NCBI GenBank assembly: GCA_046861655.1
Contig: JBHIAI010000001.1
Location: 43,027-107,026, forward strand
Length of the DNA: 64,000 nucleotides
Direction: 5' to 3'
From: Fidelibacterota bacterium
Lineage (GTDB): Bacteria; Fidelibacterota; Marinisomatia; Marinisomatales; S15-B10
Shown: positions 1 through 64,000 of the stretch, piece after piece
Layout: each line of letters begins with the position of its first letter
Position numbering within the stretch: the first letter of the stretch is position 1
The notes under the pieces: model-generated
Seen by the model: only the letters and a program-made list of their open reading frames with translations
Databases searched by the model: none
Told to the model about the DNA's origin: nothing
Program-made: the position numbers and the translations under genes

Positions 1-1574
1 GAAACCAGAACCGGTTTGACGGCAAGGCTTCCCTGTCACTCCTTTCCGCCCAGACTACCCTGGAAGGTGCTCTCGGGACAGGCGCCTGGCTCGTTGCAGC
101 TAGGAGAACCTACTTCGACCAGATTTTCAGAGGAACCGACCTCTATTTTCCCTACTACTTCTATGATGTCCAGGGGCACGTCTTCCAGGACTTCACGGAG
201 AGGGACCGGCTCTCCCTCAGCTGGTACGTGGGGAGGGATGATCTGACCCTGGAGGATGTGAACCTCACGGCAGGATGGGGGAACCAGACATTCAGCACAA
301 ACTACCGGAAGCTCTTCGGCCCCAGGCTTATTTCCCACTGGATGCTGGCCGTGAGCCGATTCGACACCCAGTTTGATCTGGGCGGGGGATCAGGAGTGGC
401 GAGCGTCAACAGCGTCACGGATAAGACGTTCCGTTCGGACTGGACCTACTTCGTCACCCGGGAAACCCAACTTCGCATGGGAATTGAACTGAAGGATCTC
501 ACGTTCATCTATGAGAACACATGGCTCGATAGCGCCCTGTTCAAGGTCGCACAGTCGCCTCTGGAGGGAGCCATCTTTGCCAAGGCAAAACGGTGGCTTA
601 CCCCCACCCTCATGGTGGAACCGGGAGTGCGGCTCTCCTATTATGAGAATCACCCCACAAAATGGTATCTCAACCCACGACTGGGGATCAAGTATCTCCT
701 AACTGCCGACCGGTATGTCAATCTGGCTGCCGGCGTCTACCGTCAGTTCATTGAAACGGTGCAGGACGATTTCAATCCCACCATTCTCGATCAGTGGTTT
801 GCCGTGGACCCCTCGGTGGAGCCCGCCTCCAGCCTCCAGTATCTCATGGGATACGAGGAATTCTTCGGCAAGGTCTACCGTGTTCAGGCGGAGATCTACT
901 ATAAGACGCTGGCAAATATGCTCACGTTCATCGAAAACCGGGCCGCGGCCGATGAGGAAATTTCAGACGAAGCCCTGGATGACAATTTTGATCTTTCAGA
1001 CGGTTACGCCTACGGATTTGAACTGTTTGTCCAGAAGGAGTTCGGCCGCCTGAACGGCTGGGTCAGCTACGCCTATTCCGTTGCCCGGAAAAGACTTCAC
1101 CGGAAAGAATACTTTACAAACTGGGACAGGAGACACGCCTTCAACATCGTCGGAAACTTCAGGTTGAACAAAAAGTGGGACTTGAGCCTGAGGTGGACCT
1201 ACCAGACAGGTCAGCCGTACACCCCCATCCTGGGGTACTACTTTGAAACACTGCCGTGGGAAGCCGAACCCTTTTACCGGTCCATCCCCGGTGGCAGGAA
1301 TTCCGTCAGGTATCCCCCCTATCACCGTCTGGACCTGGCGGCGGAGCGGCATTTCAGACTCTGGGGAGTCGAGGTGGACCTTCTCCTTCAGGTGGTGAAC
1401 ACCTACTGGCGAAAGAATGTGTTCCGCTACGTCTACCACTTCGGCGATCCTCACAACGGTATCGATGATGATCACGATGGTCGAATCGATGAACCCGATG
1501 AAGGGATCCCCCAGCGCGTACGTGTTACCGTCTTCCCCATTCTCCCCAGTATCGGGGTCAAGGTCGATTTCTGA
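1..1574 (+). CDS. TonB-dependent receptor (5'-truncated by window edge)
   Basis: Frame of the 228 ORF is open back to base 3; beta-barrel pattern; YHRLDL motif; C-terminal Phe (VKVDF). Confidence 0.85.
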   Translation, partial: NQNRFDGKASLSLLSAQTTLEGALGTGAWLVAARRTYFDQIFRGTDLYFPYYFYDVQGHVFQDFTERDRLSLSWYVGRDDLTLEDVNLTAGWGNQTFSTNYRKLFGPRLISHWMLAVSRFDTQFDLGGGSGVASVNSVTDKTFRSDWTYFVTRETQLRMGIELKDLTFIYENTWLDSALFKVAQSPLEGAIFAKAKRWLTPTLMVEPGVRLSYYENHPTKWYLNPRLGIKYLLTADRYVNLAAGVYRQFIETVQDDFNPTILDQWFAVDPSVEPASSLQYLMGYEEFFGKVYRVQAEIYYKTLANMLTFIENRAAADEEISDEALDDNFDLSDGYAYGFELFVQKEFGRLNGWVSYAYSVARKRLHRKEYFTNWDRRHAFNIVGNFRLNKKWDLSLRWTYQTGQPYTPILGYYFETLPWEAEPFYRSIPGGRNSVRYPPYHRLDLAAERHFRLWGVEVDLLLQVVNTYWRKNVFRYVYHFGDPHNGIDDDHDGRIDEPDEGIPQRVRVTVFPILPSIGVKVDF

Positions 1575-2593
1575 TGCGGACAGTGCCTTACCGCCGCCTC
1601 ATTCTTCTGGCCCTTTTTTGGCTTCCCCTTTCGTGCGAGCTTCCCGTGGAACAGAATCCGTACGAAGACAGGCTGGTAGTCTTCGGCAATCTCGTGGCCA
1701 ATGTGCCCGTCCTGGATACCGTGTTTGTCTCCCTCTCCTACAGGATTGAAGAACCCCACCAGGAGGCGGTGAAATGGATCTCCGACGCTGACGTCAAGCT
1801 AATGACGGGCGATGATTCCTTTCCTCTCTATCCTGTGGTGGGGAAACCTGGCCGGTATCTCGACACCACGTTTTCCCACATGATTCAACCCAGTATGACC
1901 TATCACCTGGAGGTCACCTGGCAGGGGTACGAGGCCAGGGCCACCACTACAGTCCCTGACACCTTTTCTCTCCAGAGCATACCGTCATCGCAGTGGAGCT
2001 GCAACGGTGAGCCCCAGGGGGTACCGGCCATCGACCTGCACATGGATGAGAACACTCCGGAAAAAATCCAGCAGGCTCTGGTGACCGGCGATTACAGCCG
2101 TGTGGCCCTGGACACCGTTGTGTATAAAGAGGGTGAGTGCTGGTCGGCCAGTTTCGCCTCCATTCCTCTGTTCGTCCTCCAATGGGAGGCGGATACCCAA
2201 CCTGGGCTGGTACGCATTGTCAGTCTTGCCCTGAAGGATACGGTCACCAATGCCATCGTGGACACCTCCCTTTCAGCCGCAGCGTTTAAGGGACCCATGT
2301 ACAGGGATGAGGACGGAAACTACTACCGGCCCAACCCTTTTGTCTGGAATACCACCCGGCCCGAACAGCCCATGAACTGGATCTATTTCAACTACTATGG
2401 TCCTCACCTGATCACCGTTGTGGCCATGGATCAGACTATCCATGACTATTTTCAGGGAGATCCATTTCGCATAAACCAGTATGTTCTTCCTGAAGGAAAC
2501 ATTGAAGGGGGATACGGCCTCTTCTCCTCCTCATTCGTTCGCCCTTTTCTCGTCTATGTGGCTCGGGACACGTCAGACAACGGACGGCACTGA
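1574..2593 (+). CDS. DUF4249-like lipoprotein, TBDR partner
   Basis: Lipobox LPLSC; C-terminal NIEGGYGLFSS; overlaps the TBDR stop. Confidence 0.7.
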   Translation: MRTVPYRRLILLALFWLPLSCELPVEQNPYEDRLVVFGNLVANVPVLDTVFVSLSYRIEEPHQEAVKWISDADVKLMTGDDSFPLYPVVGKPGRYLDTTFSHMIQPSMTYHLEVTWQGYEARATTTVPDTFSLQSIPSSQWSCNGEPQGVPAIDLHMDENTPEKIQQALVTGDYSRVALDTVVYKEGECWSASFASIPLFVLQWEADTQPGLVRIVSLALKDTVTNAIVDTSLSAAAFKGPMYRDEDGNYYRPNPFVWNTTRPEQPMNWIYFNYYGPHLITVVAMDQTIHDYFQGDPFRINQYVLPEGNIEGGYGLFSSSFVRPFLVYVARDTSDNGRH

Positions 2594-2610
2594 AGCCTTC
2601 CTCAGAAACT

Positions 2611-3525
2611 ATGAAATCCATGGTCATTATCTGGGCTGTGATGTTTATTTTCAACCTGCTGGCATCTTTCACCCATATTGCCGGGAAAGAGGCCGTCATG
2701 CACGTTTCCCCCTGGGCCGTGGGGTTTTACAGGTTCACCTTAGGGGCGGTGACTATGTGGGGCTTCATGAGACTGTCCGGCCGCAAGATCGTTCTGGAGC
2801 CTTCCGACCGGTGGAGGTTTCTTACTCTGGCCATTCTTGCCGTTCCCCTGAACCAGCTTTCGTTCTTGGTGGGCATTCATCACACGCCCGCGTCCCATCC
2901 GGCACTCCTTTATGCCACGACCCCGGCGTGGGTTTTTCTCTTTGCACTGGGTCTAAGGATCGAGCGCTGGAGGTGGTGGAAATGGATGGGGATCGGACTG
3001 GCTATGCTCGGGGTCGTGTTTCTTCTGGGAGGTGAGGTTCTCACCCTCCGCGGGGAAGTCGTGGGCGGAGACCTCATTCTGCTTCTGGCGGTTCTCTCCT
3101 GGTCCCTGTACACCGCTCTGGGCAAACCCATCGTGGAGCGGTATGGCGCCCTGGAAACCACGTTTGTTGTTATGGCGTTCGGTGCCTTAATGTATCTACC
3201 CTTTGGAGCCTATCTGGCGGCGACTGCAGACTATTCGGAAGCGGATACGTCGGTCTGGCTCGGTATCGTGTACATGGGCGTGGTGACCTCCGGGATGGCC
3301 TACTTTTTGTGGTACTGGTTACTTCAGCGGATCCGGCCGTCACAGGTGGCCGTGGTCACCAGCGCTCAACCTCCCACCACAGCCTTTTTGGCATGGGCGG
3401 TCCTGGGGACCGTGCCCACGGGGAACCTGCTTTTGAGTGGAACCTCGATCCTGGCAGGAATCGTTTTGATGGTGGGCTATGGAGGACCGAAACAGCCAAC
3501 ACGGATTTCAACCAAACCACAGTAG
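2611..3525 (+). CDS. DMT/EamA family transporter
   Basis: About 10 TM segments in two EamA repeats (GDLILLLAVLSWSLYT; AYFLWYWLL). Confidence 0.9.
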   Translation: MKSMVIIWAVMFIFNLLASFTHIAGKEAVMHVSPWAVGFYRFTLGAVTMWGFMRLSGRKIVLEPSDRWRFLTLAILAVPLNQLSFLVGIHHTPASHPALLYATTPAWVFLFALGLRIERWRWWKWMGIGLAMLGVVFLLGGEVLTLRGEVVGGDLILLLAVLSWSLYTALGKPIVERYGALETTFVVMAFGALMYLPFGAYLAATADYSEADTSVWLGIVYMGVVTSGMAYFLWYWLLQRIRPSQVAVVTSAQPPTTAFLAWAVLGTVPTGNLLLSGTSILAGIVLMVGYGGPKQPTRISTKPQ

Positions 3526-3534
3526 GGGAGCACC

Positions 3535-4167
3535 ATGCGAAAGCTTTCTTGGATTGTAGTTTTCGGCATCGCCTTCGGACTGGTGGAAGCGGCGGTGGTG
3601 GTGTACTTGCGCTCCATCGGTTACCCCGAAGGGTTCGATTTCGCTGAGGGCAGATTGCCACCCACCATCCTGAACACCGAGATTATCCGGGAGGGAGCCT
3701 CCATCCTCGCTCTCGTGGCTATAGCAGTTCTGGCCGGCAAAACGGGCCTGGCCAGGCTCGGAGCGTTCATCACCGTATTCGGGGTGTGGGACCTCTTTTA
3801 CTACGTTTGGCTGAAGGTATTTCTGGGATGGCCCGAATCCCTCATGGATGGTGATATTCTTTTCCTCATCCCCGGGGTCTGGGCGGGCCCTGTTCTGGCA
3901 CCGATTCTGGTCAGTGTGGCCTTTGTGGGCTGCGGCGGATGGATCTACTGGCGGGAGGAAACAGGGCGACCGGTAAGAACAGGACCGATAGACTGGATCG
4001 TGGAGGCAGGGGGCGGTCTGGCGATTGTCACATCCTTCCTGGTCAGTGACATCGTTCCTGGTTCGGAGCCGGGACCTGATTACATCTCTTCTTTTCCCTG
4101 GTGGCTTTTCCTGGCGGGCTTCCTGGGGGGACTGGGTTATTTCGTGTGGCGGATTTTCCGGCAGTGA
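3535..4167 (+). CDS. Hypothetical integral membrane protein
   Basis: GGAG RBS; multiple TMs; EAAVVVYLR and WDLFYYVWL motifs. Confidence 0.75.
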   Translation: MRKLSWIVVFGIAFGLVEAAVVVYLRSIGYPEGFDFAEGRLPPTILNTEIIREGASILALVAIAVLAGKTGLARLGAFITVFGVWDLFYYVWLKVFLGWPESLMDGDILFLIPGVWAGPVLAPILVSVAFVGCGGWIYWREETGRPVRTGPIDWIVEAGGGLAIVTSFLVSDIVPGSEPGPDYISSFPWWLFLAGFLGGLGYFVWRIFRQ

Positions 4168-5597
4168 AGTTTCAGCTCCGCCATTTATTCCTCCCCACCG
4201 ACACCGCCCTGTTCAAGAAAGTCCTCACCCTGGCCCTGCCTGTAATCCTTGGAAACCTGAGCCGCGTTCTCATGAATGTGGTAGACGTGGCTATGGTAGG
4301 GCGGCTGGGAGCCCACGCCCTGGCAGCCGTGGGAATGGGAAGCGTCCTTGTCTGGACCGTCCTGAGCTTTGCCTATTCCATCCGAACGGGAGTCCAGACC
4401 GTCACGTCCCGAAGACTGGGGGAGAAGCGCCTCAGTGAATGTGGGGCCGCTCTCAATAACGGACTCGTTTTTGCCGCAGGAACGGGAGTGACTTTGTCCG
4501 TGGTAGGGTATCTGGGCACCGGCGTGCTAATCGGGTTTCTTCTGGACGACCCCAGTGTCATTCCCCTGGCAGAAACCTACACCAGGTGGGCTTTTCTGAG
4601 TGTGGTTTTCGTGGTGATTGGGTATGCCTTTCAGGGATTCTTCAACGGCGTGGAACGGACGGCCGTCCATATGGAGGTGACCGTCATCTCGAACATCTTG
4701 AATGTCTACCTCAATGCCGGCCTGATATTTGGAAGTGCAAACCTTCCTGATCTCCTCTCAACAACCCCCCTGGGAGACCTTTCCTTCCTTGCTGCTTTCT
4801 GGACCCCCTTTGCCTTTCCCGCCCTTGGGGTGAAGGGGGCCGCCCTGGCCACCCTTGTGGCTTCCGCCTGGATGATGGCCCACTACTTGGTCCGGGCATC
4901 TCTACGGGACTTCCGTAAGGGATACGGTGCCCTGACGGGCCGGCTCAACCGGCAGGTCCTCAAACGGGTTGTATCCATCGCCGTGCCGCAAGGACTCCAA
5001 GAACTGGGGGTTATGCTTGTCTTTGTGCTGTTTTTCAAGATCACAGCCCTGGTGGGAACCCTGGAAGTGGCGGCCACGGAGGTTGTCTTTACCATTATGC
5101 AGGCGTCGTTTCTGCCCGCAGCGGGTTTCGGCATCGCCTGCGCCACCCTGGTGGGGAAGTACCTGGGAGAGAATACCCCGGACCTGGCGGAGGTGACTAT
5201 CCTGGAATCGGTCCGGTGGTCTATCATCTTTATGGGAAGCATGGGAATTATTTTCCTCCTTTTTCCGAATCAGATCCTTTCGTTTTTTACCCGGGATGAA
5301 ACGGTGATCGAACTGGGTTCGGTGGCATTGAGAATCCTGGGCGTGGTGCAGTTCGCAGACGCCGTGGGCATGACCTTGTGGTTCGCCCTGTCGGGAGCCG
5401 GCAATACCAAGTATCCCGCCATAGTGGAAATGACCATCGCCTGGTTCATCTTCCTCCCCTCCTGCTATGTTACCGCCGTCATAATGGACTCGGGTATCCT
5501 TGGGTCCTGGATCAGTTTCGGGTTCTATATCACTCTGTATGCCTCCGCCATGGCATGGAAAGTCCTTAAGGGAGACTGGAAAACCATCCGAGTGTAA
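4164..5597 (+). CDS. MATE family efflux transporter
   Basis: VDVAMVGRLG and LGVKGAALAT motifs; GTG at 4164 overlaps the upstream stop. Confidence 0.9.
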   Translation: MKFQLRHLFLPTDTALFKKVLTLALPVILGNLSRVLMNVVDVAMVGRLGAHALAAVGMGSVLVWTVLSFAYSIRTGVQTVTSRRLGEKRLSECGAALNNGLVFAAGTGVTLSVVGYLGTGVLIGFLLDDPSVIPLAETYTRWAFLSVVFVVIGYAFQGFFNGVERTAVHMEVTVISNILNVYLNAGLIFGSANLPDLLSTTPLGDLSFLAAFWTPFAFPALGVKGAALATLVASAWMMAHYLVRASLRDFRKGYGALTGRLNRQVLKRVVSIAVPQGLQELGVMLVFVLFFKITALVGTLEVAATEVVFTIMQASFLPAAGFGIACATLVGKYLGENTPDLAEVTILESVRWSIIFMGSMGIIFLLFPNQILSFFTRDETVIELGSVALRILGVVQFADAVGMTLWFALSGAGNTKYPAIVEMTIAWFIFLPSCYVTAVIMDSGILGSWISFGFYITLYASAMAWKVLKGDWKTIRV

Positions 5598-5738
5598 AAT
5601 ATTTGTCTTTATTATCACGAACCGTAGTCATATATTGATATGGTTCATGATTATGATATATATTTGCTACCCGGCATGGGTAGGTTACGCAGTACATAGT
5701 GCCCGTCCGGCATGTCGTGAAGTCGGGGGTTTACGAGG

Positions 5739-8186
5739 ATGGCGGACTTTCTTTGGCGAACGGTTCTGTCTCTGGTGGTCCTGAGCGGAGGTGCCGCCGC
5801 GCCAACCTCCCTGTCACCGGGTGATGTGGCCATTATCGGGTATAATTACGACAATCCCGATGAATTCGGGTTTGTGGTACTTGTGGACCTGGATTCGGGG
5901 ACACAGATCTATTTTACCGACAGCGGGGTGACGGCTGAAGGGACCTTCCGGGGCGGGGAAGGAGCGGTGAAATACACGGTTCCTGGTGAGGGAATACCTG
6001 CGGGGTCCGTGATTATCTACACCGGTAGCGACTCCAGTTTTGTTCCTGCCAACGATTCACACGTGGGGACCGGAGGGTTGGCCCTGTCGAGCTCAGGAGA
6101 CCAGATCATCGCCTTCCAGGGTTCCAGCGCCAGCCCCAGCTTTATCTATGCGCTGAATGCCGAAGGCGAGGGCTGGCAGCCGGATGCCAACAGTTCAAAC
6201 GAAACCGCCCTGCCGCCAGGGCTCATCGATGGGTCCACCGCCCTGGCCCTGATGGAAGCGGACAACGGTTACTACAGTGGGACCACCAGGAGCGGGACTC
6301 AACGTGAGCTCCTGCAGGCTATTTCCCTGCAGGAAAACTGGACCACCAGTAACAGCCGGCAGGACAGCAACACCTGGCCTTCGTCCTTTGCCGTTTCTTC
6401 CTCTTCCTCCGACCGTACCACTGTCCAGTTCTCCTCGTCAGAAGCCACCGTTTCCGAGGGAACATCCTCTTACTCTTTTTCTGTTTCCATATCCAATCAA
6501 AGCCCTTCCAGTCAGACCACGGCAGATGTGGTGTTGACCTCGAATGGGACCGCGACCGGCGGTACGGACATTTCCCAGTACACCCCTCAGACCGTCACCT
6601 TTCCAGAGGACAGCTTTTCTGCCCAGTCCGTGACGGTGTTTCTCATCGACGACTCAGAATTCGAGGGAACAGAAACCCTTGTTTTCGAACTCAAAAACGC
6701 TGCCGGAGGCAATGAGGCGTCGGTGGGTTCCCCGGATCGGTTCGTCCTGAGCATTCTGGATAACGATCCCCCGGCTGTGGTCATCAACGAGATTCATTAC
6801 AACCCCGCCGTGGACCAGGGGCCGGATGACGAACACGAATTCCTGGAATTGTACAACCGGTCACCCTATACCGCTTATCTTTCGGGCTACAACTTCAGGG
6901 AAGGGATCCAACTTACTTTCGGACCTTCTGATTCCCTGGCCCCCGGCTCCTATCTGCTGGTGGCAAAAAGGGCGGCTACCTACCCGGGGAGCATTGAATG
7001 GACGGCCGGGTCCCTGGCCAACGTTGGGGAAAGAGTGGTTGTGGTCACCGGGGAGGGGACCCTTGTGGATTCCGTGATGTATGCCGGTAGGGATCCCTGG
7101 CCCATGGAAGCCAACGGGTCGGGACCGTCCCTGGAACTGGTGGATCCCTGGCTGGACAACTCCCTGGGAAAGGCGTGGCAGGCGAGCTTTGTGGATGGGG
7201 GGACCCCCGGGGGTCCCAACAGTTCAAACTCAGTACCCCGGGCGATGCCGGACTCTTTTTCCACAGGTGAGGATCAGGCTCTGGTGGTAGATCCCCCGGG
7301 TGTTCTGGAAAACGATTCCGATTCCGATGGTGACATCTTGACCCCATTTATGGTGGGAGCCCCCGTCCACGGGGGCATGGCCCTGTCATCAGACGGCGGG
7401 TTCCAATACATCCCGGATCCCGACTTCTTCGGCCAGGATACCTTTGTGTACGCGGTGCACGATGGGACGGACAGTTCGTCGCCCGCGACAGGTGTCCTGA
7501 AGGTTATGCCCGTGAATGATCCTCCGGATCCGTTCGGTCTGCTGTGGCCGGAAGACAGTTCGGTCATTGTGATCACCAGGGATCTTCTGTCCCAGCCGTT
7601 CATCATGGGATGGGAATCCACCTTCGACAGGGACGGGGACAGCGTGACGTATGAACTTGCGGCTTCCGGGGAACTATCGTTCCTCACCTCCGGGGGCATT
7701 CAGGAAAGCCGCTTCGCCATCACGTATCAAGAATTGGTGGACGCCATGGAAGATAGTGACCGGGTGGAGGGGGAGTGGATCGTATGGGCTTCGGATGGAA
7801 TTGCCGCACGGGAAGCAGACAACGGACCCTTCCGTTTAACCCTGGATGGCTCCTCGCTGGCCGTTGGGGGAAAAAAGACAGTTCCCACCGCGTTTGCCCT
7901 GTATCCCAACATTCCCAATCCGTTCAATCCTTTCACCGTGATCCCGTATGACGTTCCCCAGGTTTCCACGGTTCAGGTCGAAGTCTATGATCTCCTTGGC
8001 CGGAGGGTTCAGGTCCTGTTTTTCGGAACGCGCCGGCCGGGGACTTACGAGGAAGTCTTCACGGGAAAGAACGACCGTGGGATTCCGGTGGCGTCCGGGA
8101 TCTACATCTGTCGAATGGTGGCGTTTGACCGCGGCACGAAAGAGGTGACATACCGTAGAACCCGGAAACTCGTCCTCATGAGATAG
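5739..8186 (+). CDS. Secreted multidomain protein (Calx-beta, lamin-tail, Ig-like, FlgD/T9SS-like C-terminal domain)
   Basis: Signal peptide; DDSEFEGTETL (Calx-beta); VVINEIHYNP...GTPG (lamin tail); LENDSDSDGD (Ig-like); YPNIPNPFNP...VASGIY C-terminus. Confidence 0.75.
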   Translation: MADFLWRTVLSLVVLSGGAAAPTSLSPGDVAIIGYNYDNPDEFGFVVLVDLDSGTQIYFTDSGVTAEGTFRGGEGAVKYTVPGEGIPAGSVIIYTGSDSSFVPANDSHVGTGGLALSSSGDQIIAFQGSSASPSFIYALNAEGEGWQPDANSSNETALPPGLIDGSTALALMEADNGYYSGTTRSGTQRELLQAISLQENWTTSNSRQDSNTWPSSFAVSSSSSDRTTVQFSSSEATVSEGTSSYSFSVSISNQSPSSQTTADVVLTSNGTATGGTDISQYTPQTVTFPEDSFSAQSVTVFLIDDSEFEGTETLVFELKNAAGGNEASVGSPDRFVLSILDNDPPAVVINEIHYNPAVDQGPDDEHEFLELYNRSPYTAYLSGYNFREGIQLTFGPSDSLAPGSYLLVAKRAATYPGSIEWTAGSLANVGERVVVVTGEGTLVDSVMYAGRDPWPMEANGSGPSLELVDPWLDNSLGKAWQASFVDGGTPGGPNSSNSVPRAMPDSFSTGEDQALVVDPPGVLENDSDSDGDILTPFMVGAPVHGGMALSSDGGFQYIPDPDFFGQDTFVYAVHDGTDSSSPATGVLKVMPVNDPPDPFGLLWPEDSSVIVITRDLLSQPFIMGWESTFDRDGDSVTYELAASGELSFLTSGGIQESRFAITYQELVDAMEDSDRVEGEWIVWASDGIAAREADNGPFRLTLDGSSLAVGGKKTVPTAFALYPNIPNPFNPFTVIPYDVPQVSTVQVEVYDLLGRRVQVLFFGTRRPGTYEEVFTGKNDRGIPVASGIYICRMVAFDRGTKEVTYRRTRKLVLMR

Positions 8187-8297
8187 CCCCTGGGGCATTG
8201 CCGCCCAGGCCGGTTCTCCAGACGAACCGGAGGAAAAAGTTTTCACCACCGGGCTTGAAGCCCAAAAGGGCCCCGCGGGTTCGATCTCAAAAATCAC

Positions 8298-8349
8298 TTG
8301 ACAGAGCTAACTGATAATACTTATACTACTGATAAATCAGAGAGATCAG
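8298..8349 (+). promoter_or_regulatory. Sigma70-like promoter with overlapping repeats (putative operator)
   Basis: TTGACA-18-TATACT; ACTGATAA at 8310 and 8328; CTGATAAATCAG inverted repeat at 8329-8340. Confidence 0.55.
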
Positions 8350-8396
8350 CGAGTTCCGATTCGTTTGGATTTCATCTACGTAAGGAGGTTATGATC

Positions 8397-8675
8397 ATGG
8401 ACAAGGAAGCAAAAAAGATTCCTTCCTCTGGGGTTACCATCGGCTCGTGCACCATAAAGGTGGAATCACTCGTGACGGTGGACGAGAGAGGTCAGATGGT
8501 CCTGCCGAAGGAGATCAGAGATAAGTTTGGAATCCGGGGAGGAGACAAACTGGCCATCGCAAGCTGTACAGACACCGAGGACAACCTAACCTGTCTGTGT
8601 GCAGTCAAATCTGACGATTTCGCCGTAAGGATCAAAGATCTTCTCGGTCCCATGTTGAACGAGGTGGTCCCTTGA
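8397..8675 (+). CDS. AbrB/MazE-type DNA-binding protein, HgcC-like
   Basis: VTVDERGQMVLPKEIRDKFGIRGGDKL AbrB fold with flanking Cys; AAGGAGG RBS. Confidence 0.75.
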   Translation: MDKEAKKIPSSGVTIGSCTIKVESLVTVDERGQMVLPKEIRDKFGIRGGDKLAIASCTDTEDNLTCLCAVKSDDFAVRIKDLLGPMLNEVVP

Positions 8676-8715
8676 TCGAGAGTTCAGGCTTCGATACATG
8701 CCCGTGGCAACCCGT

Positions 8716-10995
8716 TTAGAATACAATATCAACGATTGAATCTGTGAGAAAAGTGGTAGAGTATTTGACCAGCACCGTTCTCGTATCGGTAAAGGGCAGG
8801 GCCGGATCGAAGCTGTGGCGGTTGGTGTTGATTCCCTCATTATAAACGATGTACAGGTCGGTCCCTTCCCGGGGATTGAACCGGAACCGTCCGTTGAAAA
8901 CGATGGCGTCGGTGGCGCTGTTGTACTGGATGAACGTGAAAAGAGAAAGGACGGCCGACAGGGTAGTCTTCAGGCGCAACCGGACAATGTTGGAATCGAA
9001 CCGCTGATCTCGCTGCGGAAACCGGACCCTGTTGAATTCTACAGATCCACTCGCTTCAAAGTATTTGGAGATGACCCACGCCGGAACGGCCCTTAGAGAA
9101 AGTCTATGACCATCATAGAACGTGCCCCCATTCAGGTACGTTTCCACCCGGAACAGGCCGCCAAACGGAGATTGATAGGAGGCGCTCAGCTCGGTGAAAG
9201 TGTAGGTATCAGGGGAGATGAAACTGTCGCTGCTCAGGCGAAATGTATCGGTTATCGACTCATGAAGTAGTTTGAGTCCCAGGGATGTAAAGACGCCAGA
9301 TTTTGTTGACCGCCACCATGAAGACCCCACTTCCGCTGATTCTAATCTACCATCGGTGTTGTTTAAGAATATCCAGCTGAGGAGGGACAATGAGTGGGAA
9401 AAAATGGGAGAATCCTCATCCGGAAACCACCCGTAGGAAACCTCATTCCGGAAGAGGGTATAGTTCGTCCGGGGGACGAACCCCATGCCGGGATTGTAAT
9501 CCATCCCCTGCCGCGATACACTCAGGTCGAATCCCAGTCCTTCCTTAGTGCGGCGTTCCCAGTTTAGTCGAAATCGTGTCGTCGCCAGACTCAGGATGGG
9601 CTCGGTGGTTTCCGTGTCCGCTGTCTGGGCCCAGTTCAACGTAAGGTAATCATCGCCAAACAGTCTCAGAATACCATCCAGGGCATAGGCGAGGTTTCTG
9701 TGGCCATCGGTTCCGATCCGGCTGGTGACCATCCCTCCGGCATAAGAGTACGGGTTCAGTACCTGGCGCCGGAGTCGTAAGACACCGAAGTTTTCCGATG
9801 CAACGGTCACCGTGGAATCCGGTTCCGGGGAGAACGCGGTTTGTGCCGTTTGCATGTTCATGCCACCGATATCCCAATCACCCAATCGCCCCACCAGGCG
9901 CACCCCGCCCAGGATGGGAACCAGTCCGTAGTCTGATAAGCCGATGCTACGGCTGTAGAACAGACGATTGGGGCCTCCCAGGCTGAAATCGAAAATGGAG
10001 GATCGTTCTTGAAAGAATAGTCGCTTCTCCGGGAAAAACAGGGAAAACCGGGTGAGGTTTACCTGTTCGTCGTCCGCCTCCACCTGGGCGAAGTCCGTAT
10101 TCAGGGTGAGATCCAGAGTCAGGTTGCTGGAAAGGCTGTACTTAACATCGAGCCCGATGTCACGGGCAGGGTTTTGTTCCACTGTCCAGGCCGTTTCGTC
10201 GTCGTTGAGTTTGGACGATTGTCCGGTACCGCCAAGGGCATACGGCGTGACGTAAAGGGGATTCCTGGAGTAAACACCCTCAAGCCGGACCCGCTGGGCT
10301 AGGGAGGGTTTCCACACACTCCAGAATCCCCATTTGGGAGATATGGCGGGAAAGGTGACCGTCTCAAACTTCCTGGCAATGTAGCGCCACGCGGTCAATC
10401 CCATGGTGACCTGACCGTCTGTATCCTGAAAACGAAGACTCGAAAAAGGGATTCGCATTTCGGCGAACCACCCTTGGTCGGTTATCTTGACCGCCACATC
10501 CCAGAAGGTATTCCAGCTGACGTTTACGGGGAATTCGCCCTGGGCGTCGTTGAAAACGGCCGCGTCGAATCGGATCCCGGCGGGAGTGGTAAAAAACCCG
10601 AGACCGTTTTCGTTGTCATTGAAGGTGTCCAGTATGATGCCGAACCAGTCGTTGCTGGGGCTCATGTTGTCCCGGTTCATGGCTCCTCGCTGGATCCCCT
10701 CTGGATCGGAATCATACAGTCGTCCGGCTACGTACAGGTAGTCATCATCGTAGGCCACCAGAATTTCAGTGACTTCGGACGGATCGAGACCGAAGGTGGG
10801 CTGGTTCATGGTCACTTCCAGGGGGTTAATCCGCTGCCAGGCCGGTTCCTGGCTGAATCCATCTAGGGTGACGGGACCGTCTATCCGGGGAAGGGTCATC
10901 ACGTCCTGGGCCTGTAACGCCCCGGAAAACAAGGAGCCACAGGCCAGGGTACAGAGAGCGACACTGAGGTGCGGGAATCGGGATAGGGACGTCAT
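8716..10995 (-). CDS. CBM9-like/DUF5916 outer-membrane protein
   Basis: TLNTDFAQVEADD, LFFPEKRLFFQE and GWFAEMRIPFSSLRF motifs; signal peptide. Confidence 0.8.
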   Translation of the reverse strand: MTSLSRFPHLSVALCTLACGSLFSGALQAQDVMTLPRIDGPVTLDGFSQEPAWQRINPLEVTMNQPTFGLDPSEVTEILVAYDDDYLYVAGRLYDSDPEGIQRGAMNRDNMSPSNDWFGIILDTFNDNENGLGFFTTPAGIRFDAAVFNDAQGEFPVNVSWNTFWDVAVKITDQGWFAEMRIPFSSLRFQDTDGQVTMGLTAWRYIARKFETVTFPAISPKWGFWSVWKPSLAQRVRLEGVYSRNPLYVTPYALGGTGQSSKLNDDETAWTVEQNPARDIGLDVKYSLSSNLTLDLTLNTDFAQVEADDEQVNLTRFSLFFPEKRLFFQERSSIFDFSLGGPNRLFYSRSIGLSDYGLVPILGGVRLVGRLGDWDIGGMNMQTAQTAFSPEPDSTVTVASENFGVLRLRRQVLNPYSYAGGMVTSRIGTDGHRNLAYALDGILRLFGDDYLTLNWAQTADTETTEPILSLATTRFRLNWERRTKEGLGFDLSVSRQGMDYNPGMGFVPRTNYTLFRNEVSYGWFPDEDSPIFSHSLSLLSWIFLNNTDGRLESAEVGSSWWRSTKSGVFTSLGLKLLHESITDTFRLSSDSFISPDTYTFTELSASYQSPFGGLFRVETYLNGGTFYDGHRLSLRAVPAWVISKYFEASGSVEFNRVRFPQRDQRFDSNIVRLRLKTTLSAVLSLFTFIQYNSATDAIVFNGRFRFNPREGTDLYIVYNEGINTNRHSFDPALPFTDTRTVLVKYSTTFLTDSIVDIVF

Positions 10996-11043
10996 TGAAG
11001 CTTAAGCAACAAGAGGGTGGAACCCGGCGGGAAAATGTCCCGG

Positions 11044-11934
11044 CTATCCCGAATAAGCAACGCTCTTTTTCCTCACCTGAACAAGAACGGCGCCCACTGC
11101 CGCTACAATCATTCCCGCACCCTCCTGAAAGGAGATTTTCTCATCGAGGAAGAACCAGGCCAGAATCGCAATCTGGATCAACATGGTGCCGTTGATGATA
11201 CTGGACTCCATGGCGGTGAGAGTGCGGAGAGTGAGGTTCCATAGAGTAAACGCAAAGGCAGTGTTAACGGCAGCCAGCCAGGCAACAAAGGCGAGCCCTT
11301 TTAGGCTTATGATCGGCAGGCCTTCCGTAGCAAATCCTGCACTGAGCAAGACAACCGACCCCACACCCATGCTGACAAAGGTTACGACCAGCGGGCTGAC
11401 ATCCCGGTTTCTGTTAATGTCCCGTCCCAGTACAGCCGCCCCTGAGTTTGCCAGCACCCCCATTCCCATGACGGCCAGCCCCAGTCCTTGACTTCCCAAG
11501 AATGAAATGGGATAAAAGTAAACCACGATTCCCATGATGAACAGCAGGGCACCCGTCCATTGAAGGAATCGGGGGATTTCTTTCAGGAGGAAGATGCCCA
11601 TGACGGCGACGATCAGGGGGGTAAAGTTTAGCAGAAGACTTACGGTAACCGCGGGCAAAAGGGAAAGGCCCACAAACTGAGCACCCTGGGTGAAAGCGTA
11701 GAACACAACCCCCAACAGAAGAAGCTTCCGCCACTGGAGTTTTGTCAGTTGACGTATTTCATTTCGGGTTTTCTTCCTTAGAACGAAGGGAACAAAGCAG
11801 ACAAAGGCCAGGGCGTACCGCAGGCCAGCAAAAGAGAGAGGGGGAATTTCGGTAAGACCCCATTTGATGATGATGAACGATGTTGACCACAGAAAAGTGA
11901 CGAACAGGGCCTGAAATACCGCAACTAGCCTCAC
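11044..11934 (-). CDS. DMT/EamA family transporter
   Basis: LWSTSFIIIK..PPLSFAGLRY; AFTLWN; about 10 TMs. Confidence 0.9.
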   Translation of the reverse strand: MRLVAVFQALFVTFLWSTSFIIIKWGLTEIPPLSFAGLRYALAFVCFVPFVLRKKTRNEIRQLTKLQWRKLLLLGVVFYAFTQGAQFVGLSLLPAVTVSLLLNFTPLIVAVMGIFLLKEIPRFLQWTGALLFIMGIVVYFYPISFLGSQGLGLAVMGMGVLANSGAAVLGRDINRNRDVSPLVVTFVSMGVGSVVLLSAGFATEGLPIISLKGLAFVAWLAAVNTAFAFTLWNLTLRTLTAMESSIINGTMLIQIAILAWFFLDEKISFQEGAGMIVAAVGAVLVQVRKKSVAYSG

Positions 11935-12389
11935 TTTTTATCCCTATGGGAGGGGGGACGGACAATGATTTCAAGGATCTCCCTGGCCTCTTCCTCACTC
12001 AGAGCCCTGGCCTCGATCCGAACATCCTCAGGGACCCAGTCTGGAAAGGGGGTCTCTTCCACCGCGTGCTTGCCCGATGAAGTGTGAAACTCGCGAACGG
12101 CCGAAATCCGTTCGGGATCAAGTTTACCGGCTATTCTTACCAGATGGGGCCAAAGGCGCCGGTGGACGTAGGTAATTTTTCCGTCTACCAGTCTGCACAC
12201 AAGGATGTCCGAAGATCTCCTGAGCGCACGGGTCAGGTTGAAGATCTCGTGGCCCTTCGTATGGTCCCACCAGCTCCCCACGATAGGACCCCCAGCCACC
12301 TGCTCGGCGAGGCTGGGGACAAAGGATCGGGCGGATTCGGTGACCACGCCGTGTTTATCGACGAACGCCAGGGCTTCAGGTTCATTCAC
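11931..12389 (-). CDS. Conserved hypothetical protein (possibly AlkZ-related winged helix)
   Basis: GTG start with GGAG RBS; GSWWDH and CRLVDGKITYVHRRLWP motifs. Confidence 0.55.
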   Translation of the reverse strand: MNEPEALAFVDKHGVVTESARSFVPSLAEQVAGGPIVGSWWDHTKGHEIFNLTRALRRSSDILVCRLVDGKITYVHRRLWPHLVRIAGKLDPERISAVREFHTSSGKHAVEETPFPDWVPEDVRIEARALSEEEAREILEIIVRPPSHRDKK

Positions 12390-12544
12390 TGAATCTCTCC
12401 ACCGGGAAAAGGTTGGAAAAGTTTGGACCGAAGTTAGGGGAAAGCTTCCATCAGTTTCAATACTCAGGCTGCAAACGACGGTCACCCGGCTCGTGCTCAT
12501 AGGCCAGGGCGATCCATTGAGGCGACCTCGGGAAACCTCCCATA

Positions 12545-13049
12545 TCACTCCAGTACAATATCCCGGGTGCCTCTCCAGACTCCGTCGTCTCCTCGTTCAA
12601 GGGATACGATCCCCGATCCCCCTCGAGCTTCCAAACGCTGGCGGCGGCGTTTCGTCAAAAAGGGATCTCCTTCAAACATGATGCTGTCAATCCAGTATTC
12701 GGGCGTATCCGGTTCTTTAATGGTCACATGAATGTGGGCAGGCTCTGAACCTGTAGGGTAGGTTCCAGGCCGGATCGTGTCGATCCTGTATTGGCCATTC
12801 TCGTCAGTCTGAAGCCAGCCCCGAAGGTATCCATGCCGCCGGCCGTTTCCTGTCTCATCACCGCGCTTGGCGTAGATTCCCGCTTGGTTTGTATGGTAGG
12901 CGTAGAGGATCCCGATGGGATTGTTCTTGAGTAGTGTCCGGAGACGCCCGACCTGCGGCGATGAGGTACGACACAATCAAGGGAATCAGGATATCTCTTT
13001 GGGAGAGAATTCTTGAGAAATTCATGGCTGTTTCCCCCAGCGGGGCCAA
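12545..13049 (-). pseudogene. Intradiol ring-cleavage dioxygenase-like gene, internally deleted or frameshifted
   Basis: C-part YAYHTN..GIY, LRGWLQTDENGQY, TIRPGTYP, PAHIH; the signal-like N-part (12858-13049 ORF) is in another frame. Confidence 0.6.
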
Positions 13050-13199
13050 AACTTATGACGTTAACACGTGTGTTGCCACAAAGTTTAACCCCACTGCATT
13101 CTTCTTGAATCTCACCCTCTGAATCCATAAACTGGCCGGAAGGTTGGGGACACCCTCAATTCCACTTCGCAGCAATCTCTTTCACAGGAGGAGACCATC

Positions 13200-14162
13200 A
13201 TGAGGAAGCTGGTGTTTACGGGATTACTGGTGGTGATGGGATGTGCCAGTTTGATTCCCCTGAAAGTGGGGCCGCCGCGAGACATAACGGTTGACGTTAC
13301 TCCAGAACGGATTGCCAGGGGTGAATACCTGGCCAATCATGTAACGCACTGCATCACTTGCCACTCTGAACTCAACTGGGATTTTTACGCCGGTGGACAG
13401 CCCCAACCCGGCACCGAAGGCCAGGGTGGGGACCCGATCGCGGAAAACATGGGGATCATCGGGAGTTTTGAAGTGTTCGCGGGGAACATCACCCCTGCGG
13501 CCCTTAATGACTGGACCGACGGCCAGGTAATTCAGGCTATCACCGAAGGGGTAACCAGGGACGGCAGACCGCTGTTCCCGGTCATGCCGTACAGTGCCTT
13601 CCGCATCATGCCCGAGGAAGATGTCTATGCCATCGTGGCGTACTTGCGGCAGCTGAAACCGATCGAGAATCCCGTTGGCAAAAAGAAGATCAAGCGGATA
13701 TTGAAACTCGTGGAGCGGACGTTTCCCAGTCCCTGGGACCCTCAACCTCTTCCCGATCCTTCCGACAGGCTGGCCTACGGAAAGTATCTGGCCACCATCG
13801 GAAGTTGCCATGGCTGCCACGACACCTTCTCGAGTTCAGGCAAGCCCATAGAGGGAATGACTCTTGCGGGAGGCAATGAGTTTGCCCTGCCCGAAGGCGG
13901 GACGGTCCGTTCCAGCAACATCACTTCCGATCCGGAAACGGGAATAGGGAACCGGTCAAGAGAGGAGTTCATCGGACTGTTCAAGTCCTTTCAGAATCCA
14001 GTCAAAATGGACGAGATGAATAGACACCAGAATACGGTTATGCCATGGCCGGCCTTCGCCGGGATGAAGGACGAGGATCTCGGGGCCATCTATGACTACC
14101 TCATGTGGGCCGAGCCAGTCAAGAACCGAGTGGAGAAGTATCCAGTTCTCGCGGTACCCTAA
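13200..14162 (+). CDS. Diheme c-type cytochrome (probable lipoprotein)
   Basis: Two CXXCH motifs (CITCH, CHGCH); RGEYLA, SSNITSDPETGIG, MPW. Confidence 0.85.
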   Translation: MRKLVFTGLLVVMGCASLIPLKVGPPRDITVDVTPERIARGEYLANHVTHCITCHSELNWDFYAGGQPQPGTEGQGGDPIAENMGIIGSFEVFAGNITPAALNDWTDGQVIQAITEGVTRDGRPLFPVMPYSAFRIMPEEDVYAIVAYLRQLKPIENPVGKKKIKRILKLVERTFPSPWDPQPLPDPSDRLAYGKYLATIGSCHGCHDTFSSSGKPIEGMTLAGGNEFALPEGGTVRSSNITSDPETGIGNRSREEFIGLFKSFQNPVKMDEMNRHQNTVMPWPAFAGMKDEDLGAIYDYLMWAEPVKNRVEKYPVLAVP

Positions 14163-14237
14163 GGGATTATATTGTGTAAAGGATTCGGATAGGCGGTAGG
14201 TTACACGGTACCCGGAGGGAGTGCCCGGGTTCACAAA

Positions 14238-15395
14238 CTAGTCGAACAGTTTCTTGTACTTCCCGTATCCCTCCGCTTCCAATTCCTCTTTGGGTATGAA
14301 CTTTAAAGCCGCCGAATTAATACAGTAACGCAACCCCGTCGGAGCAGGTCCATCGGTGAACACGTGTCCCAGGTGGGAATCGGCTTTCTTGCTTCTGATC
14401 TCCGTTCTTAGCATAAAGAGACTTCTATCTTCTTTTTCCGCCAGATTGCCTGAGTCTAACGGCTTGGTAAAACAAGGCCAGCCCGTTCCCGAATCGAATT
14501 TGTCCAGGGAACTGAATAGGGGTTCACCAGAGACGATATCCACGTATATGCCTTCTTTCTTGTTGTTCCAGTATTCGTTGCTAAACGGTCGCTCGGTAGC
14601 CCCCTTCTGAGTAACCTCGTACTGGAGAGGCGTCAGCCGATTCTTTATTTCCTCATCCGTAGGTTTTTGAAATTTGGATGACGCCCCCCTTTTCTCTCCT
14701 CCCGCCCGGGCGGGAGGGACCGAGGAGGGTGTTGTCTCAACAGAGGAGGTTTTCCTGGATGATTTTCCCCACTTCTCTTTCAGGAATTCATCCCGGCCTG
14801 AGCCTTTGCGGTACCGTTTGTACCCGATAGTGTGCTTCCTGTAGTAATCTTGGTGATAATCTTCTGCTTTCCAGAATTTGGTGTAGGGGACAATTTCGGT
14901 GACGATGGGTCTGTCAAAGAGCCCTGACTTTTCCAGTTCTCGTTTTGATTCCTCCGCCAGGCGCTTTTGTTCCTCGCTGTGATAGAAGATTGCCGTACGG
15001 TACTGGGACCCCCGGTCCACGAAGGACCCTCCTGCATCGGTAGGATCGATCTGCCTCCAGAATATCTCCAGCAGGTCCGAATACCCCACCTTGCCAGGAT
15101 CGTAGGTGATCTGAATGGTCTCGGTATGACCTGTCTTACCCGAGGATACCTCCTGATAGGTGGGGTTTTCCTTGTGGCCGCCGGAATAACCCGAGACCAC
15201 AGTCCTTACCCCGTCCGTAGACTCAAAAGGGGGCTCCATGCACCAAAAACAGCCTCCGGCAAAGGTAGCCGTTTCAAGTTTTTGGGACCGCTTTTTCATA
15301 GAAAACTCCTGTTTGGGTCCGTCCCCACCTTTAGCATCGGAGCAGCCGGTGAGGACGAGAACGAAACTGACGCTGAAGAAGAGTACGTATTTCAT
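14238..15395 (-). CDS. msrAB: Exported bifunctional methionine sulfoxide reductase MsrA/MsrB
   Basis: GGCFWC and AEDYHQDYY (MsrA); HLGHVF..RYCINS (MsrB); lipobox LTGC. Confidence 0.93.
14684..14731 (-). repeat. REP-like palindromic element in frame within the MsrA-MsrB linker
   Basis: Perfect 20-bp palindrome CCTCCCGCCCGGGCGGGAGG (14698-14717) followed by AGAAAAGGGG. Confidence 0.7.
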
Positions 15396-15622
15396 GCTCA
15401 CATTTCGAAGGCCCTGCCGCACCTTCAACCAAAGTTAGGATGATTCATCCAGTTTGGCCACGGCAATTGTGAGATCTCACCGGCTCCCCTCTTCCCAGAA
15501 AGTCATGTCCCCATCCGATAGAAACACTCCAGGTTTCACAAAAAGGTCCCCAAAAAAAGGGGAAAAACCATCGGGAATCTCTTGACGAGGATCGTGGTAC
15601 ACTGTATTTTCGCGGCCATAAT

Positions 15623-17068
15623 TTGACGACCATGGAGGAACATACACAGCAACCTAAGTCCCAGGAAGTCCTTGAGGAAGAGGCCTCCAGGGCAAGGAAC
15701 ACTCTGAACGTATCCATCAAGGAAGGGAACTGGTGGGCCATCATGGTGGGTTTTGGGGAATCGTATCTGACAGCATTCGGCGAGTACCTGAAGGCCTCCC
15801 TCACTCAAATCAGCCTTCTGACTACCCTGCCTCAGGTGATATCCAGCCTGGTGCAGCTCGCCGCCTTCAAGATGACAAATCTGATGGCCACGCGCAAACG
15901 GCTGGTAGTGACCGCTGCCATGATGCAGTCCGTTACCTGGCTTGCCATCATTGTGATTACGTATTTTGTTCGTGATGTCACGCCGCTTCTTGGTTTGGCC
16001 GTCTTTTATTTTGTCTGCGGCGCCATGGGAGTGTCGCCGTGGATGTCATGGATGGGGGATCTTGTTCCCGAAAAATCAAGGGGGAGGTACTTCGGGAGGA
16101 GAAACAGGATCGTCGGTTTTGTCTCGTTCGTGTCTGTTACCGCCGCCGGAATGATCCTGGACCGGCTGTCGAGTGTCAATCCGTTCAGCGGGTTTGCGGT
16201 TCTTTTTTCCATCGCTTTTATAGGTCGATTTATCTCCAGCCTGATGCTGGCAAACCAGTACGAACCCCAGGTCGAACTCAAAGCTCCGGAATCCTACAGT
16301 TTCTTAAGATTCCTCCGGAGGCTTCACAGGGAGGACTATGGCTTCTTCTCCCTTTACATCATGTTGATGATGTTTGCTGTCTATCTTGCCTCACCCCTCT
16401 TCATCGTCCTGTGGCTGAGGGTGTTCGAATTCTCCTACATGAAGTTCATGATTTTGGTCTCCAGTGCCTCCATCGCCAGCTTTATCACCATGACAGTGTG
16501 GGGAAAATCCGCGGATCGCTTCGGGAACAAGAGTGTCCTGGAAGTCTGCAGCTACCTGTTGACGTTCGTTCCCCTCCTCTGGTTCCCTCTGGGCTACCTT
16601 CCCCGGGAGATAACTTTCGTTCTGGGGATAGGAATACAAATCCTGTCTGGATTTTCATGGGCGGGATTCAACCTGAGTTCTGGCAACTTCGTTTACGATA
16701 TGGTGACTCCCGAGAATAGGCTGAAATTCATTTCCTACCACACCGCCTTGAAGGGATCCTCCATATTCCTCGGAGGAATCGTCGGAGCCTTCGTCGCGGG
16801 CATCCCCGTTTCCGTTGCCTGGCTCCCTTCGGGCATCTACCTTATTCTTCTGATCTCAGGTGCAGCCAGGGGGCTTGTGGCCCTCACTTTTGTCGGGAGA
16901 ATCCGGGAGGCCCGGGAGGTCGTCCGGCGTCCCCCGCTGCTTCGAATGGTCACTGTGGTGCCCGTTCAGGGACTGTACCTTGAAATAGTGGTGGGGATGA
17001 ACCGGACTGCCCGGAAATTCCGGCAGGGAATGAGAAGAATCTGGAATCAGACCTCCGCCAGGGGTTGA
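15623..17068 (+). CDS. MFS transporter
   Basis: About 12 TMs; WMGDLVPEKSRGRYFG and WGKSADRFGNK motifs. Confidence 0.88.
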   Translation: MTTMEEHTQQPKSQEVLEEEASRARNTLNVSIKEGNWWAIMVGFGESYLTAFGEYLKASLTQISLLTTLPQVISSLVQLAAFKMTNLMATRKRLVVTAAMMQSVTWLAIIVITYFVRDVTPLLGLAVFYFVCGAMGVSPWMSWMGDLVPEKSRGRYFGRRNRIVGFVSFVSVTAAGMILDRLSSVNPFSGFAVLFSIAFIGRFISSLMLANQYEPQVELKAPESYSFLRFLRRLHREDYGFFSLYIMLMMFAVYLASPLFIVLWLRVFEFSYMKFMILVSSASIASFITMTVWGKSADRFGNKSVLEVCSYLLTFVPLLWFPLGYLPREITFVLGIGIQILSGFSWAGFNLSSGNFVYDMVTPENRLKFISYHTALKGSSIFLGGIVGAFVAGIPVSVAWLPSGIYLILLISGAARGLVALTFVGRIREAREVVRRPPLLRMVTVVPVQGLYLEIVVGMNRTARKFRQGMRRIWNQTSARG

Positions 17069-17101
17069 TTCTCAGCCACTGACGTCCTAAACTCGGTCAC
17101 C

Positions 17102-18322
17102 ATGGGAAAAACTCGTACCTATCCGGTTCTGATTATTCTGGGGATTATGATCCTTTCTTACAGAGTGGCCGCGACTCCTGGCCTGTCATCGAAGCTGGTG
17201 GCCCATGGCTTTTCCAAACCGGTCTACGTGACTTCCCACCCGGAAGATCCCTCACGCCTTTTTGTGGTTGAGCAGAAAGGGGTAATCAAGATCATCGAGA
17301 ACGGCGAAGTCCTTTCAAGACCGTTTCTTGACATCACTGACCGGGTCCATAACCCCGTGACACCCGGGGATGAACGAGGCCTGCTGGGTCTGGCCTTCCA
17401 TCCTGTCTATCCCGAAAATGGCTTTTTCTACGTCAACTACGTGGACAGGGAAGATCACACCATTATCTCCAGGTTTCGGGCCCCATCCGATCCAAGGGTG
17501 GCAGACCACGACTCGGAGAAAGTTTTGATGAGACTTAAGCAGCCTTTCTCCAATCATAACGGTGGACATCTCGCCTTTGGACCCAAAGACGGATTCCTGT
17601 ACATCGCCCTGGGAGATGGGGGGAAATGGGGGGATCCCTTCAATCACGCCCAGACGCTGGATAATCTGTTCGGAAAGATTCTACGTATCGATGTGGACAG
17701 GGCAGACCCCTACGGTATTCCTCCCGGTAACCCCTTTGTTCATGTTGCCGGAGCCAGGCCCGAAATCTGGGTCTACGGCCTTCGAAACCCCTGGAGGTTT
17801 TCTTTTGACCGGACTACGGGGAACCTGTACATGGGGGACGTAGGTCAGGACACCTGGGAGGAAATCGATGTCCAGAGGGCTGGCAGCCCTGGGGGTGAGA
17901 ACTACGGCTGGCGAATCATGGAGGGGAATCACTGTTACAACCCTCCGAAAGACTGTGACACGGAAGGTCTAACACCGCCCGTGTGGGAGTACTCCAACGA
18001 CGCCAACTACATGCGAACCCTCATGGGAAGGTCGCAGTTTGGCGTTACCGGTTGTTCTGTGACGGGGGGGTATGTCTACCGGGGACAGGCCATGCCTGAA
18101 CTTCAGGGTACCTACTTTTTCGCGGACTACTGCTCGGGCAACATCTGGAGTTTTGAGTTTTCCCACGGCCGGGTCACGAATGTTCAGGATAGAACAGCAG
18201 AGATTAACCTGGCTGGCGGGGAATTCACAACGTATGTCTCGTCCTTCGGGGAGGACGCCACCGGGGAGTTATACGTTGTTGATTATAATGGAGGTGTTTA
18301 CAGGATCATTCGAGGAGAATAG
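17102..18322 (+). CDS. PQQ-dependent glucose/sorbosone dehydrogenase family protein
   Basis: ERGLLGLAFHP, NHNGGHLAFG, YGLRNPWRFSFD. Confidence 0.9.
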   Translation: MGKTRTYPVLIILGIMILSYRVAATPGLSSKLVAHGFSKPVYVTSHPEDPSRLFVVEQKGVIKIIENGEVLSRPFLDITDRVHNPVTPGDERGLLGLAFHPVYPENGFFYVNYVDREDHTIISRFRAPSDPRVADHDSEKVLMRLKQPFSNHNGGHLAFGPKDGFLYIALGDGGKWGDPFNHAQTLDNLFGKILRIDVDRADPYGIPPGNPFVHVAGARPEIWVYGLRNPWRFSFDRTTGNLYMGDVGQDTWEEIDVQRAGSPGGENYGWRIMEGNHCYNPPKDCDTEGLTPPVWEYSNDANYMRTLMGRSQFGVTGCSVTGGYVYRGQAMPELQGTYFFADYCSGNIWSFEFSHGRVTNVQDRTAEINLAGGEFTTYVSSFGEDATGELYVVDYNGGVYRIIRGE

Positions 18323-18337
18323 GACCGGAGGTTTCTC

Positions 18338-18991
18338 ATGGCATTCAAGAAGCTCGAGTTCCACCCACTCCCGGAGGAAGAGATGGTTCGGCGATCCATC
18401 GAATACCTGCGGGCAATGAAAACAAGAAGAAGCGTGAGAGATTTTTCTGACAGGTCCGTTTCTTTTGAGGTCATAAAGAACATCGTAATGACGGCGGCCT
18501 CAGCCCCTTCAGGAGCCAACAAGCAACCGTGGACCTTCGTCATCGTGAAAGACCCCAGGATTAAGAAACGGATTCGCATAGCGGCCGAAAAGGAAGAAAA
18601 GGAGAATTACGAGCGCCGGTTTACTAACGAGTGGTTGGACGACCTGAACCTGTTTGGCACCGATTGGCACAAGGAGTTCCTGGAAATGGCGCCCTACCTT
18701 ATCGTCGTCTTTAAGCACAGTTTTGATGTGGTAAGCGGGGAGCATCGCAAGAACTACTATGTCAACGAATCCGTTGGCATTGCCGCCGGGTTCCTGTTGA
18801 CGGCGATCCACAATGCGGGACTCGTGGCCCTGACCCACACCCCGAGTCCCATGGGATTTCTGGCAGAAATCCTGAATAGACCGGCCAATGAAAAACCGTT
18901 CTTACTCATTCCGGTCGGTTTCCCAAGGGATGGTGCCGAGGTTCCCGTCCTGGATAAGAAAAGTTTCGAAGAAGTTGCCGTTGTTTGTTAA
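18338..18991 (+). CDS. Nitroreductase family, iodotyrosine-deiodinase-like
   Basis: RRSVRDFS, APSGANKQPW, AEKEEKENY, ALTHTPSPM. Confidence 0.82.
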   Translation: MAFKKLEFHPLPEEEMVRRSIEYLRAMKTRRSVRDFSDRSVSFEVIKNIVMTAASAPSGANKQPWTFVIVKDPRIKKRIRIAAEKEEKENYERRFTNEWLDDLNLFGTDWHKEFLEMAPYLIVVFKHSFDVVSGEHRKNYYVNESVGIAAGFLLTAIHNAGLVALTHTPSPMGFLAEILNRPANEKPFLLIPVGFPRDGAEVPVLDKKSFEEVAVVC

Positions 18992-19016
18992 AGGGAGGTC
19001 CATGGAGCTTGTTCAT

Positions 19017-19622
19017 TTATGGTTCCCCCGAAGACGTGGGCATCACAATACCCCCCTCACCTCCGAGTATTTCGCCGTTGCCCTGGAGAAACCACCGGCC
19101 AACCAGGGCCGCAGTCGCCGCATCCAGTTCATCTCCCGTCATGGTAGCCGTCAATCCCTCAACACCCATTCGTTTCAGTCCCCTGAGAAGCCCTTTGAGG
19201 TCCCGGTGCTGGCGGGGAAGACCCCACACGTCTTGAGCCGCACCGGGATAACACTCTACCGCCCTGTGCCCCATCCCCTCAATTCTCTCCTTGAGAGCTA
19301 ACCCACGTTCGGTCAACATTCGCATGGGGCCCAGGGTGATAGGAAAAAAGCGAATGCCCCGGCGCCGCAGCTCATGGTCACACTCTCGAAAATGCTCACC
19401 GGAGCGGTCGTGAATGGTCTTTCGTCCCTTGGGCAGACTCAAAGGGGCATCTATGGAAACCAGCTCTGGCCGTGCCCGGTCTATGGCGTTAAGGATCTCT
19501 TCATCGTCCGACGCCACCTCAGTCGTTGCCATCATACCGCGCAGGAGACATATCCCCGTTGGGCGGCTGGGCGAGCCTGCAAGATCTACCCCAAGAACGA
19601 CCATCGTTCTACCCTTTGACAC
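19017..19622 (-). CDS. DUF429 family protein (RNase H-like fold)
   Basis: GVDLAG, SIDAPLSLP, ECYP, DELDAATAA. Confidence 0.75.
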   Translation of the reverse strand: MSKGRTMVVLGVDLAGSPSRPTGICLLRGMMATTEVASDDEEILNAIDRARPELVSIDAPLSLPKGRKTIHDRSGEHFRECDHELRRRGIRFFPITLGPMRMLTERGLALKERIEGMGHRAVECYPGAAQDVWGLPRQHRDLKGLLRGLKRMGVEGLTATMTGDELDAATAALVGRWFLQGNGEILGGEGGIVMPTSSGEP

Positions 19623-20200
19623 TATTCAGGGTAGCCGTCGATGATTTCCTTTCGGCGGAAGCAGTCCATGGTATGGTCGTTCACCATGCCAGTCGCCTGC
19701 ATATGAGCATAGCAAATGGTGGAGCCCACGAACTTGAATCCACGCCGGCGAAGGTCTTCACTCAGGGCGTCAGACTCAGGGCTGGTTGCCCGGTAATCCT
19801 TCAACGTTCTGATTTCATTCACCATAGGTTTACCATTCACAAAACGCCAGATGTAGGCATCGAAGCTGCCAAATTCCTCCTGAACCTCGAGAAACTGTGT
19901 GGCGTTATGGATCGCGGCCGCCACTTTCAGGCGGTTGCGGATGATGCCGGGATTGTTCAGGAGCGAGTCAACCTTTGTCTGATCATAGCGGGCAACTTTT
20001 TGGGGATCAAACTGATCGAAGGCCTGTCGGTAGGTCTCCCGCTTTCGGAGCACCGTGTACCAGCTTAAGCCCGCCTGGGCCCCTTCCAGGGTAAGGAACT
20101 CGAAGATAAGTCGATCGTCGTGGACCGGGACCCCCCACTCGTTGTCGTGATAGTCGACGTAGTCTTGTTTGTCAGGATCGACCCAGGGACATCTCACCAT
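19622..20200 (-). CDS. tag: DNA-3-methyladenine glycosylase I
   Basis: YHDNEWG, LEGAQAGLSW, IIRNRLK, GMVNDH. Confidence 0.95.
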   Translation of the reverse strand: MVRCPWVDPDKQDYVDYHDNEWGVPVHDDRLIFEFLTLEGAQAGLSWYTVLRKRETYRQAFDQFDPQKVARYDQTKVDSLLNNPGIIRNRLKVAAAIHNATQFLEVQEEFGSFDAYIWRFVNGKPMVNEIRTLKDYRATSPESDALSEDLRRRGFKFVGSTICYAHMQATGMVNDHTMDCFRRKEIIDGYPE

Positions 20201-20353
20201 ACCACCTAAGTTTAGTGAAAAAAGCCCACCCTCGCAGGACTTTCTGCGTAAATTCCGGCGGCTGTGGTGGGACGGTAGCGAGCGAATCCCGCAAGTGTGC
20301 TGAAGAATCTACGGCAGGGATACCGACGAGTACAGTCAGGGGAGAACCAGAAG

Positions 20354-20992
20354 ATGAGCTGTTGTCAGTGTCAGGGTATTGAGACCTTTTTCAGTGATAA
20401 GATGGCCGCCCGGGAACTCAAGCGTTACCGGAAAAAGGGACCTTCCAAAACTACCCGGATGCTCATCGAGGCCCTTACCACGGAAGGGGTAGATGGGAAG
20501 ACGCTCCTTGACATCGGTGGAGGCGTGGGGGCCATACAGCATGAACTGATGACATCGGGGGTGTCCAAGGTCACGAACGTGGATGCGTCGGAGGCCTACA
20601 TTCAGGCTGCCAGTGAGGAGGCCCAGCGGCGAGGTCTCGCCGATCGTGTAACCTATCATCACGGAGATTTCGTGGACCTGGCCGCTCAGATGGAGAAAGC
20701 CGATCTGGTAACGTTGGACCGGGTAATCTGTTGTTACGATGATATGGAGACGCTAGTGGGTTTGTCGGCTGACCGGGCCCGGTGGCTGTACGCCCTGGTG
20801 TATCCCCGGGATCGCTGGCTGATGAAGAGTGCTCGTCCCGTAGCCAATCTGTTCTTCCGGATCAGGGGGAATCCGTTTCGCATATTCGTCCATCCCACCG
20901 AGGCGGTGGACGCCCGGGTTCGCAGCCGGGGCCTCCATCCCCATGTTTACCGCAAGACGTTTCTCTGGCAGGTCGTGGTCTACGTCCGCTGA
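20354..20992 (+). CDS. Class I SAM-dependent methyltransferase (BchM-like)
   Basis: LLDIGGGVG motif I; LDRVICCY. Confidence 0.82.
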   Translation: MSCCQCQGIETFFSDKMAARELKRYRKKGPSKTTRMLIEALTTEGVDGKTLLDIGGGVGAIQHELMTSGVSKVTNVDASEAYIQAASEEAQRRGLADRVTYHHGDFVDLAAQMEKADLVTLDRVICCYDDMETLVGLSADRARWLYALVYPRDRWLMKSARPVANLFFRIRGNPFRIFVHPTEAVDARVRSRGLHPHVYRKTFLWQVVVYVR

Positions 20993-21024
20993 GGGGGTTT
21001 TTCTAGAAGGGTCTTCTTTTCCCG

Positions 21025-21651
21025 CTAGTCCGTCTGTTTCTTCCTGGCGTAGTATCGCCGGACTTTGTCCCGGTTTCCGCAGTCCTTCATATCGCACCAT
21101 CGGCGTGACCGGTTTCGGCTCATGTCGAAAAAGAGCCACCCGCACCCCCGGTCGTCCGCGCACTCTCCCACCCTGTCGATCTTCCCGGAGGTAAGCAAGT
21201 CTGCGGCGGAATGGGCTATGGGCCACAATATGCGGTCAAGTCCAGTCCCTTCGTCAAACCACCTCCAGTCCAGGCCGCCCTTGGTTTGAGTGAGTCTCAG
21301 GTGGGGCAGGGCTTCCGATAGGGAAGCATTCAGAATGTTCAGGTCAGATTTTTCTGGTTCGCCACCAGCCGCGATTCTGGAGAACATGCGGTACATAGCC
21401 TCCCGCAGGGAAATGGCTTTTTCATAAACTTTCTTTGCCGTTGAAGGCCGTTTTTTCGCCTGCTGTAGAAGTCCTACCACCTCTTGATCTTCCAGAATAC
21501 CAACATCCCTGGCCCATGACACCAGATCCTCGTAGGTTTGAACGTGCTCCTCTGGATGGTCACTGCTGTGCCATTCCAGGGTGTTGGCGAAGTCCAGACA
21601 AATCCAGCTTTCCTGCGGAGAAAGGGATTCCTGATCGTTGGGGGCTCTCAT
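21025..21651 (-). CDS. ABATE / CGNR zinc-finger protein
   Basis: LDFANT; C..DRGCGWLFFDMSRNRSRRWCDMKDCGNR. Confidence 0.92.
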   Translation of the reverse strand: MRAPNDQESLSPQESWICLDFANTLEWHSSDHPEEHVQTYEDLVSWARDVGILEDQEVVGLLQQAKKRPSTAKKVYEKAISLREAMYRMFSRIAAGGEPEKSDLNILNASLSEALPHLRLTQTKGGLDWRWFDEGTGLDRILWPIAHSAADLLTSGKIDRVGECADDRGCGWLFFDMSRNRSRRWCDMKDCGNRDKVRRYYARKKQTD

Positions 21652-21691
21652 TGGGGTCGAGAGATTCCTTTTTCTTTCGAGGCGTTGCGTG

Positions 21692-21719
21692 TAACCATCA
21701 AAAAGTACTTGACAGGTTA
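21692..21719. promoter_or_regulatory. Inverted-repeat operator candidate between divergent CGNR and arginase genes
   Basis: TAACCATCAA-N7-TTGACAGGTTA, overlapping a TTGACA -35. Confidence 0.5.
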
Positions 21720-21866
21720 TATTCTTCTTTCATACATTCACACCAACAAGATGAATTTAGATAGTTATAGAAGCAGAGTCAAGGATATTCGGGATGTTCC
21801 TGAATCATCAGCCGTTTTCCCAGGTTGGATCAGGTCATCCAAGGGAATGAGACGGGACCCCGGCAA

Positions 21867-22775
21867 GTGAGAAGAATCGGACTTCTTGGCGTTCCCTCTA
21901 GTGCCGGGGCAAGACAGAAAGGACAGGAAAAGGGACCTCGGGCGCTCCGCAAGGCGTCGCTGCTTGAGAAGATGGGTACAACCGGATTGGACATCCATGA
22001 CTTTGGCGATCTGCCGGAGGTGTCCTACCGGCCCGATAGCGTGAATCCCAGGGGTCAGAATCTGGACCTGGTGGTATCGGTCGCGAAGAGCGTCTCAGAT
22101 AGGGTCAACGGGATAGTAAAAGAAGGTTTTTTCCCGGTGGTCATGGGAGGGGACTGCACCATCACCCTGGGAGTCCTGGATGGGGTAATCCCGAATAAGC
22201 CCGGCCTGGGCCTGATCTACTTTGATGGGGATGTTGATATAAACACGCCGGATACCACGGTGTCCGGGATTTTCGATGGCATGGGTCTTGCGCATATCAT
22301 CGGGAAAGGAACGGAGCCACTTACCCACTTGGGTACCCGGTATCCCCTCATGCCGGAAAAGAACGTACTACTTTTCGGCTACAATGAGGAGGCTGGGTTG
22401 ATGGACGCCTGGGAAAAGGAAACGTTGTCCACCTGTCAAATGATGGAGTACCCTGTGGAAAAAATTAGAGGTAAGCCCAGAGAGTCCGCCGGACGCGCGG
22501 CAGGTGAACTGGCAAGCAAGGTCGATTCCATTCTCCTTCATTTCGATGTAGATGTAATCGATGATGACGACTTTCCGGTGGCGGATGTCCCTCACCCTGG
22601 GGGCCTAACATTCGACGAAGCGATGGAGGCACTTTCTGTGTTCCTATCTTACCAGGAAGTTACGGGTCTGGTTATCACGGAATTCAACGCCAACCGGGAT
22701 GTTCAAGGTTTTCAAGCGGGCAGACTCGTGGAAGCGGTGGTCAATGCATTCGGAACGGGGACCGGGAACCTTTGA
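21867..22775 (+). CDS. Arginase family ureohydrolase
   Basis: GGDCTIT, YFDGDVD, LHFDVDV, PGGL, TEFN; start uncertain (21825 or 21867). Confidence 0.85.
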   Translation: MRRIGLLGVPSSAGARQKGQEKGPRALRKASLLEKMGTTGLDIHDFGDLPEVSYRPDSVNPRGQNLDLVVSVAKSVSDRVNGIVKEGFFPVVMGGDCTITLGVLDGVIPNKPGLGLIYFDGDVDINTPDTTVSGIFDGMGLAHIIGKGTEPLTHLGTRYPLMPEKNVLLFGYNEEAGLMDAWEKETLSTCQMMEYPVEKIRGKPRESAGRAAGELASKVDSILLHFDVDVIDDDDFPVADVPHPGGLTFDEAMEALSVFLSYQEVTGLVITEFNANRDVQGFQAGRLVEAVVNAFGTGTGNL

Positions 22776-22822
22776 CAACCAGATTTGTTTCTAGCTGTCC
22801 AATCGTTTAGGAAGGAGCTAAG

Positions 22823-22924
22823 ATGAAACAGATGAGAGTCAAATCAAGACAGGCCGGGGCCGACTGGAGGATCTTCCTTTTCCTCATAGTCGTGGAACTC
22901 AGTCCGTTCTTCTTGTTGGTGTAA
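22823..22924 (+). CDS. Putative 33-aa membrane peptide
   Basis: AAGGAG RBS; MKQMRVKSRQAGADWRIFLFLIVVELSPFFLLV. Confidence 0.3.
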   Translation: MKQMRVKSRQAGADWRIFLFLIVVELSPFFLLV

Positions 22925-23089
22925 AATGTCTGAAAGCAAAGGTTGAAGATCCGCCACTTTTGGGAAAGGATCGACTGGAGTATTTTCTTTCTAACTGGCA
23001 TCATACCGCAGTACTTGCCGGAACTGTCCCGGCGGCGTTACATGACAGAAGCCCGCCCGTTATGAAAACTTCTGAGGGGTATCTTTTTG

Positions 23090-25408
23090 TTAGTTCTTGC
23101 GAGTCAACAACTTGGCCACTACCTCGCGATCGGAGGTGGGTAGCTCACAGGCATAATTCTCACAGATGTACGCCGTCGCTTTTCCATCGAGCATTTCCAC
23201 GGTTTCAATAAAGGGAACATACGAGGCCAGTGTTTCCCTGGCCTTGCCGTCGTCCACAAGCAGAATAATCTTATTCGGAATAAAGTGGGAATGGACCTCT
23301 TTCAACAGCCCTTTCGTGTCGGGGTTATTGGCCTTGCCGGCGATGATGATCTGCTTCGGCTTTGACAGACTGAAATCGAGGGCCACGAGGAATTGTGGTA
23401 GTCCTTGGGGGGTGCTCAGTATCCTGCTCCCGAAATAGCGCAGGGATTGATCGGCCAGAGTCGCCCATTCCTGATTGTCTGTCATCTGAGACAGCCGCAG
23501 AAGGTTTAAGATGGCGATGGAGTTCCCCGTGGGTTCAGCGCCATCGTACCATTCCTTGGTGCGGATAAGGATGGATTCATCCGCCCCTGAAATGTCGTAG
23601 AACCCACCCTGATCCCTGTCATAAAACAGCTTATTCTGCTGTTCCGTAAGGTCCATAGCAGTTTGAAGCCAGCGGATGTCAAGGGAAGCTTCATACAGGT
23701 CCAGCAATCCCTGGGTAAAGAACGCATAATCCTCCAGATGGGCGTCGTATCTTGACTCCCCGTCGCGATATCGCCGGAGCAGCTTTTTGCCTTTCCTGTC
23801 GTACAGGTTGTCCAGGATAAACTGGGCGGACCGTTCGGCGGCGTTACGGTATCTTTCGTTGTCCAAAACCTGATACGCCCGGGCGAATGCGGAAATCATC
23901 AGTCCATTCCAGGAAACCAGTATCTTATCATCAAGGTGAGGTTTCGGTCGGGTTTCTCGCACCCGAAAAAGCGTTTCCCGGGCACGGGTCAGGATCGATT
24001 CCACATCGTCTACCGATAGGTCGAATTTTCTGGCTGTTTCTAGAGGTTCATGGGCTCTGAAGAGGATGTTCTCCCCTACGAACTCTTCGTGAGGATCGGA
24101 TTCCGCATTGCCCTTTTCTGTTACCCCATAATGGTAGGCGAACACCTCTGCTTGCGGCGGTAACAAAACCCCGTCAATTTCACTCTTCTTCCAGGTATAA
24201 AAAGCACCTTCTTCCTTTTCGTCCGGTTTTGTGGGGTCCACTGCGCTTTCCGCATCTTCCGCTGAATAGAATCCTCCGTCCGGGTGGGTCATGTTTCCTA
24301 AGACATAGGACAGGACATCGTGAACCACGTGGGCGTAGTATGGATCGTGGGTGATCTGGTGGGCTTCCAGGAAAGAAATGACCAGCTGGGCCTGGTCGTA
24401 GAGCATTTTTTCAAAATGGGGAACGCGCCAGCGGGCGTCAGTGGCATAGCGGTGGAAACCACCTCCCATATGATCGTACATGCCCCCGCGGGCCATTTGT
24501 TTCAGGGTCTCCAGCGACATATTCAAGGCTCTTTCATCGCCCGTTCGACTGTAGTATCGCAGCAAGAAGTTGAACGCCGCCGGCCTGGGGAACTTGGGCG
24601 CACTTCCGAATCCCGCAAACTGCGAATCATAGCTTTCCGAGAATGAGTTGAATCCGCGCTCTAATGCGGTGATACCCGCGTCGGTCGCCTCCACTTGCGG
24701 ATCGGCTACGTTGCTGAGATAATCAGCCATCTTCCGGCTGTTGGCTAGAATATCCTGGCGCTGATTTACCCAGGCCTCGTGAATGGCGGTGAGGATCGTG
24801 GGAAAGCCCGGACGGCCGTACCGGGGCTCAGGGGGGATGTAGGTGGCACCGTAAAAAGGCTGAAGATCGGGAGTCAGAAACATGGACATAGGCCACCCAC
24901 CGCTTCCCGTCATGGCCTGCAGTGCTGTCATGTACACCCGGTCTACATCGGGTCTTTCTTCGCGGTCCACTTTGATGCTCACCACGTAGCGGTTCATCAA
25001 GGCCGCAATGGAATCGTCCTCGAAAACCTCCCTTTCCATGACGTGGCACCAGTAACAGGTGGAATAACCTATCGATAGAAAGATGGGCTTGTCCTCTCTT
25101 CGAGCTTTCTCAAAAGCTTCTTCGCCCCACGGATACCAATCCACGGGATTGAACGCGTGCTGGAGTAGATACGGACTTTTCTCGTTGAGGAGGCGATTCG
25201 GCTTTTCGCCCTCGGCCAGCTTTCTGGCCACAAGCTCGCGGGCGGTGTTGGCTTTGATGGTTGTGTCTCGAACCGGGTGCTGGGTTGGGGCGACCTGCGA
25301 GGTTCCGGATTCCGTCACGGATCCCGTGGTAAGAGACGGGTCGTTCTTTTTCACGGTCATGGATACTTTCGTGATGACGAGTGCGATGACAGTCAGCAGA
25401 ACAGCCAA
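23090..25408 (-). CDS. Thioredoxin-domain protein (YyaL/SPATA20 family)
   Basis: [38 protein letters not shown]; start uncertain. Confidence 0.92.
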
Positions 25409-25777
25409 AAGGCGAACCCCAGGGATTGGAAGACGTGCTTTGATGGGATATTCAGAAAAGGGAGTTAATGGCGGCCGCTTCCCCCCGCCCCTCTTGTCAT
25501 GGACAGTTCCTTACTGATTGTTCTCAGAATCACGGTCTTTCTCACCGTTGCCCCCCGTCCTTATACGGGCATAGTTATGATTTCTAAACCAATTCTGCAA
25601 GTTCGTTTTGCTGGTCTGAAACTGGGCGAAAGACCAGATCCGGTTCTTCCCAGGCAATGACGCAACACTTTCTTATCCGCCCGAAAAAATGGCGGTGCGT
25701 CTCTTAACTGGATTCCCCTGAGGAAGGATTTGAAGGGCCGAAGACCCTAGGCGGAGAGGGTCATTCGACGGAAACGA

Positions 25778-25936
25778 TCACGAAAAGGCTGTGTCCCTGC
25801 GTTCGGTTCTGTCTGTTTGTTTCTTCCGTTCCGGTTGGCTTCTTTTTGGCCTCTTTCTCTTGCTGCGCTCAAACCGTTCCCGGATCTCCCGCCTCTTCTC
25901 ATCGGTCAGCCAGTGCTCACCAGACGGTCCGCTCAT
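25778..25936 (-). CDS. Small highly basic protein (52 aa), not in ORF track
   Basis: GAGGGG RBS then ATG; MSGPSGEHWLTDEKRREIRERFERSKRKRPKRSQPERKKQTDRTERRDTAFS. Confidence 0.45.
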   Translation of the reverse strand: MSGPSGEHWLTDEKRREIRERFERSKRKRPKRSQPERKKQTDRTERRDTAFS

Positions 25937-25949
25937 TCGGCAACCCCTC

Positions 25950-26402
25950 TTTCCTCAGCACCAGGCCGGCCGGTACCGGGCGACAAAAGCGCCTCCTGGC
26001 GGAGCCCTTGTGAGCCCACGTCATCCGGCGCTGGGTTTCCAGATAAGAGGTTTGAACCGGTGGAAGTAACGTTTGGGTATAGGAGAAAGCCTGTGGAGTA
26101 GAGGGGAAAGGCCCGTATAAGACCAATCCCCCCTGAAGTTCTTGGGTGATTGCGCGAACAAGCACTCCAAGGCATCCAAACGGACGCTTCAGGGGGGAAT
26201 TCCTTCCCGCCCAAGCGGGTTCCAGTTTGGATGCCTGAAAGTGCCGGTCTTCTCATCATCGGGAATGCTCGTTCGCGCACCTGCAATTTAGTCTACGGGT
26301 GTGTTCTTTTCAACATCTGGTCCGCTCACAAACAGTCTGGCTCACCCAGTCTGTGTCTGTCTGTGCTCGGATGAGCTCCTGGTCCTGTTTGTTCCATACA
26401 AA
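25950..26402 (-). ncRNA. Unidentified multi-domain structured RNA or leader
   Basis: Several nested stems whose mismatches are G-U only on the minus strand; lies downstream of a near-consensus promoter. Confidence 0.6.
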
Positions 26403-26408
26403 GTTCCA

Positions 26409-26437
26409 AATCTAACACTCAATCTACCGTTTGTCAA
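26409..26437 (-). promoter_or_regulatory. Near-consensus sigma70 promoter divergent from the S24 regulator
   Basis: Minus strand TTGACA-17-TAGATT with TGn extended -10; the -35 sits in the palindrome CCGTT-N4-AACGG. Confidence 0.75.
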
Positions 26438-26494
26438 CGGAATCCTGGTATATGGTACATAGTATTGAACATCATCCCCGCCTATATTTTGAAT

Positions 26495-27202
26495 ATGAAG
26501 AGAGTAACGGAGGCAGTTAGGGAGCTTTTGAGAACGCCCGAAGCGAGGTCATGGAATCAGGATCTCCTGGCGAAAAGAATTGGGGTTAGAAGAAACACGT
26601 TGTGGCGGTGGAGGCTGGGAAAGGGAAAGCCCCATGAGGGCAACTTGATCAGCCTGGCAGAGGTATTCAAGAAAGACATCATTTGGAACGATCAGCATAC
26701 GGAGATTGAGTTTGTTGAACGGACAGTAAGACAGGGAGAGGAGCTCCCCCCGTCCGTAGTGGATCGGTCACCGGGTGCCGCATGGGAGCGCCCCGATCTG
26801 GCGCCTCCGGGACTCCCCGTGGTAGCATGGGTAGCCGGGAGAGCTGAGGGTTTCTTCTCTGAAGATGGATATCCGGTGGGGAGGGGTGATGAGGAGGTCG
26901 CCAGACCCTACGATCTCGAGGATATGACGGCTTACGGCCTGAGAGTACCCGTAAAGAGGGGAGAGGCCCCGGAGCCCTTTCTGAGGCCGGGAGATAGGGT
27001 GATCTGTTCCCCGGCGGCGACCGTAAGGAACCGGGACATGGTGGTGGTCCGGATAAAAGATCAAGCCATTATCCTCAGGGAAATCCAGTTCGAAGGCGAC
27101 AGGATTAGACTTGTCAGCTACAATCCGGAATATGAAGACCTGGAATTGGACAAAGATGAATTAAAGTGGGTTCACAAGGTGGTCCATATCAAGAAGAAAT
27201 GA
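26495..27202 (+). CDS. XRE-HTH / peptidase S24-like (CI/LexA-type) regulator
   Basis: HTH QDLLAKRIGVRRNTLWRW; PVVAWVAG; AYGLRV..PGDRV; LVSYNPEY. Confidence 0.85.
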   Translation: MKRVTEAVRELLRTPEARSWNQDLLAKRIGVRRNTLWRWRLGKGKPHEGNLISLAEVFKKDIIWNDQHTEIEFVERTVRQGEELPPSVVDRSPGAAWERPDLAPPGLPVVAWVAGRAEGFFSEDGYPVGRGDEEVARPYDLEDMTAYGLRVPVKRGEAPEPFLRPGDRVICSPAATVRNRDMVVVRIKDQAIILREIQFEGDRIRLVSYNPEYEDLELDKDELKWVHKVVHIKKK

Positions 27203-27590
27203 GGGGGGCGAAGGCCGTTTTCGGAGGCAGATTGTACGGTTGGTCGCCAGCCTGATTCCGGATAGGGTACCGGAAGCGCCTACCACGATTGCGAGAGTGA
27301 AGGAAACGAACCCTGCCAGATGAATCGGAGGGAGGGTGTTCCAGTCAGCAACTTTCCTGACCGACCAGAAGATCACTGCCAGGCCAATGGCAGAAACCCC
27401 GAACTAGCGGAGGTTGAGGGTACCCGCCGCATCGGTTTCGGCTCCGAATGGGGACATGAAAACCGCAGGTGTGGTTTGGGCAGACAATACCGGTCTGTCC
27501 CGCGGCAGCGACGTACAGTCTTTTGTTGTTATGGTCGCGTTATAGGTGGCGTGCATACGAAAGGGTATGAAAGGGGAGTTTCTGGGGACT

Positions 27591-27800
27591 CTAGGATTCC
27601 TTCCGGGTAGACAGACCGAAAAGAGCGTACAGAGGGCAGAAGCTGACAATGCTGGTTACCAGGAACACTACAGCCAAAATACCCAGGATAATCGTCAGTA
27701 GTCCTGAAATGACCCCTGTGAAGTAAAGGGCCGCGACTAGGAGTACGAAGCCAAACCGGATTACGCGGTCAAGAGTCGACATATTCAGGTTCAATTTCAC
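27591..27800 (-). CDS. DUF2892/YgaP-like membrane protein
   Basis: NMSTLDRVIR...FCPLYALFGLST; AAGGAGG RBS before GTG. Confidence 0.88.
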   Translation of the reverse strand: MKLNLNMSTLDRVIRFGFVLLVAALYFTGVISGLLTIILGILAVVFLVTSIVSFCPLYALFGLSTRKES

Positions 27801-27956
27801 CCTACACCTCCTTGCATCGGGTTTATGCCCATTGTTGAATAAGAATCGCAAGAAGTGTAACGAGCCCAACACAAACGAGGCAGACCAGCGCAAACTTGAT
27901 GACCTTTGTTCGAGGGGTGTCCACCGGGCTCGCCTGCTCTTGCGCCTTCGTTACCC

Positions 27957-27986
27957 TTTAGACGCAAAGAGGTCCACAAGGTTACA
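27957..27986 (-). promoter_or_regulatory. ECF sigma promoter (copy upstream of DUF2892 gene)
   Basis: TGTAACCTT-N13-CGTCTAAA, same boxes and spacing as the copy at 28859-28888. Confidence 0.75.
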
Positions 27987-28002
27987 TGGAGCGGGACAGA
28001 TT

Positions 28003-28248
28003 CTAGACTTTCTTATCCCTTTCCAGGAACACCTGCTGTAATCGCTCATACAACCCTTGGCGGCGTCCGGCCGGGATTCTGCGCTCCCCCTGCTTACGAA
28101 AGAGCGATATGGTCCGCTGAGTAGTGTCCAGAACAACCCGGCAGTTTTGACAGGTGGCCAGGTGTTCCCGGGCTTCGGCGGTTAGTTCCTCATCCAGGTT
28201 GTGATCCATATAGTCTGACAGATACTGTATTAGGTCATCACATTCCAT
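28003..28248 (-). CDS. Zinc-finger (zf-HC2) anti-sigma factor
   Basis: HLATCQNC (HxxxCxxC); directly downstream of an ECF sigma. Confidence 0.88.
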   Translation of the reverse strand: MECDDLIQYLSDYMDHNLDEELTAEAREHLATCQNCRVVLDTTQRTISLFRKQGERRIPAGRRQGLYERLQQVFLERDKKV

Positions 28249-28264
28249 ATTAGGCCTCCAAAAC

Positions 28265-28843
28265 TCACACCATTTCGGCAAAATACGCGGCTAAGTGTTC
28301 ACGCAACAGAAGGCGGGCGCGATGCAAACGCACTTTCACCGCTCCAGGCGTAATGTTCAATATCTCCGCTGTCTCCCCAGTCGAAAGTTCCTCAATATCC
28401 CGAAGGATAAAGACCGTTCGCAGGGGTACCGGCAAGCCCGTAATGGCCTTGTCGAGTTGGGATTGTGTTTCGGATCTGTCCAGGAGCAATTCAGGAGCAG
28501 TACTCCAGTCGACGAATATGGCGGGTACGGTCAACACCCCGTCCTGTTTTGTCCCGGCCTCGCTAAGGTGGACAATAGGCTTCCGGTGCCGCAGTCTATC
28601 CACACTAAGGTTGTGGACGACGCGGTACAGCCATGTGCCTACCCGGGAAAGTCCTTTGAACTGATCCAATTTTTCGAAAAATCGAAGAAAGGCATCTTGT
28701 GCCACGTCTTCCGCCTCTTGCTCATCGCCCAAAATACCGAGGGCCAGACGGAACATTCGGTCGGAGTACATTTCGAACAGCTGGCGGAAGGCCTCCGCTG
28801 AACCGGCCCGCAGTGATGACAGCATCAATTCGTCATCGGCCAT
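28265..28843 (-). CDS. ECF sigma-70 factor
   Basis: AEDVAQDAF, TWLYRVVHN, GAVKVRLHRAR. Confidence 0.93.
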   Translation of the reverse strand: MADDELMLSSLRAGSAEAFRQLFEMYSDRMFRLALGILGDEQEAEDVAQDAFLRFFEKLDQFKGLSRVGTWLYRVVHNLSVDRLRHRKPIVHLSEAGTKQDGVLTVPAIFVDWSTAPELLLDRSETQSQLDKAITGLPVPLRTVFILRDIEELSTGETAEILNITPGAVKVRLHRARLLLREHLAAYFAEMV

Positions 28844-28858
28844 CAGAAACTCCAGCCG

Positions 28859-28888
28859 TTTAGACGAAGGGAGATCCGGAAGGTTACA
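28859..28888 (-). promoter_or_regulatory. ECF sigma promoter (autoregulatory copy)
   Basis: TGTAACCTT-N13-CGTCTAAA just upstream of the sigma gene. Confidence 0.75.
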
Positions 28889-29136
28889 ATCGCGCTTCTC
28901 ATCCGATCATGGACCCCAGGCCACCAAGCTTGAAATCATACCGCTCCAGTCTCGCCTGTATGGTAACAAGTCATCCCAACTTGGACTATCCGTCCGCAAG
29001 GGAAAATACACGGTTATCTGTAGTAATACATGGGACTTTATCTATGTCTTGCCGATAAATAGGTCAGGCCAAGTTGTTTTGTATCCTGTGAAGTCAGGTA
29101 CCGGTCCGGGTCATGAACCATCTGATCGGTACCCCG

Positions 29137-29574
29137 TTACTCGTCTGGCGAACGGTGGGCGGTGGCCTCCTCATCGACCCAATCTTCTTCTTCCCACATC
29201 ATACCCTTTCTGCCCGGCACTTTCCTGGTGGGTCCCGCCCTGTAGAATGAACACAATTTCGGTCCATAGCAAAAAGTCTCAAACCTATAGCGTCTTTGCT
29301 GAGGGTTCCACTGGTCAATGATCATGTCAACGGGCATACGACACCCCCAGACGCAGGCTTGACACTTCTTGGCATAGGTCCTTGCATTCAGACGCTGGTG
29401 CCCTCGATGTCGGTAGGTAGGCAGATCGGGGGGAACACCATACCATGGAGGGGGATCAGGTGGTTCAGCGCTGGATCGTTCTATGACGCTAAGCCGGATG
29501 CGGGGCTGAATTGAGGTGACTATGCCTTTCCAATCTACTTTCTCAGACATCACGTCATACAGATGGCGGTTCAT
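29137..29574 (-). CDS. Conserved hypothetical Cys-containing protein, possibly internally deleted
   Basis: CQACVWGCRMPV and FETFCYGPKLC motifs. Confidence 0.55.
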   Translation of the reverse strand: MNRHLYDVMSEKVDWKGIVTSIQPRIRLSVIERSSAEPPDPPPWYGVPPDLPTYRHRGHQRLNARTYAKKCQACVWGCRMPVDMIIDQWNPQQRRYRFETFCYGPKLCSFYRAGPTRKVPGRKGMMWEEEDWVDEEATAHRSPDE

Positions 29575-29640
29575 GTTGAACGGGCTTGAACGTCTTCCGG
29601 CACGATGGTATGTCCACTGAGCCGGCCCACTTGTCGAAAC

Positions 29641-30459
29641 CTAGATATTCTCAAGTAATACCGAAGCCGAATACGGAATGATTTCCCCTGTGTTTCTTTC
29701 TCTCCATATCTTCTCCGTGTGGGCCGCATTGTACACATGCCACTTCCCCGGGAATCGTTTGGCTATGGATCTCAGTATACCCATTTCTTTCTCTGAGAGA
29801 GGGTCGGCTGTGGTTTCGTCTGCTCTCATTATTTGACTCACTAACTCCCTGTAATTGTTGAGCTGAGGACCAAGCGGTAAAGCTGCATAGCTGCTTCCAG
29901 TCATGCTTCTGCCCAAATCCCTGAATGAGACCATGTCTGTGTACCATAGATACTTGGCTGTGAATAAGAATCTGTCATTTTCAACCAAAAGCCGCTTTTT
30001 CAGGATACTCTCGAGCTCCTTGATCACCAGTTTCAGCCGTGCCATTGAGAACTCTCTGTTTCCAGAGTATTCTGTTCCCAGGTCTTCACTCGTCAGTACG
30101 GTCCGAAGTGCCCTGTCCATGGAACGATTCTGAATTGAACTTCCTTCCCAGCGCTTGATGCTGGCGATTCCGACTGAAATCCTTGTTGCGAGATCGCGTT
30201 GACTCAATGATCTCTGTTTTCTCAACTCTCTTATTTCATCTCCGGTAAGCAGCCCCACTTTCTTTCGATAGACATTCGAAATGGTTTTTTGAATCGCGGT
30301 GGTTTGGTCTGTAGTACCTATCTCGATCCCACATCCGGGGCATTCGAAATACTCCGCCTCAATCGTAAAACTCTCGCCGCGGAACTCGATACTTTCGACC
30401 TTTGTGACCAAATTCATCTCACCGTGATCATTGGGGCAGAATTGATGTTGTTTTGTCAT
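29641..30459 (-). CDS. MqsA-like antitoxin (Zn finger + HTH) fused to DUF4065/Panacea domain
   Basis: CPND..CPGC; LLTGDEIRELRK HTH; KYLWYTD...GRSMTGSSYAALPLGP. Confidence 0.8.
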   Translation of the reverse strand: MTKQHQFCPNDHGEMNLVTKVESIEFRGESFTIEAEYFECPGCGIEIGTTDQTTAIQKTISNVYRKKVGLLTGDEIRELRKQRSLSQRDLATRISVGIASIKRWEGSSIQNRSMDRALRTVLTSEDLGTEYSGNREFSMARLKLVIKELESILKKRLLVENDRFLFTAKYLWYTDMVSFRDLGRSMTGSSYAALPLGPQLNNYRELVSQIMRADETTADPLSEKEMGILRSIAKRFPGKWHVYNAAHTEKIWRERNTGEIIPYSASVLLENI

Positions 30460-31025
30460 TCTCTGGCTGATCGTAGCTTTCCATCAAGCTCCTTGTAGCT
30501 AGGTCTCGGCAACCACGAAATTTACGGTATCAAATGATACCATACAACGAGTGATTTTGTGAAGGCTACCCGCGAGCCTGTCGCATCTGTTCCGTGCGAT
30601 CATCTCCGGTTCGAGAGGGCTTGAAAAAACCCTAATAAAGTGATTACGACCGACCAAATAATGTGATTACCCACACCCACACATCGACTGCTGTGCTTAT
30701 GTAAGGTGCTGCCACCTTTATTTTTTGTTGCAATATACGCCTTTTGTATGCTAACCTTGAAAAAGAACCAAGCGGGAGTGAGGTAGCGAAGCCACAGGTG
30801 AAAAACGAGACCCAACAGGGAGGAAACCATGAGAAACCAATGGGGACCTGACATGGATCACACCTACATACCCCAGGATATAGCCGTGCTGTGCGACAGG
30901 ATCGGGGGAGATGAAAATCGTTCTGGAAAAACTTTTCAGGCAGATTTTATAGTAAATTATGTGTATATTTAAGTATTATTAATTATATTTTCATTATATG
31001 AAACTCTTAATTCTTTAGGTTTGCC

Positions 31026-32270
31026 ATGATTGCCCATGTGGATATGGATTGTTTTTTCGTGGCCATCGAACGGTTCAAGGACCCCTCCCTGGTGGGGAAA
31101 GCCGTGGCCGTGGGGGGGGACCCTGAGAAAGGCCGGTCGGTGGTCACCTCGGCCTCGTACGAAGCCAGGCAGTACGGCATCCATTCGGCCATGCCCATGG
31201 CCGTGGCCATCAGGCGGTGCCCACACCTTGTGGTGGTGCCGGTGGATTTTGAGCGGTATGACCGGGTCCACCTGGAGGTCAAGAAGGTCCTGGAATCGTT
31301 CTCTCCGGCTGTGGACATGACCTCCATCGATGAAGGGTACGTGGACTTGACCGGCACCGGTCGGCTGTGGGGACCTCCCCTGAAGGCGGCAGAGCGTATC
31401 AAGTGGGCGGTACAGGAAGCCACGGGTCTCACCTGTACCGTGGGCCTTGCGAAGAACCGGCTGGTGGCCAAAATCGCCTCGGGCTGGGCCAAGCCCGATG
31501 GACTTCTTCATATTCCACCCCAGCAGGTGGAAAAACTTCTGGCTCCCCTGCCGGTGGAGGCCATCCCCGGAGTGGGCGAGAAAATGGCCGCTACCTTGCG
31601 GTCCCTGGGCCTGGAGAGGGTGGGACAGATCCAGGCGGTGGATGAATCCCTCATGGACGCCACCTTCGGAGCCTTCGGCCGGAGCCTGTGGCGAGCCGCC
31701 CGGGGAGAAGATCCGTCATGGGGGAGAGATCCCGCCAGCCGCATCCCGTCCGGGCGGGACAGGGGTGCGGGACACGGGACATCAAGGAAGTCCATCAGCA
31801 AAGAGATCACCTTCCCGGTGGATACCACCGACCGCAAGTACCTGGTCTCGGTTCTCCACTATCTTACGGAAAAAGTGTGCCGAAGCTTACGACAAAAAAG
31901 TAGGGCGGCCCGGACGGTGAACGTGAAACTGCGGTATGAAGATTTTGAAACCCGCCTTGCCTCGGCCACGTTTAACGAACCGGAAAACAGGGACGAGGCA
32001 ATCTTTTCATCGGCCTGGCGCTTGATGGAGAAGGCCATTACCCGGCGTGTGGGGATCCGCCTGGTGGGGGTTTCCCTGTCGAATCTCACCGGGTGTGTCC
32101 ATCAAACCGACCTGTTTGAGGAAACCGGATGGGTGAAAGGGTGGCAAAGGCTACAGGCGGTGGACCTGACCCGGGAGCGGTTTGGGTTTAATGCCGTCCT
32201 TTCCGGGGAAGCCATCTATCTTCTTGCCTACCCGCCTGACAGGCTCTTCCGACACCGGGGTTCGGTGTGA
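31026..32270 (+). CDS. dinB: DNA polymerase IV (Y family)
   Basis: HVDMDCFF, SYEARQYG, SIDEGY, AKIAS..KPDG. Confidence 0.93.
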   Translation: MIAHVDMDCFFVAIERFKDPSLVGKAVAVGGDPEKGRSVVTSASYEARQYGIHSAMPMAVAIRRCPHLVVVPVDFERYDRVHLEVKKVLESFSPAVDMTSIDEGYVDLTGTGRLWGPPLKAAERIKWAVQEATGLTCTVGLAKNRLVAKIASGWAKPDGLLHIPPQQVEKLLAPLPVEAIPGVGEKMAATLRSLGLERVGQIQAVDESLMDATFGAFGRSLWRAARGEDPSWGRDPASRIPSGRDRGAGHGTSRKSISKEITFPVDTTDRKYLVSVLHYLTEKVCRSLRQKSRAARTVNVKLRYEDFETRLASATFNEPENRDEAIFSSAWRLMEKAITRRVGIRLVGVSLSNLTGCVHQTDLFEETGWVKGWQRLQAVDLTRERFGFNAVLSGEAIYLLAYPPDRLFRHRGSV

Positions 32271-32390
32271 ATAGATAAATGTCTTGATGAAAGTCCGTCT
32301 GGAAGGCATATTCCCGCCGTAGCGGGACAGGTTGTATGGGTGGACATCATATGTGCGATTGTATAAAGGAGACAAAAGGAGGGAAGTCAC

Positions 32391-32795
32391 ATGCAGCGAG
32401 GAAGCGTAAACCGGGTCTTTATCGTGGGGTATCTAGGGTCGGATCCTGAAAGCCGGTACACCGCTGCGGGAACCGCCACCACGACATTCCGGGTGGCCAC
32501 CAATGAGTCCTGGCGAGACAGCGAGGGGGAGCTCCAGGAACATACCGAATGGCACCGCTGCGTGCTGTTTGGCAAAGCGGCCGAGATGGCGAAAGAATAC
32601 CTGAAGAAAGGCCGTCTGGTGGCCCTGGAGGGGCGTCTGAGAACCCGCACCTGGGAAGATAAAGAGGGTGTCCAACGGTCCACTACGGAAATCCGGGGGG
32701 ATACCTTTACCATGCTCGGCCGGAGAGGGGATACGGCGGAAGAAGCACCCGAAGAAGAGTCGGAACCGGCCAGCGATGACGATCTTCCGTTTTAA
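32391..32795 (+). CDS. ssb: Single-stranded DNA-binding protein
   Basis: VNRVFIVGYLG, TEWHRC, C-terminal DDDLPF. Confidence 0.95.
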   Translation: MQRGSVNRVFIVGYLGSDPESRYTAAGTATTTFRVATNESWRDSEGELQEHTEWHRCVLFGKAAEMAKEYLKKGRLVALEGRLRTRTWEDKEGVQRSTTEIRGDTFTMLGRRGDTAEEAPEEESEPASDDDLPF

Positions 32796-33145
32796 GGCGA
32801 CCCTTTTTAGAACGCGGCCTTAGCGGGGTGACGAGTTTCAGGCATCCCCGCGGCGATTGCCAGGACCAGACAGATCATTTTCAGCCGCAGGTTCTTTTGC
32901 AGCGCTTTTCTTCTGAAGAAAAGCGCGAGACATCTTTTTCATAGGGAGAACCGACACCCGCGTTTGTCTCGCCCAGTGACCTTCTCTTGTCGTCCTTCCT
33001 TTTCGAAAAGAAGGACCCCCGAAAAAGCACCGGGATCGTCAAACAGAAATCGATCTTATTCCTTGAGCTTCGCTGCGTCCAACCGAGTCTGGATCTTCCT
33101 GAGGCGACAAAAAAAAACAAAAAACCAACCTGATACATATCTGTT

Positions 33146-33916
33146 GTGCGCATCCGTCCCCTGTTCATCTGTAAGAGCCACTACACCTTCCTGGAAGGGA
33201 TTCACGCCGTTTCCGACCTTGTGGAATTCGCCCGGGACCGGGGTATAACCCCGCTGTGCCTGGCAGACAAAAACGGGCTGTACGGCGCCGTGGAATTCCT
33301 TACCGCCTGCCGGGACGCGGGGATTCACCCCATCCTGGGGACCGAACTGGTCCAGGGGCCCAGACAGGCAATCCTTCTGGCCAGGAATCACACAGGCTAC
33401 GAGGAAATGTCGGAGTGGGTGACCCGACTGCACCTGGACGGACTTCGCATCGATAAGGACCTTGAGGTAGACTCCCCCAATCTTCTGGTTCTGTGCCGGG
33501 ATCCGTTTCTCCTTCAGCGCTGGCTCAAACCGGGAAAAAACTCCCTGTTTCCAGCCCTGACTCTCACCAACCGGCAAGCCTGCCAGACGGTGCTGAACCT
33601 TCTCAGCCGGAGACCGTCCCGCCAGGGCGGGACCCGGATCCCCGCGGTGCCGGTGGTGGAGGTCAACCTTCTCTCCCCAAACGATACATCGCTGTACCGG
33701 ATGGTCAGCGCCATCCGCCTGGACTGTACGGTCCAGACCCTGCCCACGGAAGACCTGTACCCATGGGAAGAAGCCCTGGAAAGGCTTTCCCCTGAGATCG
33801 AGACCGATACCCCTCCCTATGACCCCCTTCTGTCTGGAACAGACCTCGCCCACCGATGCCAGCTGGAGCTTGACGTTAACAGCTATCATCTGCCAGCGTT
33901 CACACCAACAGAGTAG
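33146..33916 (+). CDS. dnaE2: Error-prone DNA polymerase III alpha, N-terminal PHP half
   Basis: SHYTFLEG, LADKNGLYGAVEF, GIHPILGTEL, LLARNHTGY; ends RCQLEL...HLPAF. Confidence 0.8.
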   Translation: MRIRPLFICKSHYTFLEGIHAVSDLVEFARDRGITPLCLADKNGLYGAVEFLTACRDAGIHPILGTELVQGPRQAILLARNHTGYEEMSEWVTRLHLDGLRIDKDLEVDSPNLLVLCRDPFLLQRWLKPGKNSLFPALTLTNRQACQTVLNLLSRRPSRQGGTRIPAVPVVEVNLLSPNDTSLYRMVSAIRLDCTVQTLPTEDLYPWEEALERLSPEIETDTPPYDPLLSGTDLAHRCQLELDVNSYHLPAFTPTE

Positions 33917-33979
33917 TCTGCAACCCCCCCCTGCAACCTTATTTATTAAAAAATATGGTGCCATATGTTTAAAAAACCC

Positions 33980-34008
33980 TTGAAATATTTGTTCATGACT
34001 TATAGAAT
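33980..34008 (+). promoter_or_regulatory. Sigma70 promoter of the lrp-like gene
   Basis: TTGAAA-17-TAGAAT ending 10 nt before ATG 34019. Confidence 0.65.
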
Positions 34009-34018
34009 GTAGAATTCC

Positions 34019-34480
34019 ATGGTAGATGAAAAGGACAGGATCATTCTGGATTTACTCCAGGATAGTGGCCGGAGGACTGCCAGGGAGGTGGCAGACCATG
34101 TGGATCTGTCGGTACCGGCGGTAGGGGAGCGGATCAAGAAACTGGTGGATGAAGGGATTATCGGTGAGTTCCGGGCGGTGGTGGATCCCAAGAAACTGGG
34201 GTACGATGTGACGGCGTTCATCCTGGTGGTGATGGCGTCCTCGGAACATTATGAGGATCTTGTGACGGAGGCGAGGGGGTCGGATGAGGTGCTGGAATGC
34301 CACTCCATCACGGGGGAGGGTTCCCACATCTTGAAAGTTCGAACCCACGATACCTCTTCCCTGGAGGGACTTTTGAGGGAGATTCAGTCCTGGCCCGGGG
34401 TGATTCGCACCCATACCATGGTGGTCATGTCCACCTTCAAGGAAACCACCCGGTTGAAACTTCATCAGAGGAAAAAATAA
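34019..34480 (+). CDS. Lrp/AsnC family regulator
   Basis: DEKDRIILDLLQ HTH; ECHSITG; GVIRTHT. Confidence 0.93.
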   Translation: MVDEKDRIILDLLQDSGRRTAREVADHVDLSVPAVGERIKKLVDEGIIGEFRAVVDPKKLGYDVTAFILVVMASSEHYEDLVTEARGSDEVLECHSITGEGSHILKVRTHDTSSLEGLLREIQSWPGVIRTHTMVVMSTFKETTRLKLHQRKK

Positions 34481-34533
34481 ACCACAGAGGACACAGAGTA
34501 GGATCTATAGTTTTTCTCTGCGCTTTCTGTGGT
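34481..34533. repeat. Intergenic inverted repeat
   Basis: ACCACAGAGGACACAGAG ... CTCTGCGCTTTCTGTGGT (14/18 complementary). Confidence 0.55.
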
Positions 34534-34555
34534 CCCATCTTCTCAAGTTAAAGTC

Positions 34556-35698
34556 ATGTCCAGCGGGGAGGTTGACTATGACGTGGTGATTGTGGGGGCC
34601 GGGGTGGTGGGACTGGCGGTGGCCTGGGCCCTGGCGAAGAGCAAGGTAACTTCCGTCTTAGCCATAGAGAAAGAATCGAGTTACGGCCGGGGGACCTCCG
34701 GTCGAAACAGTGAGGTTATCCACTCCGGTATCTACTATCCCAAGGATTCCCTGAAAAGTCATTATTGCCGTGCCGGGAGAGACGCCTTATACCGATTCTG
34801 CCGGGAAAACGATGTATGGCACGCCCGGTGCGGGAAACTGGTGGTGGCTCAGAAGGGACAGGAGAGGGAGTTGGAGAGGCTTCATGAACAGGCCCTGCGT
34901 AATGAGGTTCCGGATACCTATCTCATGGACGCAACGGAAATGGCTACCCTGGAACCGGACGTGTCGGGTAGGCGTGCCCTCTTCGTGGGATGTACGGGTG
35001 TCGTATCGGCCCATGATCTCATGTCGGCCTTCTACCGCCACTCCGTAGAAGCGAACCACGACCTGGTGGTTAAGGCCCGGGTGGTCGGGGTGGAATCCCG
35101 GGGTGACCGGTACGCGGTAGCGGTGGAAGGTCCCGGAGAGGCAACCTACACTGTAACGGCCACCTGGGTGGTGAACGCGGCGGGACTCTACGGTGACCGG
35201 GTGGCGGCGTTTCTGTGGGGGTCGAAAGAAGCCGACGGCCTGACCCTTCATTACTCCAAGGGATCGTACTTTAGACTTTCTTCCCGATGGCGCCATCGCG
35301 TTCAACACCTGGTTTATCCCCTGCCGGACCCTGAGCACGATTCTTTGGGTATTCACCTCAGTTTCGATCAGGGCGGTGCCGTGAGGCTGGGTCCCGATGC
35401 CGAATGGCTTGCGGAAAACAGGGAGGATTATACCGTGCCTGAGGACCGGAAAGAGATGTTCTACACGGCCGCAAAACGGTATTTACCGGGGCTTGATCTT
35501 GAGGATTTGAGTCCCGACTTCGCCGGGATCCGGCCGAAACTGGCGGGACCGGATGAAGGCCCCTCTGATTTCTACATCCAGCATGAAACCTCCCGGGGAT
35601 ATCCCGGATGGATCAACCTCATGGGGATTGACTCTCCGGGATTGACGGCGGCCATCGCCATCGGCGAGGATGTCGCCAAATGGATTACGGAAGCATAG
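34556..35698 (+). CDS. FAD-dependent oxidoreductase (LhgO-like)
   Basis: GAGVVG, TSGRNSEVIHSGIYY, GIDSPGLT. Confidence 0.88.
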   Translation: MSSGEVDYDVVIVGAGVVGLAVAWALAKSKVTSVLAIEKESSYGRGTSGRNSEVIHSGIYYPKDSLKSHYCRAGRDALYRFCRENDVWHARCGKLVVAQKGQERELERLHEQALRNEVPDTYLMDATEMATLEPDVSGRRALFVGCTGVVSAHDLMSAFYRHSVEANHDLVVKARVVGVESRGDRYAVAVEGPGEATYTVTATWVVNAAGLYGDRVAAFLWGSKEADGLTLHYSKGSYFRLSSRWRHRVQHLVYPLPDPEHDSLGIHLSFDQGGAVRLGPDAEWLAENREDYTVPEDRKEMFYTAAKRYLPGLDLEDLSPDFAGIRPKLAGPDEGPSDFYIQHETSRGYPGWINLMGIDSPGLTAAIAIGEDVAKWITEA

Positions 35699-35739
35699 AC
35701 TCGCAACGATAAAACCCACGAACGAAAAGGAGAACAGAC

Positions 35740-37152
35740 GTGACACCGAAGGAATTTTTCGAGTTCTGTAAGGAAAATCGTGCCGAGATGGTCGATCTGA
35801 AGTTTGTGGACCTTTTGGGTACGTGGCAGCATTGTTCATTCCCGATTGACACCCTGGATGAGAGTACGTTCGAGGACGGCCTGGGATTCGACGGTTCCTC
35901 CATTCGCGGATGGCAGGGAATCCACATGTCGGACATGCTGGCGGTTCCCGATCCAGCCACCACGTGTCTGGACCCCTTTTTCGCGAAGCCCACGGTCAGT
36001 GTGATCGCCAATATTGTGGATCCGGTGACGAAACAGGACTACACACGCGATCCGCGTCATGTCGCCCGGAAAGGGGAACAGTACCTTCGATCAACGGGGA
36101 TCGCGGACACCTGCTACATCGGCCCGGAGCCCGAGTTTTTCATCTTTGACGAAGTGAGATTTGAGCAGAACCAGCATACGGGGATGTACAGGATTGATTC
36201 TATTGAAGGTGCCTGGAATACAGCCCGCTTCGAAGAACCCAATCTGGGGTACAAACCCAGTTTTAAGGGAGGATATTTTCCGGTGAGTCCTACCGATACG
36301 TACCATGACCTGCGCGGGGAAATGGTGTATGAGATGCGCAAGGTAGGAATCATCGTTGAAGCCCACCACCACGAGGTGGCTACAGGAGGTCAGGGTGAGA
36401 TTGATATGAGATACGCGCCGCTGTTGAAAATGTCGGACCAGTTCATGTGGTACAAATACATCATCAAGAACGTGGCCAAGCGGAATGGGAAAACCGTAAC
36501 CTTCATGCCGAAACCCGTTTTTGAAGATAATGGTAGCGGAATGCACACCCATTTTTCATTATGGAAGGGGGGGGAACCGCTGTTTGCGGATGACGGGTAC
36601 GCCGGATTGAGCAAACTTGCCCTGAATGCCGCGGGGGGTATCCTGAAACACGCGCCGGCCATTCTGGCGTTCGCGGCGCCCACCACCAATTCCTACCGTC
36701 GATTGGTTCCAGGATTTGAGGCACCGGTGAACCTGTGCCTGTCGGCCAGAAACCGGTCTGCGGCAGTCCGTATCCCCATGTATTCGGCGAATCCCAAGTC
36801 CAAGCGGCTTGAATTCCGTTGTCCGGATCCCACGTGTAACGGGTATTTGACCTGGACGGCTATGATGATGGCGGCTATCGATGGTATCCAGAATCAAATC
36901 GATCCCGGGAAACCTCTGGATAGGGATATTTACGAAATGAAACCGGAAGAACTGGAAGGGTACCATCATACACCTGGGTCACTGGAAGAGGCCCTGAAGG
37001 CGCTGGAGGATGATCATGAGTTCCTCACAGAAGGCAAGGTCTTTACGGAGGATTTGATTGAGACCTGGATCCGGTGGAAACGCGATGAGGAGCTAGCGCC
37101 GCTGGCCCGGAGACCCCATCCATTTGAGTTCCATCTGTATTACGACGCGTAG
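35740..37152 (+). CDS. glnA: Glutamine synthetase type I
   Basis: [35 protein letters not shown]. Confidence 0.97.
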
Positions 37153-37193
37153 CTTTGGGGGGTACCGCTCACGCTATCTTCCCGGTCGTCTGG

Positions 37194-38579
37194 ATGAATA
37201 GAAGGTTTCCCGTCGTTGTTCTCCTATTTCATTTTCTGAACTATGCGGCGGGACCGGGACCGCCCCATTCGGTTCAGGTGCTGGCGGTCAAGACCGTGGT
37301 GAACCCGTCAGTGGAAAAACTCATGGCCGCCGCCCTGGCTGACAGTTCTGCCTATGAACGTTTGGCGTATCTCACCGATACGTTCGGTCCCCGTTTCAGC
37401 GGGACGCGGAATCTGGAAGATGCCATCGACTGGATTCTTTCCGAGATGACGGAAGACGGGTTACAGAATGTTCACGGAGAGGGCGTTAGGGTCCCCCGGT
37501 GGGTCCGGGGAACCGAGAAGGTGGAACTGTTAGAACCCAGGTATAAGAATCTGGCCATGTTGGGACTGGGAGGGAGCGTAGGAACCCCTCCCGAAGGAAT
37601 CACGGCGGAGGTTCTGGTGGTCAAGAATTTTGATGAATTGGCGGCTCGCGCGGATGAGGCGGAAGGGAAGATCGTTCTTTTCAATGCCCCTTTCACCACG
37701 TACGGAGAGACGGTGGAGTATCGTATCGGCGGTGCCAGTGCCGCAGCCAGGGCGGGGGCGGTGGCCAGCCTGGTGCGTTCCGTGGGACCGTATTCCATGA
37801 ATACCCCTCATACAGGGGGCATGGGGTACGAGGAGGGCGTTCGCAAGGTTCCCCATGGGGCTATCACCGTGGAGGACGCCATGATGATTCAGCGGATGGT
37901 GAACGGTGGAAAAAAGGTGGTGGTCCGCATGTACATGGAGGCCCATTTTGAGGAAGATGTTCTCTCCCGGAATGTGGTGGGGGAGATTGTGGGGCGTGAA
38001 AAGCCAGAGGAGGTGGTAGTTCTGGGAGGCCACATCGATTCGTGGGATGTGGGGACGGGAGCCATGGATGATGCGGGGGGATGTGTGGCGGCCTGGGAGG
38101 CAGTCAGGCTCATGCACGCGTTGAACGTACGGCCCCGGCGGACAGTCCGGGTGGTGTTATGGACCAATGAAGAGAATGGGCTCCGGGGAGCGAAGGCTTA
38201 CCGGGACGCCCATCAGGACGAATTGGGGAATCACATACTGGCCATGGAGTCTGACAACGGCGTATTCAAGCCCATGGGGTTTGGGTTTACCGGTTCGGAT
38301 CGGGCCAGGGGGATGGTGGAGGAGATTGTGAAGTACCTCAAGCCCATCGAGGCCGATTCCATCCTGGAGGGGGGCAGTGCCGCCGATATCGGTCCCCTTG
38401 AAAAGGAGGGAGTTCCCGTCATGTCCTTGAAGGTGGACCGGTCCCGTTATTTCTGGTATCATCATACTCATGCCGATACGATTGACAAGCTCGATCCCCA
38501 CGAGCTCAATCTCTGTATCGCTGCCCTGGCGGTCATGGCCTACGGGGTGGCCGACCTCCCCGAGCGCCTTCCCCGGTAG
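37194..38579 (+). CDS. M28 family peptidase (carboxypeptidase Q-like)
   Basis: GGHIDSWD, GAMDDAGG, NEENGL, MESD, YHHTHADT. Confidence 0.9.
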   Translation: MNRRFPVVVLLFHFLNYAAGPGPPHSVQVLAVKTVVNPSVEKLMAAALADSSAYERLAYLTDTFGPRFSGTRNLEDAIDWILSEMTEDGLQNVHGEGVRVPRWVRGTEKVELLEPRYKNLAMLGLGGSVGTPPEGITAEVLVVKNFDELAARADEAEGKIVLFNAPFTTYGETVEYRIGGASAAARAGAVASLVRSVGPYSMNTPHTGGMGYEEGVRKVPHGAITVEDAMMIQRMVNGGKKVVVRMYMEAHFEEDVLSRNVVGEIVGREKPEEVVVLGGHIDSWDVGTGAMDDAGGCVAAWEAVRLMHALNVRPRRTVRVVLWTNEENGLRGAKAYRDAHQDELGNHILAMESDNGVFKPMGFGFTGSDRARGMVEEIVKYLKPIEADSILEGGSAADIGPLEKEGVPVMSLKVDRSRYFWYHHTHADTIDKLDPHELNLCIAALAVMAYGVADLPERLPR

Positions 38580-38624
38580 TCGGGAGTTCACCCATCACTT
38601 AAGGAACTGTTTCACGAGTGTTGA

Positions 38625-38658
38625 ATATGATAGAATTATATTATTATATTATGATATC
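38625..38658 (+). promoter_or_regulatory. 8-bp-periodic operator array of TA module 1
   Basis: ATATGATA GAATTATA TTATTATA TTATGATA TC. Confidence 0.5.
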
Positions 38659-38676
38659 ATTTACCGGGAGGATCCC

Positions 38677-38907
38677 ATGGGAATGACGACATTGAGGCTT
38701 TTGGATGACCAGTTAAAGGCTCTGCGGATGATTTCTGCCCGGGAAGGTCAGTCCATGAATGCAATTCTCCGTGAATTAGTAGAGGCGTTTCTGGAGGATT
38801 ATTTTGACAATCTGGCAGCAGACAAGGCCCTTGCGGAGCAGGACAAAGGAGAGTGGACGGATCTGGATGAGTTGATGGATGCTGTCCGGCCCAAAGCTTC
38901 GGGGTAA
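38677..38907 (+). CDS. RHH-type antitoxin (RelB-like)
   Basis: TTLRL N-terminal strand; FLEDYFD; GGAGG RBS; upstream of RelE. Confidence 0.8.
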   Translation: MGMTTLRLLDDQLKALRMISAREGQSMNAILRELVEAFLEDYFDNLAADKALAEQDKGEWTDLDELMDAVRPKASG

Positions 38908-38951
38908 GAAGTCCCGCATCGGATGGGCCCCTTTTCCGGAAAAATTGAGTT

Positions 38952-39209
38952 GTGAATTATCGGGTGCGGCTCGGCAAACGAGCCGTGAGGCAGTTCCGAA
39001 AACTTCCCGCTGGTATACAGGATCGGATGTACGGGCAGCTTTCTCGCCTTGCGGAAGATCCGTTCGCAGGGGACGTGGAGAAATTGAGGGGAAAGAAAAA
39101 CCGTTTTCGTCTCCGTTCCGGACGCTACCGGGCGATTTATGAGGTTGACCACGCCGTGAAGATCATCTCTGTTCTTGACGTTGGTCACCGCAAGGACATC
39201 TATCGCTAG
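38952..39209 (+). CDS. RelE/ParE family toxin
   Basis: RLRSGRYRAIY...VGHRKDIYR. Confidence 0.92.
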   Translation: MNYRVRLGKRAVRQFRKLPAGIQDRMYGQLSRLAEDPFAGDVEKLRGKKNRFRLRSGRYRAIYEVDHAVKIISVLDVGHRKDIYR

Positions 39210-39225
39210 GCATGAAGGAGTTGAA

Positions 39226-40026
39226 ATGGAATACCGGTTAAGTCCCTCAGACCTGACGTTTCTCTATGAAGGGTGTAAACACTGTTTTGTGCTGAAGGTC
39301 AAGCACGGTATTTCCCAGCCCTCCATCCCCATCCCCGGGGTGTTCAGCGTTATAGGAAGGTTGCAGAAAGAGTACTATTCGGGCAGGCGAACGGAAGCAT
39401 TCTGTCCTGATTTGCCGCCAGGGGTGATTGCCTACGGTGAGAAACGGGTAAGGTCGAGCTCCCTGCGTGTGGCAGGGTCAGACAGTACGTTGTATATCAA
39501 TGGCCGGTTTGATATCGCGGCGGAGTTTGATGATGGCTCGTTCGGTGTTCTGGATTTCAAAACGGGAAAACCCGCCCAGGAGAAAACGGATATGTATGCC
39601 CGGCAGTTGCACGCGTACACGCTGGCTCTGGAAGACGCTGCGGACGGGTATTTGAGTCTTTCTCCCGTCAGCCGGCTTGGGTTACTGTATTTCACTCCGG
39701 ACCGGTGTGAGCATGATGGCGGGACCCGGCAGGTTCTTGAGGGGGAGATGCAGTGGGTGGAGGTCAAACGGAATGATGACGGGTTCAGGGAGTTTCTGGA
39801 CGATGTCGTTACGTTGTTGGATGGATCCCTTCCTTCGCCTGAGGGCGATGCGTGCGACTGGTGTCGCTACCTGGAGACGGCCGGTAGTTATGGCGGGGGA
39901 GAGGATGGGGGAGATATCCCGGACTGTCCGGTATGTGGCAGTGGCATGCGGTTAAGAACCGGCAAGTACGGGCAGTTCTGGTCCTGCACAAGGTATCCCG
40001 ACTGCAAGGGCACCCGGAATCTTTAG
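39226..40026 (+). CDS. PD-(D/E)XK nuclease with C-terminal topoisomerase-type C4 zinc finger
   Basis: GRFDI...VLDFKT..YARQLHAY; CPVCG..GKYGQFWSCTRYPDC. Confidence 0.82.
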   Translation: MEYRLSPSDLTFLYEGCKHCFVLKVKHGISQPSIPIPGVFSVIGRLQKEYYSGRRTEAFCPDLPPGVIAYGEKRVRSSSLRVAGSDSTLYINGRFDIAAEFDDGSFGVLDFKTGKPAQEKTDMYARQLHAYTLALEDAADGYLSLSPVSRLGLLYFTPDRCEHDGGTRQVLEGEMQWVEVKRNDDGFREFLDDVVTLLDGSLPSPEGDACDWCRYLETAGSYGGGEDGGDIPDCPVCGSGMRLRTGKYGQFWSCTRYPDCKGTRNL

Positions 40027-40199
40027 GATTGGGAACGGGAAACTTGTGGAATGGCTTCGAAAGAGTTCGGGTACCAAGTGCCGGGGAAAGGGTAATACCC
40101 TTACAAGAGGGTAAAAGAAGAGGTAATGCGGGAATGGGCTCAGTCTATGGGAGTGAGCAGATAGACAATCTCATCAATAGGCAAAGGCGGACGTCTTAG

Positions 40200-40376
40200 C
40201 AGAGTTGTTGGGAAGACCAAAGGTTGCACATTTGTCTGTAACCGTTGACCCTTATACTTTTCTGGATTTGGATGTCCAAGATGTCCCCGCGCTCAACATG
40301 GAAGATAATCTCTTCGAAGGAGATGCCACGTTCTTCTCTTAATTTTTCATTCTTATCGTTATCCAATATCAACACA
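40200..40376 (-). pseudogene. BrnT-like toxin remnant
   Basis: DNDKNEKLREERGISFEEIIFHVERGDILD, then a frame change to HPNPEKYKGQR; no antitoxin. Confidence 0.6.
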
Positions 40377-40450
40377 TCAGAGGGGATCGCCGCTCCCGAA
40401 GGTCCGGGAGCGGCAATGACAGGATAGTGGCTACTTAAGGAGCGGTAAGC

Positions 40451-40915
40451 TTACTCTGAAGCCGGGGCTTCCGGCTGGGGTTCCTCAGGCGCTTCCGGTG
40501 CTGCCTCTCCGGGTTTGCCGTAGACCAGGCCGATAGCCAAACCGGCCGCTGCCACCTCCAGGGTGTAGACAAGGATCATGACCACGGTGGGGCCAAAGCC
40601 CACCGGGAACGCCAGGTCAAAGAAAATCCCGAACGGTATGGCTGCGAAAAGGCCCAGAAAAATGCCAAACCGGAGCCCCTCGCCCGCAGGCGCTCCCCCT
40701 TCGTATCCCTTGGGAAACAGGTAGGCCATGATCAATACCATGGCCAGGACGGCGATCAAGGGCAAGTACATTGGCCCTTCCATGGATGCTCCTGTTGCTT
40801 CCATGACGTTTGTTTCAATGTAGCTCTTGAAGATGAGTTGCTCCAGGATGACATAGGCGACGACATTGCCGACGAAACCCCCCAGGGTTGCGAGTAGGAA
40901 TTTCTTAGTGTCCAT
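40451..40915 (-). CDS. Hypothetical 4-TM membrane protein
   Basis: GGAGG RBS; hydrophobic segments; EGLRFG. Confidence 0.75.
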   Translation of the reverse strand: MDTKKFLLATLGGFVGNVVAYVILEQLIFKSYIETNVMEATGASMEGPMYLPLIAVLAMVLIMAYLFPKGYEGGAPAGEGLRFGIFLGLFAAIPFGIFFDLAFPVGFGPTVVMILVYTLEVAAAGLAIGLVYGKPGEAAPEAPEEPQPEAPASE

Positions 40916-41020
40916 GCTTCACCCTCCTGTGGTTTGGTGATTGCTCAAGGTGGGAGAATTTAGTCTTACTCCGGGGCCGACGGCAAGCGAAAGTCAAGCT
41001 TGTTCATGGTTACCCCTTGC

Positions 41021-41054
41021 AAGTGATATTGTAATATTGTAATATCACGATATC
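41021..41054 (+). promoter_or_regulatory. 8-bp-periodic operator array of TA module 2
   Basis: AAGTGATA TTGTAATA TTGTAATA TCACGATA TC; near-palindromic. Confidence 0.55.
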
Positions 41055-41070
41055 AAATGGAGGTTCTTAC

Positions 41071-41280
41071 ATGTCAGCAACGACGTTGAGACTACCCGAA
41101 GAAAAACTAAGAGCGCTTCGTGTGGTATCCAGCCTTCTGAATAGGCCCATGAGCAAGATCATTGAAGGACTGGTAGATGAGTTCCTGGAGGACTACTACG
41201 ATCTGAAAGAGGCCGAAGAGGCCCGGAAAGAGGAAGGGACGATTCCCTGGGAGGTTGTGAAGAAGGAACTGGGACTGTAG
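41071..41280 (+). CDS. RHH-type antitoxin (RelB-like)
   Basis: TTLRLP, FLEDYYD, IPWEVVKKELGL. Confidence 0.85.
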   Translation: MSATTLRLPEEKLRALRVVSSLLNRPMSKIIEGLVDEFLEDYYDLKEAEEARKEEGTIPWEVVKKELGL

Positions 41281-41281
41281 C

Positions 41282-41542
41282 TTGTCCCAATATGGTATAG
41301 AGTTTAAGCCGGCCGCCAGACGGGGTATGGCGAAATTACCCCAAGATATACAAAGAAGGATTGGTCAGCAAATTGACTCTCTGGCCTCCAATCCCCTTCC
41401 CCCGGGGGTCAGGAAGTTAACAGGCAGTAAGAATACCTACCGTGTCCGTGTTGGCGATTATCGTATTCTGTATGATCTCTACCAGGGCAGATTAGTTGTT
41501 CTCATTGTGGGGGTTGGTCATCGTCGCAATGTTTACAGGTAG
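41282..41542 (+). CDS. RelE/ParE family toxin
   Basis: YRVRVGDYRILY...VGHRRNVYR. Confidence 0.93.
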   Translation: MSQYGIEFKPAARRGMAKLPQDIQRRIGQQIDSLASNPLPPGVRKLTGSKNTYRVRVGDYRILYDLYQGRLVVLIVGVGHRRNVYR

Positions 41543-41543
41543 G

Positions 41544-42062
41544 GTGACAAATTTCTTGGTGACGGGACGGCCCGGAGTGGGAAAGACCACCCTGGTGGAA
41601 CAGGTGGTGAAGAGGCTGAACGTGCCGGTGGGGGGCTTTTATACCCGGGAGATCCGGGAGAGGGGAAGACGCGTGGGCTTTAGCCTCTCCACCTGGGAAG
41701 GGCAAACTGGGACCCTATCCCACGTGGAGGTTGAAAGCCCCTTTCGAGTGGGGAAATACGGGGTCAATATCCAGGTAGTGAACGACATCGGAGTGCCCGC
41801 CATTGACGAGGCCGTGGCCAGTGGGAACCTCATCGTGATCGATGAGCTGGGCCGCATGGAACTGTTTTCCAAAAAGTTTCAACAGGTTGTTCTGGAAGCT
41901 CTGGACAGCGAGGTCCCTCTTCTGGGCTCTATCCAGGAACGTCCCCACCCGTTTCTGGATGCCATCCGGAACCGACCCGATGTGGAACTGATTCATATCA
42001 CCCTGGAAAACCGGCATGACCTGGTGAGAGAGATCGTGAGACGGTTAGGAGGCAGGGGTTAG
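41544..42062 (+). CDS. NTPase (THEP1 family)
   Basis: TGRPGVGKTT, GGFYT, VGKYGV, IDELGRME. Confidence 0.9.
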   Translation: MTNFLVTGRPGVGKTTLVEQVVKRLNVPVGGFYTREIRERGRRVGFSLSTWEGQTGTLSHVEVESPFRVGKYGVNIQVVNDIGVPAIDEAVASGNLIVIDELGRMELFSKKFQQVVLEALDSEVPLLGSIQERPHPFLDAIRNRPDVELIHITLENRHDLVREIVRRLGGRG

Positions 42063-42100
42063 AGCCAGTTGGCAGTAACAGGCCAGTAACCAGGGACCAG

Positions 42101-42583
42101 TCAGGGGATGTTCTTTCCCGATGGATCGGGACGGGTTGACTGAGATTTTTTCTCGAGCTTTCGGATCCGTTCGATCTGTTTCAGATTCCACTCGTCGTCA
42201 CTGTAGGGAGTGCCAAACCAGGCATCCAGGATTTCCTTTAAGACCGCTTCCGGCGTGGACCGGAGGCTCAAAGCCAGTACGTTGGCATGGTTCCAGATGC
42301 GGGCCCCTTTGGCCGTTTCCGCATCGTGGCACAGAGCCGCCCGGACACCGGGAACCTTATTGGCCGCGATGGAACATCCGGTGCCGGTCCAGCACATGAC
42401 CACGGCCTCATCTGCTTTTTTGTCCACGACCTGCTGAACCGCCTTTTCGGTCACCTCCGGCCAGTCCAGCGATTCGTCCCCTTCCGGACCGAAATAGATG
42501 ACCTCGTGACCGCGGGTCTTGAGCTCTTTCAGAACCGCCTCCACCAGGTGGGTCCGTTCATCCGTGCTGACGGCGAGTTTCAT
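42101..42583 (-). CDS. RpiB/LacA/LacB family sugar-phosphate isomerase
   Basis: CWTGTGCSIAANKVPGVRAA, WNHANVL. Confidence 0.9.
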   Translation of the reverse strand: MKLAVSTDERTHLVEAVLKELKTRGHEVIYFGPEGDESLDWPEVTEKAVQQVVDKKADEAVVMCWTGTGCSIAANKVPGVRAALCHDAETAKGARIWNHANVLALSLRSTPEAVLKEILDAWFGTPYSDDEWNLKQIERIRKLEKKSQSTRPDPSGKNIP

Positions 42584-42689
42584 GGGGTAAAATTTAAGCC
42601 GCGGGTTGGACGAATTACACGGAATATAGGGAACCACGAACGACACGATTGGGAGGCATACGCATTACGAATTACGCATCATGCTTCGT

Positions 42690-42792
42690 CCCTTCGTCAA
42701 GCTCAGCATGACAGAAGGGGATGGTCACCCCGAGGCTTTTGCGTGACCTTGAAGCTTTTCCTGTCACCAAGCATCCAGTTGAGCGAAGCGAA
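42690..42792. repeat. Degenerate REP-like element upstream of the dnaE2 catalytic half
   Basis: CCTTCGTCAAGCTCAGCATGACA ... GTCACCCCGAG ... GAGCGAAGCGAA resembles recalled GTCA-type REP arms. Confidence 0.35.
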
Positions 42793-45213
42793 ATGAAAAC
42801 AAACAGGTCTGCTGAGCTTCTGATCAAGCTCTGCCACCGGGAAGTCCCGAAACGGTATGATCCCATCACCACGCAAGTATTAAAAAGATTGACCCATGAA
42901 CTGGACATCATCATCGACAGGGGATACGCCGACTATTTTCTCATCGTGTGGGATGTCGTCCAGTGGGCCAGAAAAAAGGGCATTCCCGTGGTGGGCCGGG
43001 GATCGGCGGCGGGGAGCTTAGTGTCTTACCTGCTGGGGATCACCCCGGTGGATCCCCTCAAACACCGCCTGCTGTTCGAACGGTTCTTGAACCCCGAACG
43101 CCAGGAGCCCCCGGACATTGACATCGATCTGTGCTGGAAACGGCGTGATGACGTCATTGAATACGTGTACAAGCGGTACGGCAAGGACAGGGTGGCCATG
43201 ATATCCACCTACAATACCTACAAGCTTCGGGGAGCCGTGAGGGATGTGGCTCGAGCCATGGGACTGTCGGAAACGGAAATCAACGGACTGGCGAAGACTC
43301 TACCGCGGTCCTTCGAGACAGACGAGGACGAAAACGGAATGTTGCACCCCCCCCGGTCCTCCCTCCAGGGAGGAAGAAAAGGGGATGTATCCCCTGAGGG
43401 CGATGGTCGCTACGGGGAGGTCTTTGCCATGGCCAGACGATTGTTGAACCGGCCCCGCCATATGGGCATCCACGCCGGGGGAATCGTCATTGCTCCCGAC
43501 AGGATCACAAAATACGTCCCCCTTCAGCCGTCGACCAAGGGACCCGTGGTCACCCAGTTCGATATGCATGGGGTGGAGAAGATGGGACTGGTGAAAATCG
43601 ACCTTTTGGGTCAGCGGTCCCTGACGGTGGTGGCGGACATGGTGAAAACCTTGAAGGGAAAATACGGAATCCGGTTTGATCTGGACCGCATGCCGGCCAT
43701 GGATGAAAAGACCAAGGCCCTGGTTCGAGCCGGCCGGACCATAGGGGTGTTTCAGATTGAGTCGCCCGGAATGCGGGGGCTGCTGAAAAAGCTGAACGTG
43801 GATTCTTTTGAGATGATCACCGCCGCCAGTTCGGTCATCCGGCCTGGACCGTCCGATTCGGGGATGCGGCGCCATTTCATCCTGCGCCACTACGGGAAAG
43901 AGAAGGTACAGACACCCCACCCAGCAATGACGGAGATCTTGAAGGAAACCTACGGGGTTATGCTCTATCAGGAAGATGTGATCAAGATCGCGGAAGCCAT
44001 TGCGGGGTGGAGTCTGGGAGCATCGGATAAACTCCGCCGGTCCATGAGCGGGAAAAGGGTGGAAGAGCCGTTCATGGAACACCGGGACCGGTTCATCCGG
44101 GATGCGGTAAAACGGGATATCAACGTGGATGCCGCCGTAGAGATCTGGCGGCAGATGGAAGCGTTTTCGGGGTATGCCTTCTGTAAGGCCCATTCGGCGG
44201 CTTATTCGGTGATTTCCGTTCAGTGCGCGTGGCTGAAGGCACACTTTCCGGCGGAATTCATGGCGGCGGTCATGTCCAATTACGGAGGGTTCTACCATAC
44301 CTCCTGTTACCTGGAGGAGGCCAGGCGGATGGGAATTAAAATTTTGCCGCCGGATGTGAATACATCTGAACCGCATTTTACGGCCCAGGATAAAGTCGGG
44401 GGAACCAACGCGACCCCCTGGATACAGGTGGGGCTTCTTCAGGTAAAGTATCTTACCCGGGCCACGCTGACCCGGATCCTGGAGAAGCGCCAGGAACGCC
44501 CATTTGAGTCACTGGAGGATTTCTGCCGGCGGGCAAACCCGTCCTACCGGGAAGCAGAATCCCTCATCCGGTGCGGCGGATTTGATTGGTTTCCGTACAC
44601 CCGTCCCCAGCACCTGTGGAGGCTGAAGCTCATTTTCGACAGGATCAAGGATTCGGGAAACCCCTCCGACACCCACGAAGAACTGTTTCCTGAGACCGTA
44701 AAAATCCAGGGGATGCTGGCGGGAAGATCCCGGCGGTGGACCGGATCCTGGCGCGGCGGGATGGTATGGGAAAAACGCCAGTTTCCGGACGTCATGCCGG
44801 AGGTGGATTATCCCCTGGAAAAAAAGCTGAGGGACGAACTGGAATTGATGGAACTCACCGTGGAAAAACATCCTCTGTGGATGTACCGGAATGCTCTGAA
44901 GACTTGTTCGGAAAAAGTGGGACCGTTTGTCCATGCCAGGGATCTGGACACCTGCCGGGGGAAACGGGTCAGGATGGTGGGATGGATGATCACCACCCGT
45001 CAGGCCCGGGCGAAGGGAGGAAAACTGATGCAGTTTCTTTCCTGCGAGGATTTGACCGGCACCTTTGAATGTATCCTTTTCCCGGAAACCTACCGGAAAT
45101 ACGGCCGGCTTATCCGTGACCGGGGACCGTATATCATCGCGGGAACTGTGGAAGACGATTTTGGCCACACCCCGGTCAGGGTGGACAAACTCACCCTTGT
45201 TAGACGTCCATGA
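42793..45213 (+). CDS. dnaE2: Error-prone DNA polymerase III alpha, catalytic half lacking PHP
   Basis: GRGSAAGS, PPDIDID, KIDLLG, VFQIESP, YAFCKAH, C-terminal OB fold; start 42721 or 42793. Confidence 0.9.
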   Translation: MKTNRSAELLIKLCHREVPKRYDPITTQVLKRLTHELDIIIDRGYADYFLIVWDVVQWARKKGIPVVGRGSAAGSLVSYLLGITPVDPLKHRLLFERFLNPERQEPPDIDIDLCWKRRDDVIEYVYKRYGKDRVAMISTYNTYKLRGAVRDVARAMGLSETEINGLAKTLPRSFETDEDENGMLHPPRSSLQGGRKGDVSPEGDGRYGEVFAMARRLLNRPRHMGIHAGGIVIAPDRITKYVPLQPSTKGPVVTQFDMHGVEKMGLVKIDLLGQRSLTVVADMVKTLKGKYGIRFDLDRMPAMDEKTKALVRAGRTIGVFQIESPGMRGLLKKLNVDSFEMITAASSVIRPGPSDSGMRRHFILRHYGKEKVQTPHPAMTEILKETYGVMLYQEDVIKIAEAIAGWSLGASDKLRRSMSGKRVEEPFMEHRDRFIRDAVKRDINVDAAVEIWRQMEAFSGYAFCKAHSAAYSVISVQCAWLKAHFPAEFMAAVMSNYGGFYHTSCYLEEARRMGIKILPPDVNTSEPHFTAQDKVGGTNATPWIQVGLLQVKYLTRATLTRILEKRQERPFESLEDFCRRANPSYREAESLIRCGGFDWFPYTRPQHLWRLKLIFDRIKDSGNPSDTHEELFPETVKIQGMLAGRSRRWTGSWRGGMVWEKRQFPDVMPEVDYPLEKKLRDELELMELTVEKHPLWMYRNALKTCSEKVGPFVHARDLDTCRGKRVRMVGWMITTRQARAKGGKLMQFLSCEDLTGTFECILFPETYRKYGRLIRDRGPYIIAGTVEDDFGHTPVRVDKLTLVRRP

Positions 45214-45362
45214 CGGGAAACCTTACCGGGGGGCTCTAGAAGGGGGACGGACGGGAAGGATCGGAAGGGACGAGGCCGTGAACCTGTTCATTGTTCGCGG
45301 CCGTTGTCCTTTCTATATTTCACCGCTTAGATGAATCTCCTCACGGCGTGCACCACCGATCC

Positions 45363-47816
45363 ATGAAACCCTGGGTTCAGATCAGCCTGGTTCTGGGAGG
45401 GATCATCCTGGTTGCGGTCCTTTTCGCATGGATCTACCTGGATTATCCCCTTCCCCAGTACGAGGGGGAACTGACTCTCGGGGACCTGGAACGCCCTGTC
45501 GAGGTATTCTTTGATGACTATGGGGTACCTCATGTGTACGCGGACAATGAACACGATCTTTTTCTAGCAGCTGGCTACATCGCGGCCCGGGAGAGGCTGT
45601 TTCAGATGACGGTCAACGCCGCGGCGGTGCAGGGAAAACTGGCGGAATTGTTCGGTGAGGACGCCCTGGCCGAAGACATATACTTGAGAACCTGGGGGAT
45701 ACCCAAGATGGCCAGGATCCTGGCAGACAGCATGGCCCCGGAGGCGAGAACCATTTCCGGCTATTTCTGCGATGGCATTAACGCCTACATCGATGAGGTC
45801 AAGGGGAAACTGCCTGTGGAGTTCAAGCTTCTCGGTATCCAGCCCCTCCGGTGGGAACCGGCCCACGTGGCCGGGATGGTCCGGCTGATGGGACACAATC
45901 TTACTTCTTCGTGGAAGCCGGAGATTGTTCTGGGGCAGGTGGCCACTATTTTCGATGAGAAGAAAGCCAGGGAAGTATGGCCCGCTCATCCTGAAGGGTA
46001 TCGACTGGGGTCCACCGATGGAGAAGAACTTTATGGCCTGTTGGGTACCGCTCTGATGGAGAGGGACAGAAGCGTCAGGAACATCCTGGGGATGGCAGGA
46101 GATCACCTGGGGTCCAACAACTGGGTGATCTCCGGAGCCCGGACCGCCAGCGGAAAACCCATTCTGGCCAACGATCCCCATCTTCCATACTCCCAGCCGG
46201 CTACCTGGTACGAAATGCACCTGGTGGGGGGACGATTCAATGTGAGCGGGGCGTGCCTGGCCGGAATCCCCGTTCCGGTCCTGGGACAGAATGGGGCCTG
46301 CGCCTGGGGGTTTACCAATCTCATGGTGGATGATGTGGACTTCTTTGTGGAGACCGTTGATCCAGAGGATCCGAACCGGTACCTCCATGATGGTGTGTGG
46401 CTGGGTATGGATCTCCGGGAAGAGACCCTGTCCGTCAAAGGAGGGATGGATACCACCGTGACCATCCGGGAAACAATCCACGGCCCGGTCATTTCAGATA
46501 TTCACCCCCTACTGAGGAATGGGGACCGAGTTGTTTCCATGCGGTGGTCGGGGCACGATGTGAGCGATGAGATTTACGGTCTTCTTCAGCTCACCCTGAT
46601 GAGGAACTGGGAGGATTTTTCCCAGGCCGCCCGGTCCTTCGGAACTCCGGGACAGAATGTGGTCTATGCCGACACAGCAGGCAACATCGGGTGGCGGCCC
46701 TTTGCCCGGATTCCGATCCGGAAGGGAGGAGCCACGGCGATGCCCGTATCGGGAACATCATCGGAATGGGACTGGAAGGGATACATCCCCTTCGACGAGA
46801 TACCCTTTGTGCTGAATCCTCCATCGGGACTCATCGCAACCGCCAACAACAAAGTCTTCGATGATTCCTACCCTTATTACGTGTCGGACTTCTGGCAGGA
46901 TCCCTCCCGGGTCAACCGGGTCTGGGAGTTGATCGGGGATGAAGACGCCATCACCATGGACATGGTGAAGAAAACCCAGACCGACGTGGTGTCTCCCTTC
47001 GCCCGGGAGGCAGCCAGGTATTTTGTGGAGGCGTTTAAGACCGAAACCATATCCCCCCGTCCGGAAGGGCCGGAAAGTCAGAGGTTGGAAAAGAGGAATC
47101 TGGAGAGAGCCGTAAAGCTTCTGGATGGGTGGGATGGTGACCATTCGGTTGAATCGGCGGCTGCGGCCGTATTCAATGCTTCCCTGTCCCGGTTGTTCGA
47201 GAATCTTTATGGCGATGAAATGAGACTGATGGGGGAGGGGTTCTATGAGGGGTGGTTGAGCCTTCCCAGTTTGCCCACGAAAGACCTGCGCCGCATTCTG
47301 AGGGGAGGTTCCTGTTCATGGTGTGATAACATCGAAACCAGGGATAAGGTGGAAGGGGTGCAAGATCTTCTGAGACGTTCTCTCCAGGAGGGAGTGAGAG
47401 ACCTGGAAAGAGCTCTGGGGCCTGATCCGGCCAACTGGGAATGGGGTCGGCTTCATACGGTCACTTTTGAACATCAAATCGGCCGGGTCAGTGCGATCCT
47501 CGAATTCGTGTTTGATTTCAACGTGGGGCCCTATCCGACGGGGGGAACGGTTACCACCATAAACAAGGGGGAATTCCGGTTGTATGACCCTTATGATCAG
47601 GTAGTGGGGCCTTCGTTCCGGCGAATCGTTGACTTTTCCGATCTTGACCGGACTCAGTTTATCCTTCCCACCGGCCAATCGGGACTCCCCAAGAGTAACC
47701 ACTATGATGACCAGGTGTCGTTGTACCTTTCCGGGGAATACCGGACGACCTTTTTCAACCGCGAGACTATACGACAGGCCGGCTTTCAACATCTTGTTCT
47801 GTCCCCCGGAAGCTGA
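45363..47816 (+). CDS. Penicillin acylase family protein (S45)
   Basis: GVPHVYA, GSNNW, LANDPHL, TANN, PTGQSG. Confidence 0.93.
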   Translation: MKPWVQISLVLGGIILVAVLFAWIYLDYPLPQYEGELTLGDLERPVEVFFDDYGVPHVYADNEHDLFLAAGYIAARERLFQMTVNAAAVQGKLAELFGEDALAEDIYLRTWGIPKMARILADSMAPEARTISGYFCDGINAYIDEVKGKLPVEFKLLGIQPLRWEPAHVAGMVRLMGHNLTSSWKPEIVLGQVATIFDEKKAREVWPAHPEGYRLGSTDGEELYGLLGTALMERDRSVRNILGMAGDHLGSNNWVISGARTASGKPILANDPHLPYSQPATWYEMHLVGGRFNVSGACLAGIPVPVLGQNGACAWGFTNLMVDDVDFFVETVDPEDPNRYLHDGVWLGMDLREETLSVKGGMDTTVTIRETIHGPVISDIHPLLRNGDRVVSMRWSGHDVSDEIYGLLQLTLMRNWEDFSQAARSFGTPGQNVVYADTAGNIGWRPFARIPIRKGGATAMPVSGTSSEWDWKGYIPFDEIPFVLNPPSGLIATANNKVFDDSYPYYVSDFWQDPSRVNRVWELIGDEDAITMDMVKKTQTDVVSPFAREAARYFVEAFKTETISPRPEGPESQRLEKRNLERAVKLLDGWDGDHSVESAAAAVFNASLSRLFENLYGDEMRLMGEGFYEGWLSLPSLPTKDLRRILRGGSCSWCDNIETRDKVEGVQDLLRRSLQEGVRDLERALGPDPANWEWGRLHTVTFEHQIGRVSAILEFVFDFNVGPYPTGGTVTTINKGEFRLYDPYDQVVGPSFRRIVDFSDLDRTQFILPTGQSGLPKSNHYDDQVSLYLSGEYRTTFFNRETIRQAGFQHLVLSPGS

Positions 47817-47852
47817 CCAGACCGATGATGGAGCCGGTCCTGATGGCGTCCT

Positions 47853-48629
47853 ATGGATGTTAGTCGTTTGTATGCCAAGGGACCCTTGAAGATCGGGCAC
47901 CGGGGAGCTCCAAAGGGGGCGCCGGAGAATACCGTCGCATCGTACCTGAAGGCACTGGAGGCGGGTCTTGACGCCATCGAAATAGACGTGATTGCCACCC
48001 GGGACGGCAGAGTTGTCTGTTCCCACAATCACGATCTAGAAAGGGAGACCAGCGGCAGCGGGTATATCCATCAGATGACATACCAGGAACTCAAAGACGT
48101 GGATGCGGCCGTAAAGTTCCCTGAGTTCTCCCCTTCCAAGCTTCCCCTCCTGGAAGAGGTCCTGGATGCCCTTCCCGGTGATTGCGTTCTGGACATCGAG
48201 ATCAAGGCCACCGGTTTTGTTGATATCAAGGCGGCCCGGAGCGTTGCCAGGATAATCCGCCGCCGTAACCTGTATCACCGGGTCATAGTATCAAGTTTCC
48301 ACCCTTTGGTGGTGGGAACGATCAAGTGGATGGACCGACGCATCCCTACGGCCTACCTATGGACAAACAGGGACCTTGTCCCTAAGTACTTGAGGAAACC
48401 GAGATTCTTAAGACTTCTTCACCCCGATTTTTTCCACCCGGAGGCCCACCTGGTAAGCGAGAACCTTATCCGGTCGGCCCGGAACCGGGGGATGCGAGTG
48501 AACGCCTGGACTGTGAATAACCGGCCGGCCATGGAGTGGCTCCTGAAACTGGGTGTGGACGGACTCATCTCGGATTTTCCCGAGCTCATGCACCAGGCGG
48601 CAAAAAACGTGGGAGAGATATCCGGATGA
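47853..48629 (+). CDS. Glycerophosphodiester phosphodiesterase
   Basis: GHRGA..PENT, EIDV, AWTVN, GVDGLISD. Confidence 0.92.
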   Translation: MDVSRLYAKGPLKIGHRGAPKGAPENTVASYLKALEAGLDAIEIDVIATRDGRVVCSHNHDLERETSGSGYIHQMTYQELKDVDAAVKFPEFSPSKLPLLEEVLDALPGDCVLDIEIKATGFVDIKAARSVARIIRRRNLYHRVIVSSFHPLVVGTIKWMDRRIPTAYLWTNRDLVPKYLRKPRFLRLLHPDFFHPEAHLVSENLIRSARNRGMRVNAWTVNNRPAMEWLLKLGVDGLISDFPELMHQAAKNVGEISG

Positions 48630-50419
48630 AACCTAGATCATGGGCATGGGCAGTCTTCGCTGCCATCCTCGCAATGGGCTGGTCTTCCCGGGACGAGACG
48701 AAGATCACCTCGTGGGAACTACGGGAACACATCAAGTCCCTGGCATCCGATGACATGGAGGGCCGAAGGGCGGGAACCCGGGGAGACAGAAAAGCTGCCC
48801 GGTATCTTACCCGGGCCTTTCGCTCCTACGGTCTCGATCCTGTGGGGAAAGGACAGCACTCCCTGAGGTCCCCTTTCACTTTTACCGCGGGAGTTGAATT
48901 GGGGAGAAGAAATGCGTTCCGGATCGAGACAGGGGGAGAACTGAAAGCTCTTCGCCTGGGGAAGGACTTCCGTCCCCTTGGGTTTTCTTCCTCCGGTGAG
49001 GTAGAGGGCCAGCTGGTGTTTGCCGGGTATGGCATTGTGGCCGGGGAAATGGGGTACGATGACTACGGCCCGGTGGAAGTGGAGGGAAAGGTGGTGCTGG
49101 CCCTTTTCTACAGTCCTGATGGGACGAATCCCCACGGAGAATTTGGTCCCTACGTACCGGCCCGGCGCAAAGCCATGACCGCCCGGGAGAAGGGGGCGGC
49201 TGCCATCATCCTGGTGATGGGGCCCCGGGAGGATCCCGATCCGGACTATCTCATGGGTCTGTCCCACCACCAGGGTGCCGCGGATTCGGGAATCCCGGTG
49301 GTGACCGTGACTCAGCGCCAGGCGAATGAGCTTCTAAGCCTGGCAGACAGGGATTTGGCGGAGGTACAGGACCGAATACATGAGACCCGCCAGCCCCAAT
49401 CTTTTCACATCCCTGTCCAGGTTTTCGTGAAGACCTCCCTGGAGAAGGTCGAGGCCAAAACCTGGAATGTGGTAGGGATGGTGAAGGGATCCGATCCTGA
49501 GCTGGCAGACGAGTACGTCGTTGTTGGCGCTCATTACGACCACCTGGGTTGGGGTGGGGAGGGATCCCTGGCACCCGATACGGTAGCGATTCATAATGGA
49601 GCGGACGACAACGCCTCCGGAACGGCGGGACTTCTTGAACTGGCGGAATGGTTCTCCGGCCACCCCGGGAAGCGGAGCATTATTTTTGCCGCTTTTGGTG
49701 CGGAGGAACTGGGTCTACTCGGATCGACTCACTTCGTGAATGATCCTCCCGTCCCTCTGGAAAATGTGGTCGCCATGTTGAATATGGACATGATAGGGAG
49801 AATGGAGGATTCCACCCTGGTAGTGGGGGGCGTGGGGACTTCATCCATCTGGAAGGATCTGGTGAACGACAGGGCCGGGCCTCTTGGCCTGAGCCCCAAG
49901 TTTGATGATCCGGGCTATGGTTCCAGTGATCATCAATCGTTCTATCTGAAGGACATTCCGGTGCTGTTCTTTTTCACAGGGATTCATGACGATTACAGCC
50001 GTCCATCGGACGACTGGGAGAAGATCAATATCCCCGGGGAAGAACGGATCGTGCGGCTGGTTCGCGATGTGACCCGGGAGGTGGCCACGAGAAAGGAAAC
50101 CCCCAACTTTGTGAAGGTCGAGCGAGCCCAGCCTGTCCGGGGTGGATTCCCTGTTTATCTGGGAACCGTTCCCGATTACAGCGCCACCGACGTAGAGGGG
50201 ATGAGGCTCGCCGGTGTCCGGGAGGGCGGTCCCGCCCATCAGGGGGGCCTTAGGGGAGGGGACATCATTGTGAGGTTCGGCTCCAAAGATGTAAAGAATA
50301 TCTATGATTTCATGTACGCTCTTCAGGAAGCCAGGGCAGATGAGCCTGTTTCTATTACGGTACTCCGGGAAGGGAAGGAGCGGGTCCTGGAGGTCACGCC
50401 CGCCAGAAGGAAAGACTAG
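48626..50419 (+). CDS. M28 peptidase with PA and PDZ domains
   Basis: GAHYDHLG, NGADDNASG, AEELGL, SDH; C-terminal PDZ. Confidence 0.9.
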   Translation: MKPRSWAWAVFAAILAMGWSSRDETKITSWELREHIKSLASDDMEGRRAGTRGDRKAARYLTRAFRSYGLDPVGKGQHSLRSPFTFTAGVELGRRNAFRIETGGELKALRLGKDFRPLGFSSSGEVEGQLVFAGYGIVAGEMGYDDYGPVEVEGKVVLALFYSPDGTNPHGEFGPYVPARRKAMTAREKGAAAIILVMGPREDPDPDYLMGLSHHQGAADSGIPVVTVTQRQANELLSLADRDLAEVQDRIHETRQPQSFHIPVQVFVKTSLEKVEAKTWNVVGMVKGSDPELADEYVVVGAHYDHLGWGGEGSLAPDTVAIHNGADDNASGTAGLLELAEWFSGHPGKRSIIFAAFGAEELGLLGSTHFVNDPPVPLENVVAMLNMDMIGRMEDSTLVVGGVGTSSIWKDLVNDRAGPLGLSPKFDDPGYGSSDHQSFYLKDIPVLFFFTGIHDDYSRPSDDWEKINIPGEERIVRLVRDVTREVATRKETPNFVKVERAQPVRGGFPVYLGTVPDYSATDVEGMRLAGVREGGPAHQGGLRGGDIIVRFGSKDVKNIYDFMYALQEARADEPVSITVLREGKERVLEVTPARRKD

Positions 50420-50606
50420 TCAAAACCCTGAGTCCTGTCGCCTGGTACTGAACGCCTTCTGGGCACCCGGACAGTAGTCATCGGGGCGAAGGGTTGCCAT
50501 CTCATCCTCTGCTTGACCCCGACTATCATGCCCGGTTAAGGGTGTATTGGTCAAATTGTCTTTTGAAAGGTGAGAATGGGCGGATAATTTACACGATAGC
50601 CCAAAA

Positions 50607-53447
50607 ATGAAAGCCAACAACGAAAAGATTGTGGTCCGGGGAGCCCGGGAGCATAATCTCAAGAACATAGACGTAGAGATTCCCCGGAACCGGTTTGTGG
50701 TGATCACGGGCCTTTCGGGATCTGGAAAATCGTCTCTGGCCTTCGACACGATCTACGCCGAAGGTCAGCGCCGCTACGTAGAGTCCCTTTCGGCGTACGC
50801 CCGGCAATTCTTGAGCCGCATGGAGAAGCCCGACGTGGAGTATATCGAGGGACTGTCTCCGGCCATTTCCATTGAACAAAAAGCTGGCTCCAGGAATCCT
50901 CGGTCCACGGTGGGGACCGTCACCGAGATTCATGATTATCTCAGGGTGTTGTACGCCCGTGTGGGAACCCCTTATTGTTGGGATTGTGGGGATCCCATCC
51001 GGCGGCAGACGGTCCAGCAGATTGTGGACACCGTTCTGGCATTTCCTAAAGGGTCGAAGCTCCAGATCCTGGCCCCGGTAGTGCGGGGGCGAAAAGGACG
51101 GTACAAGGACCTGTTCAATGAGCTGTCCCGGGAGGGATTCGTCCGGGTCCGGGTAGATGGGAAAATCCGGGATATGTCCCGCCCGGGCGGGATCATCCTT
51201 CACAAGGACAAGAAGCACGATATTGAGGTGGTCATAGACAGAATCATTCTTGAGGAGGGCGTAAAGGAGCGTCTGACCGAATCGGTAGAGCTGGCGCTCA
51301 AGATCGGTTCCGGTCTGGTCGTGGTTAACCGTCTTCCCAAAGAGGAGCACATCTTCAGCGAACTGTTCGCGTGTCCCAAGTGCGGGAACAGTATGGAGGA
51401 GCTCTCTCCCCGGATGTTTTCGTTCAACTCTCCCTATGGGGCCTGCAAGACCTGTGATGGATTGGGGTCCCGGATGGAAATCGATCCCGATCTTATCGTG
51501 CCGGACAAACGCCGGTCGCTCATCAAGGGTGCCATCGTTCCCTTGGGTGAGCAGCCCCGAGGAAGCTGGTACAGTTCCATCTTGAAAAGTCTGGCCAGCC
51601 ATTATGGATTTAGTTTCACCACCCCCTGGTACCATCTCCCTTCCCGGGCGAGGGAGGTATTGTTGTGGGGAACGGGGGATGATCGAATCCGAATGCGGTA
51701 CAAATCCGAGAGGTTCTCCGGCGAATACTCGGGCGGTTTTGAAGGTGTTGTTCACAACCTGGAAAGGCGGTATCATCAGACCCGTTCCCACGGGATCCGG
51801 GAATGGATTGAGCGGTTTATGAGCATGCGAGCCTGTCCGGACTGCGGGGGTGCCCGGTTGAGAAAAGAGAGCCTGGCTGTGAGGTTGGGAGACATGTCCA
51901 TCGGGGAATTGTCCCGGTTGTCCGTCAAGGACGTGGCCGAATTCTTCAGGACCGTCAAGCTGACTGATACTCAGAAGCAGGTAGGAAGACAGGTGCTGAA
52001 AGAGGTGCGGGACCGTCTCCAGTTTCTCATGAACGTGGGGCTCGATTATTTGACCCTGGACCGGTCGGCCTCCACCCTTTCCGGTGGGGAAGCCCAGAGA
52101 ATTCGCCTGGCCACTCAGATCGGTTCCCAGCTGGTGGGAGTGCTGTACATTCTGGATGAACCCTCCATCGGCCTCCACCTCCGGGACAACAAGCGACTGA
52201 TTTCCACCCTGGAGAGACTCAGGGATTTGGGGAACACGGTTCTGGTGGTGGAACATGACCGGGAAACCATTGAGTCCTCGGATCACGTGGTGGACCTGGG
52301 CCCAGGGGCAGGAGAAGCGGGAGGCAAGGTGGTTTTTGAAGGGTCCCCTGAAGCTCTGGCGGGGTACGGAAAGTCCATCACGGGTCTTTACCTGTCGGGG
52401 AAGCGGAAGATTGCTATTCCGGGGTCAAGACGCAAAGGGTCGGGGAAAGTGCTGAAAGTCTTCGGGGCGGAGGGGAACAATCTGAAATCGGTGGATGTAG
52501 AGTTTCCTCTGGGAAGACTCATCTGTATCACGGGTGTATCGGGTTCAGGGAAAAGCACGCTTGTGAACGAGACGTTGTATCCCATCCTGGCCCGGGAGCT
52601 CCAGGATTCCAGAACCTACCCACTTCCGTATGAAGGGATTGAAGGTTTGGCATACCTGGACAAAGTGGTGGATATTGATCAGTCCCCCATCGGCCGTACT
52701 CCCAGGTCCAATCCCGCCACCTACACGGGAGTTTTTACTCATATCCGGGACCTGTTTGCCAGGTTGCCCGAGTCCAGAATGAGGGGGTACAACCCTGGCC
52801 GGTTTTCCTTCAACGTAAAAGGGGGACGGTGCGAGGCATGCCATGGTGACGGCATCATCAAGATTGAGATGCATTTTCTTCCGGATGTTTACGTACGATG
52901 CGAAGAGTGCAAGGGCTCCAGGTATAACCGGGAGACCCTGGAGATCACCTACAAGGGCAAGGACATTTCCGACGTCTTGAACATGACGGTGGAAGAAGCC
53001 CTGGTCTTTTTCGAGAACTTTCCCCAGATTAAAAGAAGGCTGGAGACTCTCCGTGATGTGGGGCTGGGGTACATACGACTCGGGCAGCAGGCAACCACGT
53101 TGTCCGGTGGTGAGGCGCAGAGGGTGAAGCTCTCCAGGGAGCTTTCGAAAATCGGCACGGGCCGCACCTTTTACATCCTGGATGAACCCACTACAGGCCT
53201 CCATTTTGATGATGTGAGAATGCTTCTCAACGTGTTGAACCGCCTGGTGGACAAGGGGAACACCGTCGTGGTTATTGAACACAATATGGATGTCATAAAG
53301 ACGGCTGATTGGATTATTGATCTGGGACCTGAGGGGGGGGATGAGGGTGGCACCATCGTGGCCCAGGGCGTTCCGGAAAACCTGGCCAAGGACCGGAACT
53401 CATACACGGGGAAATTCCTGGATAGCATTCTCAACGGGAGAACATAG
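50607..53447 (+). CDS. uvrA: Excinuclease ABC subunit A
   Basis: [18 protein letters not shown], two LSGGEAQR, Zn fingers. Confidence 0.98.
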
Positions 53448-53448
53448 A

Positions 53449-55452
53449 CTGATACAGGACCATCTGGATAGATTGTGCGTCAACACCCTCCGTTTTCTCG
53501 CTGTGGATGCGGTTCAGGCGGCCGGGTCGGGACATCCGGGGATGCCCCTGGGTGCTGCTCCCATGGCCTATGTTCTGTGGGACCGTTTCTTGCGTTTTAA
53601 TCCCGCCAATCCCCGGTGGTTCAACCGGGACCGGTTTGTCCTTTCGGCCGGTCACGGATCGGCTCTCCTGTATGCCCTGTTGCACACATTCGGATACGAT
53701 CTGGTTCTGGAAGAATTAAGGCGGTTCCGCCAGTGGGGAAGCATGACACCCGGTCATCCTGAAAGGGGATTAGCCCCGGGGGTGGAAACCACCACGGGTC
53801 CCCTGGGCCAGGGATTCGCCAACGGTGTAGGCATGGCCATGGCTGAACGCTTTCTGGCCAACCGGTTCAACCGGAACGGATATCCTGTGGTGGATCATTA
53901 CACCTACGCCATCGTGTCGGATGGCGATCTCATGGAGGGAGTTTCATCGGAGGCCGCCTCCCTGGCGGGCCAGTGGGGACTGGGAAAGCTTATCTATCTG
54001 TACGACGACAATCACGTAACCATAGAAGGGGATACCCGGCTGGCGTTCACCGAAGACACGGGAAAACGGTTTGAGGCCTACGGGTGGCATGTACAGGAAC
54101 TCCCCGATGGAAACGACGTGGCAGCCATCGACGGTGCCATCCGGAAGGCCAGGGAAGAAAGCGTCCGGCCCTCTCTTATCATGATTCGAACCCATATCGG
54201 GTTTGGGAGTCCCAAACAGGATTCGGCGGCGGCCCATGGGGCACCGCTAGGCGAGGAGGCAACGCGGCAGACCAAGGAGGCCCTGGGATGGCCTTTGGAG
54301 CCTGAATTCTACATCCCGGAGGAGGCGGCAGCCCATTTCCGCCTGGCGGTGAAACGAGGGGCTGACCGGGAGAAGGAATGGATCGATCTGGTAGAGAGCT
54401 ACCGCAGGGACCATCCATCCCTTGCCCGGCGGTTGGATGAAGTTATTGAAGGGGAACTGCCTGACGGCTGGACATCGGATCTGGTCATCTTTTCCAGCTC
54501 GGACGGTGCCATGGCCACCCGGACGGCCTCCGGCACGGTGTTGAACCGTCTTGCGAAAAACCTGGATACCCTGATGGGGGGCTCAGCGGACCTGGCCCCA
54601 TCCAACAACACCTTTCTCAAAAAGAAGGAGGAATTCGGTCTGGATGAACGGTGGGGTCCCAACGTTCACTATGGCGTTCGCGAGCACGCCATGGCGGCCA
54701 TCACGAGCGGCCTTGCCCTTCACGGAGGAGTTCTTCCCTATGCAGGAACCTTCCTCGTGTTTTCAGATTACATGCGGCCTGCCCTCAGACTGGCGGCGTT
54801 GATGAAGGCCCACAGTGTATTCGTGTTCACTCACGACAGCGTGGGCCTGGGGGAGGACGGTCCCACCCATCAGCCCGTAGAGCATCTGATGTCGTTGCGA
54901 GCCATTCCCGGCCTTACGGTGATCCGGCCGGCAGATGCCAACGAAACGGCTATGGCCTGGAAAATAGCGGTAGAGCGTCCGGGACCGGTGGTCCTGGTGC
55001 TTACCCGTCAGAAGGTTCCCATCCTGGACGCGGAGGTGTATCCCGTGGAAGAGGGTGTCCCGAAGGGAGCCTACGTCCTTTCCGACGCCGAAGCCCATGC
55101 TCCCGATATTATCATCGTGGCCACGGGCTCGGAAGTGCATCTGGCTCTTGAGGCTCGGGAAGTCCTGACGGAAAAAGGGGTCGGTGTCCGGGTCGTGTCC
55201 ATGCCGTCGTGGGAACTCTTTGAGGAACAACCGGTTGATTACAGGCGGTCGGTCCTGGCACCGGGAGTTCCGAAGCTTTCGGTGGAGGCGGGCAGCCCTC
55301 AGGGTTGGTACCGGTACGTTGGAGAGAAGGGGGATGCCATGGGGTTGAGCCGCTTCGGGGCTTCCGCTCCGGGGAGGGTGGTGCTGGAGAAGTTAGGGTT
55401 TAGCCCCGAAGAAGTAGTCACCCGGGCCCAGGAGCTATTAGGGGCAAGCTAA
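53449..55452 (+). CDS. tkt: Transketolase (start codon uncertain)
   Basis: [31 protein letters not shown]. Confidence 0.95.
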
Positions 55453-55473
55453 AAAAACGGGGGGGAGAAGATC

Positions 55474-55920
55474 ATGCCCATAAGAACAGGACGAGCAGTG
55501 TGGAAAGGAACACTCCAGAACGGCGAGGGAACGGTTCAAACCGAAACGGGGGTGCTTGACGCCCGGTATTCCTTTTCCTCCCGCTTCGAATCAGGAACGG
55601 GGACCAATCCCGAAGAACTTCTCGGGGCAGCTCATGCGGGATGTTTCTCCATGGCCTTTGCTTCCGGATTGGAAAAGGCTGGCTTCACGGTTGAACGGAT
55701 ATCCACCGAAGACAGGGTCCACATAGAAAAGGTGGAAGACAGCTTCACCATCACGAAGATAGAGACGACAACGGAGTGTGATGTACCTGGAATGGATGAT
55801 GAGACCTTTCAACGGCTTGCGGAAGACGCCAAGAAGAACTGCCCGGTTTCCAGGGCTCTGAAGGCAGTGCAGATCGACCTGGTAGCCCGGCTTAAGGGAT
55901 CGTCGTCCCCTGCCGAATGA
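55474..55920 (+). CDS. osmC: OsmC family peroxiredoxin
   Basis: GTNPEELLGAAHAGCFSM, CPVSRAL. Confidence 0.93.
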   Translation: MPIRTGRAVWKGTLQNGEGTVQTETGVLDARYSFSSRFESGTGTNPEELLGAAHAGCFSMAFASGLEKAGFTVERISTEDRVHIEKVEDSFTITKIETTTECDVPGMDDETFQRLAEDAKKNCPVSRALKAVQIDLVARLKGSSSPAE

Positions 55921-56156
55921 CACGTTCCCTGTGTACACTCCAGGCGGTGGGCGATCAGACCTACTGGTTCTGTTTACAGTGTGCTGAAGAGGGAACCAGT
56001 CCGGGCGATCCTTCCTGGTTGGAGTCGAGCGAAACGGGCGCCGCTGACAGTTTCTTCAGCCCGGATCTGGGCCTGGTCCTGGAGCACCTGAAGGGGGTTC
56101 ACGGGTTCGGGAAAGACCAAATCGAGGTGAGTGAAGAGGAAATAGTCCTGAAGTGA
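55917..56156 (+). CDS. Small hypothetical protein with possible C2H2 zinc site
   Basis: Overlaps both neighbours by 4 nt; CLQC...HLKGVH. Confidence 0.55.
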   Translation: MTRSLCTLQAVGDQTYWFCLQCAEEGTSPGDPSWLESSETGAADSFFSPDLGLVLEHLKGVHGFGKDQIEVSEEEIVLK

Positions 56157-57382
56157 CGGGGAAAAAGGAAACGGAATTCGACATGGTGGTGGTGGGTGGC
56201 GGTCCGGCAGGAGCCACGGCGGCCCTGTATGCCTCCCGGATTGGATTGAGGGTTCTTCTGGTGGATAAGGAGCAGTTTCCCAGGGACAAAGTTTGCGGAG
56301 ATGCCCTGTCGGGGAAGTCTGTTGGGATCCTCCGGGATCTGGATCTTCTGGAACAGGTAAGGGACCTTCCCGGAGCCTCCGTACGGACGATAACCTTCGG
56401 CAGTCCCAACCACACCTCAGCGAACATACTCATGGAGGGAGATGGCGGGCAGGAAGGTTTCGTCATCCGGCGAAAGGTTTTTGACAACTTCCTTTTTCAG
56501 AAAGCCGGGAAGGAAGTGGAAACCTGCATCGAGGGCTTCTTCGTCAGAGATCTAATCACGGACAACGGCCACGTCTGCGGGATTCGGGGCAATCGGCGCG
56601 GTGAGAGGGATATGGAGGAATACCGGGCCCCCCTTGTCCTGGGAGCGGATGGGTTCAGTTCCGTAGTAGCCAGGAAGGCCGGGTTGTACGATCACGATCC
56701 CAGGCACTGGGTGGTGGCCCTGAGGTGCTATTACCGGAATGTCGGGGGGCTGACCGATCAGATTGAACTGCACTACCTGGACGAGGTCATCCCCGGTTAT
56801 TTCTGGATTTTTCCGCTGGAAGATGGACGCGCCAATGTGGGCATCGGCATGCTTCATGAGTTCATGAAGTGCAGGAAGGTAAACCTGAAGGAGTCTCTTC
56901 GCTGGGCCATCAACAGCGGTCCTTTCAGGGACCGTTTTTCCGGTTCTGAGGCATTGGAAGAACCCGTGGGGTGGAATCTGCCGGTGGGAAGCAAGCACAG
57001 GACGATTGTGGGGGACGGCTTAATGCTTCTCGGTGATGCTGCAGGTCTCATTGATCCCTTCACGGGAGAGGGGATTGGAAACGCCATGTATTCAGCCCGC
57101 GTAGCCGTAGAAACGGCCAGGGAAGCCCACGAAGGGAAAGATTTTGGCGGCGCCTTTCTTTCCCGTTACGACAGGCGGCTGTGGGACGCCATCGGGCCGG
57201 AACTGAAACTGAGTACCCGCCTTCAGCAGTTGGGACGGCTCAGATTCTTGCTGAATTTTGTCATCGGCAAGGCAGCTCGCCACCAGGAAGTCCGGGAGAC
57301 CATCGGAGGGATGATTACCAATGAACTGCCCCGGGAGAAGCTTGCCAGCCCGGTGTTCTATCTAAAACTTCTTTTCACCTGA
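56153..57382 (+). CDS. Geranylgeranyl reductase family FAD oxidoreductase
   Basis: [37 protein letters not shown]. Confidence 0.9.
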
Positions 57383-57393
57383 CGGGAGGGCAG

Positions 57394-57741
57394 ATGAGAA
57401 ATCTGGAACACATGAAATGTGAGGCTTGCCGCAGGGGTGAGCCCACGGTCACCGAAGAGGAAATGCGGGAATTTCTTCCTCAGATTCCCCAGTGGAAGAT
57501 TGTAGAACGGGACGGCGTCAACAGGTTGGAGCGGGTGTTTCGCTTCAAGGATTTTGTCCAGGCTCTCTCCTTCACCAACCGGCTGGGGGAAGCGGCCGAA
57601 CATGAGGGCCACCATCCGGCCCTTCTCACCGAATGGGGTCGGGTGACGGTCTCCTGGTGGACTCACAAGATCGGGGGCCTGCACCAGAACGATTTCATCA
57701 TGGCAGCCAGGACGGATCACCTGGCGGCCGAAGAGGCATAA
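57394..57741 (+). CDS. phhB: Pterin-4a-carbinolamine dehydratase
   Basis: [23 protein letters not shown]. Confidence 0.92.
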
Positions 57742-57786
57742 CACCGGGCTTTAGCCCCCCTTCGAGGGGGGAAGAAAAGGGGCGCG
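57742..57786 (+). repeat. Intergenic REP-like hairpin
   Basis: CCCCCC-TTCGA-GGGGGG followed by AAGAAAAGGGG, the tail also seen at 43345 and 14684. Confidence 0.55.
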
Positions 57787-57949
57787 TGGCAGGATCCTAA
57801 TTCCTGAAATCTCCACTACTTAGAGTATCTATTTGGAATGGCTCGAGTATGAGATTAAATTAAAGGTTGTCTTTACCGTATCTTAAACCCGACCTTGATC
57901 ACCCTGTTCAAAGCGACGCGGTTTCATCCATCGATACTACTTTTGAGCG

Positions 57950-58966
57950 GTGACAGAGCACCATATTACCGATCCTGAGCCCCAGGAACAGGATCTGGCG
58001 GTTGAACAGACTCTTCGTCCCACCACCTTTGACGAATTCATCGGTCAGGAGGAGGTGGTGGAGAACTTGAAATTGTACATTGAGGCCAGCCGGAGGAGAA
58101 ACGACGCCCTGGATCATGTGTTGTTGTTTGGTCCTCCCGGGCTGGGAAAAACCACGTTGGCCAACATCATTGCCAAAGAACTGGATGTGAACTTGCGACC
58201 CACGGGGCCCGTTCTGGAACGGGCCGCGGATCTGGCAGGATTGCTCACGAACTTGCGTCCCCGGGATGTTCTGTTCATCGATGAGATTCACCGGATGAAC
58301 AGTGTGGTGGAAGAATACCTGTACGGTGCCATGGAGGATTATCGCATCGATATCATGATTGACCGGGGTCCCAGTGCCCGGAGTGTCCGTCTCAATCTGG
58401 AAAAGTTCACTCTGATCGGTGCCACCACGCGGATGGGGAGTCTCACCTCGCCCATGCGGGACAGGTTTGGCGTCGTGCTGAGGGTGGATTTCTACACGGA
58501 TGATGCCCTGTACAAGATTATTGAGAGGTCGGCGAGAATCCTGGGAGTGGATATCGTCCCGGAAGCGGCCGCGGAACTGGCAAGGCGCTCCAGGGGGACA
58601 CCCCGGGTATGCAATCGTATCTTGCGGCGAACACAGGACTACGCGGAAGTAAAGGCAGACGGGAGCATTTCCGGGAAAGTTGCTTCCGACTCCCTCCGGC
58701 AACTGGGCATCGATTCCCACGGCCTGGACGAATTTGACCGTCGGATTCTGACGGTCCTGGTAGAGAAATTCCAGGGTGGGCCCGTGGGCATTGACTCGTT
58801 GAGCGTGGCCCTGGGGGAGGATCCTCAGACCATCGAAGATGTATACGAACCGTACCTGATCAAAGAGGGTTTCATTCAGCGTACGGCCCGGGGACGGATA
58901 GCACAGGACCTGACCTTTTCGTACCTGGAAATAGAAAAACCTGAGAGTCAGGGAAAGCTGTTTTAG
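57950..58966 (+). CDS. ruvB: Holliday junction helicase RuvB
   Basis: [32 protein letters not shown]. Confidence 0.97.
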
Positions 58967-58980
58967 ATCAGGGTCCTGTT

Positions 58981-60036
58981 GTGATGTTGGAAAAACGAGT
59001 GAGACTGAGACTGACCGACTTTGATTATCACCTGCCTAATGCCAGGATTGCCCAATATCCGGCCAGGCGGCGTGATTATGCCCGTCTAATGGTTCTTCAC
59101 CGGGATACGGAGACGATTGAACACCGCCGTTTCCTGAACATTGTGAACTACGTGAAGAAAAACGATCTGGTGATCGTGAACACCACCAAGGTTTTCCCGG
59201 CCCGTCTGTTTGCGGTGAAGGATAGGACCGACGCCAAGGTTGAGGTGTTTTTGCTCCGGGAGTTGGAGAATGACCTGTGGGAAGTTCTGGTAAAACCTGC
59301 CCGGAAGGTCCGGATAGGGAACAAGCTTCACTTCACCGATAAGGTTCATTGTGATGTTATCGACAATACCGTTTCCGGGGGCCGGGTGGTACGGTTCGAA
59401 TACGAGGGGGATAGCTTCTACAAAATCATCGATAGGATCGGGCATTCGCCTTTGCCCCCTTACATCAAGAGGAAGGCAGAGCCCCGGGACAAGACCAGGT
59501 ACCAGACTGTTTTTGCGGAAAAAAGGGGAGCCGTGGCTGCGTCCACGGCAGGGCTTCATTTTACCGAAGGACTCCTGAAGAAGATCAAAGCCAAGGGGGT
59601 TCGGGTCGTCCCCATCACCCTCCACATCGGATTGGGAACGTTCCGACCGGTGCAGGTGGAGGATCTGACTCGCCATCAGATGGACTCGGAGTATTTTGAG
59701 GTTCCGGCGGAAACGGCCATCGCCATCAATGAGACCCGCAGCCGAGGCAAGCGAATTTTCGCCGTTGGGACCTCCACCGTGAGGGCTCTGGAAACGGTGG
59801 TGGTTTCGGGATTCCAGGTAACCGCCAATCGGGGCTGGACAGACAAATTCATCTATCCGCCCTACAAATTCAAGATGACGGATGCCCTCATCACCAATCT
59901 CCATCAGCCAAAATCGACCCTTCTGATGCTGGTGTGTGCCTTCGCGAACCGGGAATTTGTCTTTAGAGCCTACCGGGAGGCTGTTAAGAAGCAGTATCGT
60001 TTCTTGAGCTATGGCGACGCCATGCTCATCCTTTAG
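58981..60036 (+). CDS. queA: SAM:tRNA ribosyltransferase-isomerase
   Basis: FDYHLP, PLPPYI, YQTVFA, TAGLHF, YRFLSYGDAMLI. Confidence 0.97.
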   Translation: MMLEKRVRLRLTDFDYHLPNARIAQYPARRRDYARLMVLHRDTETIEHRRFLNIVNYVKKNDLVIVNTTKVFPARLFAVKDRTDAKVEVFLLRELENDLWEVLVKPARKVRIGNKLHFTDKVHCDVIDNTVSGGRVVRFEYEGDSFYKIIDRIGHSPLPPYIKRKAEPRDKTRYQTVFAEKRGAVAASTAGLHFTEGLLKKIKAKGVRVVPITLHIGLGTFRPVQVEDLTRHQMDSEYFEVPAETAIAINETRSRGKRIFAVGTSTVRALETVVVSGFQVTANRGWTDKFIYPPYKFKMTDALITNLHQPKSTLLMLVCAFANREFVFRAYREAVKKQYRFLSYGDAMLIL

Positions 60037-60094
60037 GACTTTTCCTGCTGCCACGGTCTTTCCATTGAACCCCCGGTGTGGACGATTTGAACCG

Positions 60095-60805
60095 ATGCAG
60101 GTTGGGGCCATCATCGCCGGGGCTGGAGAAAGTATGAGGTTTTCTCAAGGAATGTCCTCATCCTCCGTCACAGACCGGAAACAATTCAGACTCCTGGGTG
60201 GTGAACCTCTTGTCTTTGTGACACTGCGTCCCTTTCTTGAATGCGATCTGATTGATTCCGTGGTCCTGGTGGTTCCCGAGGAGGCCCTGGACTGGACGGA
60301 GCAAAGGATACGGAACAACCGGTGGCAAAAGGGCGTCCGTGTGGTCCCCGGCGGGCTCCAGCGTCAGGAGAGTGTCCGCAATGGCCTCGAGGCCGTGCCA
60401 GACAGGTGTGAGGTGGTGGTGGTCCAGGATGCGGCTCGTCCGTTCGTTAGAGTATCCTGGATTGAAGAGACGGCCCGCCTGTGCGCCGAATACGATGGGG
60501 CCATCGTGGCGGTGAAGACCGGCGACACCCTGAAGCGGGTTGAGGAGGGGGTCGTACTGGAAACCGTTGAGCGGCGGGGGGTATGGCAGGCCCAGACCCC
60601 CCAAGCGTTCCGGAAGGCGTCTCTGGTTTCCGCTTTCAACCGGGCCGCTTCAATGGGATGGAAGGGAACCGACGAAGCTCAGCTGGTTGAACGTGATGGA
60701 GGCCGCGTGGCTGTAGTCCAGGGAAGTCCCTTGAACATTAAGATCACCTCGCCCGAGGACTGGGCGTTAGCGGAATCCCTGTGGGAGGGGTCAAAAGGTG
60801 ATTAG
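60095..60805 (+). CDS. ispD: MEP cytidylyltransferase
   Basis: AGAGESMRF, KQF, RQESV, QTPQAF, NIKIT. Confidence 0.92.
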   Translation: MQVGAIIAGAGESMRFSQGMSSSSVTDRKQFRLLGGEPLVFVTLRPFLECDLIDSVVLVVPEEALDWTEQRIRNNRWQKGVRVVPGGLQRQESVRNGLEAVPDRCEVVVVQDAARPFVRVSWIEETARLCAEYDGAIVAVKTGDTLKRVEEGVVLETVERRGVWQAQTPQAFRKASLVSAFNRAASMGWKGTDEAQLVERDGGRVAVVQGSPLNIKITSPEDWALAESLWEGSKGD

Positions 60806-61286
60806 GGCCGGTATCGGTTATGACGTTCACCGGCTGGAGAAAGGTATCCCCCTGATTCTCGGGGGCGCGGACATTCCCCATGAAAAAGGGGCCGTGGGAC
60901 ACTCCGATGGTGATGTTCTATGCCATGCAGTGGTGGACGCGGTTCTCGGGGCGGCGAACCTGGGAGATATTGGGACCCATTTCCCAAGCGAGGAAAACCA
61001 GTGGAAGGGGGTTTCCAGTCTTGTGTTTCTCACGCGGGTGGCTGAAGCCATCAGACAGAAGGGATACTCCCTCGTGAACATCGATTGTACAGTGATTCTC
61101 CAGAATCCCAGGATTGACCGTCATGTGGGAAGGATGAAGGGAGCCATGGCCCATGCCCTGAGCATCGATATCCATCAGATTTCCATTAAGGCCACCACCA
61201 CCGACACCCTGGGGTTTATTGGAGACGAGGACGGGATAGCCGCCATGGCCGTAGTCACGTTGTCTCTTCCCGCCTCCCGATCGTAG
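60798..61286 (+). CDS. ispF: MECDP synthase
   Basis: GIGYDVH, GHSDGDV, DIGTHFP, KATT. Confidence 0.96.
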   Translation: MIRAGIGYDVHRLEKGIPLILGGADIPHEKGAVGHSDGDVLCHAVVDAVLGAANLGDIGTHFPSEENQWKGVSSLVFLTRVAEAIRQKGYSLVNIDCTVILQNPRIDRHVGRMKGAMAHALSIDIHQISIKATTTDTLGFIGDEDGIAAMAVVTLSLPASRS

Positions 61287-61296
61287 GGTCCGGACC

Positions 61297-62139
61297 ATTC
61301 CTGAATTCTTTTCCCATGGGAAAATCAATGTGGGGCTCAGGATCACCGGTGTGCGTCCGGACGGTTACCACACCATCCAGACCGTGTACCAGGAAGTCAC
61401 TCTCTCCGACAGAATAACCCTTGATCCTGTTGATTCGGGCTGGGAGTTTTCATCCAGCGGTGAGGAGATTCCCTGGGACGAGGGGAATCTTGCGGTGAAG
61501 GCATACCTGGTGCTGAAGGATCTTTTCTCCCGGTTGGGGGGCGCAAGAATCCATGTGGACAAAAAAATTCCCGTGGGTGCTGGACTTGGAGGTGGTTCCA
61601 GTAACGCGGCCACGGTTCTCAAAGGACTCAATGATCTGTATGGTCTCGGTCTATCCCTGGACCGCCTGGAGGAGATGGGCCTGGGTCTGGGAGCGGATGT
61701 GCCCTTTTTCATCCGGGGGGGCACCCAGGCCGCCGAAGGGATTGGTGAGAAACTCACCCCTGTTTCCCTTCCTCCCGGGGAGGTTATCGGTCTTGTGGTT
61801 CCCCCCATTCGTGTATCCACCCGGTGGGCGTACGCCGAGGCCACAAAGAGCTTGTCTCAGGGAGGCTCCGGGGGTAATTTTATAAGCTATTTAAAAGCCT
61901 CGCCTTCATGGGAGCTTTTTGAGAACGATTTTGAATCTCTGGTATTTCCAGCATATCCAGAGATTGGCACCATCAAGAGGCGGTTAACCCAGATGGGTGC
62001 AGTTTTTGCCAGTCTGTCGGGTAGTGGCTCGACTGTGTTTGGAATCTTCAGGGATGACGTTCAGGCCCGCCGGGCCCTGAAGGTCTTCTCCCCTCCATTC
62101 CAGACCTTTCTCACTCACCCGATTCAAATTGAGAATTGA
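61297..62139 (+). CDS. ispE: CDP-ME kinase (start codon uncertain)
   Basis: KINVGL, RPDGYH, GAGLGGGSSNAA, GADVPFF, SGSGSTVFG. Confidence 0.92.
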   Translation: MPEFFSHGKINVGLRITGVRPDGYHTIQTVYQEVTLSDRITLDPVDSGWEFSSSGEEIPWDEGNLAVKAYLVLKDLFSRLGGARIHVDKKIPVGAGLGGGSSNAATVLKGLNDLYGLGLSLDRLEEMGLGLGADVPFFIRGGTQAAEGIGEKLTPVSLPPGEVIGLVVPPIRVSTRWAYAEATKSLSQGGSGGNFISYLKASPSWELFENDFESLVFPAYPEIGTIKRRLTQMGAVFASLSGSGSTVFGIFRDDVQARRALKVFSPPFQTFLTHPIQIEN

Positions 62140-62212
62140 TAATTGACCCTTGATCATTGAAAACCGAGAAACCTACTTCGCATTCAGATTCATGCAATTA
62201 TCAATTAAGAGG

Positions 62213-62283
62213 TGCCGGGTCGTCTAAAGGCAGGACAGCGGCCTTTGGAGCCGTTAATCCAGGTTCGAGTCCTGGCCCGGCAG
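62213..62283 (+). tRNA. tRNA-Gln(TTG), CCA not encoded
   Basis: Acceptor TGCCGGG/CCCGGCA; anticodon arm GCGGC-CTTTGGA-GCCGT; T-loop TTCGAGT; ispE-tRNA-prs synteny. Confidence 0.95.
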
Positions 62284-62314
62284 CGTTCAGACCGGATACA
62301 AGCGGGAGAGTAGG

Positions 62315-63247
62315 ATGAAACTATTCAGCGGCCGTTCCAATGTTCCTTTTGCCCGGGCTGTGGCCCAACATTTGGGCATCTCCCTGGGCGAGGTAGCCAT
62401 CACCCAGTTCAGCGATGGGGAAATCTGGGTGAAGTATGAGGAGAATATCCGCGGCCAGGATGTGTTCATCATTCAGTCCACTCATCCACCGGCGGAAAAC
62501 ATCCTGGAGCTGATTCTCATGATCGATGCGGCGGTGAGGGCTTCGGCCCAGCGGGTGACGGCGGTGATTCCCTATTACGGATACGGAAGGCAGGACAGGA
62601 AAGAGCAGGCCCGGGTACCCATTTCTGCCCGGGTCATGATGGACCTGATGGGAAGCGTGGGTGCGAACCGGGTGTTGACCATGGATCTCCATTCGGCGCA
62701 GATTCAGGGTTTTACCAATATGCCGTTTGACCATCTGTACGCACGGCGGATCATTTTCGAACGGTTGAGGGAGTTTGACCTTTCCCTGGAGGGTTCTGTG
62801 ATACTGGCGCCGGACACCGGGAGCGCCCCCATGGCCCAATCCTTCGCCAAGCATCTGGGGGTGGGGTTCGCCCTGGTGGACAAGCGTCGTCCCGCTCCCA
62901 ACGAGGCGGAGATTGCCCATCTTATTGGGGAGATGGATGGCAAAGAAGTGTTCATCATCGATGACATGATCGACACGGGGGGCACGATTATCAGTGCTGC
63001 AGGGGCCGCGAAAGATCAGGGGGCCAAGATGGTGCAAGCAGTGGCCACTCACGGGATCTTTTCCGGGGATGCCTCTCAAAGAATCCAGGCGTCAGAGATC
63101 GACCACGTCATCATATCTGACACCGTCAATCTCCCTCCGGCGAAGCAGTTTGACAAACTGGAAGTCATCTCTGTGGCGGCCCTGTTCGCCAAGGGAATCC
63201 AGTGCATTCACAACGGGGAGTCCATCAGCGCACTGTTTGAGTTTTAG
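62315..63247 (+). CDS. prs: Ribose-phosphate pyrophosphokinase
   Basis: FSDGE, YGYGRQDRK, DLHSAQIQGF, IDDMIDTGGT. Confidence 0.97.
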   Translation: MKLFSGRSNVPFARAVAQHLGISLGEVAITQFSDGEIWVKYEENIRGQDVFIIQSTHPPAENILELILMIDAAVRASAQRVTAVIPYYGYGRQDRKEQARVPISARVMMDLMGSVGANRVLTMDLHSAQIQGFTNMPFDHLYARRIIFERLREFDLSLEGSVILAPDTGSAPMAQSFAKHLGVGFALVDKRRPAPNEAEIAHLIGEMDGKEVFIIDDMIDTGGTIISAAGAAKDQGAKMVQAVATHGIFSGDASQRIQASEIDHVIISDTVNLPPAKQFDKLEVISVAALFAKGIQCIHNGESISALFEF

Positions 63248-63296
63248 TAAGGACTGTAGGATTCTGTTCGAACCCTACAGTCCTAAGGAGTGAATC

Positions 63297-63989
63297 ATGG
63301 TTACCGAATTCAAATTGGAGCTGGAAAAAAGGGAAGAAGTCGGGAAGCGAGCGGTAAAACAGATCCGTCAGGAGGGAAAGATCCCCGGCGTATTCTATTC
63401 CTCAACGGGGAAGGCCATCCCGTTCACTATTGATCGGAAGCACCTTCATGAGGCTCTGCACGCTCAGTCCCGTGTCTACGCGGTCCAGGTCGGAGGGAAG
63501 AAACTCCATGCCATCTTTAAGGAATTCCAGTATCATCCCGTTACGGATGATATTCTTCACGTGGACCTCTACGGCGTCCGGCTAAAGGATAAGATACGCA
63601 TCATGGTTCCCATCGTCCTCGAGGGTGAAGCCGAGGGAGTGCGGAAGGGCGGGATTCTTACCCAGGCGCTCACCGAGGTGGAAATCCGCTGTCTGGCCAG
63701 TGAAGTGCCGGACGATATTCGTATAGATGTGTCGGCCCTGGAGGTCGGCGACAGTATTCACGCTGAAGACCTGGTTTCGGCGGGTGTGGAAATCCTCGCC
63801 AATCCGGACACCACGGTCGTGTCGTTGCAGGCGCCTAAGGAGGAGGTTATTGAAGAGGTTGTAGAGGAAGAGCTGGTAGAGGAAGAGGAAGTGGAACCGA
63901 CGGGTGAAGAGGAAGAAGAGGCGGAACCGGCTCCTGAGGAAGGCGACGAAAAAGAGGGCGGCAAGAAGAAAGAGGAATCGCCGGGTTGA
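63297..63989 (+). CDS. rplY: 50S ribosomal protein L25/Ctc
   Basis: GKIPGVFY, QYHPVTDDILHVD, GVRKGG; acidic tail. Confidence 0.95.
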   Translation: MVTEFKLELEKREEVGKRAVKQIRQEGKIPGVFYSSTGKAIPFTIDRKHLHEALHAQSRVYAVQVGGKKLHAIFKEFQYHPVTDDILHVDLYGVRLKDKIRIMVPIVLEGEAEGVRKGGILTQALTEVEIRCLASEVPDDIRIDVSALEVGDSIHAEDLVSAGVEILANPDTTVVSLQAPKEEVIEEVVEEELVEEEEVEPTGEEEEEAEPAPEEGDEKEGGKKKEESPG

Positions 63990-64000
63990 TTGCGTTTATC

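Follow-up and report, generated by a model that had tools for sequence, protein, structure and literature searches.

A 64,000-nucleotide stretch of DNA, here called the window, carries on its minus strand an element that comparison among relatives marks as a conserved, covarying RNA structure of an uncatalogued family, mostly found in the accessory DNA of Marinimicrobia. With three rounds of iterated covariance models and one motif pattern, the collection stands at 22 copies from 16 genomes and an additional half copy (G001). The RNA is a folded-back hairpin whose tip is predicted to take up its own 3' tail in two crossing helices, with a third partner of the tail that could mask the ribosome-binding site, an architecture that we have not found described. 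We consider it probable that this RNA is the 5' leader of the next gene, equipped with its own promoter, and that it is a cis-acting strand-exchange switch that limits the expression of the cargo of mobile islands. An earlier note on this DNA had proposed that the minus strand encodes an unrecognised structured RNA which has crossing helices and adopts two conformations, and this proposal is borne out by the absence of Rfam matches and by covariation. However, its size is about 155 nucleotides (26278 to about 26120) rather than the proposed 460 or so.

Distribution of the motif

A BLAST search over 61 relatives located the core in two genomes (G003 and G038) and only its 3' half in a third (G001). 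The motif pattern matched in nine of 401 genomes of the phylum, with one control match, and the last covariance model matched in 14 of 151 genomes of the class. Within the order of G261, this model matched in seven of 74 genomes, among them one with five copies (G374). One of the 22 copies (G378b) has lost its 5' end and promoter.

All copies except one are from the phylum Marinimicrobia (Candidatus Neomarinimicrobiota). The exceptional copy (G272:C309, L045) resides on a 3.3-kb contig labelled Candidatus Scalindua rubra and is the sole match in 92 genomes of that order. This contig is possibly misbinned, because its tRNA-Met is 92-94% identical to Marinimicrobia copies and only 85% identical to the other copy in its own genome. 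Over 301 genomes of the phylum of G272, a loosened pattern matched about as often as its control and is therefore uninformative.

None of the matches from six pattern scans of viral contigs (0, 0, 14, 111, 47 and 2) proved to be a member when checked with the covariance model or, for the 111, with a pairing script alone. Searches of phages and plasmids by BLAST returned only short chance matches. There are at least 119 loci from a metagenome scan whose pattern fits only some members, and none of the 100 that were checked with the first model matched it. Three of the 38 loci from a genome-wide pattern scan are real members. Many of the other pattern loci resemble a repeated hairpin element with a G-run, a C-run and inverted ends in Roseomonas genomes (L029, L030, L039, L047, L048, L053, L062) or a related hairpin in deltaproteobacterial MAGs (L043, L046, L050, L059). 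These hairpins look like REP or MITE elements and were set aside as unrelated.

Extent, strand and coding potential

The folding signal of the region is confined to positions 26124-26278, which have a z-score of -6.52 and are matched in stability by none of 200 shuffled sequences. The whole 451-nucleotide region scores -4.39. The 5' flank (26300-26400) is moderate, with a z-score of -2.45 and one of 200 shuffles as stable, and the 3' flank (25950-26100) gives 0.06 and 95 of 200. A cloverleaf, closed by 26025-33 with 25956-64, had been proposed within this flank, but the stretch from 25950 to 26040 folds at the level of chance (z-score -0.63, 47 of 200 shuffles). Likewise, the proposed 5' hairpin (26357-65 with 26327-35) is not conserved, and the 5' flank has no counterpart at the same position in G003, where the alignment score is 16 and the shuffled mean 16.65. 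Alignment of the 3' flank with G001 and G003 is poor and needs large gaps. Nevertheless, all six pairings listed in the earlier note, and the sequence TTGACA-17-TAGATT, are present where it had placed them. The coordinates of the features retained or added here are given in Table 1.

Table 1. Features of the leader RNA and its surroundings, in window positions
Feature	Positions	Strand	Remarks
Outer sigma70-like promoter TTGACA-17-TAGATT	26409..26437	-	Divergent from the S24 gene; outside the RNA family
Inner promoter TTGAAA-17-TAAATT	26285..26313	-	Predicted start at or adjoining 26278, the first paired base
Structured leader RNA core	26119..26278	-	About 155-160 nt; z-score -6.52; covariance-model match at 26122-26282 with 145.5 bits; covariation
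Basal helix P2, 5' strand	26262..26278	-	Pairs with 26152-26168; two-sided changes in 16/16 modelled pairs, 19 copies
One-sided 5' bulge	26237..26261	-	13-28 nt in members; often a small hairpin
Helix P3, 5' strand	26225..26236	-	Pairs with 26170-26181; 12 Watson-Crick pairs; two-sided changes in 9/11 pairs
Apex segment a	26208..26215	-	Partner is b locally, or tail segment a' across
Apical hairpin P5	26195..26208	-	5 bp, variable loop; incompatible with the full b:b' helix
Apex segment b (C-run)	26187..26198	-	Partner is tail segment b'; 12 Watson-Crick pairs here
Tail segment a'	26141..26148	-	Partner of apex segment a
Tail segment b' (G-run)	26127..26138	-	Partners: b; a' (weak hairpin); downstream anti-SD
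U-rich tract after b'	26119..26126	-	Weak in this copy; predicted site of pausing or release
Pyrimidine segment b'' (predicted anti-SD)	26100..26109	-	Forms 8 bp with b' or, alternatively, 7 bp with the SD (25944-25950)
Shine-Dalgarno-like AGAGGGG of the small ORF	25944..25950	-	From sequence
52-codon basic ORF	25778..25936	-	Predicted regulated gene; directly downstream; N-terminal part kept in G001 and G003
HTH_3 + Peptidase_S24 repressor-like gene	26465..27202	+	Divergent from the RNA

There are 42 G-U pairs and a single A-C mismatch in the helices across members, and the sense strand folds better than its complement in 11 of 11 cases. In the pairings listed for the window, the non-Watson-Crick pairs are G-U on the minus strand, as the earlier note had stated. 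A frame of 117 codons beginning with TTG crosses the RNA, and by eye the frames differ among homologues. Thus, the view that the region holds no convincing ORF stands within the RNA, but it missed the 52-codon ORF immediately downstream (25936-25778).

Secondary structure and covariation

The scaffold of the motif is composed of a basal helix, a one-sided 5' bulge of 13-28 nucleotides and an upper helix. P2 ranges from 12 to 28 base pairs (at most 20 in 20 of 21 copies), and P3 and P4 together from 6 to 18. The 3' end of the bulge can compete for the 3' strand of P2, and a competing repeat is visible by eye in several members.

Covariation, a check that the earlier note had called for, was evaluated in an alignment of 19 rows, which omits the 5'-decayed G378b, the half copy in G001 and the later-found G028 and G016. 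Over these rows, 92.7% of 817 cells are paired and two-sided changes occur at 33 of 44 pairs, a total that includes the crossing helix a:a'. The alignment was fitted to the nested scaffold, and the counts lean towards it for this reason. None of 500 shuffles scored as high, and slid registers reached 38-46%. The crossing helix a:a' is paired in 93.4% of cells, with two-sided changes at six of eight pairs (equalled in one of 500 shuffles) and in 18 cells (none of 500). This helix is absent from the alignment model, yet the motifs used in the searches were biased towards parts of its sequence, and the relatives are not independent. With this comparison as the basis, the scaffold and a:a' are shown to covary.

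Both of the crossing helices that had been predicted are present, but they are not equally informative. The b:b' helix is paired in 92.3% of cells and is mostly invariant, with two-sided changes at two of nine pairs, and therefore covariation says little about it. The local apex that excludes the crossed fold (a:b plus P5) is 91.8% paired, with two-sided changes at three of nine pairs. For P5, such changes are found at three of five pairs, four cells in total. By eye, a C-to-A change in b of G253 is answered in both P5 and b', and there is a similar case in G372. There are 13 invariant columns in the 19-row alignment, all inside predicted helices, whereas sequence in the loops and junctions changes freely. 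The idea of a conserved GNRA loop was dropped, as the P5 loops vary.

Promoters and the 5' end

The conserved promoter of this motif is the inner one (26313-26285), and not the TTGACA-17-TAGATT promoter that had been taken to define the RNA. In each of the first 11 members, the distance from the end of a -35/-10 pair to the first helix is 3-6 nucleotides, and in nine of these the score is matched by at most 2.5% of random positions within the same locus. In seven of nine members found later, the promoter lies 4-6 nucleotides ahead of the first helix, and of the other two it is weak in G372 and lost in G378b. A promoter is also seen by eye at the expected place in G028 and G016. The scoring weights were our own choice, and two of the 11 scores and two of the nine are common in the background (0.08-0.10). 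The RNA likely starts at 26278 from the inner promoter, because in the members the -10 box sits at a fixed short distance before the first helix.

A closing stem formed by 26288-26299 and 26112-26126 had also been proposed. The pairing is present, but its 5' arm overlaps the spacer and -10 box of the inner promoter. Transcripts that begin at the outer promoter are longer and could still contain this stem, which would there occlude both the U-rich tract and the loop in the hairpin formed by the tail and b''. By eye, G003 has a similar pairing (L002, 1527-1540 with 1700-1713), and it carries TTGACA-17-TATATT at the place that matches the outer promoter. Perhaps long transcripts under the control of the repressor might undergo different switching.

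Two further observations concern this promoter region. Between its two promoters, G003 has a frame with an internal stop (L002, 1104-1364) that by eye looks like a decayed Cro-type HTH gene, and a Pfam search with this frame gave no match. In G001:C236, the 5' end of the S24 gene is fused directly to the 3' half of the RNA (L005, 497-502), a junction that may reflect either a deletion of both promoters or a misassembly.

The 3' tail and a possible expression platform

Modelling suggests that the 3' tail has three mutually exclusive partners, which are the apex (giving a double pseudoknot ahead of the U-rich tract), the tail itself and the downstream anti-SD. As for the competition that had been predicted among helices, comparison supports apex versus tail versus downstream anti-SD and not the proposed choice between AAGACC and GACUAA. 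Stepwise folding gives first the closed apex, then the weak tail hairpin and then a hairpin of the tail with b'', a segment that is a pyrimidine-rich partial copy of the apex.

Directly after the G-run there is a U-rich tract, with at least five U in nine nucleotides in 18 of 20 members, at loci whose T fraction is 0.23-0.36. The tract is short and interrupted in several members, including the copy in the window (G000).

The cost of opening the Shine-Dalgarno (SD) sequence falls by at least 1.7 kcal/mol when the tail is added in 17 of 22 loci (8/12, 8/9 and 1/1 in successive sets). Six loci share one downstream gene and so are not independent. The median cost is 7.5 kcal/mol without the tail, as in the crossed state, and 3.75 with the tail free, as computed by hand. 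For ordinary genes of G000 (120 of 409), the cost is 3.9-4.3 kcal/mol, with a 90th percentile of 7.9-8.5. At the locus in the window, where the complementarity between b'' and the SD is read from sequence, the costs are 11.7 versus 7.5 kcal/mol. A large gain that at most 2/40 shuffled tails equal is seen in only seven of 21 loci tested, with G000 at 5/40, and the gain is lacking or reversed in five loci (G253, G001, G425, G374b, G401). A caveat for the predicted anti-SD is that the ability to pair with a G-run as well as with an SD is common to all pyrimidine tracts.

In 20 members, the energy of the crossed fold minus that of the nested fold has a median of -15.4 kcal/mol over the complete leader and of -20.2 at the U-rich tract, values that omit the loop penalty for the pseudoknot and the cost of winding two helices of 8-12 base pairs into a closed loop while polymerase holds the tail. 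Before such penalties, the crossed fold is favoured in 20 of 20 members. One might take this to mean that there is no switch. The crossed fold would then form in every case, serving as a pseudoknot terminator, fixed but leaky, that also protects the end and sets a low, constant output, and the alternative pairings would be folding intermediates or by-products of repeats. The mixed effects on the SD fit such a device, as does the fact that we found neither a trigger nor a conserved antisense promoter. A counter-promoter just 3' of b' is weak (p <0.1 in eight of 20), its -35 boxes are poor and the U-rich tract itself reads as an A-rich -10 box. However, the local apex and P5 keep compensating changes despite being excluded by the full crossed helix, and the long hairpin of the tail with downstream sequence beats shuffles (p <=0.05) in 12 of 21 loci, although G000 is not among them. 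We regard a fixed terminator as improbable.

Gene and island context

The predicted regulated gene in the window is the 52-codon ORF, which has no Pfam family and for which a protein search gave no candidate homologue. The divergent S24 gene is not a general partner of the RNA but accompanies it only in this family, where it is present in three of 15 genomes; the RNA and the 52-codon ORF occur in the same three.

In the 22 loci checked, an ORF with an SD on the same strand starts about 40-280 nucleotides past the tail, with the reservations that G016 has no clear start codon and that the starts in G044 and G425 were picked by eye. The downstream genes include a 157-amino-acid lipoprotein-like ORF, PLD-like, DUF1232 and Fib_succ_major genes, ORFs for secreted or membrane proteins and a basic peptide. 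No protein is common to all loci, and the downstream genes have no common function. The gene for the 157-amino-acid protein, which has no Pfam family and for which a label of PEGA found no confirmation, forms a unit with the RNA at six loci with different flanks in three genomes: G374 (L312, L384, L385), G456 (L377, L382) and G378 (L383).

Many copies have hallmarks of mobile DNA nearby. There are two tyrosine-integrase ORFs, an HTH_17 gene and a tRNA-Leu in G261, an integrase and an HTH_17 gene in G052, a serine recombinase at a tRNA-Asn in G038 and an integrase remnant at a tRNA-Met in G272. In G253 an HTH_17 gene lies beside a DUF6361/helicase cluster, and two of the copies in G374 (a and b) are near integrases together with Fic, HigB or type I restriction genes. 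The copies in G044, G425 and G028 are near tRNA genes, and that in G401 adjoins RadC. Thus, the copies are mostly near integrases, tRNA genes or defence genes, which is to say in accessory DNA, and an island context is established for some of them rather than for every copy. No integrase is present among the ORFs checked at 16000-36000 of the window.

Several other features of these loci deserve mention. A non-coding stretch of 60-160 nucleotides with 73-87% identity is common to the regions upstream of the RNA in G261, G456a and G378b (L310, L377, L383), and is perhaps the end of an island. About 300 nucleotides upstream of the RNA, G425 and G378a have in common a stretch resembling the 3' half of a tRNA. 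The window also carries an MqsA/SocA-like antitoxin gene (29641-30459), followed at 31026-33916 by a Y-family polymerase, an ORF that by eye is SSB-like and a stand-alone PHP gene. Positions 25515-25730 and 25948-26165 are linked by several short inverted repeats that fall close to a single diagonal, one of them a perfect 11-mer (25560-70 with 26111-21), and small hairpins with GNRA-type loops are found on the plus strand at 25600-25800.

The gene context bears on two further readings of this RNA. One is an orphan riboswitch, in which the folded-back junction would be the aptamer and would bind a small molecule or an ion. Strand exchange is a common riboswitch platform, and a 5' leader position with a promoter of its own fits the riboswitch scheme (PMC10907184, in part); the promoter, the U-rich tract and the anti-SD provide a computationally predicted expression platform. 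However, all 13 invariant columns fall in predicted helices, so that the loops and junctions offer no invariant unpaired pocket, and the downstream genes do not form a coherent set. A small-molecule aptamer or a ribozyme is unlikely because there are no invariant unpaired bases and because the downstream genes are unrelated, and we hold a riboswitch in particular to be quite improbable.

The other reading is that the element is a ribozyme, a second 6S-type decoy for polymerase, or a hairpin that acts as a signal in single-stranded DNA, for example in recombination or priming. Its long helices, its compact double pseudoknot and its proximity to integrases and tRNA attachment sites are compatible with these roles. 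However, there is no Rfam match to a self-cleaving ribozyme and no invariant unpaired core, and the 6S model (RF00013) does not match at the RNA, where the bulge is one-sided on the 5' strand and not a two-sided central bubble. Moreover, a separate full-length 6S candidate is located on another contig of the same genome (G000:C66:9248-9432, minus strand, L006), with 45.4 bits against an Rfam cut-off of 46.4. The bias towards G-U pairs, together with the fixed distance to the promoter, indicates RNA rather than DNA, and the recombinases are not of a common type (serine in G038, tyrosine in others). We judge any of these roles to be very improbable.

A proposed strand-exchange mechanism

Our model for the switch begins with the long hairpin, which would fold first with its apex closed on itself through a:b and P5. 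As the tail carrying a' and b' emerges, the basal and upper helices would fold back at the bulge, as fits their similar lengths, and the tail would invade the apex to form a:a' and b:b'. In this OFF state, the G:C-rich b:b' helix would end right before the U-rich tract, and thus might cause polymerase to pause or to release the RNA. A pseudoknot is able to stabilise a polymerase pause (PMC8632103, in part). In RNA that has been read through, formation of b:b' would leave b'' free to mask the ribosome-binding site. In the ON state, polymerase would pass before invasion occurs, such that b'' captures the tail as a hairpin and the ribosome-binding site is exposed. The OFF state is the predicted ground state, and the ON state is likely a kinetic or triggered one. 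The scaffold, the crossing helix and the leader position come from comparison among members, and from them we infer transcription, termination, masking and switching. We commit to control by folding kinetics or by a macromolecule rather than by a small ligand.

Perhaps, instead, what matters is a stable short RNA, made by termination or trimming, that like IsrK and P4 CI would work in trans. Its targets would be copies of the same leader, either nascent or incoming, and it would provide feedback or immunity between related islands. Both ends of such an RNA would be paired and protected, and the five copies in G374 differ in the sequence of a:a'. IsrK, in its terminated short form, acts in trans to remodel its own long transcript, and CI has the downstream seqC as its pairing partner (PMC4825925, in part). 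However, the predicted transcript contains no upstream target, and the apex pairs with the 200 nucleotides upstream better than shuffles (p <0.05) in only two of 21 loci. Furthermore, a, b, a' and b' are all occupied in the crossed state, and the near-invariant b:b' would give poor specificity between islands. We give this possibility only a small chance.

A more elaborate version of the cis-acting switch is a portable cassette of promoter plus leader that operates by four-way strand exchange between two hairpins. As a topological lock, a 3' end could wind fully into the apex only once released, the resulting nuclease-resistant short RNA would reset sibling leaders in trans, and the variable a:a' helix would be an address for the separate control of up to five islands per cell. 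We present this version as speculation that is rather unlikely to hold as a whole.

If the strand-exchange model is true, the islands of this phylum, which is widespread and uncultured, have a cassette that works without protein and holds the expression of captured cargo low or delays it, the cargo in question being nuclease-like, membrane and secreted proteins. The natural variants with compensating changes make the folding race among pseudoknot, hairpin and polymerase open to direct test.

Comparison with known RNA families and systems

The suggested Infernal search against Rfam was run and gave no known family, including 6S. With Rfam 15 (4227 families), the window yields one tRNA and nothing else, positions 25400-26500 give two chance matches at E <=10, and 20 member loci and eight diverse loci (the latter at E <=1) yield only tRNAs. 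The C4 and isrK models are unmatched in all of these scans of the window, the region and the member loci. The LOOT model (RF03000) has no match above its cut-off at member loci in five genomes, and its one weak match (22.1 bits) is on a different contig of G052. Motifs of a group II intron start, group I introns, the hammerhead and hairpin ribozymes, C/D boxes, integron attC sites and T-boxes were considered and dropped, as they are not conserved across members. A literature search of listings and the starts of abstracts gave no description of the motif, and a term search of the main texts of PMC5737381 and 10.64898/2026.10.21.760802, whose supplements could hold the motif, finds no mention of the phylum.

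The P4 CI and P1 c4 immunity RNAs had been suggested as analogues, and the analogy holds for the logic of a two-part apex with a two-part downstream target but not for membership. Here, there is a seqC-like complementary target downstream in the form of a:a' and b:b', but there is no match to C4, no cloverleaf, no processing leader and no seqA-type target upstream within the predicted transcript, whose start falls on the first helix. Also, cargo genes follow the RNA rather than kil, ant or Bro genes. What the systems share is that a segment of the RNA has a complementary target further along the same transcript, by which it stops, or in our RNA is predicted to stop, the genes that follow, and that they are found on integrative elements with integrase and excisionase-type genes (PMC10111431, PMC4825925, both in part). 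Relatives of P4 CI and seqA are present in satellites (PMC10111431, in part).

The IncI-alpha repZ leader also has a hairpin whose tip joins sequence close to the ribosome-binding site in a long-range pseudoknot and so decides translation. There, the pseudoknot activates translation, requires a leader peptide and is blocked by antisense Inc RNA (PMC4705826, in part). In our RNA, the pseudoknot is predicted to be OFF, there is no conserved leader peptide or convincing antisense promoter, the downstream genes are not rep and the reading frames across the RNA differ between members. The type I toxin mRNA AapA1 passes through successive metastable co-transcriptional folds that mask the ribosome-binding site, and a long-range G:C-rich helix can serve as a terminator (PMC5416894, in part). 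In contrast, the whole fold of our motif precedes the ORF. The ORFs that follow are of various kinds, most of them other than small toxins, and we found no antitoxin RNA.

Another likeness is to the isrK-orf45-anrP leader of the Salmonella prophage Gifsy-1, a transcript of a mobile element in which a 5' structure pairs downstream, a stable silent fold is opposed to a less stable active one, and a terminated short form is possible and acts in trans (PMC4825925, in part). Our RNA differs in that isrK does not match, in that the tail is predicted to turn expression OFF by entering the apex of a long hairpin as a double pseudoknot, and in that there is no conserved leader ORF. Thus, by analogy the motif appears to resemble IsrK and P4 CI partly in logic while failing membership in any of the compared systems, and we consider it a new RNA family of a functional kind that is already known rather than a new kind of molecule.

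Follow-up and report, generated by a model that had tools for sequence, protein, structure and literature searches.

Separate genes for the PHP domain and the catalytic core of a putative accessory DnaE in a Marinisomatales family

Can a bacterial DnaE be made as two proteins whose genes lie kilobases apart and which nothing splices together? The question is raised by a window of 64,000 nucleotides from a Fidelibacterota bacterium, in which a preliminary description reported a dnaE2 gene divided without inteins into two separate, intact open reading frames (ORFs) on the same strand, ~8.9 kb apart, with almost no sequence lost at the break. Four options were offered (a two-subunit polymerase, a gene reconstituted by rearrangement, a recent disruption, or misassembly), and three of the checks proposed were a search for the same break in related genomes, dN/dS for each half, and a structure model of the complex. 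The features of the locus, in window positions, are as follows.

30734..30750 (no strand): candidate LexA-type operator, RTAC-N7-GTAY, 292 bp 5' of dinB; score 12.2
31026..32270 (+): dinB, Y-family polymerase (Pfam IMS; NCBIfam PRK02406 above cut-off), catalytic motifs DMD and SIDE intact, QxxLF-like tail
32391..32795 (+): ssb, only copy found in the genome; chromosomal backbone
33146..33916 (+): PHP half of the split DnaE, 256 aa, GTG start; ends just past the LPxF motif; metal site degenerate
34019..42583 (no strand): intervening backbone, comprising lrp, FAD oxidoreductase, glnA, M28 peptidase, two ParE-type toxin-antitoxin (TA) pairs, PD-(D/E)XK nuclease, hypothetical protein, NTPase and rpiB-like gene (minus strand)
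42656..42792 (no strand): short repeated intergenic DNA directly 5' of the core gene; 15 other blastn matches in its own genome
42793..45213 (+): core half, 806 aa, with palm, thumb, fingers, HhH and OB; no C-terminal domain; catalytic aspartate motifs intact
45291..47816 (+): penicillin-amidase-family gene, the constant downstream neighbour and a backbone marker

Both ORFs were found as described, with a stop-to-start gap of 8,876 bp. The first terminates in HLPAFTPTE-TAG, while the second lies in an open frame at 42712-45213 (+), from which an 806-aa protein is read from the ATG at 42793; its N-terminus is MKTNRSAELLIKLC, and it contains PDIDID, KIDLLG and GRGSAAG. The closest full-length relative, P0035, reads LELGKYYFPPF-SLPEGETP-YSYLCKLC, and the split pair differs by the replacement of a linker of ~8 residues only, bearing out the claim that almost nothing is lost. 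The cut falls in a short linker, exposed on the surface, that joins the PHP domain to the first palm helix, and 25 of 26 standalone PHP homologues terminate 0-8 residues past the corresponding [LF]Px[FY].

Pfam assigns Pol3 alpha, finger, HhH and OB matches to the core half; the OB match stops at residue 825 of the 830-aa core frame, so that nothing like a C-terminal domain follows the OB fold, a feature of DnaE2 as described in PMC3919608. The PHP half had been called a complete PHP region, which is right as to its length but not as to its metal site: the Pfam PHP match covers residues 9-100 only, and in alignments the site departs from HHDHEH[C/H]DH, the first two histidines being I and K, TDH being ADK, ADE or ADR, and the last histidine N, with the glutamate (E67) retained. 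Judged from these residues the metal site is dead, but the residues predicted to face the polymerase are still conserved.

The genome also holds an intact DnaE1 (a 1156-aa open frame on contig C192, placed in the DnaE1 clade). The split core falls outside DnaE1 and the two ImuAB-linked DnaE2 references, and groups with a dinB-dnaE pair from Persicobacter (Bacteroidota) with an SH-aLRT of 92, in a quick tree (as are all trees here) whose references are not curated DnaE2B. Because the NCBIfam models favour dnaE (PRK05673, 701 bits) over dnaE2 (PRK05672, 539 bits), both under cut-off, the dnaE2 label of the preliminary description is sustained by tree, architecture and gene context, and not by profile scores. 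By its sequence features, the split enzyme is probably an accessory, DnaE2B-like DnaE of a Marinisomatales family. An ImuA-ImuB-DnaE2 (DnaE2A) mutasome was rejected, as the only Y-family match in the genome is DinB, with active-site motifs, and the core lies far from the two ImuAB-linked references.

The nearest known system is the DnaE2B-PolY-RecA module (Timinskas et al. 2026, PMC12926913), described as a second DnaE beside DnaE1, with a degenerate PHP site, no C-terminal domain, and linkage to a Y-family polymerase that is active, in place of ImuA/ImuB; it is one gene there and two here, and the main text of that paper makes no mention of a PHP/palm split. The cassette is also dispersed here, with lexA elsewhere and ssb between dinB and the PHP gene; several unsplit relatives sit in lexA-dinB-dnaE cassettes. 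The cyanobacterial split DnaE, in which two separate genes likewise specify a cellular DnaE, carries a trans-splicing intein (PMC3919608), whereas here there is no intein and no covalent product, and the enzyme is accessory rather than replicative. The cyanobacterial break is also far more C-terminal, the NCBIfam half-models PRK09532 and PRK07373 meeting at about residue 485 in the 830-aa frame of the core. The minimal Pol III alpha of group 2.2 jumbo phages is described as two standalone proteins, from distant genes, with proposed non-covalent reconstitution, but is cut inside the catalytic module and lacks other domains including PHP (Iyer et al. 2021, PMC7824862); the enzyme described here is cellular, retains its full set of domains and is divided where two of them meet. 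Single-chain DnaE structures (T. aquaticus 2HPI/3E0D, E. coli 2HNH/5FKU, M. tuberculosis 5LEW/7PU7) share its domain order and, by prediction, its PHP-core interface, but the PHP domain is covalently attached in all of these full-length solved chains. No report of a split at the PHP/palm linker was found in the literature searched, which covered subscription journals thinly.

The same break recurs in relatives of this bacterium. An identical break, with both halves as separate ORFs, is present in 13 of 15 family genomes (five genera) and a joined form in none; two ORFs thus replace the single-chain PHP-Pol3-HhH-OB order of DnaE2 in every genome holding the split DnaE (13/13). Where both halves lie on one contig they are 5.2-15 kb apart. 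No family genome searched has one half but not the other; in G008, which is nested inside the family and 76% complete, ssb directly adjoins lrp, and no core or orthologous dinB was found. Among the 120 core homologues listed, the top 34 (56-100% identity) are 736-870 aa long without a PHP match, while 84 of the next 86 have PHP and the other two are labelled partial. Nineteen of the PHP-less sequences form one clade (SH-aLRT 100, quick tree), and the split has a single origin. The order's own intact second DnaE was rejected as the parent (33-43% identity, separate branch). No further genome among 400 of the phylum has this polymerase at E<1e-145, and the deepest-branching core, P0016, used as query against metagenomes, recovered one family locus, the remainder being distant DnaE.

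Both halves are under purifying selection: dN/dS is 0.20-0.35 for the PHP half (10/10 pairs) and 0.09-0.23 for the core half (9/9 pairs), all well below 1, with p<0.01 in each of the 19 tests, although the pairs are not independent. Unsplit close relatives together with relaxed selection on both halves, the pattern that the preliminary description took to speak against its reading, is not what these genomes present.

A model of the two halves in complex gave an ipSAE of 0.83, against 0.00 for the best of three controls, with contacts agreeing to at least 98% and partner pLDDT of at least 83; the mark used is reached by 116 of 157 solved pairs and 2 of 215 mismatched pairs, and the score possibly shows likeness to solved DnaE, not binding by this copy. 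In the PHP half, residues of the predicted interface, among them LPxF, G44-Y46, T93 and I190, are more conserved than the remainder (0.79 vs 0.62, p=8e-5), as they are slightly on the core side (0.88 vs 0.83, p=0.044), where the same residues are part of the palm fold; burial is uncontrolled in both comparisons. Hydrophobicity of the PHP interface is 0.60, against 0.58 in 83 full-length relatives.

Most likely, PHP scaffold domain and catalytic core assemble as two proteins with nothing splicing them. We read the pair as probably a non-covalent, two-subunit accessory C-family repair polymerase, of the DnaE2B-with-active-DinB kind; a two-subunit polymerase is the only one of the four original options left standing, and that the halves bind is what we infer. 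A single ancestral fission would have cut the gene in the PHP/palm surface linker; the PHP protein, devoid of metal ligands, would be made separately and would dock non-covalently on the core through the interface used in single-chain DnaE, restoring the scaffold. In E. coli Pol III, unfolding is described as cooperative, and PHP mutations as reducing stability and activity (PMC3666897). The assembled enzyme would most likely perform damage-induced error-prone synthesis with DinB and RecA. DinB is a probable partner: dinB is upstream of the split DnaE in 13/13 genomes and has a dN/dS of 0.09-0.32; of its 14 family copies, 13 retain the catalytic motifs and the remaining one is truncated by a contig end. 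The DinB tail can be aligned, in register, to the N-terminus of RecA, at an E of 0.03 that is no better than the 0.021 of a control tail.

In all 13 genomes the PHP gene is found next to dinB and ssb, with the core gene elsewhere, an arrangement that would also suit a core that works as a PHP-less polymerase and a PHP protein with little or no affinity for it, retained to do something else, such as serving DinB, RecA or SSB as an adaptor. Consistent with this, the DnaE2 PHP domain is described as having the largest interface with ImuB in modelled ImuA-ImuB-DnaE2 complexes (PMC12926913), and the thumb region of the core is shortened and variable compared with full-length relatives. The ratio of PHP to core evolutionary rate is also higher than in unsplit relatives in three of the four distance bins (3.27 vs 1.92, 2.20 vs 1.63 and 2.36 vs 1.89), the closest bin being reversed (1.69 split vs 2.31 unsplit), so that constraint on the PHP half is partly relaxed. 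However, the best-kept PHP residues are those predicted to face the core, the terminal LPxF included, and no core-only genome was found among the family genomes searched. We consider a PHP protein divorced from the core unlikely; an adaptor role and docking are compatible rather than exclusive.

Alternatively, the split enzyme might be inactive or slowly decaying, its halves persisting as non-catalytic partners or remnants. The whole set is lost in genus g4 and the sister families lack the polymerase; frame breaks affect 2 of 13 core genes (the G011 core is broken in the OB domain, and the G010 core is in gapped pieces), and DnaE2 is described as non-essential where tested (PMC3919608). Against such decay, the catalytic motifs PD[IV]D and K[IV]D are intact in all 13 cores examined, core dN/dS equals that of neighbouring housekeeping genes, and the reading frames remained open even as the PHP halves drifted apart to about 40% identity, making inactivity very unlikely.

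A covalent product could in principle be restored by excising the interval from the DNA of some cells, by RNA trans-splicing or by a cryptic split intein, all of which would fit the conserved order and strand and the loss of hardly any coding sequence. Core gene starts do vary among relatives, two of which (G007 and L100) have no ATG, GTG or TTG ahead of the first conserved helix, and the short repeat precedes the core gene in the window; in relatives, the gap before the core gene differs (70-517 bp) and that repeat is not conserved there. The extensions, of 2-6 residues past LPxF and mostly <25 residues before the first helix, are not conserved, and extensions that short cannot hold an intein fold. 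With no IntN/IntC and no Pfam intein family on either half, an intein-split DnaE was rejected, in agreement with the preliminary description. Rfam returned no meaningful match, introns included, in the window region or in the loci of seven relatives. No shared recombination site above chance was detected at the junctions in 13/13 genomes tested: the longest words common to both are 6-10 nt, within background, and neither the window region nor the junctions have repeats beyond chance level. No joined contig was found in four runs of one study, contigs being prone to drop rare forms.

Excision would, moreover, remove housekeeping genes such as glnA. By their order, which is the same in sister families without the polymerase genes, the intervening genes are ordinary backbone and not a foreign insert; lrp, the oxidoreductase and rpiB are constant across relatives, and the middle is variable. 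The interval content reported earlier (lrp, glnA, a peptidase, an rpiB-like gene and TA pairs) was correct but omitted the FAD oxidoreductase, the PD-(D/E)XK nuclease, the NTPase and the small hypothetical protein; both ParE toxins and one antitoxin (DUF6290) have Pfam support, the other antitoxin having been recognised by eye only. An lrp...rpiB insertion into dnaE2 was not established, given the same backbone in the sister families. A search of 13 loci from sister families or g4 recovered no remnant of either half (best E 0.097), and the DnaE1 quick tree does not resolve the family and its sister families. Covalent rejoining is accordingly an extremely unlikely account, and reconstitution by rearrangement finds no support.

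That the split is an artefact of a metagenome-assembled genome is next to inconceivable: the assembly is fragmented (198 contigs) and no contig of the four runs spans the whole stretch, but the same split and neighbours occur in 12 other family genomes and in L100, across genera, and contigs of one study, possibly of the source sample, run from the PHP stop through to lrp (X1) and connect the gap with the start of the core (X1, X2, X3). Recurrence in five genera and dN/dS well below 1 exclude misassembly and recent disruption alike.

Within the two-subunit reading, fission might also have created a control point. The first sighting of a candidate LexA box, at dinB and the PHP gene, was by eye, which leaves its occurrence at lexA as the only independent check; the matrix was trained on 11 lexA-upstream sites, and 2.5% of random 350-nt windows reach a score of 10. 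The box is found ahead of lexA in 11/12 loci and ahead of dinB in 10/13 (score >=10), and overlies the PHP start codon, in a fixed place, in 10/14, scoring >=10 in only four and being unrecognisable in the window's own genome, where a scan gave 31 matches scoring >=11. It is absent from the 200 nt before recA in 12/12 loci, where recA appears closely behind another gene. None of 13 core genes has the box ahead of it, a sigma-70 scan upstream of the core gene gave no sites, and no regulatory site common to the PHP and core genes was detected. Because the candidate box precedes lexA and dinB and overlies the PHP start but never precedes the core, the core might have a promoter of its own, devoid of an SOS operator, and remain inactive until the dead PHP subunit, induced by damage from the dinB-ssb region with its LexA-type box, switches it on. 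We regard such a switch as rather unlikely; if true, the PHP domain would serve a mutator polymerase as an activating subunit that can be induced. As a motif common to lexA and dinB, the box is a candidate SOS box in this uncultured marine group, for which our literature search found no paper describing one.

Surveys that discard or rejoin fragments will miss enzymes of this kind (see PMC3919608), which are also hidden by the database names of the halves, ‘PHP domain-containing protein’ and ‘DNA polymerase III subunit alpha’. A separate, selected PHP gene in a cellular lineage provides a natural pair of parts for probing what a dead PHP domain does, whether as scaffold, Y-family adaptor or switch.

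The accessory DnaE of this genome is encoded by two genes on the same strand, separated by 8,876 bp; coordinates and domains are those claimed in the preliminary description:

33146-33916, same strand as the core gene: PHP half, 256 aa, PHP domain
42793-45213, same strand as the PHP gene: core half, 806 aa, with palm, fingers, HhH and OB domains

The window (G000:C41:43027-107026) belongs to an assembly of 2.06 Mb (92.8% complete), in which an intact DnaE1 (1156 aa) is encoded on a separate contig, and the stretch is also present in hydrothermal-vent metagenome runs, all from one study. By the names attached to its nearest proteins and records, it belongs to the order Marinisomatales of the phylum Marinisomatota (Marinimicrobia, Fidelibacterota). 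Upstream of dinB lie genes for an HTH protein (26465-27202), which matches LexA-peptidase-like sequences weakly, and for an MqsA/SocA-like antitoxin (29641-30459). A PD-(D/E)XK nuclease with a Top1 zinc ribbon (39175-40026) and two ParE-type toxin-antitoxin pairs (38680-41542), not found in the relatives' loci compared, are variable cargo of the backbone, the run of genes between the halves.

The split dnaE is real and conserved. We detected the PHP half in 13 of the 15 family genomes in our collection and the core in 12 (E<1e-150), with a thirteenth core (G010) in gapped pieces; in none of the genomes holding them do the halves form one frame. Frames span 245-285 aa (PHP) and 700-875 aa (core), every PHP half ends 2-6 residues past LPxF/Y, and the conserved part of every core starts at SxxLLxxxC. 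The breakpoint, which the preliminary description had proposed comparing across related genomes, is identical wherever the halves are found (13/15 family genomes). Where both halves lie on a single contig, they are ∼7.9 kb (G002), 15 kb (G003), 12.5 kb (G005), 7.3 kb (G007), 12.4 kb (G014) and 5.2 kb (L100) apart. The genes are always arranged as dinB-ssb-PHP-lrp-oxidoreductase ... rpiB(minus)-core-amidase. The family shares this split, which is old.

Several loci show irregularities. L100 is a SAR202-labelled contig with the complete family arrangement, and is probably misbinned. In both L100 (near 9940-10000) and L065 (G007; 8866-8920), no ATG, GTG or TTG precedes the first conserved helix of the core; both frames open with GTA-ATA and have similar extensions, which suggests that translation starts at ATA or that the protein is shortened. 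The core frame of L076 (G011) is broken within the OB domain near 5981-6114, leaving 700 aa, through true truncation or assembly error. The right end of L070 (G006:C31; locus positions 10000-16001) carries a second ssb-lrp-oxidoreductase run without a PHP gene, of lower GC content than the other copy in G006 (0.41-0.49 vs. 0.50-0.58) and also of lower identity; this contig is probably a chimera with sister-family DNA.

Of the 120 core homologs listed from the protein database, the best 34 all lack a PHP domain, while 84 of the next 86 possess one and two are partial. Of the 26 standalone PHP clusters found, several comprise tens to hundreds of proteins, and 25 end at the same motif as the PHP halves of the family. 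In a quick tree, the PHP-less cores constitute one clade (19 rows, SH-aLRT 100), distinct both from DnaE1 and from the second, intact DnaE that other families in the order possess. Second DnaE1-like copies at L255 (G014) and L256 (G012) are placed outside the family by a DnaE1 tree, and are probable contamination. A scan of 400 phylum genomes detected the polymerase (E<1e-145) only in this family (10 of 12 members sampled). There are also deeply diverged split halves with the identical break (P0146, P0016 and P0015; PHP 29% identical, cores 62-66%); the split may be wider than the family sampled here.

Relative to P0035, the closest unsplit relative, the break replaces only a linker of about 8 residues. 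As the preliminary description maintained, no intein is found at the break: the tails created by the split are too variable and too short for one, and a family search of both halves returned no intein match. Rfam likewise gave no match, either for the window region or for the loci of seven relatives, and words shared between junctions occur at background level only (13/13 genomes). Metagenome contigs bridge the PHP stop and lrp (X1) and extend into the core start (X1, X2, X3); no joint between the halves was found among these contigs, from which rare forms drop out and whose runs are possibly the source sample. No device rejoining the halves was found.

Both halves are under selection, as judged by dN/dS (Nei-Gojobori; pairs within genera, which share branches), a further check proposed at the outset: 0.20-0.35 for the PHP half (10/10 pairs, p<0.01) and 0.09-0.23 for the core (9/9 pairs), alongside 0.09-0.32 for dinB and 0.05-0.19 for lrp. 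Of this set, the PHP half shows the weakest constraint, and in three of the four distance bins its rate relative to that of the core exceeds the value for unsplit relatives; its constraint, though real, is therefore somewhat relaxed. No genome was found with one half but not the other. G008 (76% complete) belongs to a genus nested within the family; its ssb directly adjoins lrp, and searches of it revealed no core and no orthologous dinB. G004, from the same genus, is uninformative on loss at 64% completeness. Searches for lexA and recA likewise found neither gene in these two incomplete genomes.

Among distant relatives, dinB lies nearby in 8/49 loci, several arranged as lexA-dinB-dnaE, and ssb within only one of the 49. 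Sister families carry ssb directly upstream of lrp (G016, G031, G019, G033, G045; five of the 22 lrp loci examined in outgroups) and have rpiB followed by the amidase gene without the core (G045, G019, G016), with no remnants of polymerase genes detectable at their loci. Since sister families share the genes of the gap but not the polymerase, the gap is backbone rather than cargo. Either the split predates the family and the sisters lost dinB and both halves, as the genus of G008 did, or this cassette inserted next to ssb, with a block swap, or duplication and reciprocal loss, relocating the core.

A palindrome, RTAC-N7-GTAY, lies just upstream of lexA in 11/12 loci (the twelfth, in the window's own genome, is at a contig end), and is a candidate LexA box. 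Using a matrix built from these sites (score ≥10; background 2.5%), boxes were identified upstream of dinB in 10/13 genomes and of the PHP gene in 4/14, but not upstream of the core (0/13), ssb (0/12), lrp (0/13) or rpiB (0/13), nor within 200 nt of recA. The best-scoring site overlaps the PHP start codon at a fixed place in 10/14 genomes, and is unrecognizable in G000 and G001. The box also occurs ∼240 bp upstream of ssb in a sister family that lacks the split polymerase (L230 of G016, 8164; L235 of G031, 4313). As the box precedes the PHP gene in some genomes and never the core, the PHP half might conceivably be damage-induced and switch the core on, a hypothesis we consider doubtful; the asymmetry could equally reflect nothing more than constitutive, excess expression of the core gene, or an overlooked site there.

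Related phenomena are known: cyanobacterial DnaE is also split, but with an intein, none being found here, and jumbo phages possess a split minimal Pol III (PMC7824862). The literature searched, which included the two main surveys without their supplements and few subscription journals, yielded no account of a cellular DnaE whose PHP domain is encoded by a detached gene.

How might the halves function? Catalytic motifs are kept in 13/13 cores, and the PHP half, having lost nearly all metal ligands, is therefore not a proofreader. When core residues 1-640 were modeled in complex with the PHP half, the score was 0.83 (0.00 for the best of three controls; contact agreement ≥98%; partner pLDDT ≥83), a mark reached by 116/157 solved pairs and 2/215 mismatched pairs. 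Alone, this adds little, because split-gene halves pass by likeness to solved structures. Conservation of the PHP interface is more telling: within the split clade, 39 predicted interface positions are conserved at 0.79 vs. 0.62 for the other 212, and their hydrophobicity matches that of 83 full-length relatives. The core side shows a slight excess (0.88 vs. 0.83). According to PMC3666897, the PHP domain of E. coli Pol III, though inactive, forms an integrated unit with the core and influences both the stability and the activity of the enzyme. Together, the model, interface conservation and this precedent argue that the PHP protein and core would probably pair as a non-covalent heterodimer.

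Genomic context suggests the role of such an enzyme. A RecA-binding motif was sought in DinB and not confirmed. PMC12926913 describes a DnaE2B-PolY-RecA module, in which a second DnaE is likewise linked to an active Y-family polymerase. Because the split enzyme is a second DnaE lacking the C-terminal domain, lies next to an active DinB, and groups in the tree with a Bacteroidota dinB-dnaE pair, apart from ImuAB-linked DnaE2, it would be a repair polymerase.
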